Part shown: one piece after another, positions 1-43,472 of the stretch
Numbering within the stretch: position 1 is the stretch's first letter
How the letters are laid out: each line of letters starts with the position of its first letter
Assembly: GCA_043815885.1 (NCBI GenBank)
Contig: JBDRIL010000043.1
Location: 1-43,472, forward strand
Reading direction: 5' to 3'
Source of the DNA: an archaeon
Lineage (GTDB): Archaea > Iainarchaeota > Iainarchaeia > Iainarchaeales > 1-14-0-10-31-34
Length of the DNA stretch: 43,472 nucleotides
Notes under the pieces: generated by a model
Seen by the model: the letters and a program-made list of their open reading frames with translations, nothing else
Told to the model about the DNA's origin: nothing
Database searches by the model: none
Program-made: the position numbers and the translations under genes

Positions 1-549
1 GGATTCCTGATATCAAGAATTGACAAAAGGAATATTGTTTTTGGTTTGGATTTATCAAAAAAAAGGGTAAAAAGAGCAAAGAATAAAATTAAAGACGCAA
101 TTCTTATTCAGGGCAGTGTACTGCAACTTCCATTTAAAGAAAATTCTTTTGATGCAGTAATTTGTTCGGAGTTATTGGAACACGTAAAGGAATATAAAAA
201 AGCATTGAATGAGCTGATTAGGATAAGTGACAAAGTAATTGTATTAACTGTCCCTAACGACCAAGAACCGAGAAAGATTGTTTGCCCGAAGTGCGGTTTC
301 GAGCACTTTCTGGACGGGCATGTAAATAGTTTTAATGAGGAATCTATCTCAAAAATAATTGAATCAAACAAAAAAATCAAGTTATTGAAGATAAAGAAGT
401 TTCATACAATTTTTACCTACAATAAATTAACTCTCCACTTTCCAAAAGAAATCAGGATGTTCTTGGACTGGATTGCAACAAAATTCGAGAGGCCTTTTAC
501 CTTCCTCAAACCAAACTATTTATTGGTTTTAGCAACAAAAAAAACATGA
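1..549 (+). CDS. Class I SAM-dependent methyltransferase, 5'-truncated by the window edge
   Basis: Frame is open from base 1 (GFLISRIDKRNIVFGLDLSKKRV...). Methyltransf_11-like motifs: GLDLS, GSVLQLPFKENSFDAVICSELLEHV, VLTVPN. Also carries a CPKCG insert. Confidence 0.85.
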   Translation, partial: GFLISRIDKRNIVFGLDLSKKRVKRAKNKIKDAILIQGSVLQLPFKENSFDAVICSELLEHVKEYKKALNELIRISDKVIVLTVPNDQEPRKIVCPKCGFEHFLDGHVNSFNEESISKIIESNKKIKLLKIKKFHTIFTYNKLTLHFPKEIRMFLDWIATKFERPFTFLKPNYLLVLATKKT

Positions 550-564
550 TTTAGAGGTTTTATT

Positions 565-2019
565 TTGGAGGAAAAAGAATCCCTGAAAAAGAGAGCAGTA
601 AAAGGCATTAAGTGGATAGTGATAAGCAGTGCAATTATTCAGTCATTCCAGTTCATCATTAAAATAATTCTTGCAAGGATTCTGTTGCCAGAAGAATTTG
701 GTTTGGTTGCAATAAGTCTTCTGGTTATCTCGTTTTTTACTTATTTTAATGAGTTCGGGATTGGATCTGCTTTAATCCACAGGAAAAAAAATATAAAAGA
801 AGCATCTTCAACTGGTTTCTTCATTGTCATATTAATTGGGGTCTTTTTTACTGCCTTTGTTTTCTTTATTTCCCCTCTTGTAGCATTGTTCTTCAATAAT
901 TTCGCTGTTGAAGGAATCATGAAGTTTCTGGCATTAGTTTTTCTTGTTTCCTCTTTTGGAATCATTCCATTGAATCTTTTGAACAAAGAACTTGAGTTTA
1001 AGAAATTAATTCTGCCAGAGGTTGGCTCAGTAATTGCGTATGCATTGATTACAATTCCATTGGCTTTAATTGGTTTCAGTTATTGGAGCCTGGTTTATGG
1101 TTATTTTTTCTCAATCCTTGTCTCGACTGTCCTGGCTTGGATTGCCTGTTCCTGGAGGCCTTCATTTAAATTTGATAAAAAAATTGCTTTAGAATTAATT
1201 AATTATGGAAAATTCATTTTGGGGGGAGTGCTTGTTGCTTTTTTACTGCTTCAGGGAGTCGATTTTTTCATTGGAAGAATTCTTGGCGCTACTGCTCTGG
1301 GATTATATGGATTGGCTTTTGCTCTTTCAAACCTTCCAGCCACAAATATAACCCACGTTGTAGCCAAGATTTCATTTCCTCTCTACTCCAAATTACAGGA
1401 TAAAAAATCCAAGCTTAAAAATGCTTACACGAAAATAACTTATTTTGCAATGCTTATTGTTTTTCCTGTTTCCCTTACTTTAATGATTTTAGCTAAACCT
1501 ATCACAATAATTATTTTTACTGATAAGTGGGCTGGAATGATTCCAATAATCCAGGTTCTCTCAATTTTTGCCATATTTAGGTCACTGCACATAATTGCCT
1601 CATACCTATTCCAAGGAATTGGAAAACCAGAAATCAATCAAAATCTGCTAATTGCAGAGGTAATTTCACTTGGAATAATAATCTATCCAATGATAACCCT
1701 GTTTGGAGTAATAGGGGGGGCAATTGCTTTAACCGTGGTAATGGCTGTTGGAGGGAGTTGGGCTTTCTTTAAATGCACATCATTGGTTAAAGAATCAAAA
1801 TTAAAGCTATTGAAGACACTGGGCATTCCTTTTATTTTTTCTCTTGCAATTGGGGCATTAATCTTTATTACAGAAAACTATTTTGCTCCAAATTCAATCA
1901 TTTCACTTCTTTCAATAATGCTGGCTGGATTCATTGCTTACGCGTTATTGATTTTTTTATTTAGAAGGGAAACAATCCTTGAAATAATGGATTTATGCAA
2001 ACTCATGCTGAAGAGATAA
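565..2019 (+). CDS. Wzx/MOP-family polysaccharide flippase (WzxC-like)
   Basis: 484 aa polytopic protein with ILARILLPEEFGLVA, LINYGKF and IGRILGATALGLYGLAF motifs. TTG start with GAGG upstream. Confidence 0.9.
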   Translation: MEEKESLKKRAVKGIKWIVISSAIIQSFQFIIKIILARILLPEEFGLVAISLLVISFFTYFNEFGIGSALIHRKKNIKEASSTGFFIVILIGVFFTAFVFFISPLVALFFNNFAVEGIMKFLALVFLVSSFGIIPLNLLNKELEFKKLILPEVGSVIAYALITIPLALIGFSYWSLVYGYFFSILVSTVLAWIACSWRPSFKFDKKIALELINYGKFILGGVLVAFLLLQGVDFFIGRILGATALGLYGLAFALSNLPATNITHVVAKISFPLYSKLQDKKSKLKNAYTKITYFAMLIVFPVSLTLMILAKPITIIIFTDKWAGMIPIIQVLSIFAIFRSLHIIASYLFQGIGKPEINQNLLIAEVISLGIIIYPMITLFGVIGGAIALTVVMAVGGSWAFFKCTSLVKESKLKLLKTLGIPFIFSLAIGALIFITENYFAPNSIISLLSIMLAGFIAYALLIFLFRRETILEIMDLCKLMLKR

Positions 2020-2100
2020 AATTGATTCAACAGGAATTCTTTTTTAGCTTTTTGCATATAACTACATTATGTTGGATTGCCCTTTTTGGAAGGGAGAAAT

Positions 2101-2637
2101 ATGGATTTGTTTTCGAAAATCAAGTCTGGCAAAATAGCAGTTATCCTGCATGCAAAATATTTCCATTTTGTGAACTGGTTATTCTCTAATCTCGTTAAGC
2201 ACGCGCCAACAAATAAGCTCAGGGTAGCCATCCTTAAAATTTCAAAGGCAGAAGTTGGCAAAGGCCTTCAGATACACAAAGGAAATGAAATCAATGATTT
2301 TACAAAATTAAAGATTGGTTCAAATGTCATAATCGGCCCAAAAAACTGTTTCTTTTCCAGGGGGGGCATTGAGATTGGTGATAATGTCCTTATAAGTGGG
2401 CATAGTAAATTTATAAGCCAGAGCCACAACACCAAAGGAAAAGAATTTGAATGCATGTATAAACCCATAAAGATAAAGGAAGGGGCATGGATAGCGATAC
2501 AAGTAGTTATCAATTATGGTGTAACAGTAGGCAGGAATGCAGTTATTGGTTCAGGTGCTGTTGTTAGGGAAGATGCCCCGGATAAGGCAGTTGTGATTGG
2601 GAACCCTGCAAGGGTTATCACTACAAGAGACAAATAA
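2101..2637 (+). CDS. Hexapeptide-repeat (left-handed beta-helix) sugar O-acetyltransferase
   Basis: LKIGSNVIIG, IEIGDNVLIS, IKIKEGAWI, VTVGRNAVIGSGAVV and IGNPARVI. ATG 2101 follows a GGGAG SD; the track start at 2077 is less likely. Confidence 0.9.
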   Translation: MDLFSKIKSGKIAVILHAKYFHFVNWLFSNLVKHAPTNKLRVAILKISKAEVGKGLQIHKGNEINDFTKLKIGSNVIIGPKNCFFSRGGIEIGDNVLISGHSKFISQSHNTKGKEFECMYKPIKIKEGAWIAIQVVINYGVTVGRNAVIGSGAVVREDAPDKAVVIGNPARVITTRDK

Positions 2638-2653
2638 AAATTAGCCAAACTGA

Positions 2654-3880
2654 TTATTTTAAAAGAATCAATTCAATTAATAGTGTTAAAAACAATAAAG
2701 CTATCGTCCAAAGCAATACATGTATAACTGTAAAAAGAGTGGAGTGGAAAAGAATTAATAAAATTATTTCCATTACAGCAAAAAAGATCATTGGAAAAAT
2801 TATTCTCTTGTTTTGAATTGCCAGATTGTAATATGTAATCAGGTTACAAAAGGAAAAAAAGAACATTGTTAGGCCAAAAAGCGGAAGCAGTTGAATTGCA
2901 ACAGGGTATTTTGGCCCAAGCAATAAATTAATTATGAAAGAAGGAAAAAACCAATAAGCGATGAATACAAGAAAAGAAAAAATGAAAACATATAAAAGGG
3001 ATTTTTTCAATAACCCCAAAGAACTCTTTTTAGCTGCATTCAGTTGGCTTGCCTTTGGAAACAAAACCATTGCAATCGCAGTTGAACCAAAAAACATTAC
3101 CTTCCCAAGGACAGAGGCAACAGCATAATTTCCTGCTTCATATGGGGAAAAGAAGTGTTTCACCAAAATTAAATCAATATTGAAGAAAATCATTAAACAA
3201 AAGAGAATTATTAAAGCAGGAAAAGAGTAAAGGTATATTTCCTTTGCAAAGACGCTTGTTTTAATTCTTTTCAGGTAATTTCTTAAGCCGTACAAGAGAA
3301 TAGCGGCTCCGGCAAGTGCTGCAAGGACAAAGGCAAACAATGCTCCAGCAACACCAAACCCGAGTAAAACTAGTATGGCAGCAAAAACTAGTTTTGAGGA
3401 AGAAAAAGTTAATGCATTCAAGTTATAGTAATTGAATTTCTGGAGTCCCTGAATTGCGCCAACAGCAATTGGAAGCAAGAAAGAATAGAAGACTATTACG
3501 GAAAGGATTAGGAATGGGATAGGAGAAGAAATGTGAAGGAAGTTTGATATAATGGGAGTGAAAATTACGAGTAGAAAAGCAAGTATTAAGGCAATTAAAA
3601 ACAGTTTTTTGAATGATTTGGAGAGAAGAGAAGAAATTTTTTCGTTTTCTTCTTTTGCCTTGAATTGGGATACGAATTTCGCGATAGTTGTTTGGATTGC
3701 AGCAGAGGGAACGGAAAGAATATAAAACAATGAAATTATTGTGGCAAGAACAGCGTACTCTTCAACCGAAAGCATTCTCCCCATTACTATGTGATAAATG
3801 TATGCAAGGCTTCCCGAAACAAGCTCTGTAAGCAAAACAAAAAAACTTTGTTTGCCTATCCCTCTGTCTTTATCATCCAC
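2654..3880 (-). CDS. Second Wzx/RfbX-family oligosaccharide flippase
   Basis: 408 aa polytopic protein with GRMLSVEEYAVL, GAIQGLQKF, DLILVKHFFSPYEAGNYAVASVLGK and VLFPK motifs. Confidence 0.88.
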   Translation of the reverse strand: MDDKDRGIGKQSFFVLLTELVSGSLAYIYHIVMGRMLSVEEYAVLATIISLFYILSVPSAAIQTTIAKFVSQFKAKEENEKISSLLSKSFKKLFLIALILAFLLVIFTPIISNFLHISSPIPFLILSVIVFYSFLLPIAVGAIQGLQKFNYYNLNALTFSSSKLVFAAILVLLGFGVAGALFAFVLAALAGAAILLYGLRNYLKRIKTSVFAKEIYLYSFPALIILFCLMIFFNIDLILVKHFFSPYEAGNYAVASVLGKVMFFGSTAIAMVLFPKASQLNAAKKSSLGLLKKSLLYVFIFSFLVFIAYWFFPSFIINLLLGPKYPVAIQLLPLFGLTMFFFSFCNLITYYNLAIQNKRIIFPMIFFAVMEIILLILFHSTLFTVIHVLLWTIALLFLTLLIELILLK

Positions 3881-4046
3881 ATCAATGCCCTCAATTGTTT
3901 AGACCGCTAAGATACATTATAATGAAGAATTATTAATTAAATTAGATGTTATCAGTTTAGGCGGTTATTCAAATTAATAGACATTCCCAAATTTATTCTT
4001 TATGTGCAATAAATTATTTTTAATGAATACTGGCATATTTATACAA

Positions 4047-5324
4047 ATGATTGAAAGAATATTCAAATTTTTTTCCAATGAAAAAAACCTGCTTTTATTC
4101 ATTGTCTTAATCTATTTTTTAGCGTCATTTTTCCAATATTCCTTCGATTCCAACTTTAAGATTACTGGTTTCTATTTTGGCTTGCCTCATATATACACTG
4201 GAGACGAACCTGAATACTTGTTGACTCTCAACAGCCTTCTAGCTGACGGGGATTTCAAGCTATGCAATAATTATGGGCAGGCAATGCAGGGAGGCTGTCA
4301 GGCAGGAATAACCTTTGCAGGAATAAAAGAAATAGCCGGAAGAACAGAAATGATTCCATGTTTCGAGCAAGGAGAAAGGCTTCCCTCCCGTTCAATCCTT
4401 AATGCATTAATTGCAGCCACTTTTATCTGGCCGTTTGCAAAAGATTCCTGCCTGCTTGAATCAATGGCAATATTTATGACACTAATTGTTTCACTTCTTG
4501 TCATATTCCTTTCATTAAAGATAATGCAATATTTTGATTTCTCTAAAAAGACAATTGCAATCAGTATTTTGGCACTTGCCTTTGCTAGCCCTTTCTGGTT
4601 CTACTCTAAAACTTTTTGGAGCGAGCCGTATGTATCCCTGTTTCTTGTTGCTTCAGTATATTGCTTTCTGAAAAAAAGATTTTTTGCTTCCGGGCTGTTC
4701 TTAGCATTAAACCTCTTAATAAAACCAGTTAACTTAATATTCGTAGTCGTATTTTTTATCTTCGGTTTTTTAAAGAGAGACAGAAAACAGATCATAAATC
4801 TTTTTATTGGTTTTCTGCTTGCCTTGCCTTTTTATTTTTTGATTAATTATTTTGTATTTGGAGACCCTTTATTTATTTCAAAAGCCAATGAGGCTTTTGG
4901 AGGGGATGTTTTTTCTGGGCTTATTGCGGCATTTTTTGCAGTTAAGTTTGGTTTTCTTCTGACTTTTCCTTTATTCCTATTTGTTATTATTGGCTTTTAC
5001 TTTTTTTTCAGAAAAAGGCCTTTTGAATCCCTTTTATTTTTTTCACTCTTGTTTGGCTACATGCTTTTTTGGGGGCAGGTTTGGTTTGTTGTTTTAGGGA
5101 CTGGAGGATACTCCTTCCGGTATTTTGCTCCGTTGATTCCTTTAATGATTATTCCAATCGGCTTTTTCCTTCAGGAAAATAAATGCAAGAAACTGTCTTT
5201 GCTTTTTTGGGCAATCCTTTTTATTTCTTTTTTGATAAATTTACAGGCAGCACTTACTCCACTGCTAATAGATAATCCTCCTTGGTTTTTGATTGAGTAC
5301 TTGTTTAAAACTATCAGTATATAA
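4047..5324 (+). CDS. GT-C fold membrane glycosyltransferase (PMT/ArnT-like)
   Basis: N-terminal TM, then a loop with GDEPEY acidic motif; FYSKTFWSEP, LLIKP and RYFAPLIP motifs; many TM segments. Start 4047 chosen because a TTTTTAAT box lies at 4017-4024 (track start 4002). Confidence 0.75.
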   Translation: MIERIFKFFSNEKNLLLFIVLIYFLASFFQYSFDSNFKITGFYFGLPHIYTGDEPEYLLTLNSLLADGDFKLCNNYGQAMQGGCQAGITFAGIKEIAGRTEMIPCFEQGERLPSRSILNALIAATFIWPFAKDSCLLESMAIFMTLIVSLLVIFLSLKIMQYFDFSKKTIAISILALAFASPFWFYSKTFWSEPYVSLFLVASVYCFLKKRFFASGLFLALNLLIKPVNLIFVVVFFIFGFLKRDRKQIINLFIGFLLALPFYFLINYFVFGDPLFISKANEAFGGDVFSGLIAAFFAVKFGFLLTFPLFLFVIIGFYFFFRKRPFESLLFFSLLFGYMLFWGQVWFVVLGTGGYSFRYFAPLIPLMIIPIGFFLQENKCKKLSLLFWAILFISFLINLQAALTPLLIDNPPWFLIEYLFKTISI

Positions 5325-6732
5325 CGAACCGCGGAAACATTTTTCTGTAATTAATTTCCTTTATTTGTTTCTTGCTCGCAACCAATTCGCTTATATCCAA
5401 ACCCATCTTTATTACTTCGTCAACATTTGCATAACAGAACAAGCCAAGCCTTCCAAAGCTGACCAGGTTATTGGTTTGTGTCAGGGAATTCAGTATTTTT
5501 GTTAGTCTTTTTTCATAATTTAATGAATAAATGGGATAGGCATGCGGGATTCTTTTAACAAAATAAAATTCAACATTCTTTCTATGCAAAAAATCATGTT
5601 CTTCAAATGCCTTCAAGCATTCTTCAAAGAGTTCTTTGTCTTTTTTGTTCCAGATGGCATCGTTTTCATTGCATGTAAACTCCACTACTAAACCATTTTT
5701 GCCTTTTGGAACAGCCTCCCTGCTGAACATCCCCAGTTCATAAGCCCTATTGAATGGAATCTTTGTCCCGGAAAAGTAAACCCACGGAGAACCAAAAACC
5801 ATTGGTTTTTTTATTCCTAAAAATAAAAGGGTTTCAGCTCTATATTCCAGGTTGCTTGCAGTGGAAACAACTTCTTCGGGAAGTTTTCCTTTAAGCAGGA
5901 AAACTAATTCATTCAAGGGAATTGTTGAAAGAACGAAATCGCATTCTTTGATTAGTGTTTGGTTTCCGCTCTTGAATTTGACTCTGTTTATTCTTTTCCC
6001 TTTAAAATCAAAGGAAATACTGCTGGAATTAAAAAATACGCTTCCATTGTTTTTTATTAAATCAGAATAAAATTTATCGCACACCTGCCCTATCCCTTTT
6101 CTTGGATAATAGTTTTCCATCATTGAAGGGTCTTCTGAGTGAAATCTTTTTTTCCCGGTAAGAGTTGAAATAATCAGTTCAAACAAACTCAGTACCGGAA
6201 TTCTTTTTTCAGCGAAATCCTTGGAAAGGTATTTTGGGTCAATACCCCACACCTTTGAGGCATAAGGCTTGAAGTAGATATCATAAAGCAGTTTTCCAAA
6301 CCTTCTGGTTACCCATTCCTCAAATGAATTGCCTTTCTTATTTTTACTCAGTCTTAATCTTGCTCTTGTAATTAAGAAATCTATTGCGCACAAGAAACTC
6401 AGCAAGGGATTGATGTTTCTGAAGACATCCATTCCCTTTAAAGGATACTTAACCCAGCGGTTCCTGTAAAAAATCTTTGAACTAATCCCCACTCTCTGGA
6501 AGTCATCCTTTAGTAATTCTTTCAGTAATTGTTCAACATCCTTGTGTACTGTGTGAATGTTATGCGGACCCAAATCAAATAAAAAGCCGTTCTTTTTAAT
6601 GGTTCTGGCGTTCCCTCCAATAAAGGAACTTTTTTCAAGTACTGTTACTTCGTGACCTTTTTTGGACAGATTCCATGCAGCACTCAATCCAGCAGGGCCT
6701 GCGCCAATTATAATGTACTTTATTTTAATCAC
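5314..6732 (-). CDS. FAD-dependent oxidoreductase (protoporphyrinogen-oxidase-like / UDP-galactopyranose-mutase-like family of glycan clusters)
   Basis: N-terminal IIGAGPAGLSAA...VLEK...IGG Rossmann motif; FDLGPH, FEEWVTRRFG, HAYPIY and GRLGLF. Confidence 0.85.
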   Translation of the reverse strand: MIKIKYIIIGAGPAGLSAAWNLSKKGHEVTVLEKSSFIGGNARTIKKNGFLFDLGPHNIHTVHKDVEQLLKELLKDDFQRVGISSKIFYRNRWVKYPLKGMDVFRNINPLLSFLCAIDFLITRARLRLSKNKKGNSFEEWVTRRFGKLLYDIYFKPYASKVWGIDPKYLSKDFAEKRIPVLSLFELIISTLTGKKRFHSEDPSMMENYYPRKGIGQVCDKFYSDLIKNNGSVFFNSSSISFDFKGKRINRVKFKSGNQTLIKECDFVLSTIPLNELVFLLKGKLPEEVVSTASNLEYRAETLLFLGIKKPMVFGSPWVYFSGTKIPFNRAYELGMFSREAVPKGKNGLVVEFTCNENDAIWNKKDKELFEECLKAFEEHDFLHRKNVEFYFVKRIPHAYPIYSLNYEKRLTKILNSLTQTNNLVSFGRLGLFCYANVDEVIKMGLDISELVASKKQIKEINYRKMFPRFVIY

Positions 6733-6737
6733 TCTTT

Positions 6738-7535
6738 TTATTTAGAAGAAGCTGGATTAATCTTTTTAAGGATAAGCATTTGAACGTAACTGTAATTTCC
6801 ATAAGGAGGCAAGTACTTAAAGAATTCAATGAATTTATTGTTATAGACTAATTCCTTTTTTCCTTCTATTAATGCTGCATACAGTGCCCTGCTTCCAAAG
6901 TAATAAGAACTAAGGAAATTTTCTAGGTTTTGGTTTTTATTGTTTCGTTCAAATTTGTTTTCAATGAATTCCAAGAATTTTTCTTTATCAAGGTAGTTGT
7001 TGTGAAAGGGTTGTTCAATTGGTTTTAAGCCCACTGCTTCCCTTGCATCATTGAGATTCTTTAATCCATCCGTGAAGGCTTCAATCATCAAAAAAACTCC
7101 TTCCTTTTTTAATACCCTGTGAATCTCGTTTAAGGCTTTCTTTTGGTTTTCCCAGGTTTTAAGATTAATAATGCATCTCTCTGTAAACACTATGTTAAAG
7201 GATTCATCTTCAAATTCTAAATTCTGTGCATCCCCGAGCTTAAATTGCGCTTTTTCCAGATTCCTTTTATTTGCAACCTCTAAAAGTTCTTTGGAAAAAT
7301 CAATGCAGGTTAGCTCCAAATCCAATTCTTTAACAATCCTTTCAGCAGTATAGCCATTCCCGCACCCGATCTCCAGGATTTTTGGCTTTCCTTTAAATTG
7401 TTTTTTAAGTATTCCAATTTGTTCAATGAGTTTTTCGACTTCTTTTTCTCTCACGAATTCATCCTTCATTGTGGATTGTTTTGACGCACCGAATTCTCCT
7501 GCAATTCTTGCATAGTGTTCTTTTATTTTATTCAT
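6738..7535 (-). CDS. Class I SAM-dependent methyltransferase
   Basis: ILEIGCGNG motif I, CIDFSKELL, GDAQNLEFEDESFNIV and EIHRVLKKEG. Confidence 0.9.
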   Translation of the reverse strand: MNKIKEHYARIAGEFGASKQSTMKDEFVREKEVEKLIEQIGILKKQFKGKPKILEIGCGNGYTAERIVKELDLELTCIDFSKELLEVANKRNLEKAQFKLGDAQNLEFEDESFNIVFTERCIINLKTWENQKKALNEIHRVLKKEGVFLMIEAFTDGLKNLNDAREAVGLKPIEQPFHNNYLDKEKFLEFIENKFERNNKNQNLENFLSSYYFGSRALYAALIEGKKELVYNNKFIEFFKYLPPYGNYSYVQMLILKKINPASSK

Positions 7536-8722
7536 TTTAGAAAACCTTGCACTGTTTTCTTTATTTTTTCTGCATTCAAGTGAATGGATTCAATTACTTC
7601 ACAGATTTTTTTTATCTCTTCTTCCTTTAAATCCGCATACATTGGAAGTGAAAGAATTCCTGCAGAGACAGATTCGGTGTTCGGAAGTTTTTCTGGAAGA
7701 GCTGATTCAAGGCTTCTGTAGGAAGGGAATCTGTTGCAGGGGGGATAGAAGTATTTTCTTGCAAAGATGTTGTCAGATTTTAGCGCAGTATGTAATTGGT
7801 TTCTGTTGAGACCGAATTCCTTTTCCAATACCTCTACCGTGAAATACTTGTAATTTATTTTTCCATCTGGATTGATTTTCTGGAATTTCAGGCCGGGAAT
7901 TTTTTCCAGGTTTGTTTTGTAAATCTGGTTTAATCTCCCTAGTTTTTCAATATCTTTTTCTATCTGTTCAAGGGCTTTCAAGCCTAATGCAGCAGAGAAT
8001 TCATTCATTTTTGCATTAGTTCCCCATGAAACCACTTCTTCTTCGCCTGCAATGCCAAAGTTCCTCATTAAAGAAATCTTTTCTGATAATTCTTTATTGT
8101 TTGTTGTGACTGCCCCTCCTTCCCCTGTAGTGAAAACCTTGGTTGCATGGAAACTGAATGCTTCTCCCTCCCCAAAAGAACCAATCTTTTTATCCAGGTA
8201 AGTTGAACCAAAAGCATGTGCGGAATCAAACAATAATTTCAGGTTATTGCTTTCAGCGATATCAGTAAGTTTCTTTATTTCAACTGGATTTCCAAAGATA
8301 TTTACTGCAAGGATTGCAGTAGTTTTATCGGTGATTAACTTTTCTAACTTACTTTCATCTAGATTATATGTTTCAGGATTGATGTCGCAGAAGACTGGTT
8401 TAAGGTTGTTTGCCTGAATTGCGTGAATCGTGGCAGAAAATGTAAAGGGAGTTGAAATAACTTCTCCATTTAAATCAAGGGATTTAATCAGCAACTCCAA
8501 GGCTTTTGTTCCATTGGAAACCAATGCACAGTGTTCTGCTCCAATGTAACCAGCAATTCTTTTTTCCAGTTCTTGAACGAATTTGCCGTGGTTTGTCAGC
8601 CACTTTGATTCAAAGATTTCTTTGAATAAAGGATGAACTTCTTCAAATTCAGGAATGCTTGGCTTGGCTACAAGGATTTTTTCTGAGAAAGCAGAGGTTC
8701 CTCCTAAAATTGCTGGTTTCAA
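7532..8722 (-). CDS. DegT/DnrJ/EryC1/StrS PLP-dependent NDP-sugar aminotransferase (VioA-like)
   Basis: VSNGTKAL, TPFTFSAT, FDSAHAFG, FSFHATKVFTTGEGGA (PLP lysine), NAKMNEFSAALGL and LSLPMY. TTG start; stop overlaps the next ATG (ATGA). Confidence 0.93.
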   Translation of the reverse strand: MKPAILGGTSAFSEKILVAKPSIPEFEEVHPLFKEIFESKWLTNHGKFVQELEKRIAGYIGAEHCALVSNGTKALELLIKSLDLNGEVISTPFTFSATIHAIQANNLKPVFCDINPETYNLDESKLEKLITDKTTAILAVNIFGNPVEIKKLTDIAESNNLKLLFDSAHAFGSTYLDKKIGSFGEGEAFSFHATKVFTTGEGGAVTTNNKELSEKISLMRNFGIAGEEEVVSWGTNAKMNEFSAALGLKALEQIEKDIEKLGRLNQIYKTNLEKIPGLKFQKINPDGKINYKYFTVEVLEKEFGLNRNQLHTALKSDNIFARKYFYPPCNRFPSYRSLESALPEKLPNTESVSAGILSLPMYADLKEEEIKKICEVIESIHLNAEKIKKTVQGFLK

Positions 8723-8844
8723 ATTCCCACCTACAAAAAAATACCATAAAATTATTATAAAGCCATTGCAATTGTTTTAACCCAATTATTTAAATTACCT
8801 TTCAAATAACCATTTATTGATTAATTTTTTTGAATTGATTCAAA

Positions 8845-9234
8845 ATGAAGAAGGAGGGCTTTACATTGTTTTCATTGATTTTGGTTTTTTCATGCATAGT
8901 CGTTGCTGCTACAGGGCAAATGATTCTAAAGACAGGAATGAATGAAGTGGGAAAGATTACGGATTTAAGGGGGCTTCTTTCAATGGAAAACTTTGGAAGA
9001 ATGGCAACAAACAAGTTTGTGGTGTTTGGGGTAATGCTTTACGCGTTTTCTGCAGTACTCTGGCTGGGGGCATTGTCATCATTAGATGTAAGCTATGCAT
9101 ATCCATTCATCAGTCTCAGTTACGTTCTTGTGGCAATACTTGCATTCATTTTCCTGAAAGAAAACATTTCAATGGTTAGGTGGATGGGAATAATCGTAAT
9201 AATAATCGGGGTTTTCCTCATAAGCAGAACCTGA
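8845..9234 (+). CDS. EamA/SMR-type small membrane transporter (ArnE/ArnF-like)
   Basis: 129 aa, about 4 TMs; GQMILKTGM, LDVSYAYPFISLSYVLV and FLKENISMVRWMG. Confidence 0.85.
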   Translation: MKKEGFTLFSLILVFSCIVVAATGQMILKTGMNEVGKITDLRGLLSMENFGRMATNKFVVFGVMLYAFSAVLWLGALSSLDVSYAYPFISLSYVLVAILAFIFLKENISMVRWMGIIVIIIGVFLISRT

Positions 9235-9254
9235 AATTTCTAAAAGGGGATTAA

Positions 9255-9653
9255 ATGAAAGAAAAAATAATTAAATTTATTTCAATTAGTTTATTTATTC
9301 TGATTCTTTTTTTGTTAATTGGATGCGTTGAATTAACTGATTATTTTGATCCATGGAGACAGGCATTCCAGAAAGAGAGTGGACAGGAAGTGGAATTGGA
9401 GGGATACATTAATGGAATTGGGACATTTCCAAAAGAAATAATTGAGAAAGATGAACTTGTTGGTTATCTGTGGAAGAGCGAGGAAAGAATTGAAGGCATT
9501 CCATTAATCCTGAAAGAAGAAATTAATTGCGAAGGAAAGAAAGTGAAAGTAATAGGAGAAATAGAGAAAAGAACGTTTCGCCCATCAAGTACTACAATGG
9601 ATTACATGCAATGGGTAATGATTAAAGTGGGAAGCTATGAATGCACTGAATGA
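9255..9653 (+). CDS. Putative lipoprotein with a small beta-rich (possibly OB-fold-like) domain
   Basis: Signal peptide ending in lipobox LLIG-C; GQEVELEG and GKKVKVIGEI strands; GGGGA SD. Confidence 0.6.
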   Translation: MKEKIIKFISISLFILILFLLIGCVELTDYFDPWRQAFQKESGQEVELEGYINGIGTFPKEIIEKDELVGYLWKSEERIEGIPLILKEEINCEGKKVKVIGEIEKRTFRPSSTTMDYMQWVMIKVGSYECTE

Positions 9654-10211
9654 TTAGGATAAGTCCTTGAAAACGTCTTTTACTGCATTGGAAAATCTTT
9701 CATGCTTTTTCTCAAAGAAATAAATGAAGTCCTCTACAAACAGGACAAGAGAAATTACAATGAAATAAATCAAGGACATTAATCCGAAAGAAGTTATTAA
9801 GGGATAAATGTGAGAGAAGACTAAAGCAGTATTTGGAAAGAAAAAGGATTCTGAGGAGAGAGGGAATAAAAGGAAGACTGGATGGTCGAATGAATCAGCA
9901 AGCAAGTGACCGAAAAGCAATACGAAAAGAATTAATGAGAAGGACTGCCATTTAATGGAGGAAGTTCCTTTTTCCTTATAAAAAGAAATCAGGAACAAAA
10001 TCAAAGGGAAGAGAATTACAAAGAAGAGATTGTGGAATGGAGCAAAGTAAATGCTGTTAACTGGATTGTAAGAAAGAGCAATTAAATGGTCTAAATCGAT
10101 TAGAGAAGCTGCAACTGCAACCCCTATTACAAAAAATGCCTTGTGTTTTCTGTGCAGGCCTAAAGCAAATGCTACTACTACCGAGAAAATAAAATGAAAC
10201 AATGGATCCAT
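9654..10211 (-). CDS. Membrane-bound metal-dependent hydrolase (YdjM-like)
   Basis: MDPLFH...IDLDH...FHNLF...GHLLADSF pattern of His/Asp ligands among TM helices. Start trimmed to ATG 10211. Confidence 0.75.
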   Translation of the reverse strand: MDPLFHFIFSVVVAFALGLHRKHKAFFVIGVAVAASLIDLDHLIALSYNPVNSIYFAPFHNLFFVILFPLILFLISFYKEKGTSSIKWQSFSLILFVLLFGHLLADSFDHPVFLLFPLSSESFFFPNTALVFSHIYPLITSFGLMSLIYFIVISLVLFVEDFIYFFEKKHERFSNAVKDVFKDLS

Positions 10212-10258
10212 GGCTAGTTCAAAAAAGGAAAGCGAAACATTTAAAAAAAGAAACTCCA

Positions 10259-10266
10259 TTTATATA
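10259..10266 (+). promoter_or_regulatory. Archaeal TATA box (TTTATATA) for the 666-aa surface protein
   Basis: Consensus TTTATATA about 43 nt upstream of ATG 10309; GAGGGGA SD precedes the start. Confidence 0.55.
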
Positions 10267-10308
10267 TCAAAATCATACATAAGGAGATATATTTGGAAGA
10301 GGGATTGA

Positions 10309-12309
10309 ATGAATAGAAAGAATGCTTCATTAAAAAAAATAATTGTTTTAGGACTTATTTTACTTATAATCGGAGTTGTATTCTTAAGCGGGCCGGCAAC
10401 TGCATTTTATATTACTGCTACCCCTACTTTAACTCACACGCCAGGAACAAAGGATGCAAATGTAACTGTAACCTTTTACAAGGAAAGATATGAAGCAATC
10501 GGGACAATTACTGCAAGACTGATTTATTTGGAGACTGATGGTAGTGGGAGTGGAACACTTTCTCCTGCCACAAGTTACGATGTTAACTGCTGGGCAAATA
10601 CTGATTATTATGATTATGGGCAAAGCCAGTATCTGTATGTGCTTCAGCCGAATGACTTGAATGTATTGGCTTATGGATACGTTGATAATGATGCAACTCT
10701 CACCCCGGGAGTGGATGAGAATTCAGCATATAAATTCAGGGACTGGAGTGATGATTTAAGCCTTACAGGGGCAGTAACAACTTATTATGGTTACGGATAT
10801 AATTATGCAGGAACATTTACCTGCACTTTTTACTTCACTGGACTGAATGATGGAGTGTTTGTTTCAGCACTGCCATTCATTAATGGTTTGCCTGTGAACA
10901 CTACTGGTTATGATTCAGGGCAGGCTGGAACAAATGTAGATGTAAATACAATCTTTGCAATAAAGACAATTGCTGCAAGTGGAGTTACTGACGTTAACTT
11001 TGTTAATGCTTCAGGAACTGAGAAGGCCTACTTCAGCATTCCTCAAGGAGGAACCAATGGAACTGCAGGAAGCGACTACATTACAATTGATGTAAATATT
11101 GCTTCCGCAACTAATCCAAGTAATGCAACACTATTAAGTGCTCCTAGATTCGAATTTGGTTCAAATGTAAGTAGTTTTACTATTGACGGGAATGGAGCAA
11201 CAACACTTGATTTGTTTTATACTGGACTTATTACTGATTCACAAGCTGAAAATTCAAACTTCAATATATGGAGGTTTTCAAGCGGAAGCTGGACAAAGAT
11301 TACTAGCGGAAGAAGTACAGACACAAGCATAGACAGAATAAGGGTTACAATTACTAGCTTCTCTGAATATGCAATGGGAACTGATACTAGTATAAGTGGA
11401 GGAGACCCCCCAGCTACAGGAGATGGTGACGGCACCGGCGGCGGTGGCGGCGACGGAGGGGGAGGCGGTGGAACGCCAGAAGCAAAAGAAGAAGTGCTTG
11501 CTGAAGTGACAATCACAAAGGGAATGACTTCAGAAGAATTAACGGCTATTTTAACTGAGGCAGGAGCATCAGAAACAGCAATAGAAAAAGCTATTGCAGC
11601 AGTAGGAAAAACCGAATTAACTAAAACTTATACAGTCTATAAGACAACTGCAGCGAATGGAACAGTAAGCTATAGAACGGAATTAAGTATTACTGTAAAG
11701 AATCCAGGAAAGACCTGGTTGAGGGAAGTAAAGGTAATAGAAAAAATCCCGAAAGGAATTGCAGCGAAGGCATCAGAGATAAACAGTGAATTTGATTTCA
11801 GTGTATTGGTCGAAGACCCAATAATTCAATTCAATATCCCTGAATTAAAGCCAGGCGAAACCAAAGAAATAATGTATTCAGTTCCAAAGAACATTATTCT
11901 AGCAGATGAAAAGTCATTGCAGGAACTTGCTTTGCCAATTCTGGCTGACTTCATTGAATTAACAGGAGAAGAAGTCTGTGCAGAAAAGAACTGTGATGAC
12001 TCAGATCCTTGTACAAAGGATTCATGTGATGTAACTACAGCAGAATGTACTCACACTACACTGCCTGATGGAACTGCATGTGGAGCAGGAAAGCAATGTA
12101 TTAGCGGAGTGTGTAAAGCAAAGTCAGTGGCAACCGGAGGAGTAGTAATGCCAGAAGAAGCTCCTATATGGGGATGGATAATAGGAATAATAGTAATCGT
12201 AATTATTGCAGGAGCAGGATACTATTACTACGAGTACTATTACAAGAAAGGCAAGGGAATAGGAAAACCAGCAAAAGAATCTGCAAAAGCCGCTAAGAAG
12301 ACTAAATGA
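10309..12309 (+). CDS. Secreted, C-terminally anchored cell-surface glycoprotein (S-layer/adhesin-like)
   Basis: Signal peptide, Thr/Tyr/Gly-rich beta region with 7 N-x-S/T sequons in the mature part, poly-Gly linker, Ig-like domain, Cys repeat (CDDSDPCTKDSCD...CGAGKQCISGVC), C-terminal TM and Lys-rich tail. Confidence 0.8.
   Translation: MNRKNASLKKIIVLGLILLIIGVVFLSGPATAFYITATPTLTHTPGTKDANVTVTFYKERYEAIGTITARLIYLETDGSGSGTLSPATSYDVNCWANTDYYDYGQSQYLYVLQPNDLNVLAYGYVDNDATLTPGVDENSAYKFRDWSDDLSLTGAVTTYYGYGYNYAGTFTCTFYFTGLNDGVFVSALPFINGLPVNTTGYDSGQAGTNVDVNTIFAIKTIAASGVTDVNFVNASGTEKAYFSIPQGGTNGTAGSDYITIDVNIASATNPSNATLLSAPRFEFGSNVSSFTIDGNGATTLDLFYTGLITDSQAENSNFNIWRFSSGSWTKITSGRSTDTSIDRIRVTITSFSEYAMGTDTSISGGDPPATGDGDGTGGGGGDGGGGGGTPEAKEEVLAEVTITKGMTSEELTAILTEAGASETAIEKAIAAVGKTELTKTYTVYKTTAANGTVSYRTELSITVKNPGKTWLREVKVIEKIPKGIAAKASEINSEFDFSVLVEDPIIQFNIPELKPGETKEIMYSVPKNIILADEKSLQELALPILADFIELTGEEVCAEKNCDDSDPCTKDSCDVTTAECTHTTLPDGTACGAGKQCISGVCKAKSVATGGVVMPEEAPIWGWIIGIIVIVIIAGAGYYYYEYYYKKGKGIGKPAKESAKAAKKTK
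11425..11472 (+). repeat. GGN/GGC low-complexity tract encoding a poly-Gly linker
   Basis: ggtgacggcaccggcggcggtggcggcgacggagggggaggcggtgga, a GC-rich patch in AT-rich DNA. Confidence 0.8.
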
Positions 12310-12343
12310 TTTTTTTCCTTCTTCTTTTTTCTTTTTATTTTTT
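12310..12343 (+). terminator. Oligo-T archaeal terminator after the surface glycoprotein gene
   Basis: Several T5-T7 runs start immediately after the TGA. Confidence 0.6.
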
Positions 12344-12358
12344 AATTCAATTATAAAG

Positions 12359-12468
12359 TTCAACGATTGACGTTGAAAAAAGTTTTTAATTCTATTTCTG
12401 TTATTTTTTATTGTATACCGAAGGTATACAATGTTTTTTGATAAAACTTTTCTAAAAGTTTTTTAATG
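12359..12468 (+). promoter_or_regulatory. Tandem BRE/TATA-like elements with three inverted repeats, upstream of pilus operon A
   Basis: TTCAACG-5-CGTTGAA (12359-12377), ATTGTATACC-GAA-GGTATACAAT (12410-12432) and AAAACTTTT-CT-AAAAGTTTT (12443-12462). AAAAGTTTTT(T)AAT occurs twice (about 12378-12390 and 12454-12467). Confidence 0.65.
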
Positions 12469-12505
12469 TATTTTTCTGATTTGCTGGAGAGTTGGTGTAA
12501 AGCAA

Positions 12506-14314
12506 TTGATTCTGAGACTGAATGAAAGGAAATGCAGTGAATGCAGGGACTGTTTGGCTAATTGCCCGAACAGGTTGACTGAATTAAGTGTATTGAAGTG
12601 CAGGCAATGTTCTTTTGAGGAAGCGAATTGTGTTAATGCATGCAGGCAGGGAGCATTCTATGAGATAGCAGAAGGAATAATTGGAGTGGATGAAGAAGCA
12701 TGCAATGGCTGCGGGGAATGCATTAAGGCATGCAAGGAGAAAGCAATCCAGTTAGTGAATGGAAAGGCAGCAAAGTGTGACCTTTGCGCAAAGAATAGTT
12801 TCATGATTGCCTGTTTAAGGGAGTGCGAGAAAGAAGCTATTTCATTGATTAAGACAGTGAAGGAAGTAAAGGAAATCGAGGGAATGCTTGGATTCAGGAT
12901 AAAGAATTTAAAGGAAGGAGAAATAAAAAAAATTCTGAAGAAAAGGGAAGAATTTGAGGTCATTGAAAACAGGGGCAATGAAAGGATTTATGTATTGAAG
13001 GATTTCCCGGAATTAACAAAACAGGAGGCAAAACTGCTTAGGGAAGTAATGGAGGAATTCCAGCAGAATGAATTTGAAAAAGGAATAAAGAAAGAGATTT
13101 ATTTTACTCTCATGGATTACTGTGAAAGGAATTTAATTGAATTAGAGGAAGAACAGGAAGAGTACCTGCTTGGATTGCTTGAATCAATGATTTATTCTTT
13201 TGGGCCTCTAACGAGTATTCTGAGGAATGACGAAATAGAGGAAATAAGCGTTATTGGTTTGGGGGAAATGAAGCCGGTAAGAATATTTGACAGGAGCTTT
13301 GGATGGATGAAGACAAACCTTTACTACTGCAGTGAAACAACGGTAAAGGATTTAGTCAATAAAATGGCTCGAGGGATTGGAAGAAGATTGACTCTGCAGA
13401 CACCAAAACTGAATGCAGTGCTGCCTGACGGCTCAAGGATTAATGCAATGATTCCCCCTGTTTCTTTTTCCGGGCCAACACTTACTATAAGGAAATTCAA
13501 GAAGAAACCCTTTACTCCAATCGAGTTAATTGAAAACAAGACTTTTTCTCTGGAGTTAATGGCGTTTATCTGGATGGCTCTCCAGACTGATACAAGTGTA
13601 TTGGTTGTGGGAAATACTGGTTCAGGAAAGACTTCTTCCCTAAATGCATTATTCTGCTTTATCCCAAAGGAAGAAAGGATTGTTGTAGTGGAGGAAACAC
13701 CGGAAATAATCCTGCCTCAAAAACATCTAATAAAACTGAGTATTGCAGAAAATCTGGGAATAGGAATGCAGGAACTAATAACTGACACGCTCAGAATGCG
13801 TCCGGACAGGGTGATAGTGGGAGAGATTCGTTCAAGAGAAGAAGTGGGAGCATTTATTGATACGCTTCTTGCAGGGCAGGGAAAGGGAAGTTATGCAACA
13901 TTTCACGCTCAAAGCGCGAAAGAAGCAATTGTAAGGCTTGAAAAGCTGGGGGTAATGGAGATTGATTTGGGTTCAATTGATTTAGTATTGGTGCAGAAAC
14001 GATGGAATCAAATAAATAAAGGTAAAGGAGCAAGCAAGGAAGTGAGAAGGATTGTCGAGGTAAGTGAAGTTAATGGCGGGGAAGAAGGAATTAAACTCAG
14101 AGAGCTTTATTCATTCAATCACAAGAGGAATAAACTCCAGCAAAAAAATGAAAGCGAAAAGGTTCTGGGAAAAATAAAGAACTGTTTCAGGATGAATGAA
14201 AAGGAAGTGAGAAAAGAATTGGGTAAAAGGAAAAAGCAGTTAAAAAAGTTTGGGAGAGAAAAACTTGAATTAAAGGAATTATTTGAAAGAATGAATGGTG
14301 AGGGTGATGATTGA
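12506..14314 (+). CDS. Type IV pilus/T2SS secretion ATPase (TadA/VirB11/FlaI family) fused to an N-terminal multi-[4Fe-4S] ferredoxin domain
   Basis: Residues 10-107 contain 16 Cys in four ferredoxin-type motifs. C-terminal part has Walker A GNTGSGKT, Asp box VEETPEI, LRMRPDRVIVGEIR and ATFHA. TTG start with GGTG SD. Confidence 0.92.
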   Translation: MILRLNERKCSECRDCLANCPNRLTELSVLKCRQCSFEEANCVNACRQGAFYEIAEGIIGVDEEACNGCGECIKACKEKAIQLVNGKAAKCDLCAKNSFMIACLRECEKEAISLIKTVKEVKEIEGMLGFRIKNLKEGEIKKILKKREEFEVIENRGNERIYVLKDFPELTKQEAKLLREVMEEFQQNEFEKGIKKEIYFTLMDYCERNLIELEEEQEEYLLGLLESMIYSFGPLTSILRNDEIEEISVIGLGEMKPVRIFDRSFGWMKTNLYYCSETTVKDLVNKMARGIGRRLTLQTPKLNAVLPDGSRINAMIPPVSFSGPTLTIRKFKKKPFTPIELIENKTFSLELMAFIWMALQTDTSVLVVGNTGSGKTSSLNALFCFIPKEERIVVVEETPEIILPQKHLIKLSIAENLGIGMQELITDTLRMRPDRVIVGEIRSREEVGAFIDTLLAGQGKGSYATFHAQSAKEAIVRLEKLGVMEIDLGSIDLVLVQKRWNQINKGKGASKEVRRIVEVSEVNGGEEGIKLRELYSFNHKRNKLQQKNESEKVLGKIKNCFRMNEKEVRKELGKRKKQLKKFGREKLELKELFERMNGEGDD

Positions 14315-15107
14315 AAAATTTTTTTCGGAACTGGAAAGGGAATTAATAAAGGGAAGAATCAATGAATCGGTTGAAGAGTACTTGAAGAAAAGGGGCTTTT
14401 ATTCAGTGATTCTTGCACTTACTGCCTTCTTTCTCTATTCTTTAATTGTGAGCAATCTAATTGAAGGAATTATTGTTGGAGGGATTGTGTTTGTTTTGGG
14501 GTTTTCATTTTTTTTGCTTTACCCAAAGGCAAGGAAGAACAGAATCAAGGCATTGATTGAGAGGGATTTGCCTTTTGCTTTAATGGCAATGGCAGTAGAG
14601 CTGAACCTGAATATCCCTTTTGAAAAAACAATAGAGAATACCGCGGGAAGGCAGTATGGAATTATTTCAGTTGAATTCAGTAAGGTAGTGAGAGAGATAA
14701 AACACTACGGAAGTTCATTACAGGAAGCATTATTTCATTTAAGCGAAAGAAATGATTCATTAATGCTGAAGAGAAGTATGGCCCAATTAGTAAGCATATA
14801 TGAGCATGGAAGCAAGACTGAAAGAGGAACTCCAATCAAAAGATTGGCGGAGGAATTGCTTTCAAAACAGAAGGCAGAGTCCAAGGAATTTTCAGGAAAA
14901 CTAGTGGTATTTTCTCTAGTGTTTATTGCTCTTTCCGCAATACTCCCAGCGTTATTCCAGTCATTTGTTTCAATTGGAAGCATGTTCTTGGAACTTGAGT
15001 TCACTGCATTGCAGGTAATAATTATTGTCACTGTTTTTTTTCCTTTGATAGATGCAGGCATACTTTTATTTATTAAATTAAAGACACCGGTGTTTTTGAA
15101 TGAATGA
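14307..15107 (+). CDS. Type II secretion F-domain membrane platform protein (TadB-like)
   Basis: Two N-terminal TMs, IERDLPFAL...YGIISVEF...GSSLQEAL T2SSF pattern, C-terminal TMs. Overlaps the ATPase stop; GGTGA SD before ATG 14307. Confidence 0.85.
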   Translation: MIEKFFSELERELIKGRINESVEEYLKKRGFYSVILALTAFFLYSLIVSNLIEGIIVGGIVFVLGFSFFLLYPKARKNRIKALIERDLPFALMAMAVELNLNIPFEKTIENTAGRQYGIISVEFSKVVREIKHYGSSLQEALFHLSERNDSLMLKRSMAQLVSIYEHGSKTERGTPIKRLAEELLSKQKAESKEFSGKLVVFSLVFIALSAILPALFQSFVSIGSMFLELEFTALQVIIIVTVFFPLIDAGILLFIKLKTPVFLNE

Positions 15108-16023
15108 TAATCCAATCATCAGGTGTTTTTTTTCAGGGGAAAGCATTAATGAATTCAAAGAAAAATTAAGGGAAAACGATTACAGCGGAGGAATGGAAAA
15201 AATTCTAAGGGATTCATTCATAGAGGGAATAATACTGCTTCTTTTATTTCTGGTGGTTTCAACATTAACAGAGATTAATGTCTTATACATAACTGGGTTT
15301 TCCTTGGCTGCATTTTTATCCCCCTTTTTATTCAATTACTTCTTCCAGCTCTACAGGTTCGAGCAGAGAAAGAGGGAAAAAGAAAAACTCATTCCTGATG
15401 TATTGCTTCAGGCTTCTGTGTTTCCTGAGGGAACTGATTCCATTCAGATAATCAAGTATTTGGCTAAGGAAAATTATGGGAATCTTTCAAGGGAATTCAA
15501 TAAAGCGCATTCAGAGATAAGGAAGGGAGCTTCGATTGAAAGGGCATTGAATAACCTTAAGAAGCGGTGCAGGAGCAGGATTATTGCGCGAGCAATGGAT
15601 TTACTTATCCAGGGACACAATAGCGGGGCAGAAATGAATTCAGTTTTCAGGGAGACGGCAGAGGATATCCTTGAAACACAGTCAATAATCAGGGACAGGA
15701 ATTCAACAATGATTATTGAAAAATACACTTTGCTTCTGGCCGGGGGATTTATTGTTCCATTAGTGTTGGGGTTAATTGTTGGAATGATTACTGGAATGAA
15801 TTTCAGTGGAATAAATGAATTAGGAATGGGAATGAGTCTAGAGCAGAGAAAGGAATTATTGAATGCCGCACTTCTCTCAAATCAGGTGTATATAGCAGAA
15901 TACTCTATTATTGCCTCTGTCTTTATTGCAAACCAGGAGGGAAACATAAAGAAAGCCTTCCTCTATGCATTAATTCTTCTCCCACTGAGTCTGCTTACCT
16001 ACAATCTTGCTAAGGGCTTCTAA
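15100..16023 (+). CDS. Type II secretion F-domain membrane platform protein (TadC-like)
   Basis: IPDVLLQA...YGNLSREF...KGASIERAL...SGAEM T2SSF pattern; TMs at both ends. Confidence 0.87.
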   Translation: MNDNPIIRCFFSGESINEFKEKLRENDYSGGMEKILRDSFIEGIILLLLFLVVSTLTEINVLYITGFSLAAFLSPFLFNYFFQLYRFEQRKREKEKLIPDVLLQASVFPEGTDSIQIIKYLAKENYGNLSREFNKAHSEIRKGASIERALNNLKKRCRSRIIARAMDLLIQGHNSGAEMNSVFRETAEDILETQSIIRDRNSTMIIEKYTLLLAGGFIVPLVLGLIVGMITGMNFSGINELGMGMSLEQRKELLNAALLSNQVYIAEYSIIASVFIANQEGNIKKAFLYALILLPLSLLTYNLAKGF

Positions 16024-16025
16024 AA

Positions 16026-16301
16026 ATGAGCAATAAAAAGAAGATTTATTTCATTAATCATGCAGAAGAAAGATTCCTTCAAAGAGGGATTCCAAAGAAC
16101 AGCATTAGAGAAATTTTGGCTAGAGGAATAGTTATTCCGGACCCAAAAAATATCCAGAGAAAGATATGCATTTATAAGAATGCAGACCACAGATATTACA
16201 GCATAGTATTTGAGGAAGTAGGAGAAGTTATATTTATTGTCACTGGGTATAACTCTGACAATTTAGAGATAAAATATTACAATAAGGTGAAATCGGAATG
16301 A
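16026..16301 (+). CDS. DUF4258-family putative toxin (predicted RelE-like ribonuclease)
   Basis: IYFINHAEERFLQRGI...IREIL motif and C-terminal IFIVTGY. Its stop overlaps the next gene (ATGA). Confidence 0.75.
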   Translation: MSNKKKIYFINHAEERFLQRGIPKNSIREILARGIVIPDPKNIQRKICIYKNADHRYYSIVFEEVGEVIFIVTGYNSDNLEIKYYNKVKSE

Positions 16302-16522
16302 CTCTGAAATGCATTAAATGCAACGCCCCCACCAAAAAAGCCATTACTGCAAGAAATTATTTCAAGAAATTTAAAATAGAGGGGATAAATATAGAGAAAT
16401 GCCCCAAATGCAGTGAAGAATATCTGGACGAAGAGGAGTATGAACGGATTAGGCTAAAATTAGAAAAAATAAGAAAAGAAATCAAGCCAATAAAATCCGA
16501 GATAAAACAGATCGTTATCTGA
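16298..16522 (+). CDS. YgiT/MqsA-type zinc-finger protein, putative antitoxin
   Basis: KCIKC...IEGINIEKCPKCSEEYLD pattern; translationally coupled to the DUF4258 gene. Confidence 0.78.
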   Translation: MTLKCIKCNAPTKKAITARNYFKKFKIEGINIEKCPKCSEEYLDEEEYERIRLKLEKIRKEIKPIKSEIKQIVI

Positions 16523-16538
16523 TTCAAAGAAAGATAGT

Positions 16539-16874
16539 TTATTTTCCGCGAATTAATGCAGGAACTTTTTCTTTTCTTTGGATTCTCTCATTGAATTTTT
16601 TTGTTAAAATAAAGTCCAATTCTGTGAGCTTTTTTACAGGGGCGGAAGAATTATTCAATTGATACAGAGAAGCCCTTCCGATTACGCGCTTCTTCTTTAT
16701 GATTCCATTCCTTTCAAGGTTTTTCCAGATTTCATTCAAGGTCATTCTGGATACTTCTGTCTGCCTTGCAACCTCGCTCTTGGGAAAATCCAACAGCTTG
16801 TTGTCCAAAAAAAAGTCCAATACCTTGATTGTTGGACTTTTTCCAAAACACCTAACAAAAACCGATTCGTTCAT
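16539..16874 (-). CDS. Winged helix-turn-helix transcriptional regulator (ArsR/MarR-like)
   Basis: FGKSPTIKVLDFF...SEVARQTEVSRMTL...LERNGIIKKKRVIGRASLYQLN. Start trimmed to ATG 16874, which has a GGTG SD. Confidence 0.8.
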   Translation of the reverse strand: MNESVFVRCFGKSPTIKVLDFFLDNKLLDFPKSEVARQTEVSRMTLNEIWKNLERNGIIKKKRVIGRASLYQLNNSSAPVKKLTELDFILTKKFNERIQRKEKVPALIRGK

Positions 16875-16995
16875 CGCCGTTGCACCAAAGTTAAAATGGT
16901 TTCTCTTCAACAAATAAAATAATTCTTATAAGAAAAAAATATAAATGTATCTTTTTTAGACTTTTAAAGTATAAAAATTATACAATTGATTTAGT

Positions 16996-17277
16996 ATGGA
17001 AAGAGAGTTGGAAGAAACCATTAAGGACACCATAATTGATAAATTGAACAGAAGGAGCTATTGGGGGAGAAGACTGATTAACTTTGATGACCTTTTTTCG
17101 TGGTTCAAATTAAAGGCCTCAAAAAGGGAAATAGAAAAAACATGTGATGAATTATTCAGTGAAGGAATTCTTTGGAAGAAAAAAGGGATTAGAAAATGTT
17201 TTCGTTACTCGCTCAATCCAAAAAATAAAAGAGAGATTGAGTTAAGGCTGGAAAAAATTTATCGGGAACTAATTTAA
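16996..17277 (+). CDS. Small basic hypothetical protein, probable winged-helix fold
   Basis: IIDKLNRRSYWG...CDELFSEGILWKK...RYSLNPKNKREIE; divergent from the wHTH gene. Confidence 0.65.
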   Translation: MERELEETIKDTIIDKLNRRSYWGRRLINFDDLFSWFKLKASKREIEKTCDELFSEGILWKKKGIRKCFRYSLNPKNKREIELRLEKIYRELI

Positions 17278-17482
17278 GTGAATTCGCTGAAGGTTCTGGA
17301 GTGGTTTTTGTTTCTTCTTTTTCTTGGAGTCGCTTGAAGGCTTCACCCATAATGGTTCTGCTTTCGCTGACATCTTTTTTTACTCCGAATACCTGTTCTG
17401 CGAGAAATATTCCAATGATTATTATTATGAGGACAGCTAAAAGAATTATCAGCAGCCTGTCTGAATGCCTTAATGCAGCCAT
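17213..17482 (-). CDS. Small single-pass membrane protein
   Basis: Strong TM LLIILLAVLIIIIIGIFLA; TATA-like TTTAAATA upstream on the minus strand. Its 3' end overlaps the convergent gene by 65 nt. Confidence 0.6.
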   Translation of the reverse strand: MAALRHSDRLLIILLAVLIIIIIGIFLAEQVFGVKKDVSESRTIMGEAFKRLQEKEETKTTPEPSANSLKLVPDKFFPALTQSLFYFLD

Positions 17483-17571
17483 TTTAATCCAACTAAAACA
17501 ATTGCGGGTAAGGAATATATTTAAATAGGGTTGACTCTTCTTTTATTGTATTTGATGTAGAGGTGCAAGGA

Positions 17572-18315
17572 ATGAGTGAAGAAAAATCGATTAAGTTCGT
17601 TGAAACAACTCCAATCAATTACGAGGGATTTACGTTAATTGAAGGATTTCCAGGAATGGGTTTAGTGGGAACGATTGGAGCAAAATATATTTCTGAGAGA
17701 CTCGACTTCAAGGAAGTTGGTTACATTGATGCAAACATTTTTGTTCCAATCATCAGGATCCATAACGGGGTTCCTGTTTATCCTTCAAGGATTTATGCAA
17801 ATGAGGAGAGAAAGCTTGCCATCATTATCTCTGAACAAATAATTCCAAAGTTTTTTGTTGAGAAAATGGCCAAGGCAGTGGTTGAATGGGTGAGAGAAAA
17901 GAAATTCAAGAGACTGATTTCATTGGAGGGAATCAATGCAGGAGACAGTGAACAGAAAACTGTTTACGGGATTGGAGCCAACGATAAATCAAGGAAATTA
18001 GTGGAAGAGTACGGGGTAAAAACAATCAATGAAGGCATCACTACAGGAATAACTTCCATTATACTTCTTGGATTAAAGGAAAGCGAGATGGATGCATTCT
18101 CCATTCTCGGAAGCGTGAACATGCAGGCAGACTACAAGGCGGCAGCAGCACTAATAAAAAAATTAAACGAAATCCTCAAGCTTGACATCAAGATAGAGCC
18201 ATTACTTAAAGAAGCAAAGGAAACAGAAAAAGAATTAATCAAGCAGTTAGAGGAACTGAAGAAAACCAGTGAATCAGTCCAAAAATTCGAAGAAAGAACC
18301 CCAATGTACACCTAA
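17572..18315 (+). CDS. PAC2-family proteasome assembly chaperone/activator (PbaA/PbaB-like)
   Basis: LIEGFPGMGLVGTIGAKYI signature, YPSRIY, DYKAAAALI, DIKIEPLLKEAKE and C-terminal MYT. ATG 17572 follows GAGGTG. Confidence 0.92.
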   Translation: MSEEKSIKFVETTPINYEGFTLIEGFPGMGLVGTIGAKYISERLDFKEVGYIDANIFVPIIRIHNGVPVYPSRIYANEERKLAIIISEQIIPKFFVEKMAKAVVEWVREKKFKRLISLEGINAGDSEQKTVYGIGANDKSRKLVEEYGVKTINEGITTGITSIILLGLKESEMDAFSILGSVNMQADYKAAAALIKKLNEILKLDIKIEPLLKEAKETEKELIKQLEELKKTSESVQKFEERTPMYT

Positions 18316-18372
18316 AAAAACAAAAAGTATTTAAATTAAATTAATCAATTAATTTAATAGAGGTAATTTTTT

Positions 18373-19205
18373 ATGCCAATAAAAATAAGACCACTACCAA
18401 GATCTCCCAAAAAGAGAAGCGGAAGAAAACCTGATTCTAATGAAACTACTCTGCCTAGGAGAATATATAGAGTTCATAGCCCAGGAGACGAATTTATTGT
18501 ACATAGAGGAAGACCAATCCTAAAAGTCAGGAACAAGTCAGGAATTATAGTCAGAAAAGGAAAAAAAAAACCTTAGCTAATGACGACGTTACTATAGATG
18601 GACCTACTATAAATATTAATGTGCGGGGTGCTGGAGAAGCTGCTGAGCATGAAACTGTTTCTAGAAGGCCTGGGGCTGAAAGAACGCCGATTGTTACTGT
18701 GCCGCCGGAACAAATGAATTATAAGATGGCTGAAAAAATCCTTAAATCAGGGAGGCAGTTAACGCCGCACGAAAAAATCGCCCTGGCAAAAAATAATTTA
18801 GAGTTCGTGAAATTTCGTTTTCTTTACGAGAAAAACAAGGACTTCCAAAAAGGATTTGATGCATTTTTTACAAGTGACAGCGCACAGCACATGGGAAGAA
18901 TGCACTTAATGAACAATGTGAGATCATTTATGGTTAATTATAACCGTCAACTGGAGACAATGTTAGATAAAGCGAAGAAAACACAAATGAACTTAATGAA
19001 ATATGAAGAACCAAAAGGGGCAGGGAAAGGCTTGTTAAAATTTGCTGAAAAGATACCAATCTTAATGGATATACCTGACTTTAGAAAGCATCGGCTGCAG
19101 GCATACTTTAAGCATAACATGGTTCCGAGAATGTATTGGAGGCTCATTACAGACCTGCAAGCAGAAATCAGGGCAGCAGAGAACGAATTAAGAAGAGCCG
19201 CCTAA
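18373..19205 (+). CDS. Basic hypothetical protein split into two frames by a -1 shift at an A10 run (fused 277 aa); alternatively two ORFs or a pseudogene
   Basis: ORF 18373-18576 (GAGGT SD) ends just after A10 (18561-18570). The -1 frame is open from 18507 to 19205 with no start codon before GTG 18621, which has no SD. Confidence 0.65.
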
Positions 19206-19211
19206 ATAGTT

Positions 19212-22200
19212 TTATGGATACTTCTTTTTCTTGAATGGAAGGAACTGGATTAATAACATTGAACTGACTATCATTAGGAAGAATAGGGTTAGGGGAAGGA
19301 GTTGTTCTGGAAGTGAAGGCAGGTTCCAGGGCAAGTCTGAACCGCTGTCTAGATTTAAATTCAATGTATTTCCTGAAGCAACTGATTTGGCTTCTCCTCC
19401 TGGACCAACCATTGTGGAAGAGCCTTGTTGCTTGAATGCATCAATCAATGGAAGCAGTTGAGCGTTATCCGCATACCATAAGCCTTTATCTGGATCATAG
19501 TAAAGGGTTCCATTCCTTCCGGCAGCACTTCTAAGCAATTCCTTTACTCCATTATAGTCAAGGTAAGGCCTTCCATCCTCTGTACCAAAACTGAAGTCGT
19601 GTTCCTGTCCATCAGCAGTATACAGCTTGAAGCCGTCAGCAGTGGGTTCAACTGATTCAATTATTCCGTCATATATTTCTTTTCCTGTTTCCTTGTCAAT
19701 TATCTTCATGTGAGGCTTGCAGTCGTCTTCTGGATCGGCCCAAAAAACAAATCTCTTTGAATCAGTCTCAAATATCTGGTAGGGACCGTACTTCTGTAAG
19801 ACTGTATTAAATTTGTCTATCTTTGCCTGTGCAAAAGGCGAGTCAGGGTCAGCCAGAAGGTTTACATCAAAAGCCAGTTCCTCGCAGTCAGTCAAAGGAT
19901 TAATGTAAGAGGTAGGGGAAACCTTCATTCCAATTACATCGTCCTGGTTTACTACTGCATCCTTATGGTGCCTTAACCAGAAAATTAATTCATTGGTTTC
20001 AGGTTTATACAGGATTACTCCGTTCTCTAATTGAACTGATTCAAGCAATCCAACCTCTGGATAACCGTCATTTGAATTAATTAATTTAACGTTTCTGTTC
20101 ATCAGGATTTCCACTCTTGGGTCAGTTTCCGCTGCCTTTCTTGGAACCCCGTTTGCAAGAATTTTATTGTCCTGTATTGAAAGGGAATGAGAGGTAGTAA
20201 TGATTGATTCAACCTTTCCGAAAGCGCTCTCCAAATCATTCTTGGAGTTAAGCTCTAAACCACTCTGTTCAAATACGCCCTTCTTAATGCAATCCCATAC
20301 TCTTTCATCCATTACAATTAAGTGGCCTTTAAGTTCCGGAGGCTGAACACTCATCTCAAAAAGTAAGTCATTTGTATCAGGCAATACAATCTTTGTAATA
20401 GTGTTAGGAATCTCTATTCCTGGAATTGCATTGCTCTGGGAAGCCATTCTAACTTGATCTGCAGCAGTAATTATTGGCTCTCCATTGACTTTCAGCACTC
20501 CTTCCTCCCTGTTTAATTCAACCTGCATATTGGTATCAGTGTCAGTAACAACAGTCTTTCCCTCAGTATTGTATTTGGTTGGAAAGGCTTCAGAATCAGG
20601 AGAAGTCCAGAAATAAAATACCTTGTTTCCGCTAACTGTTCCATGGGAACTTCCTTGAGTGTTAAGGGTTGCTTGAACGAGATTGTCTTCCTCTGCCTCT
20701 CTAGCGAGTTCCTCTATTCCTTCCTTTACCTTCTCCATCTGCTGTTTTGTTACTCCTCCAATGCCTGAAAACAATTCTGCGCCCTTGTCCTTGAATTCAT
20801 CCACTAATTCAGTTGCCTTTTCTGCTGCTGCTTCCGGAACAGCCTTTTTTTCCTCTTTCTCTTCATTCGGGGCAGTAGTATAATTAACGAAATATCCTTC
20901 ATCCACATCAACACAGTCCTGGAGATGGGGAGCAATCAATAACTGCAATGCAACAGAACCAAGTATTGTATACATTCCCAAACTAAAGTAGGCAATGCTT
21001 TCACTTACAGCTATTGCTCCTCCAAGGGTTGAACCAATCTCTTTTGGGATATGAATAAATGACAGTCCAATTGTTTCAGGCAGGGTTTCAATCTTGTCTC
21101 CGCAGGTTTCCTTTTCCCTTATGGCTTTAGCCATATTTATTTCCTGTCCGGTTCCTTCACTGTCCTTTCCAATAAGGTTGAGATGATGAGCAAACACTAT
21201 TAATGCAGAGCCTTTCTTTCTCTCTTTTTCAGGCAGGCCTTGTGTGTCCTCCAAAAATACTGATTGAGTCTTATCCATTGTATTGAATCTTGCATTCCAT
21301 TCACGCATATTAGAGGAAAGCATTTCAATCCCGCATTCAGGGCAGTCCTGCTCTGATTTAAAGTAAAAGGCTAAATCTCCTACTTCATCCCTAAAGCCTG
21401 CTTCAGGGGTAGTCATTTTATTATAGGTTTCTTTTGCCGGATTGAATTGATCGGAAACCACATTCAATAAATACTTCCAGGGAAGGTTATTAATGACTCT
21501 AATAAACATGTCTCCTTCATCACTGCCTTCATTTGAAAAGAAATCAATATATGCATCACTGTAGATTTTTTCTTCTCCAGTAAATAAGTTAACCTGCCTC
21601 CAGTTTTCCGGCAGCATGTAAGCACTTAATTCATCAAACCCGAATCCTTTCTTGAATCCCCAGTAAACATATGGCTTTACAGTCCATTCAGCTGCTCCCT
21701 TTATAGTAGTAAAGTATTGCTTGAATACAAAGGTTTCCTCCTTAAACATTTTGTCCAGTACATTCCAGTATCTTCCTCTTGGATCGTATCCTTGTTCCCT
21801 TAAGTAATTCCATAGTTTTTCAGTCATTTCCTGGGACTTTGAAACCCTGTTATGCATATAGCTTCTCATAACTCTTCCAGTATCCTCTGGAGTAAGCAAT
21901 CTGTCAAATTTCCAGTAGCCCTCAAATAAGTGTATGTCTCCTTCAACTCTCTGGAGTATGTGTTCAACTGTTTCATTCTTTACTGGCATCATTTCACCGT
22001 TATCCAGTTTAGCAAATAGTTCCCTGTACTGGCCTTTCAATACATGTTCTTTTAAGTCCTGTTTGCCGATAGTTGTGACTTCTATTCCTGCCCTTGAATC
22101 AAATTTGTACAGCTTTAATGCCCCGTTCTCTACTTCTTCAGCACCGAACTGCCCCCACATTCCCTTTACTTTTCCTGGCTCCATCATTGCTGGTTCGTAT

Positions 22201-23690
22201 CTGCCTCTTCCAACATAATTGTACATTATTTCATTGAATTGGTCCTGCGAGGAAGGAATGTGCATGAATTCTCCTGTCCTAGCGTCCCTGAATGCATTAT
22301 AGAAGAGTCCGTTTCTTTCCTGTATTGCAAGCATTGCAGGAAAATCAGCGTCCCAGTAATAATCATATGCTGCAGCCAGATCAGCCTCTATTGCACCATA
22401 TTCTTCATAGCCTTGCCTTCTAACTAATCTTGCAGCATCTTCTGGCATTTGTTCTGCAAGATTTAATTTTCTTGCCAGTGCATCACTTGCTTCCTCTGAA
22501 ATCTGTTTGCATGCAGTATTGTATCTGTGAAGTTCAAGGACTGCCTGCATGAATTCCTTCTGGGCTTCAACGCTCTTCATTCCCTTAATCAGCCCGTCCT
22601 TTCCAAAGTACTTTATCATTAGTTTTTCTGCTGCATCTGTTGCAGCCATTCCTTCCTTGAAGTAAGTTCCTTCAATCCATTCATTGTAGAATGCATGCAT
22701 GTCATATTTCTTGAAGATGTTTCTTGCCTTGTCTGCCCTTGTCTTTGACCAGAACGCATCAGGGCCAAACAATTTTTTCCTGTAACTCTTTACAAGTGAT
22801 GAATGCTCTATATCAGGAAGCCATTTTCTTCCAAAAAATCCTCTCCTGTAGGAAACCCCAAAAATGTGTTTTGCCTGCCCCCAAAGCACCGGAGCAAAAA
22901 CGCTTACAACCATTTCTCCGCTGTACCAGCTGTTATAGTATTTATCGAAGAGGGAATAAATGGAAATCCTGCAGGAAGAGTCATTGCAGTTTGTAGCCAT
23001 TGAAGCATCAAGTGAATCAGTCATTATTGAATTAATCATGTAATTCATTGGAATTCTGGAATATCCTTCAGCAATTATCTCGTTTTGGTCTTCTACCTGA
23101 AGGATGTCATTCAATCTGCTTAAATCCTTTTCAGAGAAACCGTGTTCCTGGTTTCCGTCAATTGTTTTCTTTAAGTCAGTCCAGATATTCTTGAAGTCTC
23201 CTGCGATTCCTGTTCCACTGTTTCTTAGAGTAAGGTTTTTTCCCATTGCAGCGCATTCAGCTTCATTCCATTCAAGGCATTTTCCCGCACGAAGAGTGTC
23301 ATTAATCAGTATCCCCAAAGCAAAAGCTCCAGTGTACCTGTTATTCAGGAGATAATTTACTTCGTCTATATCCATTTTTTCGTTAGGCAAGTCAACCTTT
23401 AATCCAGTGTTCTTGTCCTGGTCTGGGGAAAGGATTGCAGTATTGTTTTCGAGTACTTCCCTGAATTCATTGGCCGGAGTTCCGGAAGAAATTTCTGCTC
23501 CCCTGAATCCTTCCTTTAAAATCATGTCCTGGAATTTCTCCACTTCCTCAGCAGAAATTGAATCAACAGTACATGTAAAGGGCGTCTTGTAAACTGGCGT
23601 TTCTTCCTCTTCCTGGGCATAAACAACTGGAGAGAAAACAGTACTCATTACTAGGAAAATCAGGTAAACTGTAATCATTTTTTTAGTCAT
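19212..23690 (-). CDS. 1492-aa secreted, C-terminally anchored surface protein of unknown function
   Basis: Signal peptide (...SPVVYA/QEE), Cys-containing regions, an internal hydrophobic hairpin (GSTLGGAIAVS...ILGSVALQLLIAP), and a C-terminal Pro-rich motif + TM + KKKK. Confidence 0.85.
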   Translation of the reverse strand: MTKKMITVYLIFLVMSTVFSPVVYAQEEEETPVYKTPFTCTVDSISAEEVEKFQDMILKEGFRGAEISSGTPANEFREVLENNTAILSPDQDKNTGLKVDLPNEKMDIDEVNYLLNNRYTGAFALGILINDTLRAGKCLEWNEAECAAMGKNLTLRNSGTGIAGDFKNIWTDLKKTIDGNQEHGFSEKDLSRLNDILQVEDQNEIIAEGYSRIPMNYMINSIMTDSLDASMATNCNDSSCRISIYSLFDKYYNSWYSGEMVVSVFAPVLWGQAKHIFGVSYRRGFFGRKWLPDIEHSSLVKSYRKKLFGPDAFWSKTRADKARNIFKKYDMHAFYNEWIEGTYFKEGMAATDAAEKLMIKYFGKDGLIKGMKSVEAQKEFMQAVLELHRYNTACKQISEEASDALARKLNLAEQMPEDAARLVRRQGYEEYGAIEADLAAAYDYYWDADFPAMLAIQERNGLFYNAFRDARTGEFMHIPSSQDQFNEIMYNYVGRGRYEPAMMEPGKVKGMWGQFGAEEVENGALKLYKFDSRAGIEVTTIGKQDLKEHVLKGQYRELFAKLDNGEMMPVKNETVEHILQRVEGDIHLFEGYWKFDRLLTPEDTGRVMRSYMHNRVSKSQEMTEKLWNYLREQGYDPRGRYWNVLDKMFKEETFVFKQYFTTIKGAAEWTVKPYVYWGFKKGFGFDELSAYMLPENWRQVNLFTGEEKIYSDAYIDFFSNEGSDEGDMFIRVINNLPWKYLLNVVSDQFNPAKETYNKMTTPEAGFRDEVGDLAFYFKSEQDCPECGIEMLSSNMREWNARFNTMDKTQSVFLEDTQGLPEKERKKGSALIVFAHHLNLIGKDSEGTGQEINMAKAIREKETCGDKIETLPETIGLSFIHIPKEIGSTLGGAIAVSESIAYFSLGMYTILGSVALQLLIAPHLQDCVDVDEGYFVNYTTAPNEEKEEKKAVPEAAAEKATELVDEFKDKGAELFSGIGGVTKQQMEKVKEGIEELAREAEEDNLVQATLNTQGSSHGTVSGNKVFYFWTSPDSEAFPTKYNTEGKTVVTDTDTNMQVELNREEGVLKVNGEPIITAADQVRMASQSNAIPGIEIPNTITKIVLPDTNDLLFEMSVQPPELKGHLIVMDERVWDCIKKGVFEQSGLELNSKNDLESAFGKVESIITTSHSLSIQDNKILANGVPRKAAETDPRVEILMNRNVKLINSNDGYPEVGLLESVQLENGVILYKPETNELIFWLRHHKDAVVNQDDVIGMKVSPTSYINPLTDCEELAFDVNLLADPDSPFAQAKIDKFNTVLQKYGPYQIFETDSKRFVFWADPEDDCKPHMKIIDKETGKEIYDGIIESVEPTADGFKLYTADGQEHDFSFGTEDGRPYLDYNGVKELLRSAAGRNGTLYYDPDKGLWYADNAQLLPLIDAFKQQGSSTMVGPGGEAKSVASGNTLNLNLDSGSDLPWNLPSLPEQLLPLTLFFLMIVSSMLLIQFLPFKKKKYP

Positions 23691-23702
23691 TTTTTCATCT
23701 CA

Positions 23703-24236
23703 CTATGCAAAGTAAAGAAGGTAAACGATTCCGGTAGGAATCCATGGAAACAAATAAATCACAATGAATGATCCAACCAAAGTTGAACAGAATACTGCAA
23801 AGAATACATTTGCAATAAAAGGAAGGGAATACTTCTTCTTTAAAAAATCCATTGCAAATAATCCAACGAATTGAAGCGGGAGAAGGAATACTGTCAGAAT
23901 GAAACTCAATAGGATTACCTTGAATAAAGCCATTCCTATAAGGAACAGGTATTCTGTTGCAGTCATTTCAAATCCTTGGGGAAGGATTCCTGGATCACTC
24001 TGAGAGAAGCCTAAAGCCAAAGGAAATACATACATTGCCAAAACAAAAATGAATACTATAATGAAAGTTGAAATGAGAGAAGACTTTATCCAAGAAAGCT
24101 TGAATTTCTTGATTAGTTTTCTCTGAATGAATATCCCTATTAAAACCAATGCAAAGACAATTATTGATAAAAGGAAGCTCCCCTTAATCAAATCAAGCAA
24201 AGAAAAAACAATGTCTACTAGAAGATTCAGCACCAT
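23703..24236 (-). CDS. Polytopic membrane protein, probably co-transcribed with the 1492-aa protein
   Basis: 177 aa with 4-5 TMs; ends 12 nt before the 1492-aa start. TTTATAT box upstream on the minus strand (about 24259-24265). Confidence 0.8.
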   Translation of the reverse strand: MVLNLLVDIVFSLLDLIKGSFLLSIIVFALVLIGIFIQRKLIKKFKLSWIKSSLISTFIIVFIFVLAMYVFPLALGFSQSDPGILPQGFEMTATEYLFLIGMALFKVILLSFILTVFLLPLQFVGLFAMDFLKKKYSLPFIANVFFAVFCSTLVGSFIVIYLFPWIPTGIVYLLYFA

Positions 24237-24352
24237 GAAAGAATTATTGAAAGAAGTAATATAAATATATTACTAAATTCAAGGAATGAAGGGAAAAAAT
24301 AAAAAAGAATTGGCTTTCATTAATAACGAAAGCAGGGAAAAAAGGTGTTTTT

Positions 24353-25120
24353 ATGGTTAAGGACAGGCTTCCAAGAAGACTGAAAAGATTTGCAAGAAAG
24401 AAAGAGATTCCAAAAGGAGAGGAAGGGGAAAGAGTAAGCGCCGCATTAATGAGGGGAGCAAAAGAAAAGGAAGAGGTTCCTCACTTTAAGTTATACAAGA
24501 GAATGAGGGAAAAAGGAGAGACAAGGATTCCTTCAATGAACAAAGCAAAAACAGAGTTGGATAAATTCCAGGAGGAAAAGGGAAGGATTCCGACAGAAAA
24601 AGAAATGGATGAAATGGCAGAAAATTTATTCCAGCAGATAAAGGAAGGAAAGCTAAAGGAAGAGGAAATCGAGGAAGTAAAGGAAACCCCAAGAGAGAAA
24701 GAGGAAATTGGAAGCTATAAGGAGAGAGCATTAAGGAGAAGGGGGGAAAGGAGAGAAGATGTAAAAGAAGAAAAGCCAGCAGTAGGAATTGGAAAAGAAG
24801 AAGCAACCAAGGTAAAGGATTTATTCAAGGAAGAGTTAAAGGAAGAAAAAAAAGAAGAGGGAATGGAATTAATTAAAGAATTCAATGAAGAAGGAGAAGA
24901 AGAAACAGAGGAAGGAGAATTAGAGGGAATGGAAGAAGTTCCAGAGGAAGGAGAAAAGGAAAAATGCCCTCACTGCAATAATGTTACTACTGATATTATT
25001 TTTTGCCCTGAATGTGGGGAAGGCTTTTGCGAGAAATGCGCAGGAAAACCAAAGGCATCAGGAAAGGCAAAGAAATACAGGTGCCCCAGCTGCAAGAAAG
25101 AAGTAAAGATTGGAGTCTAA
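24353..25120 (+). CDS. Highly charged (Glu/Lys) protein with a C-terminal 8-Cys zinc-binding module
   Basis: CPHC...CPECGEGFCEKC...CPSC; AGGTG SD upstream. Confidence 0.8.
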   Translation: MVKDRLPRRLKRFARKKEIPKGEEGERVSAALMRGAKEKEEVPHFKLYKRMREKGETRIPSMNKAKTELDKFQEEKGRIPTEKEMDEMAENLFQQIKEGKLKEEEIEEVKETPREKEEIGSYKERALRRRGERREDVKEEKPAVGIGKEEATKVKDLFKEELKEEKKEEGMELIKEFNEEGEEETEEGELEGMEEVPEEGEKEKCPHCNNVTTDIIFCPECGEGFCEKCAGKPKASGKAKKYRCPSCKKEVKIGV

Positions 25121-25857
25121 ATTTCAGAAATATCAGTGCATTCAAGGTTTCCCCATTCATCTGCTTCCCTGTCGAAATCCTTTGGAGTCCAGAGAATCAA
25201 TCCAACAATCGTGTCTGCATCAAGTTTTCTTAACTCGTAAAAGTTAGATCCAGGGGGCTTATAGATTTCAAGCATCCTGATTCTGTGAGTGGCTTGGCCT
25301 GAAGCGCCAACACTCAATGCAAAGACATCAATGTCTTGCTTTCCATCGGTAAGTTCGCATAAATAATTCTTATCAATGGAAGAAATGCCTGTTATCACTC
25401 TGTTTTCAATTTCGTAGTCATATTCTGTTACATGCGCCAATACATAGATTACTTTTTGTGCTGAGCCCACATTAATCATGTAAAAAATGTAATTAAATGA
25501 CTTGCTTAAAGGCTTCATTATCTGGATAACGTTATTCGTTAAAAGGGGCTTGGAAAAATCCAAATCAAGTTCCTCGCCTTCATCTTCATTGTCAATTGCA
25601 TAGTCTTCCTTCACCATAGTCATCAAAAATTCGATTTCCTTTGCCTCATCAATTGTTTCATTTGGGAGGCGGGGGGCACTGGAATAAAGTATTGTCTTTA
25701 AAGCGGAATTAGCGTAATCAGAGACATAAGTGGAAGCCATATAGTCTTTCATTGAAGAGCCATACTGGTTAGTGAAAAAGAAAAGAAAAACAACCAAACC
25801 CATTACAATTAAGAGAAAGTATAGTGCATCAGTTATTGCTGCCTGTCCCTTGTTCAT
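25117..25857 (-). CDS. Pilin-like protein with class III signal peptide
   Basis: MNKG/QAAITDALYFLLIVMGLVVFLFFF; ATG overlaps the upstream stop (ATGA). Confidence 0.8.
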   Translation of the reverse strand: MNKGQAAITDALYFLLIVMGLVVFLFFFTNQYGSSMKDYMASTYVSDYANSALKTILYSSAPRLPNETIDEAKEIEFLMTMVKEDYAIDNEDEGEELDLDFSKPLLTNNVIQIMKPLSKSFNYIFYMINVGSAQKVIYVLAHVTEYDYEIENRVITGISSIDKNYLCELTDGKQDIDVFALSVGASGQATHRIRMLEIYKPPGSNFYELRKLDADTIVGLILWTPKDFDREADEWGNLECTDISEI

Positions 25858-26360
25858 CTCCATGCAATCACCACCAACTGCATTGGAGTTACAACGAAAT
25901 CCACATCCAATACAACCGGATAAATTCTGTAGACTATCTTGTAATTATTTTCAAGCACTTTTTCTTTCGTGAATTCTTCCTCGAAATTTTCTTCAAAGTT
26001 AGTGCAGATAAACTTCTCCTCTTCGTTTTCTGGATAAATATTCAGAGCAAATATATCCACGTCAGTGATTATTGCTGGATTGAGGCTTAATTTAGTTAAG
26101 GCAGCAAAGTATTTCGGGTTCTGGATGTTCAGTGAACTGCATAAATTATCGAAGTCATCCACTCCTGAAATGAATCCAGTTCCCCTCAATGCATTAGAGA
26201 TTTGAGTTACTGCCAAATCATTGTCAAAGTCCTCACCTCTTTCATTGTAAGTAGACATTGCCATATAAAAGCCGGAGAAAAAAATAATCAATGCAAACAT
26301 TAATGGAATCAAGCTGGGAAGGTCGTCTCCAATTGGCCCGAGAAATGCTTTCTGTTTCAT
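25854..26360 (-). CDS. Pilin-like protein with variant class III signal peptide
   Basis: MKQKA/FLGPIGDDLPSLIPLMFALIIFFSGF; ATGA overlaps at both ends; GGAGG SD. Confidence 0.7.
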   Translation of the reverse strand: MKQKAFLGPIGDDLPSLIPLMFALIIFFSGFYMAMSTYNERGEDFDNDLAVTQISNALRGTGFISGVDDFDNLCSSLNIQNPKYFAALTKLSLNPAIITDVDIFALNIYPENEEEKFICTNFEENFEEEFTKEKVLENNYKIVYRIYPVVLDVDFVVTPMQLVVIAWR

Positions 26361-27007
26361 GAACCAGTTCCTCCTGGATTGAATTCACACAAAAAGCCTT
26401 GGCCAGAAAAGGCTTTTTCCCCTGCTTTATCATATCTCACAGAACAATCATCCCTAACACTAGAGGTAGTAGTACAGGGAACAAAAAAGACATTCTTTTT
26501 TCCATTCACGACCTGCATTACAATAATAATTGTATTTGTTGGGGGATATCCTTGCGGATCAAGTTCAACTAGATTTTCATTATTGAATTCCGGGTCATTA
26601 TCCGACGGGTCATGCTCAAAGAATTTAACTACTGCGTTTACATCGAATGAATCAGCTGCAATTAATTGCTCTGGTTTTGTTCTGGGGGTAATCTGAAAAA
26701 TTATTTTTTTTATATCATCCTCTGAGGTATCGATTGATTTAATGGTTAACTTGTAGTAGAGCCCTCTCCCGAATGTATTAGTTGGATTGACTTCAAGAGA
26801 GGAAGGAAGATAAAATGGTTTTTGGTCGCAGAGGGATTCACTTGTAACAATCATTCCGTAAACAATGTTTTTTGTGCTGATAATGTAATCCGTGCCTGCT
26901 TTCTCAAGCATTATCTGGCTTAAACCAAAAAGAAAGTAAGAAGTTATTGCAAAGACTGCAATAACCAGAATCAAGAGATTCATTTTGCTTAAAGTAAAAC
27001 CAAGCAT
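26357..27007 (-). CDS. Pilin-like/accessory protein with N-terminal hydrophobic helix and no obvious cleavable leader
   Basis: MLGFTLSKMNLLILVIAVFAITSYFLFGL, followed by an amphipathic helix and a Cys-containing beta domain; lies inside the pilin operon. Confidence 0.65.
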   Translation of the reverse strand: MLGFTLSKMNLLILVIAVFAITSYFLFGLSQIMLEKAGTDYIISTKNIVYGMIVTSESLCDQKPFYLPSSLEVNPTNTFGRGLYYKLTIKSIDTSEDDIKKIIFQITPRTKPEQLIAADSFDVNAVVKFFEHDPSDNDPEFNNENLVELDPQGYPPTNTIIIVMQVVNGKKNVFFVPCTTTSSVRDDCSVRYDKAGEKAFSGQGFLCEFNPGGTGS

Positions 27008-27023
27008 TGCAGAAAACCTTTAT

Positions 27024-27584
27024 CTAATTTTTTCTATAAGCACAGATTATGGTAAACACTTGATTGGTTATACGGTAATAGAATTGATAATGGCCTTTTT
27101 CAATTAAACTTGTCGGGTTCTTTGGAGAGGTAGGATTTATGTCAACTAATTCATATTGCTCATTTCCGATGACTTTATTGCATCCGTAATCGCCGTCTCC
27201 ATCAAAGGTTAAATCAAATGGAATTGCAACGCATTTAGGGGGAATCCTCGCATTATCGCTTCTGTACATTAAGAGAGTGCATTTTTCCGGAGAGCCAATG
27301 CACTGGCTGCATGAAATAGGATCATCAACTCTTGAGAGAAAGAATTTTTCGTTTTTCCCGCAGGAATCCATTTGAAAATCCACACTGCTTGCCCCTCCTC
27401 TTGAGACTGCCTCTATTGATGCTTTCAGGTCCTCCATTTTTTTTTCTGTTACCTTAACGCATTTCTGTTGCGATACTTCAGTCATTACAATTAATCCAGT
27501 AACTATTACAAACATCATTAGGATGACTGCAATCAGAACCTCAAAAGGAGCTTCTTCCTGTGCTTTTTCATTGAATAACTTCAT
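27024..27584 (-). CDS. Cys-rich pilin-like protein with class III signal peptide
   Basis: MKLFNEKA/QEEAPFEVLIAVILMMFVIVTGL. True start is 27584 (GGAGG SD, TAATG overlap with the upstream mini-pilin), not the track start 27704. Confidence 0.82.
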   Translation of the reverse strand: MKLFNEKAQEEAPFEVLIAVILMMFVIVTGLIVMTEVSQQKCVKVTEKKMEDLKASIEAVSRGGASSVDFQMDSCGKNEKFFLSRVDDPISCSQCIGSPEKCTLLMYRSDNARIPPKCVAIPFDLTFDGDGDYGCNKVIGNEQYELVDINPTSPKNPTSLIEKGHYQFYYRITNQVFTIICAYRKN

Positions 27585-27745
27585 TATTTCCCTCCAAGAG
27601 TCTTCTTGGAGATTTCCCCTGCCTGCTGAAACATTGGCTTGATTACAGTAATCAAAAGAAGTGCAGCAATAATCAGGATTATGAGCATGTAAACAGAATT
27701 CCATTCACTCTGCTCTCTTTCATCAAACAAAAAACTTTTCACCAT
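27584..27745 (-). CDS. 53-aa mini-pilin (Flp-like), not in the ORF track
   Basis: Manual translation: MVKSFLFDEREQSEWNSVYMLIILIIAALLLITVIKPMFQQAGEISKKTLGGK. Stop overlaps the next ATG; TATA box and SD lie upstream. Confidence 0.8.
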   Translation of the reverse strand: MVKSFLFDEREQSEWNSVYMLIILIIAALLLITVIKPMFQQAGEISKKTLGGK

Positions 27746-27754
27746 ACAAGTAAA

Positions 27755-27829
27755 TATCAGAACCTACGGTTCCGATACCTCCCTATTTTTTCTATTCAAT
27801 TAAATAAAACAGCAAAAGAAGTATATAAA
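27755..27829 (-). promoter_or_regulatory. TATA box, SD and 5'-UTR hairpin of the mini-pilin operon
   Basis: Minus strand: TTTATATA (27822-27829), then GGGAGG (27778-27783), hairpin TATCGGAACC-GTA-GGTTCTGATA (27755-27777), 9 nt, ATG. Confidence 0.65.
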
Positions 27830-27846
27830 TATTTACTAAAATCAGC

Positions 27847-27873
27847 TAAAAATAAAAAAATAAGGAAGAAAAG
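27847..27873 (-). terminator. Oligo-T terminator after the 177-aa pilin
   Basis: Minus strand reads ccttttcttccttatttttttattttt a few nt after the TAA. Confidence 0.5.
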
Positions 27874-27876
27874 GAG

Positions 27877-28410
27877 TTAACCTGCAATTACTCCTACAAT
27901 GCAGCAGGTTCCGGATGACGCTGTACAATCGCAATCATAAGGCCGTGTCTCCTCTGGAATAAAAGAAGTGTATCCTCCTTCGCCTAGATTTCCCTCGAGA
28001 TCAGAACCTTTATCGCAGTAAGCTGCTAAAAAGGCTTGCTTTTGTCCTCCGCCTGTATATTGAATGTAACTTTTTGTTATCTCCCAGGACCCTGCCCCTA
28101 CTTCATATACTGGATCTAAGAAAAGACAGAGGTCGCCTTCTCCAATTAATCCGGTTCCTTCTGCAATTGCTTTTCTGTTGATTTTTTGGTCGGTGGTAAA
28201 GGTTACTGCCTTGGACTTGAAGTCATTGTATCTGTTGTTGTAAGCGTCTTTCAGAATTGAAACAGATTCTTTTGTAGGATCAGCCTGGCCTAAAGAGGGA
28301 ATGATTCCCATTATCTGTAACAGCATTGTGAGAATGACTACTGCCACTACTGCAGAAATCAGTAATTTGAATACACTGAATTCCTGGCCTCTCTCATTAA
28401 ATCCCTTCAT
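27877..28410 (-). CDS. Pilin with class III signal peptide, candidate major pilin
   Basis: MKGFNERG/QEFSVFKLLISAVVAVVILTMLL; GGGTGA SD; own TTTTAAATA box at about 28445-28453; C-terminal DCDC...TCCIV. Confidence 0.85.
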   Translation of the reverse strand: MKGFNERGQEFSVFKLLISAVVAVVILTMLLQIMGIIPSLGQADPTKESVSILKDAYNNRYNDFKSKAVTFTTDQKINRKAIAEGTGLIGEGDLCLFLDPVYEVGAGSWEITKSYIQYTGGGQKQAFLAAYCDKGSDLEGNLGEGGYTSFIPEETRPYDCDCTASSGTCCIVGVIAG

Positions 28411-28459
28411 AAAAAAATCACCCAATAATAAAACATTATTCGAGTATTTAAAATTAACG

Positions 28460-28918
28460 TTAAGGAGAGGGATTTCTTCCAAAAGAAACAACACAGCAGT
28501 AATCGCAGGAGGAATCACAATCAAATAAAGATAATCCAGCAGAATTACACATTGCGAAAACAGTTGTGCGTATTGTGGAATTGAAAGTAATTTTTTTATT
28601 GCTATTACTTATTTCGATTGAATTACTTTGATAGGCATCAAAGGAAATGCATTCTTCCTTGAAATTAATTTGGCTTGCAAGAAACATTGAATTAAAGGAC
28701 TGGTTTTTGGAGAGAGTGACATCCTTTACAGTTATTACTGAACCATCCGGAGTCTTTACTGCAGAGCCAACCCCGTCAACAATTCTTTTAATGCTTAATT
28801 CATTGTTTATTTTTTCAAAATGATCAATTATCCCAAGTATAATGAACAGGATTGCCAAAGCAATTATTACTGAAATCAATAACTTGAATGGAGCAAATTC
28901 CTGTCCTTTTGAATTCAT
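28460..28918 (-). CDS. Pilin with class III signal peptide, paralog of the adjacent pilin
   Basis: MNSKG/QEFAPFKLLISVIIALAILFIILGII; C-terminal DCDSSCDYCCVVSFG resembles the neighbour. Start trimmed to 28918. Confidence 0.85.
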   Translation of the reverse strand: MNSKGQEFAPFKLLISVIIALAILFIILGIIDHFEKINNELSIKRIVDGVGSAVKTPDGSVITVKDVTLSKNQSFNSMFLASQINFKEECISFDAYQSNSIEISNSNKKITFNSTIRTTVFAMCNSAGLSLFDCDSSCDYCCVVSFGRNPSP

Positions 28919-28931
28919 AAAAAAAATCACT

Positions 28932-31352
28932 TTATGCAAATGTTCCGATGACCCCATTTGCTACAAGAATGCTTGCAACAAAAACAATCACTGCAATAGG
29001 CAGGGCCTTGGCAATATTTATTTTTGCCAGAAGGTTATTGTCTTCCTCAATCTTTGTAGTAAAGTACATCAGGATAATCACTAATTGAATTATGTAAATT
29101 GCAACAATGATAGTGAACTGGGCTGGATTGGCGATCTGGGAAAAGACTGCTTCATCCATTTGAATGCGGGACATTGTTTCAGTAAAGGAAGTAATGTCCG
29201 GGCCAATTCCTGTTGCAACATCAGGAACCCTTATGCTGGCAAGATTCTGGAAAGTGCCTTCCGAAATAATCTGCGCAAGAGTCTTCATTACAATTTTATG
29301 CAGTGCAGTAGTAATCCCCAATACAACCGGGGCAACAAAAATGCACATTATCTTCATAGTGGAAGTAATGTCCTTTACCAGAATGCTCAGCATCTTATTT
29401 ATTTTTTCAGAGTTATTCAGTTGGAGTGAGAGAGAAATTAAGGTTCGGGCTGAAACCTCTGAACCCATCTGAACTGAGTCAATGAGCAAGCGCATTGAGG
29501 TACGGATTATTGCTGAAGGATTGTGCTTCATTGCACCATAGGTTGGGTCAAATACAGCTGACTCTAAAGGCATTCCAAGCAGAATAATGTTATCCATTAT
29601 CTTGCCGAATAATTGTTTTGAAACCTTATAAGTTGGAAGGAATTCTCTTGTATGCCTTAAGGCTTCTTCCACTGGCTTGTTTTCTCCAAGGCGTGAAGCC
29701 AATACATACAGTGAGTCCTTGAATTCTGATTCCATCTGCATTGCGTCAAGCTGGACCTTTCTCTTATAAATGCTGGAGTAATAAAAGTAAATGAATATCA
29801 GTAGACTGAAGGTAATCAGTATTCCAAAAATTAAGTTGTATTGAGTGATGTCGTTCTTTGGGTCCATATAGAACTTGATTCTTTCTGCTTCAACTAATTC
29901 CATTGCATCATTGGAGCTGTGGCCTCTGCTGATTAATTGCTGGTAAAGCATTCCGCGTTTATCAAAGTAATCAATTGGATGGTCTGCATCAAATAACGCG
30001 CATTCATAGGTCTTGTCCGGAGGAATCAATTTAATTAATTGAACTGCCCCTCTTGGGGGATTCTTGCAGTCATATGCAAGCAATGGTTTTGGAATTGAGA
30101 CATCCTGGACGGAGTCTACTTCAAGCATTATTCCGTTCTGGTGCAGGTGAAGTGAAGTTATCCCTCCTACAATTAAAACCAGAATCATTGCAATCCTTAA
30201 ATCAATAAGAGTCTTTCCTGCCTTCATCTTCCATTTAGGGGGAATCAAAGGAGAATTATCAGGAATCTTTGGAGGTTCGTAAGTGGGAGGGCGGTTTCTT
30301 ATGACATTCCTGGCAAAAACAAATGCAGTGACAGGAATAACGATATTGTAAATCAGGATTAATAGTTCTGGGCGGGCCATTGCCTGCCCAGTGAAAGCAG
30401 AACCAACAGGAAGAATAATGATTAAGGTTAAGGGAAGCAGTACCCCAAGATAAAATAAAACCACTGTCGGCTGTGAAAGGTCTCGAGCGTATTGCTCCAT
30501 TTTATTCCTTATTGATTCAAGAACGTTTTCCATTGTTTTATCCAGTAACTGGAATCTCTTTGATTCAGTGTCCTCCAGGACTGAGGCTCTAACCATCATT
30601 AGAGAGGTCTTGAATTCATCTGAAAACTTTCCCCACCTGTAAGCCATGTCATCCAGTGCTTCACTCAAGGTATTATAGACTCCAAGCTGGACATTCCAGA
30701 GAATTCTTTTGAAGTCTTCAGCAATCTTTCCCTTTCCATGAGAAGCAGCAAACTCCACTGCTTTTTCCAGATTCGGAACAAGCTTCATTGACATTATCAT
30801 GTAACCCATTATTTCCGGGACATAGGTCAAGGCCCTAACCTGTTCTATTTTTGCTTCATTGAGCGGATACTTCTGGACAAAGTTAACCAGTAAATAGACA
30901 AGAAGGATTACCGGAACAAAGACATAAAAATAACTTAAAGGCCCTACTCCAGTGAATTCATTTATTACATCCATTAAGGTGAAGGTTCCCTCTTCTCCTG
31001 AACCAAGAGGGAAATAAAATGCAATAAGAACCAAAATAAAACCAAGCATTATGGAGAGAAGTAAAGTGAATTTTATTGCTGCAGTCAATTCCTCTGCTGA
31101 AAGCCGCCATCCAAGAAAATCAATTGCTTCCTTGTATTTCTGCTTGAATTTTGCTCCCTTTCCAAGGGAAGGCATTGTGGAATAACACCATTTGCAGAAC
31201 CTCACAAAGCCTGTCTCCTTTTTCTTCACCAGCTTTGTTTCTGCTTCAGGGAATTCTTTCTTGGTGTAGGCAATGCTTCTGTAGATTTCTCCTGGAGTTA
31301 TCTCTTCTGGTTCAATATTTTTTTGCTGAACCCTTCTTCTTTCCCTCGGCAT
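28932..31352 (-). CDS. Type IV pilus membrane platform with two fused T2SSF domains (TadB+TadC/FlaJ-like)
   Basis: Two T2SSF-like halves (YVPEIMGYM...NLEKAVEFA...GKIAEDF and EFKDSLYVLASRLGENKPVEEAL) with multiple TMs; directly downstream of the ATPase. Confidence 0.85.
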   Translation of the reverse strand: MPRERRRVQQKNIEPEEITPGEIYRSIAYTKKEFPEAETKLVKKKETGFVRFCKWCYSTMPSLGKGAKFKQKYKEAIDFLGWRLSAEELTAAIKFTLLLSIMLGFILVLIAFYFPLGSGEEGTFTLMDVINEFTGVGPLSYFYVFVPVILLVYLLVNFVQKYPLNEAKIEQVRALTYVPEIMGYMIMSMKLVPNLEKAVEFAASHGKGKIAEDFKRILWNVQLGVYNTLSEALDDMAYRWGKFSDEFKTSLMMVRASVLEDTESKRFQLLDKTMENVLESIRNKMEQYARDLSQPTVVLFYLGVLLPLTLIIILPVGSAFTGQAMARPELLILIYNIVIPVTAFVFARNVIRNRPPTYEPPKIPDNSPLIPPKWKMKAGKTLIDLRIAMILVLIVGGITSLHLHQNGIMLEVDSVQDVSIPKPLLAYDCKNPPRGAVQLIKLIPPDKTYECALFDADHPIDYFDKRGMLYQQLISRGHSSNDAMELVEAERIKFYMDPKNDITQYNLIFGILITFSLLIFIYFYYSSIYKRKVQLDAMQMESEFKDSLYVLASRLGENKPVEEALRHTREFLPTYKVSKQLFGKIMDNIILLGMPLESAVFDPTYGAMKHNPSAIIRTSMRLLIDSVQMGSEVSARTLISLSLQLNNSEKINKMLSILVKDITSTMKIMCIFVAPVVLGITTALHKIVMKTLAQIISEGTFQNLASIRVPDVATGIGPDITSFTETMSRIQMDEAVFSQIANPAQFTIIVAIYIIQLVIILMYFTTKIEEDNNLLAKINIAKALPIAVIVFVASILVANGVIGTFA

Positions 31353-31383
31353 TTTTTTCTCCTAAAAAAAAAGTTTTTTTGAA

Positions 31384-33675
31384 TTATTTTTTTGGTTTCC
31401 TTCTTGCAAGAAGTCTCTTCAGGAATTCATCCTTCACCCAGTGCTTCCATTCCCCAAGCAATGCATTGTAGTCAATGCTTCCATGCAATTCAATCTGTTC
31501 CTCCTTCAAGATATGCAGTTTATTGTTTGCTGCAACTGAATTCTCTGCCTCAAGCAGGTCAGGAAAGTCATGCTTGTTCTTTAATTCAACAAGAAATGCT
31601 TTAGAGTTTGCATTCAATTTAATGTTCTGCCAGATTTTATCCATTGAAAGGCCTGTTGTCTTCTGGATTTTATTGAATAACTGTGAATCCTTTAAATTAT
31701 CTTCCAGTAATTCAATCTTGTCCTTTCTTGCATCAAAAAGCATTAAATCAAGCAAGCCTCCTTCCTGTTGTGGGTCAGTAATCCAGTCCTTCTTTACTTC
31801 AGTTATCTGGTAGACTCTTCTGTGCCTTTCAATTGAACCGCCAAACCTTATTGGGCGGGCAACAACAACTACATCTGTTGCCTTAAAGGAAGTATTAGGT
31901 ACTTGCAAGTCATTCACTACCCTGTCCCATACAGAGTAAGCGGAATCCCCGTGAATTGTTCCGATTACAATATTCCCTGCTGCACCAATACGCATTGCCT
32001 CATAAAGCACTTTTGCTTCCAGGCTTCTGACTTCCCCTATTATCAGAGCTGAATCCCCTAACCTTAAAGCAGTCCTTAATGCTTCTTCCGGGGCAACCTC
32101 TGATTCAGTCTTGCTTATAGAGATTGGAGAACGGGTTTTCAGTCTCTGAATATTAAAGCCTATATCCTTCATGTAAGGAACAGGAAGTTCAAGAGTGTCC
32201 TCCTGAACAATTATTCTGGTGTTCTGCAGTATCTCCAAAGCCATTGCTGCAAGCAATGAAGTCTTTCCTGAACCTCTGCTTCCAGTAACCAGCATTGTTG
32301 ACTGCGTGTCAACAAAAAAACTCAGTAAGCCAGCAGCCAATGGAGTGAGAAACTTCACGTCAATGAATTGAGGCAAGGTCCATGGAGTGACTTTATGCAG
32401 CCTGAAAGCAAAAGCAATTCCATCCGGAGCAAGAGGCTTTCCAATTACCGCTACTCTTGTTTCTAAATCCTCTAAATCAAAGTCTAAGGCGGGGTGAGCT
32501 TCATCGAATGGTCTGCCTGACATTGCCCTTAGTTTTGAAACCAATGAATTTGCTTCCTCTTCTGAATAAAGGACATTGGTTTCGCACTGGCCGTAATCAG
32601 AATGCACTACATAAAGAGGTTTTTGCCCTACAGGCGAATCCAAGTAAATGTCTGTAAGGTTTCTGTCGTTTAACAGAATTTCAAGTATTCCATAACCAAC
32701 GGTATATCTTGCAACAATTTCGGCTAATTCCTTTATTTCCTCTTTCTCTAATTTAATGTTGTTTTGGTTGGAGATATCCATTATGGTTGATTCATATACT
32801 CTTTCAAAATAGCGTCTTGATTTAGCGATAGCAGAAAGAGAGGTTTTTCCTGGCTTGTAGGAAGCCACAACCTCCTTTGTCTTGGAGAGAATAAAATATT
32901 TTTCCGGGGGAAGCGTGTATTCAGGGGGATTAATGAAGTAAAGCTTCTCTGTTTTATTTGGGTGCTTGTAGATTTGAACTGACGCTTTTTTCACAGTGTA
33001 TTCATCCAATAACTCCAGTGTTTCTGCTTTCTCAAACATTAATCTGGAGGAAATGAATGCAGGCTTTACCTGTGCTTCAAAGAAGGTGTGATAGATTTGA
33101 ATTGTGTCTGGAACTTTTTCTAATTTCAGTATTACCTTCCTGACTTTCTGAATAAAATCTGTTTCCTCTAATGCAGTCTTTATATAGGAAAGTGTTTTGA
33201 GATAAATTTGGTGGGATTCTGCTTCGGCTCCTTCAAGAGAAGAAATTTTTTCATGGATTCTTTTTATTTCACTAAGGCAGGTAATGTATGAAAGGATTGG
33301 ATCGCTTAAAAGCAGGTCGTGAGTGATTTTAATTATTGTGTCATGCCTTTCCCCGAATTCCTTTTCATCTGGAGCAGCAGCTTTTCCTAAATGCGAGTAA
33401 CTCCAGATATTCTCCAAAGAAAATTTTGGAATTAAAGCAGCGATTTCAGTGAGATATGCCGTCTGTTTTTCAGAATAAACTCTTTCATACACGTCTCCCA
33501 ATACAACGAGTTTTGCTTCAAGCTCTCCTAAAAGAGTAAGTATATGGATTCTGCAACGAAAGTCATCAGCAAGACTTGAACCATAAGGACAGTCCCTGCA
33601 ATCAGTAATCAAGTGCCTTTTTCCTGCTGATTCCTTTATTACATAGTCCCCTACTTCAAAGTTACCAATCTTCAT
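31384..33675 (-). CDS. Type IV pilus/type II-IV secretion ATPase (VirB11/FlaI family) with a long N-terminal extension
   Basis: Walker A GSRGSGKT, QEDTLEL, LRLGDSALIIGEVRS and GTIHGDS; N-terminal DCRDC...CRIH. Confidence 0.93.
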   Translation of the reverse strand: MKIGNFEVGDYVIKESAGKRHLITDCRDCPYGSSLADDFRCRIHILTLLGELEAKLVVLGDVYERVYSEKQTAYLTEIAALIPKFSLENIWSYSHLGKAAAPDEKEFGERHDTIIKITHDLLLSDPILSYITCLSEIKRIHEKISSLEGAEAESHQIYLKTLSYIKTALEETDFIQKVRKVILKLEKVPDTIQIYHTFFEAQVKPAFISSRLMFEKAETLELLDEYTVKKASVQIYKHPNKTEKLYFINPPEYTLPPEKYFILSKTKEVVASYKPGKTSLSAIAKSRRYFERVYESTIMDISNQNNIKLEKEEIKELAEIVARYTVGYGILEILLNDRNLTDIYLDSPVGQKPLYVVHSDYGQCETNVLYSEEEANSLVSKLRAMSGRPFDEAHPALDFDLEDLETRVAVIGKPLAPDGIAFAFRLHKVTPWTLPQFIDVKFLTPLAAGLLSFFVDTQSTMLVTGSRGSGKTSLLAAMALEILQNTRIIVQEDTLELPVPYMKDIGFNIQRLKTRSPISISKTESEVAPEEALRTALRLGDSALIIGEVRSLEAKVLYEAMRIGAAGNIVIGTIHGDSAYSVWDRVVNDLQVPNTSFKATDVVVVARPIRFGGSIERHRRVYQITEVKKDWITDPQQEGGLLDLMLFDARKDKIELLEDNLKDSQLFNKIQKTTGLSMDKIWQNIKLNANSKAFLVELKNKHDFPDLLEAENSVAANNKLHILKEEQIELHGSIDYNALLGEWKHWVKDEFLKRLLARRKPKK

Positions 33676-33729
33676 TCAAAAACCAGTAAAAAATAGGTGA
33701 AACTAATTAATAATCTTTATCATTTAGTG

Positions 33730-34782
33730 TCAGTAATTATTAATTCTTTTTTTCTTTTTCATTGTTGCCCAGGGGTTTTCTGGAGAGGAAGAGGTTTTTG
33801 GTTTTGCTGGAGAAGAAGTTTTTCTTTTTTGCGGGGAAGGAGTTGGAGTTACTGCATCAAATTTGTAGATTGTGACTGAAACAAAGCTGGAGAAGGCAGT
33901 GCTCCATAAACCGTAAATTACTTGAATTATTACCCTGAGAATTATTGCAATTATAAAGAAACCAATCAGTACAGTGGTTTGGGTGCCAAGTGTTTCAAAG
34001 GCACTTAAAACAGAGATAATGATGATGTATGGAATGCTCACTGCAAAAGTCAGCAGCACCCACCAGATAATGAAGAAATAATTATTGGAGTAATTCTTTC
34101 TTCCAAGAAAATAAGCTCTTTTGAAGCAGTCTATTGCTCCGATTTTTTCGAAATAGGGAATTGTTTCCAGAAGTACCAACATTGGCCGTAAGGCAAGGGA
34201 AATTAAAAAATAGATTAAGAAGCCAAGAAGAACCCATAAAAGGGAAGTGATTAAGAAGGGAAGGAATATCTGGGTGAAGGAGGAGGTTGAGAAGAAATCC
34301 CCAAATAATTCATTTGCAGCAGAAAAAATAATTGCGTTCTGGTTCTGTTCAATAAAAGACATGAAACTCAGGATTAAAGGAATCATCCAAAGGATCATTG
34401 CAGTCAATACTACAATGGATAAAATCAATTGAACCTTGAATGCAGTAAACGCCCTTGGAATGGTTCTGTTCCATGCAAGGCCTAAATCAGTGCTTCCTTT
34501 TTCAAGGTATTCCCTTGCAAAGTTAATGTAAATCCCTCCGCCTAATGCCCCAAGAAATACAAGGACAAGGACTGCAATAACTCCAAGGACTGCATAAATT
34601 ATTATAGCGGTTAAATCGAATGGAAGGTAAATAATAGTAATTATTGCAGGGATTGCAATAACTATTAAAGAAATAATTGCAAGGACAGCAATAATTAATC
34701 CAATCAATAAATAGTATCCCCACAGCGTCAGGTTAACGCTCTTCTTCAATAACTCAATCGTTGAATCGAGAAAGTAACCCAT
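33730..34782 (-). CDS. Polytopic membrane protein of unknown function
   Basis: 350 aa with 6 or more TMs; DLGLAWNR and GAIDCFKRAYFL helices; GGAG SD and TTTATATA box upstream. Confidence 0.8.
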   Translation of the reverse strand: MGYFLDSTIELLKKSVNLTLWGYYLLIGLIIAVLAIISLIVIAIPAIITIIYLPFDLTAIIIYAVLGVIAVLVLVFLGALGGGIYINFAREYLEKGSTDLGLAWNRTIPRAFTAFKVQLILSIVVLTAMILWMIPLILSFMSFIEQNQNAIIFSAANELFGDFFSTSSFTQIFLPFLITSLLWVLLGFLIYFLISLALRPMLVLLETIPYFEKIGAIDCFKRAYFLGRKNYSNNYFFIIWWVLLTFAVSIPYIIIISVLSAFETLGTQTTVLIGFFIIAIILRVIIQVIYGLWSTAFSSFVSVTIYKFDAVTPTPSPQKRKTSSPAKPKTSSSPENPWATMKKKKRINNY

Positions 34783-34847
34783 TTTTTTCCTCTCCTGAAA
34801 TAAAAATGAATAAAGGTATATAAATAGCTTCTCTTATTTTTCTTTCT

Positions 34848-35372
34848 GTGAAGAAAAAAAAGTTATTTAGGGAAATTTCCAGGGAAGACATGGCGAAGGG
34901 AGGAAAGTTCCTGGTAATTCTTATAGTGGTTTATGCATTGCTTTCATTTGGAGTTAATTTAATTGTTCCGCTTGAATTCATTGAATTAATTGTTGCAAAG
35001 GGAGTAAGTTTATTGCTTGGAGTCATGGGGATACGGAGTGAAATAATTTTGGGAGAGCCGATAAAAATAATTCTTTCTGCTTCAACTGTACAGATAAGTT
35101 ATTTGTGTACAGGGTTAATGGAATTATTTATTTTGGTTGCTGCGGTTGTCGCTACAACAGGAATTGAATGGAAAAAGAAATTGATTGGAGTGATTGGGGC
35201 AGGAATCACTGCATTTGCATTTAATTTATTCAGGATCACTGTCACTATTCTTATTCTGAGTTCCTTCAGTCTGGAAACCGCTGAATTAACGCATGATTTG
35301 CTTTTCAGGATTTCCTTGTTTGTGGTAATCGTGGGGTATTATTTCGTATGGTATTACTTCAGCACAAAATGA
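34848..35372 (+). CDS. Exosortase/archaeosortase-family membrane protease
   Basis: Catalytic-type residues in family order: ISYLCTG (Cys), FNLFRI (Arg), LTHDLLFR (His); 4-5 TMs. Confidence 0.85.
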   Translation: MKKKKLFREISREDMAKGGKFLVILIVVYALLSFGVNLIVPLEFIELIVAKGVSLLLGVMGIRSEIILGEPIKIILSASTVQISYLCTGLMELFILVAAVVATTGIEWKKKLIGVIGAGITAFAFNLFRITVTILILSSFSLETAELTHDLLFRISLFVVIVGYYFVWYYFSTK

Positions 35373-35424
35373 AAAAGCTTCAAATTAACCGCATTATTTT
35401 TATATTCTAAAAGACCTTTTTTTA

Positions 35425-35778
35425 GTGATGGGTGGAAAAAGTTCCTGGAAAAAGTTTAGAGATCAAAAAGCAGGAGAAATGCAAAAGGCTTATATGAATA
35501 GATTAGTTACTAATCGGGAAGTAACTGAAAAAATAGTTTACCAAAAACAAACGCCAATTGATGTTCTAATGAGTCACATCCGAAAGGGACTTGAACCTTC
35601 AATATTAGTGACGCATATTTCAACGATAGCTGAAAGAGGAAACAAAAGCCACATAAAATATCTTGAAGTCCTACTAAGACAATACCCTGAAAGAAACAAG
35701 TCTCCTTATCCCGGTTACGAAACTGTCAGAAGCGCACTTTTAAAAGGAATAAAAAAATTAAAAGAAAAGAAAAATTAG
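35425..35778 (+). CDS. Basic hypothetical protein
   Basis: 117-aa ORF filling the gap, with a TTTTATAT box about 20 nt upstream; no recognisable motif. Confidence 0.6.
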   Translation: MMGGKSSWKKFRDQKAGEMQKAYMNRLVTNREVTEKIVYQKQTPIDVLMSHIRKGLEPSILVTHISTIAERGNKSHIKYLEVLLRQYPERNKSPYPGYETVRSALLKGIKKLKEKKN

Positions 35779-35922
35779 ATTCAATTTCTTTTAAGATCCG
35801 TTTTGTGCAGAACATACTTTTATGCAAAGCCCCCTTTAATGAAACATTTTTATACTTCTTTACGTTTAATTATTAATTGAATTAAAGTATATATAAATGT
35901 AATAAAAGAAAGTGGTGAAAGA

Positions 35923-38900
35923 GTGATTGGAGAAAAGCTTGCGGCAGTGTACAGTAAGTTAGAGAATGGCTTTTATTCAATACTGGATTTCATTGATTCA
36001 AAGGGAGTTCCTGTTTATTCAGTGATTGACCCTATTGAAGAGAGAGGGATTCCTGCTTTTCCGTTGTTTATTGCATTGCTGGTAATACTTATTTCTGCTT
36101 TGTTTGCTTTTTCTGTTGTAGGAACAGGGATTGCCCCGACATTCCAGTTCTCTATTGTGGATGAACAGGGAAATTCATTGAGTGGAGTAATTGTTTCAAT
36201 TTATAACGGGAAAGGAGAAAAGATAGCTGATTCAATTACTGCAGGAGACAAGGTAAGCTATAAAATGGGGGAAAAGATTCCTGCAGGAGAGAAGATAAGG
36301 ATTGTGGGGAGAAAGGACGGATACCAGGAAGGAGAGTATGTAATACCAAAGTTAACTGAAGAAAACCTGCAGATTCCATTGATACTGGAAAAGATTGGGG
36401 GAATGGTTACAGGAAGCATTAGGTTTTATGACGAGATTTCAGGAACGCCAATTCCTTATGTTGAAGCAATAGTATTGTTTGATGATGAATCAATTGAAAG
36501 AGTAAGCGACAATAACGGAGAAATTTCTTTGGGAGCAATTCCAAAAGGAAAAGAACTTTTATTGAGGGCATTTGCTGACGGCTATGAAGATTACGAGGAA
36601 GGAATTTCATTTGAATCCACTTACACTAAATCTGTTTTCATGACTCCAGAGAGCATTGCACTCGAAGGAGAGTCTTTGCTGACTATTACTGTGATTGATA
36701 AGGAAACCAGGGAATTCATTGATGGAGCAAGGGTGCAGGTTTACGATAATGAAACATCTGCATTGCTTATAGATAAAATAATTGAGGCAGGGGTTTTTTC
36801 AGAATTAGTTCCAAAGGGAACAGTTGTAAGGATTGTTGCAGAGAAAGAAGGCTATGTGAAGTATGATTCACTGGATGAAGAAAAAGTTATTACAATAAGA
36901 GCAGAGCATGAGGATTGGGGGAAGGTTGAATTATCAAAAGGAGGGGAGCTTCTGCAGGTTAATGTAATTGACAGTGAATCAGAGATGCCTTTAATTGGGG
37001 CAGAGATAACACTGTTTAATTCCGGGGGAGAGGTAATTGATTCAGGGATAACTGAATTCGGGGGATTTGTTGAATTCAGGGACTTGAATGCTAATTCAAC
37101 TTACTTTATTGGAGGGCAAGCTGAAGGATATCTTCCAACAACAATGGAATTCATTCCAAAGGCAAGAAAATCAATTGATTTTAAATTGGATAGAATGACT
37201 TCAAGCAATTCAGGAATGCTTATAGTTCATGTAATTGATTCAAGAAGGCAGGAAGCAAACAATGCAACACTTAAATTCTTTGAATTTGCAGAGGAAGGAA
37301 TTATTCCTTTAGGAATTAAACCACAGGAAACGAGTATTGATGGAAGTTATTCATTGAAGGTAGCGTTAGGAAAGAATGTTTACGTTGAAGCAATCAAGGG
37401 ACTGGAGAAAGGAGACGGAAATAAATTAATTGAAACAGGAACAAATGATCTGCTCATTGAATTGGAATTGAGCAAGACAGTGAAGTTATTGAGGTTCAAG
37501 GATGAAAATGGAAATTATCTGCAGGAAGGAAGAGTGGTGATAAGGAGCAGTGACGGTTTAACCTTATTTGATGGAAATATAGAGGAAGGAGAAATATTAT
37601 TTGATACTTTTGGAAACAAGTATCTGGAGATAGAGGTAACAACCCCTGATGGAAGGAAGTACACTGAACAGGTTACTGTTGGGGACGAGGATGAAATAGA
37701 GATTAATGTAAGGCCTGTTTCATTCAGTGAACTGGCTCCGGAAATTAGTTTCATTGAAGTAAGGGATTTAGATGGAGAGACGGTTGAAGGGTTAACCAAA
37801 GGAAAAGAATATGTACTGGTATTTGAAACCAAATGGATTGAGGGAAGATACAATGGAGGAGTTCATGTAAGGGTCGGCCCGGACAACATCAAGTATGTGG
37901 ATTCACAGCATGTGGGAATAGTTGGATTTGATTCATTAACCAAGAATTATTTTTACGGGAGAACGTATTCAGGGAAAAACGAGGGAATTGATTACAGCAA
38001 TAAAGGAAAGAGCGGGGAATACAATAAATTCCTTGAACTGTATCTGGACAATCCTTCCGGAAATAAAATAATTAAAGTAAAAGTAAAAGTAAGAGAAACA
38101 TTCAATGGAGAAACATTCCAGGTGCATTTCCGTGCATGGAGCAATATGAGTGGAAGCTATTACAGGGCTCCAGAGGATGCGGAATTGGGAGAAGAGGAAT
38201 TCAATGAATTAAAGTCTGGATTGTATGCAGAAACCTTCACTAAGGATATAAGGGTGTTTGATTCAGAACCAACTTGCAGTGAAGAAGTGTGTTCTTCTTA
38301 TTTATTCCTTGATGACACAATGAAAGCCTATGAGAGAACTGAATTCTTTGCAGTAAAGGACAAGGTTTATGCATTGCAGTTTGAGTTGAGCAGTGAAAAG
38401 TCAGCCACTGCAACAGTAAATGCCTCTACTTCAAAGGAAAACCCGAAGATTGCATTCACTGGAAAAGAGCTGGAGGTATTTTCGGATACTTTTATTGATA
38501 ATGAGAGCAGTGAGACAGCAATTCAATTCAATCAAAGCATTCCAAGAGACAGCCCAAAAAAGGCAAGAATTTATTTTAAGGCAAATGAATTAGGGCAGGC
38601 ATTAGTAAAGACACAGGTTATTGCAGGAAATAGCGTGCTGGAGGAAAGCTTTTATTTCAGGGTTTACGAAGAAGAGGAAATGCTTTTCACTATTGAACCA
38701 TCAGTTATTTCGATTGGAAAGGATTTTTTGATTACTTTAAAGAGCAGGAGCGGAGAAGCGATTACAAATGCGGATATAAAGTTCTTTGATTCAAGAGGAA
38801 TAATGGTTGAGAAGATTATAGGAAAGGATGAAGCTGGAAAGGGAAGGAATGGAAGATATGAGGTAAAGAATAACTTTGATGCAGGAAAGTATTTTGTGGA

Positions 38901-41900
38901 AATTACTTCTCCAAGGTACACGCCTGTCAATACAGAGATATTTATTGGAAGGGAAGACGGAATAAAGCTGGATGAAGAAATAATGGTGGACATTCTTCAC
39001 GGAGAAGAAAGCAGAATCATTTTTTCTCCGGTAAGGAATGAGACAACTGCTGACTTAACGAATGTAAGCATTGAATTAAAGTATCCGATTAATTTCCCTA
39101 AGGAATTAAGCCTTACCGCAGTCATTCCTGAATTCATTCCAAAGAATGAAGGAACACAGATAGAATTAAGTGCAACCTATACCGGAGTAAAGGATGAAAT
39201 ATCCCATGGAGAGGCAGAGGCAATCATTACTGGCTATGCAGAGGGAAGCTATCCAATAAGGGCAAAGACAAGAATAATAGTGAATTACAACAGGAAACTT
39301 GATCCAAAGTGCTTGAAGTTTGACAGGCCGGAATTAAAGGAGTACTTGATTGGAGTAGAGGGAAACAGCAAGCAAATGGAATTAAAGATAAAGAATGAAT
39401 GCGGGGTTCCGCTTACATTAATTCCTGAATTTGTTTCAAGAGGAGAAGCAGATGAAGGACTGGAGTTTTCATTCGGGGAAATAAAGCTAATGGAGGGAGA
39501 AGAAAAGACAGTCAAAGTAAGCGTAATGAATAAGATAATGAGGGCGTTTGCAGAACAGAAGGAAGTGGAATACGATTTATTCCTGCATTCGAATCAATTG
39601 AGCAGAAGCATTCCAATAAAGATAATTTTATGGGATGAAAAGTTTTCATTGGAAGTAACCCCTCAAATAGTAATTTACATGACTCAAACACAGAGAGGAG
39701 TGAAGGCAACTGCATTCAGGGACATCTATGTAAGGAATACTGCTTATGCAGACATAGAGAACCTGAATATAGGGATTGACAGCAAGGCTGACTGGCAGCA
39801 ATTAGGCATGCAGATTTTGCCTAAACAGGACGTGGCTGTACTTAAGAAAGGAATGGCTTTAACTCCTCCATTCAGAGTGGTATTTGAATCAGATTCAGAA
39901 AAGAATTTCTTGGTTAACGGAAAGCTTCTTGTGAATGGAAGCATTGAGGGAAGGCAGTATCTGCTTAGAGAAATAGATGTATATGTTCATGTATCTGCTG
40001 GATTTGGCTGTTTAGAGGTATGGGCTGACGAGAGTCTGGACTTTATTTCAAGGGACGTGAAAACAGGATTCATTGAAAGAAAGCTAAGGATAACAAATCA
40101 TTGCCTTGAGCCAGTAGAGATAAGGGGAATAGAAGGAGAAAGGATTGGAGACAACAGGTTCAGCATTAATCCTACTTCAATGCAGTTAATGCCAAGGCAA
40201 AGCGCGGAACTGACTTTAACACTTCATAAGAAACAAGGTTCAACCTGGAAAGGGGAAACAAAGTTAAGGCTTAATGCACTGGCTTTACAGTCTTTAAGGG
40301 AAATCAAGAGCCAGGACATTACTGCATACCTTGAATTAGGAGAAACAACAGTAAGCTGTGGAGGAATCCAAGGAACATGTCTGGTTAGGGGAAAACAGGA
40401 AATAGATGTATGTGAACCAGGAGAAGGAACAAAGGAAGTTTATTTCCCTAAAATGGCTGACAATGATAACTGCAGTGAAGGATACTGTGATTCAGTGCAG
40501 TTATCGAAATTCCTTGCAGAAAAAATCGTTGAACAGATAAGGCAGGCAGAGAGAGGCATTGCAACTGCAAGCCATTCTTCCCTGGAGTTGGGGGGAAAGT
40601 GCATGGTTAATGAAGGCTATTGTTCCTTTGGAGCATTAGGAGTGCTGAGCAAAAGCTTTGAGGTATTCATGGTTAACGACAAGCTTGGAAAGCATGCTTT
40701 TGAGAGGATAGTGAGAGAGGGAAAGTATGATGAATTGCAGAATCCGTTTGTAAGGGAAATGGATGCAGCAGAATTAGGGCCAATAGTGAGAGGCGGATTC
40801 AGCGGAAGGACAGTAATCCTTCCAACTAAATTCGAGGGATGCGGAAGATATACTGTAAGGATTAATGGAGCAGTACAGGTGTACGGAACAGAGCTTGTTC
40901 CGGAAAACATGGCAATACATGTAGAACTGGAAAAAGAAAGAGAGACAACCCCAGAATGCGAGAACAGGATTCAGAATGTAATGAACTTTATTCCGATAGA
41001 TGGCGGGCTGAATTACGGTACAAGGGAAGAGACATGGCTGGGGTTGATTCAATCCAATAACGAAATGAAACCGATTACAGAAGACTTTTCTGACGGATTG
41101 TTTGGAACAAAGGAAAGAGTTGTTTCCTCTCCGGCAAACAATTACATTAAGTTTGCATTCGGTGAAACAGGAACAGAGAAGGTAAAGATAGCAATAGACA
41201 AGAGCGGTGCAGCAGGAGAACCAAAAACAGTGAATGTATTCATTAATCCAAACTACAAGGAAACAGGGGAAGAAGAACTAAAGAAAAACATTGCATCAGA
41301 TGCAGGAAAAATAATCAGGAGCCTAAAGAACGGAGTAATAGAGAAAGGATGCATCAGCCCGGAAGAAGATTATCTGCTGATTAGTTCTACAAGTGATTTG
41401 GTTGAAGAGGCCGACCTGAAATTTGAACCTCTGGAAGTAAATACAATTAAATTATATATAGGGAAAGAGAACTGCATTGACTTCAATGTTTCAAGCAAAC
41501 TGAAAGCAAAGATGACTTTAAAGTATTCCTTTGAAGAAACAAGAGGAGTCACTTTTGTTGGATTCAAGAATGAAAGAGACGACAAGGAATTAAAGCAGGA
41601 ACTTGTACTGAATGAAAACGAATTCAAGAAATACGATACAAGATACAAGAGAAGCTTCCTGCTCTGCGTTACAGGACATGCAGATGATTTAAGCAAGGCA
41701 CAAGGCGCACCAATAGAAATGTATATTGAGAACACTGAAACAAAAAAAGAAATAAAGATTAATCTCTGCGGGATTCATCCACTTGATTTAGTGAAGAGAG
41801 CAAATGAGTGGGCAGAGGCAGAAAATGAAAAACTAAAGATAGGAGACAAACCCTATTATGCCACTGTTGGATGGAAGGGAGGAGACAACGAAATCACACT

Positions 41901-43472
41901 GCCAGATATAATGAATAAACTGAAAGAAGAAGACCCGGAAAAATATGATCCGGACATACAATGGAACAACGCAATAAAGACAAAGAAGTTGGGCGGGGTT
42001 GGAGCTTATGCTGCTGGGTGCGCACTTGGGTCATTGATTGCTATCCCAATAAAAGGTGTTGCAACAGTGCCAGAAATGCTTTGGAATTGCGGTATTCCAG
42101 TTGGTGCCGGATTACTGGACACTGTGGGAGCATGGAAAGTCATTGCTAATACTGTGAAAAATGCATGGGGGCATTTTAACTCAATTTTGCCAGGAGGAGA
42201 CCCTTACGCTCCGCAGGAAACAAAAGAAATAATAGCCAGAGGAGAGCAGACGCCTCAAATGAAGGGAAGCGCGTTTGGTGAATACGATAGAAGCGATGTG
42301 AGGGTTATTGGATGGACTGGAGCAGGAGCAGTTCTCTCAAAATCAATTTACAGTGCAGCTAAAATAAAGCCTGAATTGGCGGCAAGCACCTTGAGTAAAA
42401 TAAAGAGTGTTGCAAAGAATCTTGGAATAAATGAAGAGGAAGCAAAGAAACTGCTTGCCGGCTCAAAAGAGATTACGCCTGAAACCCTTGAAAAAACCGC
42501 TAAGGAAATAGGGATTTCAGCGGAAGAATTAAAGAGTAGACTGGATTCAACAGAATTAAGAAACAGAATAGCTAATGTCGGAGGGGAAACAGTTTCACCA
42601 GAGCAGCTTCAAAAGAATATTGCTTCTTTGCAGGACGATATTACAAAAATGAACAAGGAGTTTACGGACTTGGATGATCTTTTTTCAAAAACCAAGGTAA
42701 AATCAATTGAGTATGATGACCTTACAAAAGGTTTCAAATATACTGGTGACGAGCCAATCAGCAAAGCAACCGGTGACCGAGTTATTAACAAATTAAAGTC
42801 ATTGGGGATGGATAAGCCGGAAGAATTTTTTACGACTAGTCAAGGAATTGATGACATTAAAGGACAATTAGTTAAATTGGAGGGAGGACTGCAATCAAAA
42901 GCTGAATCAGTTTTGAATCAGGCTAAAGCACTCTCGGGGGAAACTGATGAAGGAAAACAGTTGTTTTCAAAGGCAAAGGAACTGAGTGAAGAAATCGGAG
43001 GAGTTGCGAAAAAAGGAGGAAAATTAGATGATACAATTAGGGTTTCAGAGCAATTAGCCAAGAATGCTGAAGTGAAAAAGGCATTTGAATCAGTTTCAAA
43101 GGGAGACATCAGTATAGAACAGGCAGCAAAAAATCTGGAGACAAAGCCATGGGTAAAGACACTTTTTAAACACCTTGGAGTGGGAGTGGTTGCACAGGCA
43201 ATGGGTCTAGTCGGATGGGGTGTTTACTGGGATTTGCAGAAATTGCCTACAGAACTGGAAGTAGATCATTCAGGAACAGAAGACAGGGACATCACATTCA
43301 AGAAGTATGAGACATATGAGGTTAGCGTTGTTAAGACAAAAGGAGGCAATAAGGAAGTAAAGTACAAGCAATTAACTAGTATTGATTCAGTTGATGTAGC
43401 TGAACTTACTGCAAGGAGAATGGATGACTGCACTGGAGAATTCATAAAAAAGGAAATGGATATTCCGAAGAC
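35923..43472 (+). CDS. Giant (>2516 aa, 3'-truncated) membrane-anchored surface protein with carboxypeptidase-regulatory-like beta-sandwich repeats
   Basis: GTG 35923 follows a GGTGA SD. I translated most of the frame by hand and met no stop; the ORF track also lists no stop-terminated ORF in this frame. Begins MIGEKLAAVYSKLENGFYSILDFIDSKGVPVYSVIDPIEERGIPAFPLFIALLVILISALFAF (TM), then repeats such as IVDEQGNSLSGVIV, VIDKETREFIDGARV and VIDSESEMPLIGAEI. Confidence 0.9.
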   Translation, partial: MIGEKLAAVYSKLENGFYSILDFIDSKGVPVYSVIDPIEERGIPAFPLFIALLVILISALFAFSVVGTGIAPTFQFSIVDEQGNSLSGVIVSIYNGKGEKIADSITAGDKVSYKMGEKIPAGEKIRIVGRKDGYQEGEYVIPKLTEENLQIPLILEKIGGMVTGSIRFYDEISGTPIPYVEAIVLFDDESIERVSDNNGEISLGAIPKGKELLLRAFADGYEDYEEGISFESTYTKSVFMTPESIALEGESLLTITVIDKETREFIDGARVQVYDNETSALLIDKIIEAGVFSELVPKGTVVRIVAEKEGYVKYDSLDEEKVITIRAEHEDWGKVELSKGGELLQVNVIDSESEMPLIGAEITLFNSGGEVIDSGITEFGGFVEFRDLNANSTYFIGGQAEGYLPTTMEFIPKARKSIDFKLDRMTSSNSGMLIVHVIDSRRQEANNATLKFFEFAEEGIIPLGIKPQETSIDGSYSLKVALGKNVYVEAIKGLEKGDGNKLIETGTNDLLIELELSKTVKLLRFKDENGNYLQEGRVVIRSSDGLTLFDGNIEEGEILFDTFGNKYLEIEVTTPDGRKYTEQVTVGDEDEIEINVRPVSFSELAPEISFIEVRDLDGETVEGLTKGKEYVLVFETKWIEGRYNGGVHVRVGPDNIKYVDSQHVGIVGFDSLTKNYFYGRTYSGKNEGIDYSNKGKSGEYNKFLELYLDNPSGNKIIKVKVKVRETFNGETFQVHFRAWSNMSGSYYRAPEDAELGEEEFNELKSGLYAETFTKDIRVFDSEPTCSEEVCSSYLFLDDTMKAYERTEFFAVKDKVYALQFELSSEKSATATVNASTSKENPKIAFTGKELEVFSDTFIDNESSETAIQFNQSIPRDSPKKARIYFKANELGQALVKTQVIAGNSVLEESFYFRVYEEEEMLFTIEPSVISIGKDFLITLKSRSGEAITNADIKFFDSRGIMVEKIIGKDEAGKGRNGRYEVKNNFDAGKYFVEITSPRYTPVNTEIFIGREDGIKLDEEIMVDILHGEESRIIFSPVRNETTADLTNVSIELKYPINFPKELSLTAVIPEFIPKNEGTQIELSATYTGVKDEISHGEAEAIITGYAEGSYPIRAKTRIIVNYNRKLDPKCLKFDRPELKEYLIGVEGNSKQMELKIKNECGVPLTLIPEFVSRGEADEGLEFSFGEIKLMEGEEKTVKVSVMNKIMRAFAEQKEVEYDLFLHSNQLSRSIPIKIILWDEKFSLEVTPQIVIYMTQTQRGVKATAFRDIYVRNTAYADIENLNIGIDSKADWQQLGMQILPKQDVAVLKKGMALTPPFRVVFESDSEKNFLVNGKLLVNGSIEGRQYLLREIDVYVHVSAGFGCLEVWADESLDFISRDVKTGFIERKLRITNHCLEPVEIRGIEGERIGDNRFSINPTSMQLMPRQSAELTLTLHKKQGSTWKGETKLRLNALALQSLREIKSQDITAYLELGETTVSCGGIQGTCLVRGKQEIDVCEPGEGTKEVYFPKMADNDNCSEGYCDSVQLSKFLAEKIVEQIRQAERGIATASHSSLELGGKCMVNEGYCSFGALGVLSKSFEVFMVNDKLGKHAFERIVREGKYDELQNPFVREMDAAELGPIVRGGFSGRTVILPTKFEGCGRYTVRINGAVQVYGTELVPENMAIHVELEKERETTPECENRIQNVMNFIPIDGGLNYGTREETWLGLIQSNNEMKPITEDFSDGLFGTKERVVSSPANNYIKFAFGETGTEKVKIAIDKSGAAGEPKTVNVFINPNYKETGEEELKKNIASDAGKIIRSLKNGVIEKGCISPEEDYLLISSTSDLVEEADLKFEPLEVNTIKLYIGKENCIDFNVSSKLKAKMTLKYSFEETRGVTFVGFKNERDDKELKQELVLNENEFKKYDTRYKRSFLLCVTGHADDLSKAQGAPIEMYIENTETKKEIKINLCGIHPLDLVKRANEWAEAENEKLKIGDKPYYATVGWKGGDNEITLPDIMNKLKEEDPEKYDPDIQWNNAIKTKKLGGVGAYAAGCALGSLIAIPIKGVATVPEMLWNCGIPVGAGLLDTVGAWKVIANTVKNAWGHFNSILPGGDPYAPQETKEIIARGEQTPQMKGSAFGEYDRSDVRVIGWTGAGAVLSKSIYSAAKIKPELAASTLSKIKSVAKNLGINEEEAKKLLAGSKEITPETLEKTAKEIGISAEELKSRLDSTELRNRIANVGGETVSPEQLQKNIASLQDDITKMNKEFTDLDDLFSKTKVKSIEYDDLTKGFKYTGDEPISKATGDRVINKLKSLGMDKPEEFFTTSQGIDDIKGQLVKLEGGLQSKAESVLNQAKALSGETDEGKQLFSKAKELSEEIGGVAKKGGKLDDTIRVSEQLAKNAEVKKAFESVSKGDISIEQAAKNLETKPWVKTLFKHLGVGVVAQAMGLVGWGVYWDLQKLPTELEVDHSGTEDRDITFKKYETYEVSVVKTKGGNKEVKYKQLTSIDSVDVAELTARRMDDCTGEFIKKEMDIPK

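Follow-up and report, generated by a model that had tools for sequence, protein, structure and literature searches.

A predicted four-cluster Fe-S module fused to a type IV filament assembly ATPase in DPANN archaea

In the analyzed window (43,472 bp of contig JBDRIL010000043.1 from an archaeon of the phylum Iainarchaeota) we revealed a gene for an assembly ATPase that, together with two half-size platform proteins, makes up a minimal type IV filament machine; this layout is known as 'system 1' or Epd-like. The usual variable N-terminus of the ATPase is replaced by a compact HycB-type module predicted to carry four [4Fe-4S] clusters (Table 1). The module is an optional add-on of the orthologous ATPase in DPANN archaea, and it is probably ancestral and has been deleted many times. 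This conserved design of an Fe-S domain on a pilus motor ATPase is apparently undescribed: in the open literature searched we found no type IV filament ATPase described with a ferredoxin or 4Fe-4S domain, and the main texts of PMC4858521 and PMC13705601 do not mention one.

Structure of the fused gene and its Fe-S module

A first-pass annotation, made from the DNA sequence alone, had described one continuous frame joining a ferredoxin-like domain to an intact ATPase, and this was borne out. The gene is a single open reading frame without internal stops that matches both Pfam T2SSE and the Fer4 families, and residues ~130–602 form an intact FlaI/CpaF/GspE-type assembly ATPase. The full-length AF2 model of the 602-aa protein has a pLDDT of 90.7 and a pTM of 0.79, and full-length homologues share 42–57% identity with it. 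The TTG start is backed by homologues whose first residues, M-[RKL]-L, fall in the same alignment column and which retain C10/C13/C16/C20, while the public gene call P0001 (579 aa) begins 23 codons later and removes motif I. Read support across the domain junction at 12800–12950, proposed earlier as a check, was provided by public-run contigs of two studies that span it gap-free: contig X1, possibly from the source sample, covers 12454–13081 (628 nt, 2 differences), and contig X3, from a separate study, covers 12722–13001 (280 nt, 4 differences). Judged from these contigs, the fused gene contains zero joints or indels. No RNA run was listed as containing the gene; the sequence occurs in groundwater-type habitats.

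The 16 cysteines annotated at positions 10/13/16/20, 32/35/42/46, 66/69/72/76 and 91/94/103/107 were the same in our translation, K-C-D-L-C lies at residues 90–94 as annotated, and Pro follows C20 only, in line with the noted loss of this residue from the other three motifs. The proposed DmsB/HycB-type identity of the domain gained support from sequence matches and from Foldseek and VIA-align structure matches. Pfam Fer4_7 matched residues 31–80 with 33.3 bits (cut-off 27), and Fer4_6 and Fer4 also scored above their cut-offs. In VIA-align the AF2 model of the domain (pLDDT 93.3) aligned best to E. coli HycB (7z0s_B), with Z 14.4 and an rmsd of 1.9 Å over 114 of 135 residues. Other four-cluster matches were the Fe-S subunit of AOR (9mqx_E, Z 13.6), HDCR HycB3 (7qv7_A, Z 13.5) and WOR5 (6x6u_B, Z 12.1); 23 chains had a Z of at least 8, and all those listed were four-cluster subunits or domains. 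Motifs II and III (model residues 29–85) superpose on clostridial 2x[4Fe-4S] ferredoxins with Z 6.6.

The domain has Cys motifs with long II and IV spacers in common with HycB, HDCR HycB3-4, the small subunits of AOR and WOR5 and the DmsB-NrfC-PsrB group, and it also shares with them a Lys just ahead of motif IV and the nested fold of two lobes (Z 11–14.4 over 110–127 residues). However, it is shorter than these subunits (117 aa vs 150–290) and is fused to an ATPase, whereas they partner a catalytic subunit or a membrane anchor. The 602-aa protein scored far below the equivalog cut-offs of DmsB (TIGR02951, 32.1 vs 214.1 bits) and NrfC (TIGR03149, 31.5 vs 377.6 bits).

Table 1. Features of the ATPase gene and of its immediate surroundings (positions are those of the window)
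Feature	Position	Strand	Basis
Predicted surface protein, 666 aa, upstream of the ATPase gene	10309..12309	+	ORF list, Pfam, locus comparison
Terminator-like hairpin with T-run, between the surface-protein gene and the ATPase gene	12409..12433	+	11-pair stem
Fe-S domain + type IV filament assembly ATPase, whole gene, 602 aa, TTG start	12506..14314	+	ORF list, Pfam
N-terminal HycB/DmsB-type domain, residues 1-117, four [4Fe-4S] clusters predicted	12506..12856	+	AF2, VIA-align, Cys conservation
Cys motif I, CxxCxxCxxxCP (C10, C13, C16, C20)	12533..12568	+	translation
Cys motif II, CxxCx6CxxxC (C32, C35, C42, C46)	12599..12643	+	translation
Cys motif III, CxxCxxCxxxC (C66, C69, C72, C76)	12701..12733	+	translation
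Cys motif IV, KCxxCx8CxxxC (C91, C94, C103, C107)	12776..12826	+	translation
Linker helix (118-128, ends in conserved L-G-W/F) + small beta unit	12857..13000	+	secondary structure of model
ATPase core (Pfam T2SSE match, residues 293-503)	13382..14014	+	Pfam
GNTGSGKT, taken as Walker A	13610-13633	+	translation
ERIVVVEETPE, taken as Asp box	13673-13705	+	translation
LRMRPDRVIVGEIR, taken as Walker B/Glu	13790-13831	+	translation
SYATFH, taken as His box	13889-13906	+	translation
Platform protein gene 1, T2SSF, 270 aa	14295..15107	+	Pfam 29.9 bits, cut-off 25.2
Platform protein gene 2, T2SSF, 307 aa	15100..16023	+	Pfam 43.2 bits; synteny

In an alignment of 54 sequences each of the 16 Cys is either invariant or conserved to at least 90%, K90 is invariant, and 72 of the 94 fused sequences retain all 16 Cys. 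C10/C13/C16 and C107 are jointly missing, with C20 retained, in P0027, P0046 and P0157 and partly in P0146; in P0169 C32/C35/C42 and C76 are missing together while C46 is kept, and P0131 lacks both sets ({10,13,16,107} and {32,35,42,76}). Since the cysteines are lost as units in natural variants, they match the ligand sets of single cubanes in a nested topology. The sequence thus predicts that the four motifs are ligands in the nested arrangement I(1-3)+IV(4), IV(1-3)+I(4), II(1-3)+III(4) and III(1-3)+II(4).

The TTG start, the downstream start of the public gene call and the missing Pro in three of the four motifs could also be expected of an artefact or of decay, such as a chimera formed in assembly, the reading of two genes as a single one, or a functionless Cys-rich Zn-binding remnant. 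Against this stand the uninterrupted frame crossed gap-free by contigs from two studies, the presence of the fusion in many genomes of the phylum (see below) and in other DPANN lineages, the invariant or near-invariant Cys whose cubane-type ligand sets vanish as units, and the close fold match to HycB, all of which make such an origin highly improbable. It should be mentioned that mis-binning of the contig was rejected as well, because gene order and the cluster-specific small gene c38 are common to the window and a genome of the same family (locus L034).

ATPase core, platform genes and neighbourhood

Pfam T2SSE (PF00437) matched the 602-aa protein with 122.3 bits (cut-off 24.9). The core's motifs, including LRMRPDRVIVGEIR, which we take to be the Walker A, the Asp box, the Walker B with the catalytic Glu and the His box, are invariant or at least 90% conserved in sets of 24 and 54 homologues. 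The best solved relatives of the core in a phmmer search were GspE of A. fulgidus (2oap, 3.5e-47), CpaF (1.9e-42) and FlaI (3e-37). GspE (2oap), CpaF/TadA (8rkd, 9e24) and FlaI/ArlI (4ihq, 4ii7) have the same core from about residue 130 to the end, in which a helical and beta domain is followed by a RecA-like C-terminal domain with Walker A, Asp box, Walker B and His box, but no Fe-S domain is described for them in the literature searched, in contrast to the window ATPase. An archaellum motor was considered and rejected, since the protein scored 233.2 bits against the FlaI/ArlI equivalog NF058587, whose cut-off is 550. At the boundary with the Fe-S module, G129 and W130 are at least 90% conserved (54 sequences), and in unfused orthologues the linker helix and the small beta unit still form the N-terminus.

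Both ORFs downstream of the ATPase match T2SSF above the cut-off, in agreement with the two platform genes annotated there. The first of them overlaps the ATPase gene by 20 nt and the second overlaps the first by 8 nt. A platform gene directly follows the ATPase in 18 of 19 loci compared (the window and 18 related ones), the exception being L032, where no platform ORF was clustered at this place. System 1 (the Epd-like pilus) has been reported in Nanobdellati (DPANN), with adjacent ATPase and platform genes and scattered pilins (PMC13705601). By gene layout it is like the window locus in having one ATPase and two platform genes; the main text of that paper gives no ferredoxin or 4Fe-4S domain on its ATPase, whereas the window ATPase carries one. 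The genome that contains the window encodes two prepilin peptidases (Peptidase_A24) and gave 13 Class_IIIsignal matches, eight of them above the cut-off; none of the 13 is on the window contig, and most are beside another ATPase on contig C13.

Upstream of the ATPase gene, the 666-aa protein has a predicted N-terminal signal or anchor, a Cys-rich region and a predicted C-terminal membrane anchor. Its relatives (cluster c5) precede the ATPase in six of the 19 loci (the window, L023, L024, L025, L036 and L038). The hairpin between the two genes is one of 18 intergenic copies located on 15 contigs, which show compensatory stem changes; the depth of the element in run X1 was 84 vs about 5, and no matching Rfam family was found for this upstream repeat.

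Neither a catalytic oxidoreductase (Mo/W enzyme or hydrogenase) nor a membrane redox partner (NrfD-type) was found among the Pfam matches of the 35 window ORFs, and no redox enzyme recurred as a neighbour in the gene clusters conserved across the 19 loci. The annotated absence of an adjacent oxidoreductase catalytic subunit therefore holds for the window and for the 18 related loci. Likewise, no accessory gene co-occurred with the Fe-S domain in the 19 loci.

Distribution of the fusion and of oxygen-defence genes

The fusion was found in 51 of 215 genomes of the phylum (in seven of the 51 the domain is in open frames shorter than 500 aa, at contig ends or breaks, and was counted by similarity) and also in MAGs of Undinarchaeales and Micrarchaeia. 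In 162 of the 215 genomes the Fe-S domain was not found at E<=1e-8. A split form of the gene in unfused relatives was rejected: at this threshold the domain was missing from 0 of the eight other genomes of the same family and from the 162 genomes of the phylum. Only three matches were candidates for stand-alone copies of this domain lineage, all on contigs of 1.7–5.7 kb, and they may be pieces of fused genes.

Fused and unfused genes share the same neighbourhood in the 19 loci, consisting of the ATPase, two T2SSF genes, PAC2 and a protein of ~1400 aa. In a tree of 199 ATPase cores, built with FastTree only, 33 changes were needed to explain the fused state, and well-supported branches force at least 14 of these. 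Some of the 'unfused' rows may have wrongly called starts, as in the case of P0076, whose sequence still starts within motif IV. The fused forms occupy the deepest branches of this tree. The occurrence of fused and unfused ATPases at one syntenic locus thus suggests that the fusion is probably ancestral and was followed by many losses. The uniqueness ascribed to the fusion by the first-pass annotation has to be tempered accordingly: although we found no literature description of it, DPANN MAGs commonly contain it, and automatic annotation has already recorded it there, as in the JGI product name 'Flp pilus assembly CpaF family ATPase/Fe-S-cluster-containing hydrogenase component 2'.

Judged by oxygen-defence genes, the module is nearly missing from oxygen-tolerant relatives. 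Fe/Mn superoxide dismutase (SOD) and superoxide reductase (SOR) are nearly exclusive in the phylum, with only three of 215 genomes containing both. The fusion was present in 30 of 69 SOR-only genomes, in two of 93 Fe/Mn SOD-only genomes, in all three with both enzymes and in 16 of 50 with neither. The window's genome contains SOR and rubrerythrin and lacks SOD. This pattern is confounded by kinship, and about three within-family contrasts are informative, one of them reversed. SOD was found in none of one fused vs six of eight unfused genomes of family f1 and in none of one fused vs all three unfused genomes of family f21; family f8 shows the opposite direction (four of 19 fused vs none of three unfused). 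Family f11, which is of the SOR type (SOR in 15 of 23 genomes), has lost the domain (0/23 fused).

Possible roles of the Fe-S module

The best reading of these data, which we put forward tentatively, is that the module may be a regulatory front end through which the motor of the system-1 (Epd-like) filament responds to oxygen or redox state. Its clusters would first be assembled, and the cell's 2-oxoacid:ferredoxin oxidoreductase together with its ferredoxin pool would possibly reduce them. The folded Fe-S domain would then pack on the N-terminal region of the ATPase and permit the function of the hexamer, and oxidation or loss of clusters would unfold or release the domain and switch off or alter filament assembly. 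In this way filament building in an anaerobic, host-dependent cell could be tied to anoxia and to its Fe-S or reducing-power status. Cluster binding, oxygen lability and an effect on the ATPase activity of the fused protein are what we infer here.

The genome encodes an IscS-IscU pair for cluster assembly on contig C30, while a search of the genome, which is 91.7% complete, found no SufBD. Possible donors are two ferredoxins (64 and 93 aa) and a POR_N enzyme (C30:15837-16502). The pyruvate:ferredoxin oxidoreductase was rejected as a discriminating partner: POR_N occurs in 175 of 215 genomes and is spread over fused and unfused ones alike, which makes it uninformative. Docking of the domain with four clusters (residues 1–128) against the core (129–602) lends weak support to their packing, with a score of 0.32 against 0.00 for the best of three controls, on a mark that is reached by 116 of 157 solved complexes and by two of 215 mismatched pairs; of those reaching it, 18 of the 157 solved complexes and both of the mismatched pairs did so at 0.60 or below. 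The runs had at least 69% of contacts in common and the partner pLDDT was at least 84, but one of the three runs gave 0.00.

Gating of the filament by oxygen or redox state had been suggested in the first-pass annotation. The structural half of the first-pass reading stands; the SOD/SOR pattern agrees with such gating but would be equally expected of any other oxygen-labile Fe-S domain, structural or electron-carrying. Two further points count against a sensor. The Fe-S sensors known to us use one cluster, and the conserved four-cluster chain, as modelled, resembles electron conduits, its close structural relatives being electron-transfer subunits.

One alternative is that the chain is indeed a conduit, i.e., a four-cluster wire of ~35–40 Å that would lead from reduced ferredoxin to a partner seated at the machine's base (platform, pilin or cargo, or the wire of another subunit in the hexamer), electron flow, and not just the presence of intact clusters, being part of the function. 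The nature of the relatives (HycB, HDCR HycB3/4, the small subunits of AOR and WOR5, PsrB and FdnH), the retention of the whole 16-ligand chain in most fused proteins, the 2-oxoacid:ferredoxin oxidoreductase and small ferredoxins encoded in the genome and the near absence of stand-alone copies of the domain all argue for it. On the other hand, a catalytic or membrane redox partner is neither conserved in the 19 loci nor present in the window, natural variants without the outer cluster or without two clusters persist, and in about three quarters of the phylum the ATPase and the platform pair are domain-free with no stand-alone replacement. Besides, we know of no redox cofactor in T2SSF platform proteins, and on balance we consider a conduit rather unlikely.

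The clusters could instead be redox-inert and only hold together a small rigid domain, as in ABCE1 or archaeal RNA polymerase subunit D. This domain would give a lineage-specific accessory protein a surface to bind or would stabilize the hexamer. The same genome does encode Fe-S domains on proteins not known as redox enzymes, namely ABCE1 (Fer4_RLI + ABC_tran), RpoD and a PGK-Fer4_22 fusion, and an oxygen-labile structural domain would explain the SOD/SOR pattern equally well. ABCE1/Rli1 resembles the window protein in that its ATPase part is preceded by an N-terminal Fe-S domain of the ferredoxin type, which does not serve classical electron transport; however, it combines two clusters with an ABC ATPase, whereas the window protein combines four motifs with a secretion-type ATPase. 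The ABCE1 Fe-S domain aligns only to the inner lobe of the module (6tmf_d, Z 6.6, residues 28–85), and Fer4_RLI (PF04068) matches the genome's own ABCE1 but gave no match to the window protein at E<=0.01. It should also be mentioned that the N-terminal extensions of archaeal type IV filament ATPases have been proposed as system-specific or accessory-protein interfaces (PMC13705601). However, positional orthologues pair with the same two platform genes without the domain, so that the core machine cannot need it for docking. No accessory gene was seen to accompany the domain in the 19 loci, and four clusters would be costly for a mere scaffold. We thus regard a purely structural role as unlikely.

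Returning to the preferred oxygen- or redox-sensitive front end, sensing or docking by the N-terminal part would not be new for ATPases of this type. The MshEN domain binds c-di-GMP, the N1 domain binds GspL and EpsE carries a tetracysteine Zn site. The bacterial ATPases GspE, PilB and MshE thus offer precedents for signal-sensing or docking N-domains (see PMC4624772 and PMC5061722), and the proposal that N-terminal extensions are system-specific interfaces (PMC13705601) is a precedent for archaeal filament ATPases. The folds and ligands of these N-domains and of the EpsE Zn site are unrelated to the window module, and none of them is Fe-S.

A closer parallel is AapX, a separate Fe-S protein required for assembly of the Aap pilus in Sulfolobus (PMC11178785). 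Its gene in Sulfolobus acidocaldarius adjoins that of the type IV pilus ATPase, and its function is left unexplained (PMC11178785, PMC13705601). Compared by description, AapX (arCOG07320) is encoded by a gene of its own in Thermoproteota, whereas here the domain is fused. The parallel suggests that the connection between Fe-S proteins and pili may reach beyond one lineage.

A bolder version of the conduit, in which six HycB-type wires on the hexameric motor would be live and draw on the ferredoxin pool, seems to us quite improbable. If it were true, filament assembly would depend directly on reducing power, as in a redox-coupled pilus motor, or electrons would be passed towards the platform, the filament or the host contact site, and in the latter case the pilus machine of a DPANN symbiont would double as a redox link. 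Together with the unexplained need for AapX in Sulfolobus, live wires would indicate that Fe-S chemistry plays a general, so far unrecognised part in building the type IV filaments of archaea.

Few prokaryotic motors have been studied as thoroughly as the type IV filament ATPases, for which the inputs known are nucleotides, c-di-GMP, partner proteins and a structural zinc site. An Fe-S module of four clusters, conserved on such a motor, would represent an input or cofactor of a new kind. The natural variants without single clusters are ready material for structure-function work. In DPANN archaea surface filaments are thought to mediate attachment to the host, and the near-exclusion of the module from SOD-type relatives provides a concrete, testable ecological link to oxygen.

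Structure of the gene and reality of the fusion

The fused gene is a single open frame of 602 aa with a TTG start, in which, as the first-pass annotation had described, an Fe-S domain is joined to an intact ATPase and followed by two T2SSF platform genes. In Pfam searches, Fer4_7, Fer4_6 and Fer4 all scored above their cut-offs at residues 31–82, and T2SSE matched residues 293–503 with 122.3 bits. The TTG start is supported by the homologues, since they begin with M-[RKL]-L at the same alignment column. It should be mentioned that the public gene call for this ATPase (P0001, 579 aa) uses an internal TTG as its start, 23 codons further on (window 12506–12574 is skipped), and lacks Cys motif I; database copies of this protein therefore under-report the Fe-S domain.

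Features of the window and their coordinates
Feature	Position	Strand	Remark
Glycan-synthesis genes	565–8722		
Terminator-like hairpin and T-run	12409–12433		Between the upstream 666-aa surface-protein gene and the ATPase gene
Fe-S domain/ATPase gene	12506–14314	+	
T2SSF platform protein, ORF 1	14295–15107	+	20-nt overlap with the upstream ATPase gene
T2SSF platform protein, ORF 2	15100–16023	+	8-nt overlap with platform ORF 1
DUF4258-like gene and small MqsA/zinc-ribbon-like gene	16026–16522	+	4-nt overlap
Second secretion ATPase, 763 aa	31384–33675	-	N-terminal extension of ~370 aa, no family match
Exosortase/archaeosortase-family gene	34848–35372	+	Adjoins the >2516-aa surface protein
Surface protein, >2516 aa	35923–43470	+	Runs off the window; CarboxypepD_reg-like repeats

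Contigs from public sequencing runs span the domain boundary without gaps, including positions 12800–12950, for which read support had been sought: one of 628 nt from run X1, which may be the source sample (12454–13081, 2 differences), and one of 280 nt from run X3 of another study (12722–13001, 4 differences). No joints or indels inside the gene were found in these contigs. Full-length homologues (42–57% identity) have the same two-part architecture in one frame, and not the stop and start between the domains that had been named as speaking against a fusion. At least 8 Cys lie within the first 130 residues in 94 of the 263 fetched relatives, most of which have exactly 16. The fusion is real; gap-free contigs across the junction and homologues of the same architecture practically exclude an artefact.

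Since a terminator-like hairpin is located upstream of the ATPase gene, the transcription unit likely consists of the ATPase and the two platform genes. An intergenic element at window 12404–12460 is present in 18 copies in the genome (e.g., contigs C2:1529, C20:275 and C48:3707) and is composed of a T-run, a hairpin (stem TTGTATACC/GGTATACAA, loop GAA), a second T-run and GATAAAAC, with compensatory stem changes among the copies (GTATGCC..GGCATAC, GTATCCC..GGGATAC). Its depth in run X1 was 84, with loose ends on either side, vs about 5 for the gene, and it had no match in Rfam. The element resembles a shared cassette of terminator and promoter or, alternatively, a small structured element.

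The four-cluster module and its ATPase

The translation matched exactly the 16 Cys positions listed in the first-pass annotation, all in the first 107 residues. They form motifs I (CxxCxxCxxxCP), II (CxxCx6CxxxC), III (CxxCxxCxxxC) and IV (KCxxCx8CxxxC), and each Cys is invariant or conserved to at least 90%; 72 of 94 rows of the alignment (the query and 93 fused relatives) contain all 16. The lack of Pro after three of the four motifs was seen as noted earlier, and is rejected as a sign of decay because this Pro varies among homologues.

A model of residues 1–135, based on an alignment of 54 fused sequences, reached pLDDT 93.3 and pTM 0.81. Foldseek and VIA-align agreed that its nearest folds are solved four-cluster Fe-S subunits, namely Escherichia coli HycB (7z0s_B; Z 14.4, rmsd 1.9 Å, 114 aligned), an aldehyde oxidoreductase Fe-S subunit (9mqx_E; Z 13.6), HDCR HycB3 (7qv7_A; Z 13.5) and WOR5 (6x6u_B; Z 12.1), with PsrB, ArrB and FdnH also among the matches. 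By sequence, the best solved relatives were MvhB polyferredoxin (4.7e-9) and NrfC/PsrB (1.1e-8), so that fold and sequence both bear out the proposed DmsB/HycB-type identity. The matches to clostridial two-cluster ferredoxins and to the ABCE1 Fe-S domain are confined to model residues 28–86, which hold motifs II and III (Z about 6.6). Since two-cluster proteins match these two motifs only, the module is predicted to have a nested topology, with motifs II and III as the inner lobe and motifs I and IV as the outer lobe. A redox-inert structural module, similar to that of ABCE1, is a live but less likely reading of the domain.

Among the homologous proteins, C10/C13/C16/C107 are absent with C20 present in P0027, P0046, P0157 and, partly, P0146; C32/C35/C42/C76 are absent with C46 present in P0169, and both sets are absent in P0131. 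The remaining exception rows lack N-terminal Cys only and may be short gene calls. Each set lost as a unit is exactly the one that a single cubane would be expected to use as ligands in a nested fold. Because Cys go missing in such sets, there is indirect evidence that they would ligate [4Fe-4S] clusters rather than zinc.

The ATPase core has intact copies of the motifs that we take to be Walker A, the Asp box, Walker B with its Glu and the His box, and these do not vary among homologues. Residues 126–602 are closest to Archaeoglobus fulgidus GspE (2oap, 3.5e-47); CpaF (1.9e-42) and FlaI (3e-37) also match. An archaellum motor was rejected, as the FlaI equivalog score was 233 bits vs a cut-off of 550. 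The full-length model had pLDDT 90.7 and pTM 0.79. Thus, the analysis shows a HycB-type module with four predicted clusters fused to an assembly ATPase that is intact and belongs to a minimal filament machine.

The layout of ATPase and two platform genes is that of archaeal type IV filament (T4F) "system 1" (Epd-like) in the main text of the 2026 census, which reports this system in Nanobdellati (DPANN) with adjacent ATPase/platform genes and scattered pilins (PMC13705601). Two prepilin peptidases and 13 class III signal-peptide matches were found in the genome (1.16 Mb, 62 contigs, 91.7% complete), none of them on the window's contig. The genome contains six secretion-type ATPase genes, and the Fe-S domain is found on the window's copy only. 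Two others, C13:8462–11752 (+), 1096 aa, and C60:16229–19345 (+), 1038 aa, have the T2SSE match interrupted by a long intein-like insert with a homing-endonuclease region; the C13 gene is closely followed by one prepilin peptidase and by the majority of the class III signal-peptide genes.

Distribution, probable loss and oxygen defence

A search of 215 genomes of the phylum with a 125-aa domain query (E ≤ 1e-8) revealed matches in 53 genomes and in 24 of 79 genera. Two genomes, G063 and G122, match only in non-ATPase frames (285 and 277 aa). The mapping called for by the first-pass annotation thus places the Fe-S/ATPase architecture in 51 genomes, 44 with frames of at least 500 aa and 7 with shorter frames that lie where contigs end or break, and in other archaeal lineages; among the sources named for homologues are Diapherotrites and Iainarchaeum MAGs, Undinarchaeales and Micrarchaeia. 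At the same threshold, the domain was found in none of the eight other genomes of the window's own family, whose best ATPase match begins at query residue 97–127 (46–58% identity).

Fused and unfused genes share a neighbourhood (18 related loci and the window) of ATPase, two T2SSF genes, PAC2 and a ~1400-aa opposite-strand gene, to which a large upstream surface-protein gene is often added; this shared setting makes the two forms positional orthologues. Unfused proteins start a few residues ahead of a conserved linker helix (...E.E..LGW...), and remnants of the end of motif IV persist in some of them. In a FastTree phylogeny of 199 ATPase cores without N-domain columns (ids above P0215, lengths outside 430–720 aa, P0001 and P0003 were excluded), the fused state required 33 changes, of which well-supported branches force at least 14, and the deepest branches, beside outgroup paralogues, hold fused forms. 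The tree by itself cannot separate gain from loss; since the domain and its junction are homologous in all cases, a single early gain with many later deletions is the economical explanation.

In the window's genome, superoxide reductase (SOR) adjoins rubrerythrin and no Fe/Mn superoxide dismutase (SOD) was found. Across the phylum, SOD (96/215 genomes) and SOR (72/215) are almost mutually exclusive (SOD only 93, SOR only 69, both 3, neither 50), a clean split into two oxygen-defence types. The fused ATPase occurs in 30/69 SOR-only, 2/93 SOD-only, 3/3 both and 16/50 neither genomes; by genus majority, SOD is present in 2/22 fused vs 31/57 unfused genera. Fisher values of 2e-9 and 1.6e-7 overstate the case because the genomes are kin. 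Within families, SOD counts in fused vs unfused genomes follow the expected direction in f1 (0/1 vs 6/8), f21 (0/1 vs 3/3) and, weakly, f34 (0/8 vs 1/6), the opposite one in f8 (4/19 vs 0/3), and are uninformative in f3 and f10; the domain was lost in the SOR-type family f11 too. This pattern makes clear that oxygen is relevant to the domain, and does not discriminate among sensor, conduit and structural readings.

Genomic context and possible role of the module

The window is a cell-surface island. Its second secretion ATPase heads nine same-strand ORFs without Pfam match (23703–33675, minus strand), which may be a second filament or secretion module. The DUF4258-like and MqsA-like genes, which come after the platform genes and before the PAC2 gene, resemble a toxin-antitoxin pair inserted there; none of the 18 related loci has them at this place.

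The genome has the means to make Fe-S clusters, namely IscS and IscU, paired on contig C30; SufBD was not found in this 91.7% complete genome. Ferredoxins (64 and 93 aa) and a 2-oxoacid:ferredoxin oxidoreductase are encoded as well. The genome also has a second case of an enzyme without known redox chemistry that carries an Fe-S domain, a 732-aa frame (C60:6481–8682, minus strand) which combines phosphoglycerate kinase (PGK, 339 bits) with a C-terminal Fer4_22 dicluster domain.

Neither the window nor the conserved neighbours contain a Mo/W enzyme, hydrogenase, NrfD-type anchor or other catalytic redox partner, in line with the earlier remark that no oxidoreductase catalytic subunit is adjacent. 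This missing partner and the viable variants with two or three clusters make a true electron conduit through the domain unlikely, even though every close relative is an electron-transfer subunit and the entire ligand chain is conserved.

As described in two papers (PMC11178785; PMC13705601), AapX of Sulfolobus acidocaldarius, an annotated Fe-S oxidoreductase encoded beside the Aap pilus ATPase, is needed for Aap pilus assembly in an unknown role; judged from that description, it is the nearest functional precedent. Neither our literature search nor the main text of two archaeal T4P/T4F census papers (PMC4858521; PMC13705601) revealed a description of the fusion, which is visible in public automatic annotation (e.g., a JGI protein name). 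The parts are known families and their combination is new. Three further findings are new here: fused and unfused genes are positional orthologues with repeated loss of the domain, Cys disappear in whole ligand sets, and the fusion is distributed unevenly over SOD and SOR genomes.

In a split-chain prediction that paired the domain with the core and carried four clusters along, with three controls, the docking score was 0.32 (runs 0.00, 0.32 and 0.47; best control 0.00), graded as weak support; contact agreement between runs was at least 69%, and partner pLDDT was at least 84. Of 157 solved complexes, 116 reached this docking mark, as did 2 of 215 mismatched pairs; only 18 of the 157 complexes, and both passing mismatches, did so at 0.60 or below.

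The module is shown to be optional, ancient and disfavoured in SOD-type lineages. Our preferred, still tentative, reading is that it serves as a regulatory front end on the filament motor. Its folded, cluster-loaded and possibly reduced state would permit motor function, so that filaments would be assembled only under anoxia and when iron and reducing power are sufficient.

What the first reader, a model, noticed from the sequence alone, without database searches (positions are those of the whole stretch)
41989..43230. Distal glycine-rich hydrophobic hairpin plus helical module resembling a membrane-inserting or translocator domain
Seen: after about 2000 aa of beta-rich sequence the style changes abruptly. 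First comes LGGVGAYAAGCALGSLIAIPIKGVATVPEMLWNCGIPVGAGLLDTVGAW (41989-42135), then VIGWTGAGAVLSKSIYSAA (42304-42360). A Cys-free Lys/Glu/Ala helical stretch of about 260 aa follows, with a short repeat (AKNLGINEEE / AKEIGISAEE). Then HLGVGVVAQAMGLVGWGVYW (43171-43230), and a return to beta/Cys sequence. Known: marginally hydrophobic, small-residue-rich helices flanking helical bundles typify alpha pore-forming toxins and secretion-system translocators. Inference: this module could insert into a host membrane and place the helical domain in host cytoplasm, making it a candidate for DPANN-host junction formation.
Basis: inference. Interest (0 to 1): 0.75.

Follow-up and report, generated by a model that had tools for sequence, protein, structure and literature searches.

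The report
Stapled hydrophobic helices before a lysozyme tip
Near the far end of a giant surface protein of a tiny symbiotic archaeon sits a conserved bundle of greasy, probably disulfide-linked helices with a fast-evolving helical insert, followed by a bacterial-cell-wall-cutting enzyme, which together look like a tool for breaching a bacterial host's envelope.

Summary
The ORF (35923-43470) runs on into contig C38, giving about 2695 aa and ending in a goose-type lysozyme/SLT (GH23) domain. The module is not chance. A profile of the hairpin block finds one copy in 111 of 125 genomes of the order that are at least 85% complete, always in 2400-3450 aa ORFs beside a type IV pilus-like locus.

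Across 82 orthologs the two hairpin arms and the later Gly-rich helix are conserved. The helical stretch between them is hypervariable (84-1031 aa) and almost Cys-free (6 Cys in 32,987 residues). Cys counts in hairpin plus third helix are even in 79 of 82, which points to a disulfide-stapled, extracytoplasmic three-helix unit.

None of the 82 reaches translocon-type hydrophobicity, whereas the N-terminal anchors do, so ordinary self-membrane helices are unlikely. No pore-former or translocator homology or fold match was found.

The closest working analogue is phage T5 tape-measure protein pb2 (hydrophobic hairpin plus muralytic domain). The giant transglycosylase family is already in print (Castelle 2021); I found no description of this module. 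Host-membrane insertion is plausible but inferred. Placement of the helical insert in host cytoplasm is speculative.

The parts
35923..43470 (+). Giant ORF, 2516 aa within the window. It continues for 179 aa on contig C38 (L002:2-676), giving about 2695 aa.
   Evidence: The last 141 nt of the window are identical to the first 141 nt of C38. The join reproduces the gene order seen in orthologous loci.
36064..36120 (+). N-terminal signal-anchor helix (residues 48-66). It follows a roughly 47-aa N-terminal segment shared with the paralogous giants.
   Evidence: KD19 3.02 and simple dG -4.43. The N-terminal motif is shared with the C38 paralogs.
41755..41988 (+). Conserved pre-hairpin block (residues 1945-2022): C.IHP..L ... 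YYAT..W.G.P, with W1984 invariant.
   Evidence: AlphaFold2 pLDDT is about 90.
41989..42126 (+). Hydrophobic helical hairpin (residues 2023-2068): arm 1 at 2025-2041, a short uncharged loop with G2045, and arm 2 at 2048-2065 with the D-C-G-x-P motif.
   Evidence: Y2029 83%, C2033 96%, G2045 100% where present, D2055 67%, C2056 96%, P2059 89%. Strongly polar residues make up 5.8% of arm 1, 6.4% of the loop and 10.7% of arm 2. AlphaFold2 helices cover 2010-2040 and 2048-2068.
42019..42021 (+). Cys2033 codon (arm 1), inferred disulfide partner of Cys2056.
   Evidence: Both Cys are present in 79 of 82 orthologs, both absent in 3, and never one alone.
42088..42090 (+). Cys2056 codon (arm 2).
42127..43146 (+). 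Hypervariable, Cys-free, mostly helical linker (residues 2069-2408). It includes the weak hydrophobic segment 2128-2146 and the LG(I)xxEE repeats at 2164 and 2193.
   Evidence: Length is 84-1031 aa (median 398) in 82 orthologs. Cys is 0.02% (6 of 32,987 residues), and 78 of 82 have none. AlphaFold2 predicts helices at low confidence. Only generic three-helix-bundle matches were found, Z at most 9.3.
43147..43236 (+). Third conserved hydrophobic helix (residues 2409-2438). Consensus K.LGKG..(C)G..AN.AG..AY, with G2428 invariant.
   Evidence: The N-flank has net charge +2.57 and the C-flank -2.88. Its Cys is present in step with an odd Cys count in the hairpin.
43237..43470 (+). Small beta domain (residues 2439-2516, F.K..TY ... 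DDC), leading into the GH23 lysozyme-like tail on C38.
   Evidence: Strands fall at 2458-2483 with pLDDT about 90. Y2465 is at least 90% conserved. For the tail.
34848..35372 (+). Neighbouring gene: small exosortase/archaeosortase-family membrane protein (174 aa).
   Evidence: PF09721 E 2.5e-7, 30.8 bits against a cut-off of 25.7.
31384..33675 (-). Neighbouring gene: type II/IV secretion-family ATPase (763 aa) of a type IV pilus-like locus.
   Evidence: PF00437 E 4.3e-17. A homologous N-terminus lies next to the giant gene in 4 of 5 orthologous loci inspected.
28932..31352 (-). Neighbouring gene: platform protein resembling T2SSF/PilC (806 aa).
   Evidence: PF00482 E 1.2e-4, 22.5 bits, below the 25.2 cut-off.
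25117..28957 (-). Run of small ORFs, several with pilin-like N-termini (short charged leader, G-Q, then a hydrophobic helix).
   Evidence: N-termini were read. None has a Pfam hit. The pilin reading is an inference from the N-terminal pattern.

Best explanation
The segment is the conserved distal module of a giant surface protein (about 2695 aa) that is anchored in the archaeon's own membrane by its N-terminus. It has four parts. (1) A 46-residue small-residue-rich helical hairpin whose arms are probably linked by a Cys2033-Cys2056 disulfide. (2) A fast-evolving, Cys-free helical insert. (3) A third Gly-rich helix that packs back on the hairpin; in about half the orthologs an extra Cys pair appears to tie it there. 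(4) A small beta domain carrying a goose-type lysozyme/SLT domain in this genome, and other peptidoglycan hydrolases in some relatives. Shown: the module is conserved, single-copy, far less hydrophobic than the protein's own anchor, and lies next to peptidoglycan hydrolases. Inferred: the three helices fold outside the cell as a stapled bundle. After the C-terminal enzyme has opened a bacterial host's wall, the bundle engages or inserts into the host membrane, as the hydrophobic hairpin of phage T5 tape-measure protein pb2 is proposed to do. Whether the insert then crosses the membrane is open.
For: Conservation. A 6-sequence hairpin-block profile matched 136 of 196 genomes of the order, and 48 of 55 high-quality ones. 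An 82-sequence profile matched 113 of 132 genomes of the phylum sample that are at least 85% complete. That is 111 of 125 inside the order and 2 of 7 outside it, the latter weakly. There is usually one match per genome, and one in the window's own genome.

Anatomy in 82 orthologs. W1984 and G2428 are invariant. C2033, C2056 and Y2465 are at least 90% conserved. The linker is 84-1031 aa long with 0.02% Cys, against 1.0-1.8% in the flanks and 5.5% in the hairpin.

Cys parity. The summed count in hairpin plus third helix is even in 79 of 82. C2033 and C2056 are lost only together, in 3 of 3 cases.

Fold. AlphaFold2 with the 82-row alignment gives pLDDT of about 90 for 1945-2075 and about 80-92 for 2384-2514.

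Not ordinary transmembrane helices. The best 19-mer dG has a median of +4.09 in the hairpin and +7.00 in the third helix. 0 of 82 are at or below +1, whereas nine N-terminal anchors of the family score -1.8 to -8.7.

Membrane-like features. The hairpin loop is 5 residues and uncharged. Arm 1 is 5.8% strongly polar. The third helix has a charge dipole of +2.57 (N-flank) and -2.88 (C-flank).

Host-wall end. The profile of the window tail plus the G002 tail hits goose-type lysozymes 1gbs (E 0.0018) and 153l (0.0048) over the full domain, with the catalytic Glu aligned. The ESM Atlas neighbours of the tail are SLT/lysozyme g clusters at 0.95. Five of 82 tails carry Pfam SLT, Glucosaminidase, Amidase_2 or Amidase_3 at E <= 1e-3, and one module carries NlpC/P60.

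Analogue. T5 pb2 has a coiled coil, then 46 hydrophobic residues read as two transmembrane helices, then a muralytic domain (PMC10038345, passages read).
Against: No homology or fold match to any pore-former, translocator, fusogen or tape-measure family was found: Pfam, PDB sequences, PHROGs, Foldseek against PDB and BFVD with none at E <= 1e-3, and tblastn against phages. The stapled, confidently predicted unit could equally be a permanent protein core. Hydrophobicity is low for spontaneous insertion. Sixteen of 81 orthologs have little or no tail (15 with at most 26 aa, one with 60 aa). Only 5 of 82 tails have a Pfam-level hydrolase. The profile of all 64 tails hits nothing in the PDB, and many tails lack the catalytic Glu-Ser. 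The Cys covariation is not established once relatedness is allowed for: only 2 independent pairs lie on supported branches. No dedicated topology predictor was available. The host is unknown.
Confidence: 0.45

Rival explanations
1. Purely structural core. The three small-residue-rich helices are a permanently buried, disulfide-stapled bundle, perhaps the oligomerisation core of the distal head. They hold the beta domain and hydrolase in place. The linker is an exposed, fast-evolving decoration, and no membrane is ever entered.
For: The even Cys totals (79 of 82) and the co-loss of C2033 and C2056 fit a folded extracellular unit. AlphaFold2 is confident for both flanking blocks. Small residues favour tight helix packing (established knowledge). 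There is no similarity to membrane-active families.
Against: Three helices of 17-18 residues with only 6-16% strongly polar residues leave no solvent face. About 300 aa of flanking sequence would have to bury them completely. The strong charge dipole across the third helix (+2.57 / -2.88) is the reverse of what helix capping would favour and resembles a membrane-orientation signal. The position right before wall-cutting enzymes matches known envelope-breaching proteins.
Confidence: 0.28
2. Ordinary self-membrane topology. The segments are marginal transmembrane helices in the archaeon's own membrane, so the protein forms a giant extracellular loop. The helical linker lies in its own cytoplasm and the hydrolase is held at its own surface.
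For: The charge dipole across the third helix fits an N-in/C-out span. A third weak hydrophobic segment follows the hairpin in 28 of 82 orthologs at KD >= 1.2, which would give the even number of spans needed to keep the Cys-rich tail outside. Marginally hydrophobic helices do occur in multi-pass proteins (established knowledge).
Against: 0 of 82 orthologs have any distal 19-mer at dG <= +1, whereas the same proteins' anchors score -1.8 to -8.7. Only 1 of 82 third helices reaches KD 1.6. The conserved paired Cys argue for an oxidising compartment, and the pair tying arm 1 to the third helix would sit at the cytoplasmic face. Linker Cys at 0.02% is about 55 times below this genome's own level of 1.10% for ORFs without a strong hydrophobic segment. 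A cytoplasmic domain of a core gene would not be expected to vary from 84 to 1031 aa.
Confidence: 0.15
3. Lipid-handling unit. The stapled hydrophobic bundle opens to extract or carry host lipids in a saposin-like manner. This would serve an organism that may be unable to make its own membrane lipids.
For: The unit consists of disulfide-stapled, very apolar helices at the host-facing tip. That DPANN archaea commonly lack lipid synthesis, and that saposins are disulfide-linked lipid-binding helical bundles, is recalled knowledge and was not tested here.
Against: No saposin-like family or fold match was seen. The lipid-synthesis gene content of this genome was not examined. The reading gives no role to the long variable insert.
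Confidence: 0.07

Closest known systems
[quoted passage not shown] 2021, PMC8204110; also Vigneron et al. 2022, PMC9723730). Passages read.
   Same: Up to about 3000 aa. Carries a GH23/SLT domain. Found in small-genome DPANN archaea and proposed to bind and degrade bacterial walls. This window's protein (about 2695 aa with a goose-lysozyme-like tail) fits that description.
   Different: The passages I read describe only the transglycosylase domain and the size. They do not mention a hydrophobic hairpin, a Cys-free variable insert, a third helix, Cys pairing, alternative hydrolase tails, or the link to a pilus locus. I did not have fam00969 sequences, so membership rests on description only. 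I did not read these papers in full or see their supplements.
Phage T5 tape-measure protein pb2 (Linares et al. 2023, PMC10038345, passages read; Boulanger et al. 2008 seen only in its reference list).
   Same: A long extended protein with a helical/coiled part. A hydrophobic stretch of 46 residues is read as two membrane helices and proposed to insert into the host membrane. A peptidoglycan-cutting domain lies C-terminal to it. The window's hairpin is also 46 residues (2023-2068).
   Different: There is no sequence, profile or fold similarity. Here the protein is anchored on a cell, not housed in a tail tube. A 260-1000 aa insert and a third helix separate the hairpin from the enzyme. The helices carry conserved paired Cys. 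The enzyme is a lysozyme rather than a metallopeptidase.
Colicin-type pore-forming domains and the diphtheria toxin T domain (recalled, not fetched).
   Same: A small-residue-rich hydrophobic helical hairpin with a short uncharged loop, hidden in a soluble fold until it meets an energised membrane.
   Different: No Pfam or fold match was found. Those domains are not known to me to be disulfide-stapled across the hairpin. Here the surrounding helices are not a ten-helix bundle.
CdiA and other polymorphic toxins (recalled).
   Same: A giant cell-surface filament with a conserved trunk, a pre-effector module and an exchangeable C-terminal enzyme. Among relatives the tails include SLT, glucosaminidase, two amidase families and NlpC/P60.
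   Different: No TPS, FHA or VENN features were found, apart from one ortholog with a weak DUF637 hit at E 5.9e-4. No immunity gene is expected or seen downstream. The effectors are wall hydrolases, not intracellular toxins.
SAR (signal-anchor-release) endolysins (recalled).
   Same: A weakly hydrophobic, Gly/Ala-rich helix bearing a Cys, next to a lysozyme domain.
   Different: The SAR helix is N-terminal and acts in the producer's own membrane. Here the helices lie 2000 aa from the N-terminus, after a true anchor.

Membership tests
GH23 goose-type lysozyme / SLT (C-terminal tail on C38) | Profile-level similarity over the whole catalytic domain. | tested here: met
   The profile of the window and G002 tails matches 1gbs at E 0.0018, 153l at 0.0048 and 3gxk at 0.027, covering profile positions 13-171 against chain positions 12-181 of 185. 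Pfam SLT alone is below threshold (E 0.0065, 16.5 bits against 21.3). The ESM Atlas neighbours are SLT/lysozyme g clusters at 0.95.
GH23 goose-type lysozyme / SLT (C-terminal tail on C38) | Catalytic Glu followed by Ser, and a later YN.G motif (motif names recalled). | tested here: met
   QQESS aligns with the lysozyme's SRESH, and YNRGTG with YNAGAG. Both are conserved in the G002 tail.
GH23 goose-type lysozyme / SLT (C-terminal tail on C38) | Muramidase or transglycosylase activity. | not testable with these tools
   Needs an enzyme assay.
DPANN giant transglycosylase proteins (fam00969, PMC8204110) | Protein of up to about 3000 aa with a murein transglycosylase domain. | tested here: met
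   About 2695 aa with a GH23 tail.
DPANN giant transglycosylase proteins (fam00969, PMC8204110) | Sequence membership in the published cluster, and a Woese-/Pacearchaeota host lineage. | not tested
   No fam00969 sequences were on hand.
Phage tape-measure proteins (T5 pb2 type) | Sequence or profile similarity to tape-measure families. | tested here: not met
   The module has no PHROGs hit in 4 of 4 orthologs whose hairpin and linker were scanned. tblastn against 50,697 phage records found nothing.
Phage tape-measure proteins (T5 pb2 type) | A hydrophobic two-helix stretch followed by a muralytic domain. | tested here: met
   The hairpin at 2023-2068 is 46 residues, and a GH23 tail lies downstream. 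Compare PMC10038345.
Phage tape-measure proteins (T5 pb2 type) | Fold similarity. | tested here: inconclusive
   Best BFVD match has E 9.8e-3 and TM 0.10. The whole 572-aa model was searched, not single domains.
Colicin-type / alpha pore-forming toxin domains | Family profile or fold match. | tested here: inconclusive
   No Pfam hit. Foldseek against the PDB gave none at E <= 1e-3. VIA-align gave only generic three-helix bundles on the linker, and the hairpin part was barely tested.
Ordinary integral-membrane helices of the producer | Translocon-type hydrophobicity (dG near or below 0; KD19 of about 1.6 or more). | tested here: not met
   dG <= +1 in 0 of 82 for arm 1, arm 2 and the third helix. 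KD >= 1.6 in 33 of 82 hairpins and 1 of 82 third helices. Anchors score -1.8 to -8.7. The scales were recalled and simplified.
Archaeosortase/exosortase substrates | Short motif, hydrophobic helix and basic tail at the extreme C-terminus. | tested here: not met
   The third helix is followed by about 260 more residues here. The C-termini of the paralogs lack a terminal helix.

The most novel reading that the evidence does not exclude
The module is a contact-dependent translocator. After the lysozyme tip opens a bacterial host's wall, the stapled three-helix unit enters the host's energised membrane loop-first. The basic N-flank of the third helix is drawn to the cytoplasmic face, and the Cys-free, fast-evolving helical insert is threaded into the host cytoplasm. 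This would make an archaeon-to-bacterium junction or conduit, an injected domain evolving in an arms race with hosts.
Probability: 0.12. Interest if true: 0.9.

Novelty: new variant of a known kind. Interest (0 to 1): 0.62.

Why it matters
How Woese- and Pacearchaeota-type DPANN archaea attach to partners and draw on them, and whether those partners are bacteria, is unresolved. No member is in culture to my knowledge (recalled). Their giant transglycosylase proteins have been noted only as wall-binding or wall-degrading enzymes (PMC8204110, PMC9723730, passages read). This work shows that the enzyme is the last part of a conserved, nearly order-wide distal module with features of a membrane-engaging device, and that the enzyme type is exchangeable. 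That turns a vague idea of a host-interaction protein into a bounded construct of roughly 300 aa without the insert. The construct comes with specific predictions: two or three disulfides, lipid interaction, and voltage dependence. It also points to a variable region that may track host range.

Tried and rejected
Sequence searches with the module alone found no real relatives. The word-indexed search of 5.8 billion proteins found none in the 1383-4403 aa range. phmmer against 1.84 billion representatives gave 3 hits: the genome's own C38 fragment and two unrelated proteins that share only an 'LG.S.EEL' helix-turn repeat. A profile search for longer proteins gave 2 unnamed hypotheticals. Orthologs were found only by six-frame genome search.

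The single-sequence AlphaFold2 model was useless, with pLDDT 45.6.

Complex prediction of the hairpin block against the third-helix/beta block gave 'weak support'. Scores were 0.45, 0.54 and 0.42 against a best control of 0.00. The runs agree in at least 79% of contacts and partner pLDDT is at least 61. At this level a pass was reached by 18 of 157 solved complexes and by both mismatches that passed. I therefore treat it as no more than a hint that the two blocks pack.

Foldseek against the PDB and BFVD found nothing at E <= 1e-3. VIA-align gave only spectrin-like bundles on the linker, Z at most 9.3, below the stated noise level for helical bundles.

The profile of all 64 tails hit nothing in the PDB. 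The majority tail domain therefore remains unassigned, and only the window/G002-type tail is shown to be GH23.

The window tail against the Pfam-positive G003 tail aligned only in the pre-domain stretch, at E 2e-4.

The ESM Atlas neighbours of the module were phage hypotheticals at 0.82, including a PT-TG cluster. That is below the 0.9 line and only a lead.

A thioester, intein or autoproteolysis reading of the conserved D-C-G-x-P motif was considered. The only hint was Pfam Intein_splicing at E 0.13, so I dropped it. An archaeosortase-signal reading was rejected because the helix is not C-terminal.

Taxon naming via the search for related loci failed, once with a tool error and twice with no relative found.

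The paralogous giants on C38 lack the module.


Full report
OBSERVATION. The window is contig C43 of a 1.16-Mb, 62-contig genome that is 91.7% complete. An ORF starting at 35923 runs 2516 codons to the end of the window without a stop. Residues 2023-2071 are nt 41989-42135, residues 2128-2146 are nt 42304-42360, and residues 2417-2436 are nt 43171-43230. Kyte-Doolittle 19-residue means are 3.02 for the N-terminal anchor (48-66), 1.68 for 2023-2041, 1.22 for 2056-2074 and 1.34 for 2418-2436. Only two other windows in the protein reach 1.2. Segment 2128-2146 is weaker, at 0.95. Residues 2147-2417 have no Cys and are K/E/A-rich.

THE GENE IS LONGER THAN THE WINDOW. The last 141 nt of the window are identical to the first 141 nt of contig C38. 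The frame continues there for 179 codons to a stop, giving about 2695 aa. The join reproduces the gene order found in relatives: giant gene, then a 556-610 aa protein with a pilin-like KGFTLFTALV N-terminus, then paralogous giants.

The 193-aa tail after the DDC motif is a goose-type lysozyme/SLT (GH23) domain. Pfam SLT alone is sub-threshold (E 0.0065). However, the tail is homologous to that of ortholog G002 (BLASTP 3e-12). The two-sequence profile matches goose-type lysozymes 1gbs (E 0.0018), 153l (0.0048) and 3gxk (0.027) over the whole domain, with the catalytic Glu-Ser and the YN.G motif aligned. The ESM Atlas neighbours are SLT/lysozyme g clusters at 0.95.

SURROUNDINGS. Upstream on the other strand lie several genes of a type IV pilus-like locus. 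These are a secretion-family ATPase (PF00437, 4.3e-17), a T2SSF-like platform (E 1.2e-4, below cut-off) and a run of small ORFs with pilin-like N-termini. Next to the giant gene is a small exosortase-family protein (PF09721, 2.5e-7). PAC2 (1.8e-40) fits an archaeon. Earlier notes of this scan call the genome a DPANN archaeon.

Three paralogous giants on C38 share the N-terminal motif, the anchor and Ig-like/CarboxypepD_reg domains, but lack the distal module.

RELATIVES. Searches with the module alone in protein collections found no true relatives. Six-frame genome searches did find them. A single-sequence query gave weak matches inside 2400-2900 aa ORFs of 6 other genomes. A 6-sequence profile of the hairpin block then matched 136 of 196 genomes of the order, and 48 of 55 high-quality ones. 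An 82-sequence profile matched 113 of 132 genomes of the phylum sample that are at least 85% complete. That is 111 of 125 inside the order and 2 of 7 outside it, the latter weakly. There is nearly always one match per genome.

I fetched 85 orthologous regions. Four ran off a contig end and were dropped, leaving 81 orthologs plus the window (alignment A4).

ANATOMY ACROSS 82 SEQUENCES.
- Pre-hairpin block: conserved, with W1984 invariant.
- Hairpin: Y2029 83%, C2033 96%, G2045 100% where present, D2055 67%, C2056 96%, P2059 89%.
- Linker: 84-1031 aa (median 398), poorly alignable, with 6 Cys in 32,987 residues (0.02%). The flanks have 1.0-1.8% and the hairpin 5.5%.
- Third helix: consensus K.LGKG..(C)G..AN.AG..AY, with G2428 invariant.
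- Beta domain: small, with Y2465 and a DC motif.
- Tail: 65 of 81 orthologs have at least 119 aa, one has 60 aa and 15 have at most 26 aa.

In this genome's own ORFs that lack a strong hydrophobic segment, Cys is 1.10% and 7.2% of 340-aa windows are Cys-free. One Cys-free stretch therefore means little, but the family-wide exclusion is about 55-fold.

CYS PARITY. The counts of Cys in (hairpin, third helix) are as follows:
- (2,0) in 38 sequences
- (3,1) in 29
- (5,1) in 9
- (0,0) in 2
- (4,0) in 1
- (2,1), (3,2) and (5,2) in one each

The sum is therefore even in 79 of 82. C2033 and C2056 are both present in 79 and both absent in 3, never one alone. The simplest reading has two parts. The arms are stapled by a C2033-C2056 disulfide. 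Where arm 1 has an extra Cys near the loop, it pairs with the Cys at the start of the third helix. This places that helix antiparallel to arm 1.

There are caveats. The raw Fisher p of 1e-19 ignores relatedness. On a tree built from flanking columns the two parities change 10 and 9 times, but only 2 independent pairs lie on supported branches. By family, 13 are all even/even and 7 are all odd/odd. One family holds both coherent states, and 3 contain an exception. If disulfides do form, the unit folds outside the cytoplasm.

STRUCTURE PREDICTION. With the 82-row alignment AlphaFold2 gives mean pLDDT 67. Values are about 90 for 1945-2075 and about 80-92 for 2384-2514, and low in the linker. Helices fall at 2010-2040, 2048-2068, 2071-2088 and 2409-2438, and strands at 2458-2483. 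No coordinates were available to me, so contacts could not be read.

Fold searches gave nothing specific. Foldseek against the PDB and BFVD found nothing at E <= 1e-3. VIA-align gave only generic three-helix bundles on model residues 277-420, at Z 9.3 or less.

ARE THEY ORDINARY MEMBRANE HELICES? I summed a simple 19-residue biological-hydrophobicity scale (values recalled, no position terms). The best window has a median of +4.09 kcal/mol in the hairpin (minimum +1.71) and +7.00 in the third helix (minimum +2.57). 0 of 82 are at or below +1. Nine N-terminal anchors of this protein family score -1.8 to -8.7. So these segments should pass through the archaeon's own translocon with the ectodomain.

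They are nevertheless almost free of strongly polar residues: 5.8% in arm 1, 6.4% in the 5-residue loop and 10.7% in arm 2. The third helix has a basic N-flank (net +2.57) and an acidic C-flank (-2.88). The tail is Cys-rich and acts on peptidoglycan, which archaea lack (established knowledge). It must therefore be outside the cell, like the 1950-aa ectodomain.

THE HOST-FACING END. Among relatives, 5 of 82 tails carry Pfam peptidoglycan hydrolases at E <= 1e-3:
- SLT in G018 (1.3e-11) and G003 (3.4e-14)
- Amidase_2 plus Glucosaminidase in G022
- Glucosaminidase plus Amidase_3 in G025
- Glucosaminidase in G050

One module carries NlpC/P60. Two of these tails also match phage endolysin families. 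The remaining tails share a roughly 150-aa helical domain that often lacks the catalytic Glu-Ser and has no PDB profile match. The enzyme is thus exchangeable and sometimes absent, whereas the helix module is constant.

MECHANISM. Shown: a conserved, single-copy, distal module of weakly hydrophobic helices that bear Cys, interrupted by a hypervariable Cys-free insert and followed by wall-cutting enzymes, on an N-anchored giant protein beside a pilus locus.

Inferred: the helices form a disulfide-stapled bundle outside the cell. The C-terminal enzyme opens a bacterial partner's wall, and the bundle then engages or inserts into the partner's membrane. The best working analogue is phage T5 tape-measure protein pb2. 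It has a coiled coil, a stretch of 46 hydrophobic residues read as two membrane helices that form a channel, and a muralytic C-terminal domain (PMC10038345, passages read). There is no homology to it.

I put this reading at 0.45. The rivals are a purely structural stapled core (0.28), ordinary self-membrane topology (0.15) and a lipid-handling unit (0.07). I give it about 0.12.

WHAT IS KNOWN. Castelle et al. [quoted passage not shown] It is specific to Woese- and Pacearchaeota and is proposed to bind and degrade bacterial walls (PMC8204110, abstract and one passage read). Vigneron et al. 2022 (PMC9723730, passages) and an ISME J 2024 paper (PMC11537232, one passage) repeat this. The giant protein is therefore very probably a member of a known family.

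None of the passages I read mentions the helix module. Three full-text searches turned up no description of it: DPANN with lytic transglycosylase and surface protein; Woese-/Pacearchaeota with transglycosylase and type IV pili; and DPANN with giant protein, membrane fusion, fusogen or pore-forming. I did not read those papers in full or open their supplements.

VERDICT. I class the module as a new variant of a known kind and score interest at 0.62.

Noticed in passing
window 43332-43472 and G000:C38:1-141 (L002): The assembly breaks inside the giant gene. The two contig ends share 141 identical bases, so the gene's GH23 tail and the rest of the locus lie on another contig.
   Followed up: yes
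G000:C38:2700-10346, 10367-17305, 18728-23653 (L126): Three tandem paralogous giant proteins (2549 aa, 2313 aa, and at least 1642 aa). They share a conserved roughly 45-aa N-terminal segment (MGLKEFY...IPVYK.ID), a strong anchor helix and Ig-like/CarboxypepD_reg repeats, but not the distal helix module.
   Followed up: partly
G000:C38:765-2594 (L126) and orthologous loci L011-L015: A 556-610 aa protein with a bacterial-looking pilin N-terminus (K-G-F-T-L-F-T-A-L-V) always follows the giant gene. It has no Pfam hit and may be a large pilin-like or tip protein.
   Followed up: partly
L014:12749-12943 (genome G001): In one same-family ortholog an in-frame TAA cuts the protein early in the beta domain. 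The frame after the stop still reads like the rest of that domain, so this may be a recent truncation, a sequencing error or read-through.
   Followed up: no
window 34848-35372 (+): A short (174 aa) exosortase/archaeosortase-family protein lies directly upstream of the giant gene. No protein in the locus has the usual C-terminal sorting signal.
   Followed up: partly
window 24353-25120 (+): A 255-aa protein with a C-terminal zinc-ribbon/RING-like motif (Pfam E about 2e-4 to 4e-4, below cut-offs) sits inside the pilus-like locus.
   Followed up: no
window 19212-23690 (-): A 1492-aa protein with a signal-peptide-like N-terminus and no Pfam hit lies at the edge of the pilus-like locus.
   Followed up: no
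window 42412-42540 (residues 2164-2206); proteins P0003, P0004: The short repeat 'A-K-x-(L/I)-G-I-x-x-E-E' resembles a helix-turn unit repeated many times in two unrelated proteins from the representative library. One of them has a signal peptide. The repeat gives a weak Pfam HTH_3 hit (E 0.054).
   Followed up: partly
orthologs L068, L082, L083 and others of family f30: One family has five Cys in the hairpin plus one in the third helix (three inferred disulfides). Its proteins end 2-6 residues after the DC motif, with no enzyme tail.
   Followed up: partly
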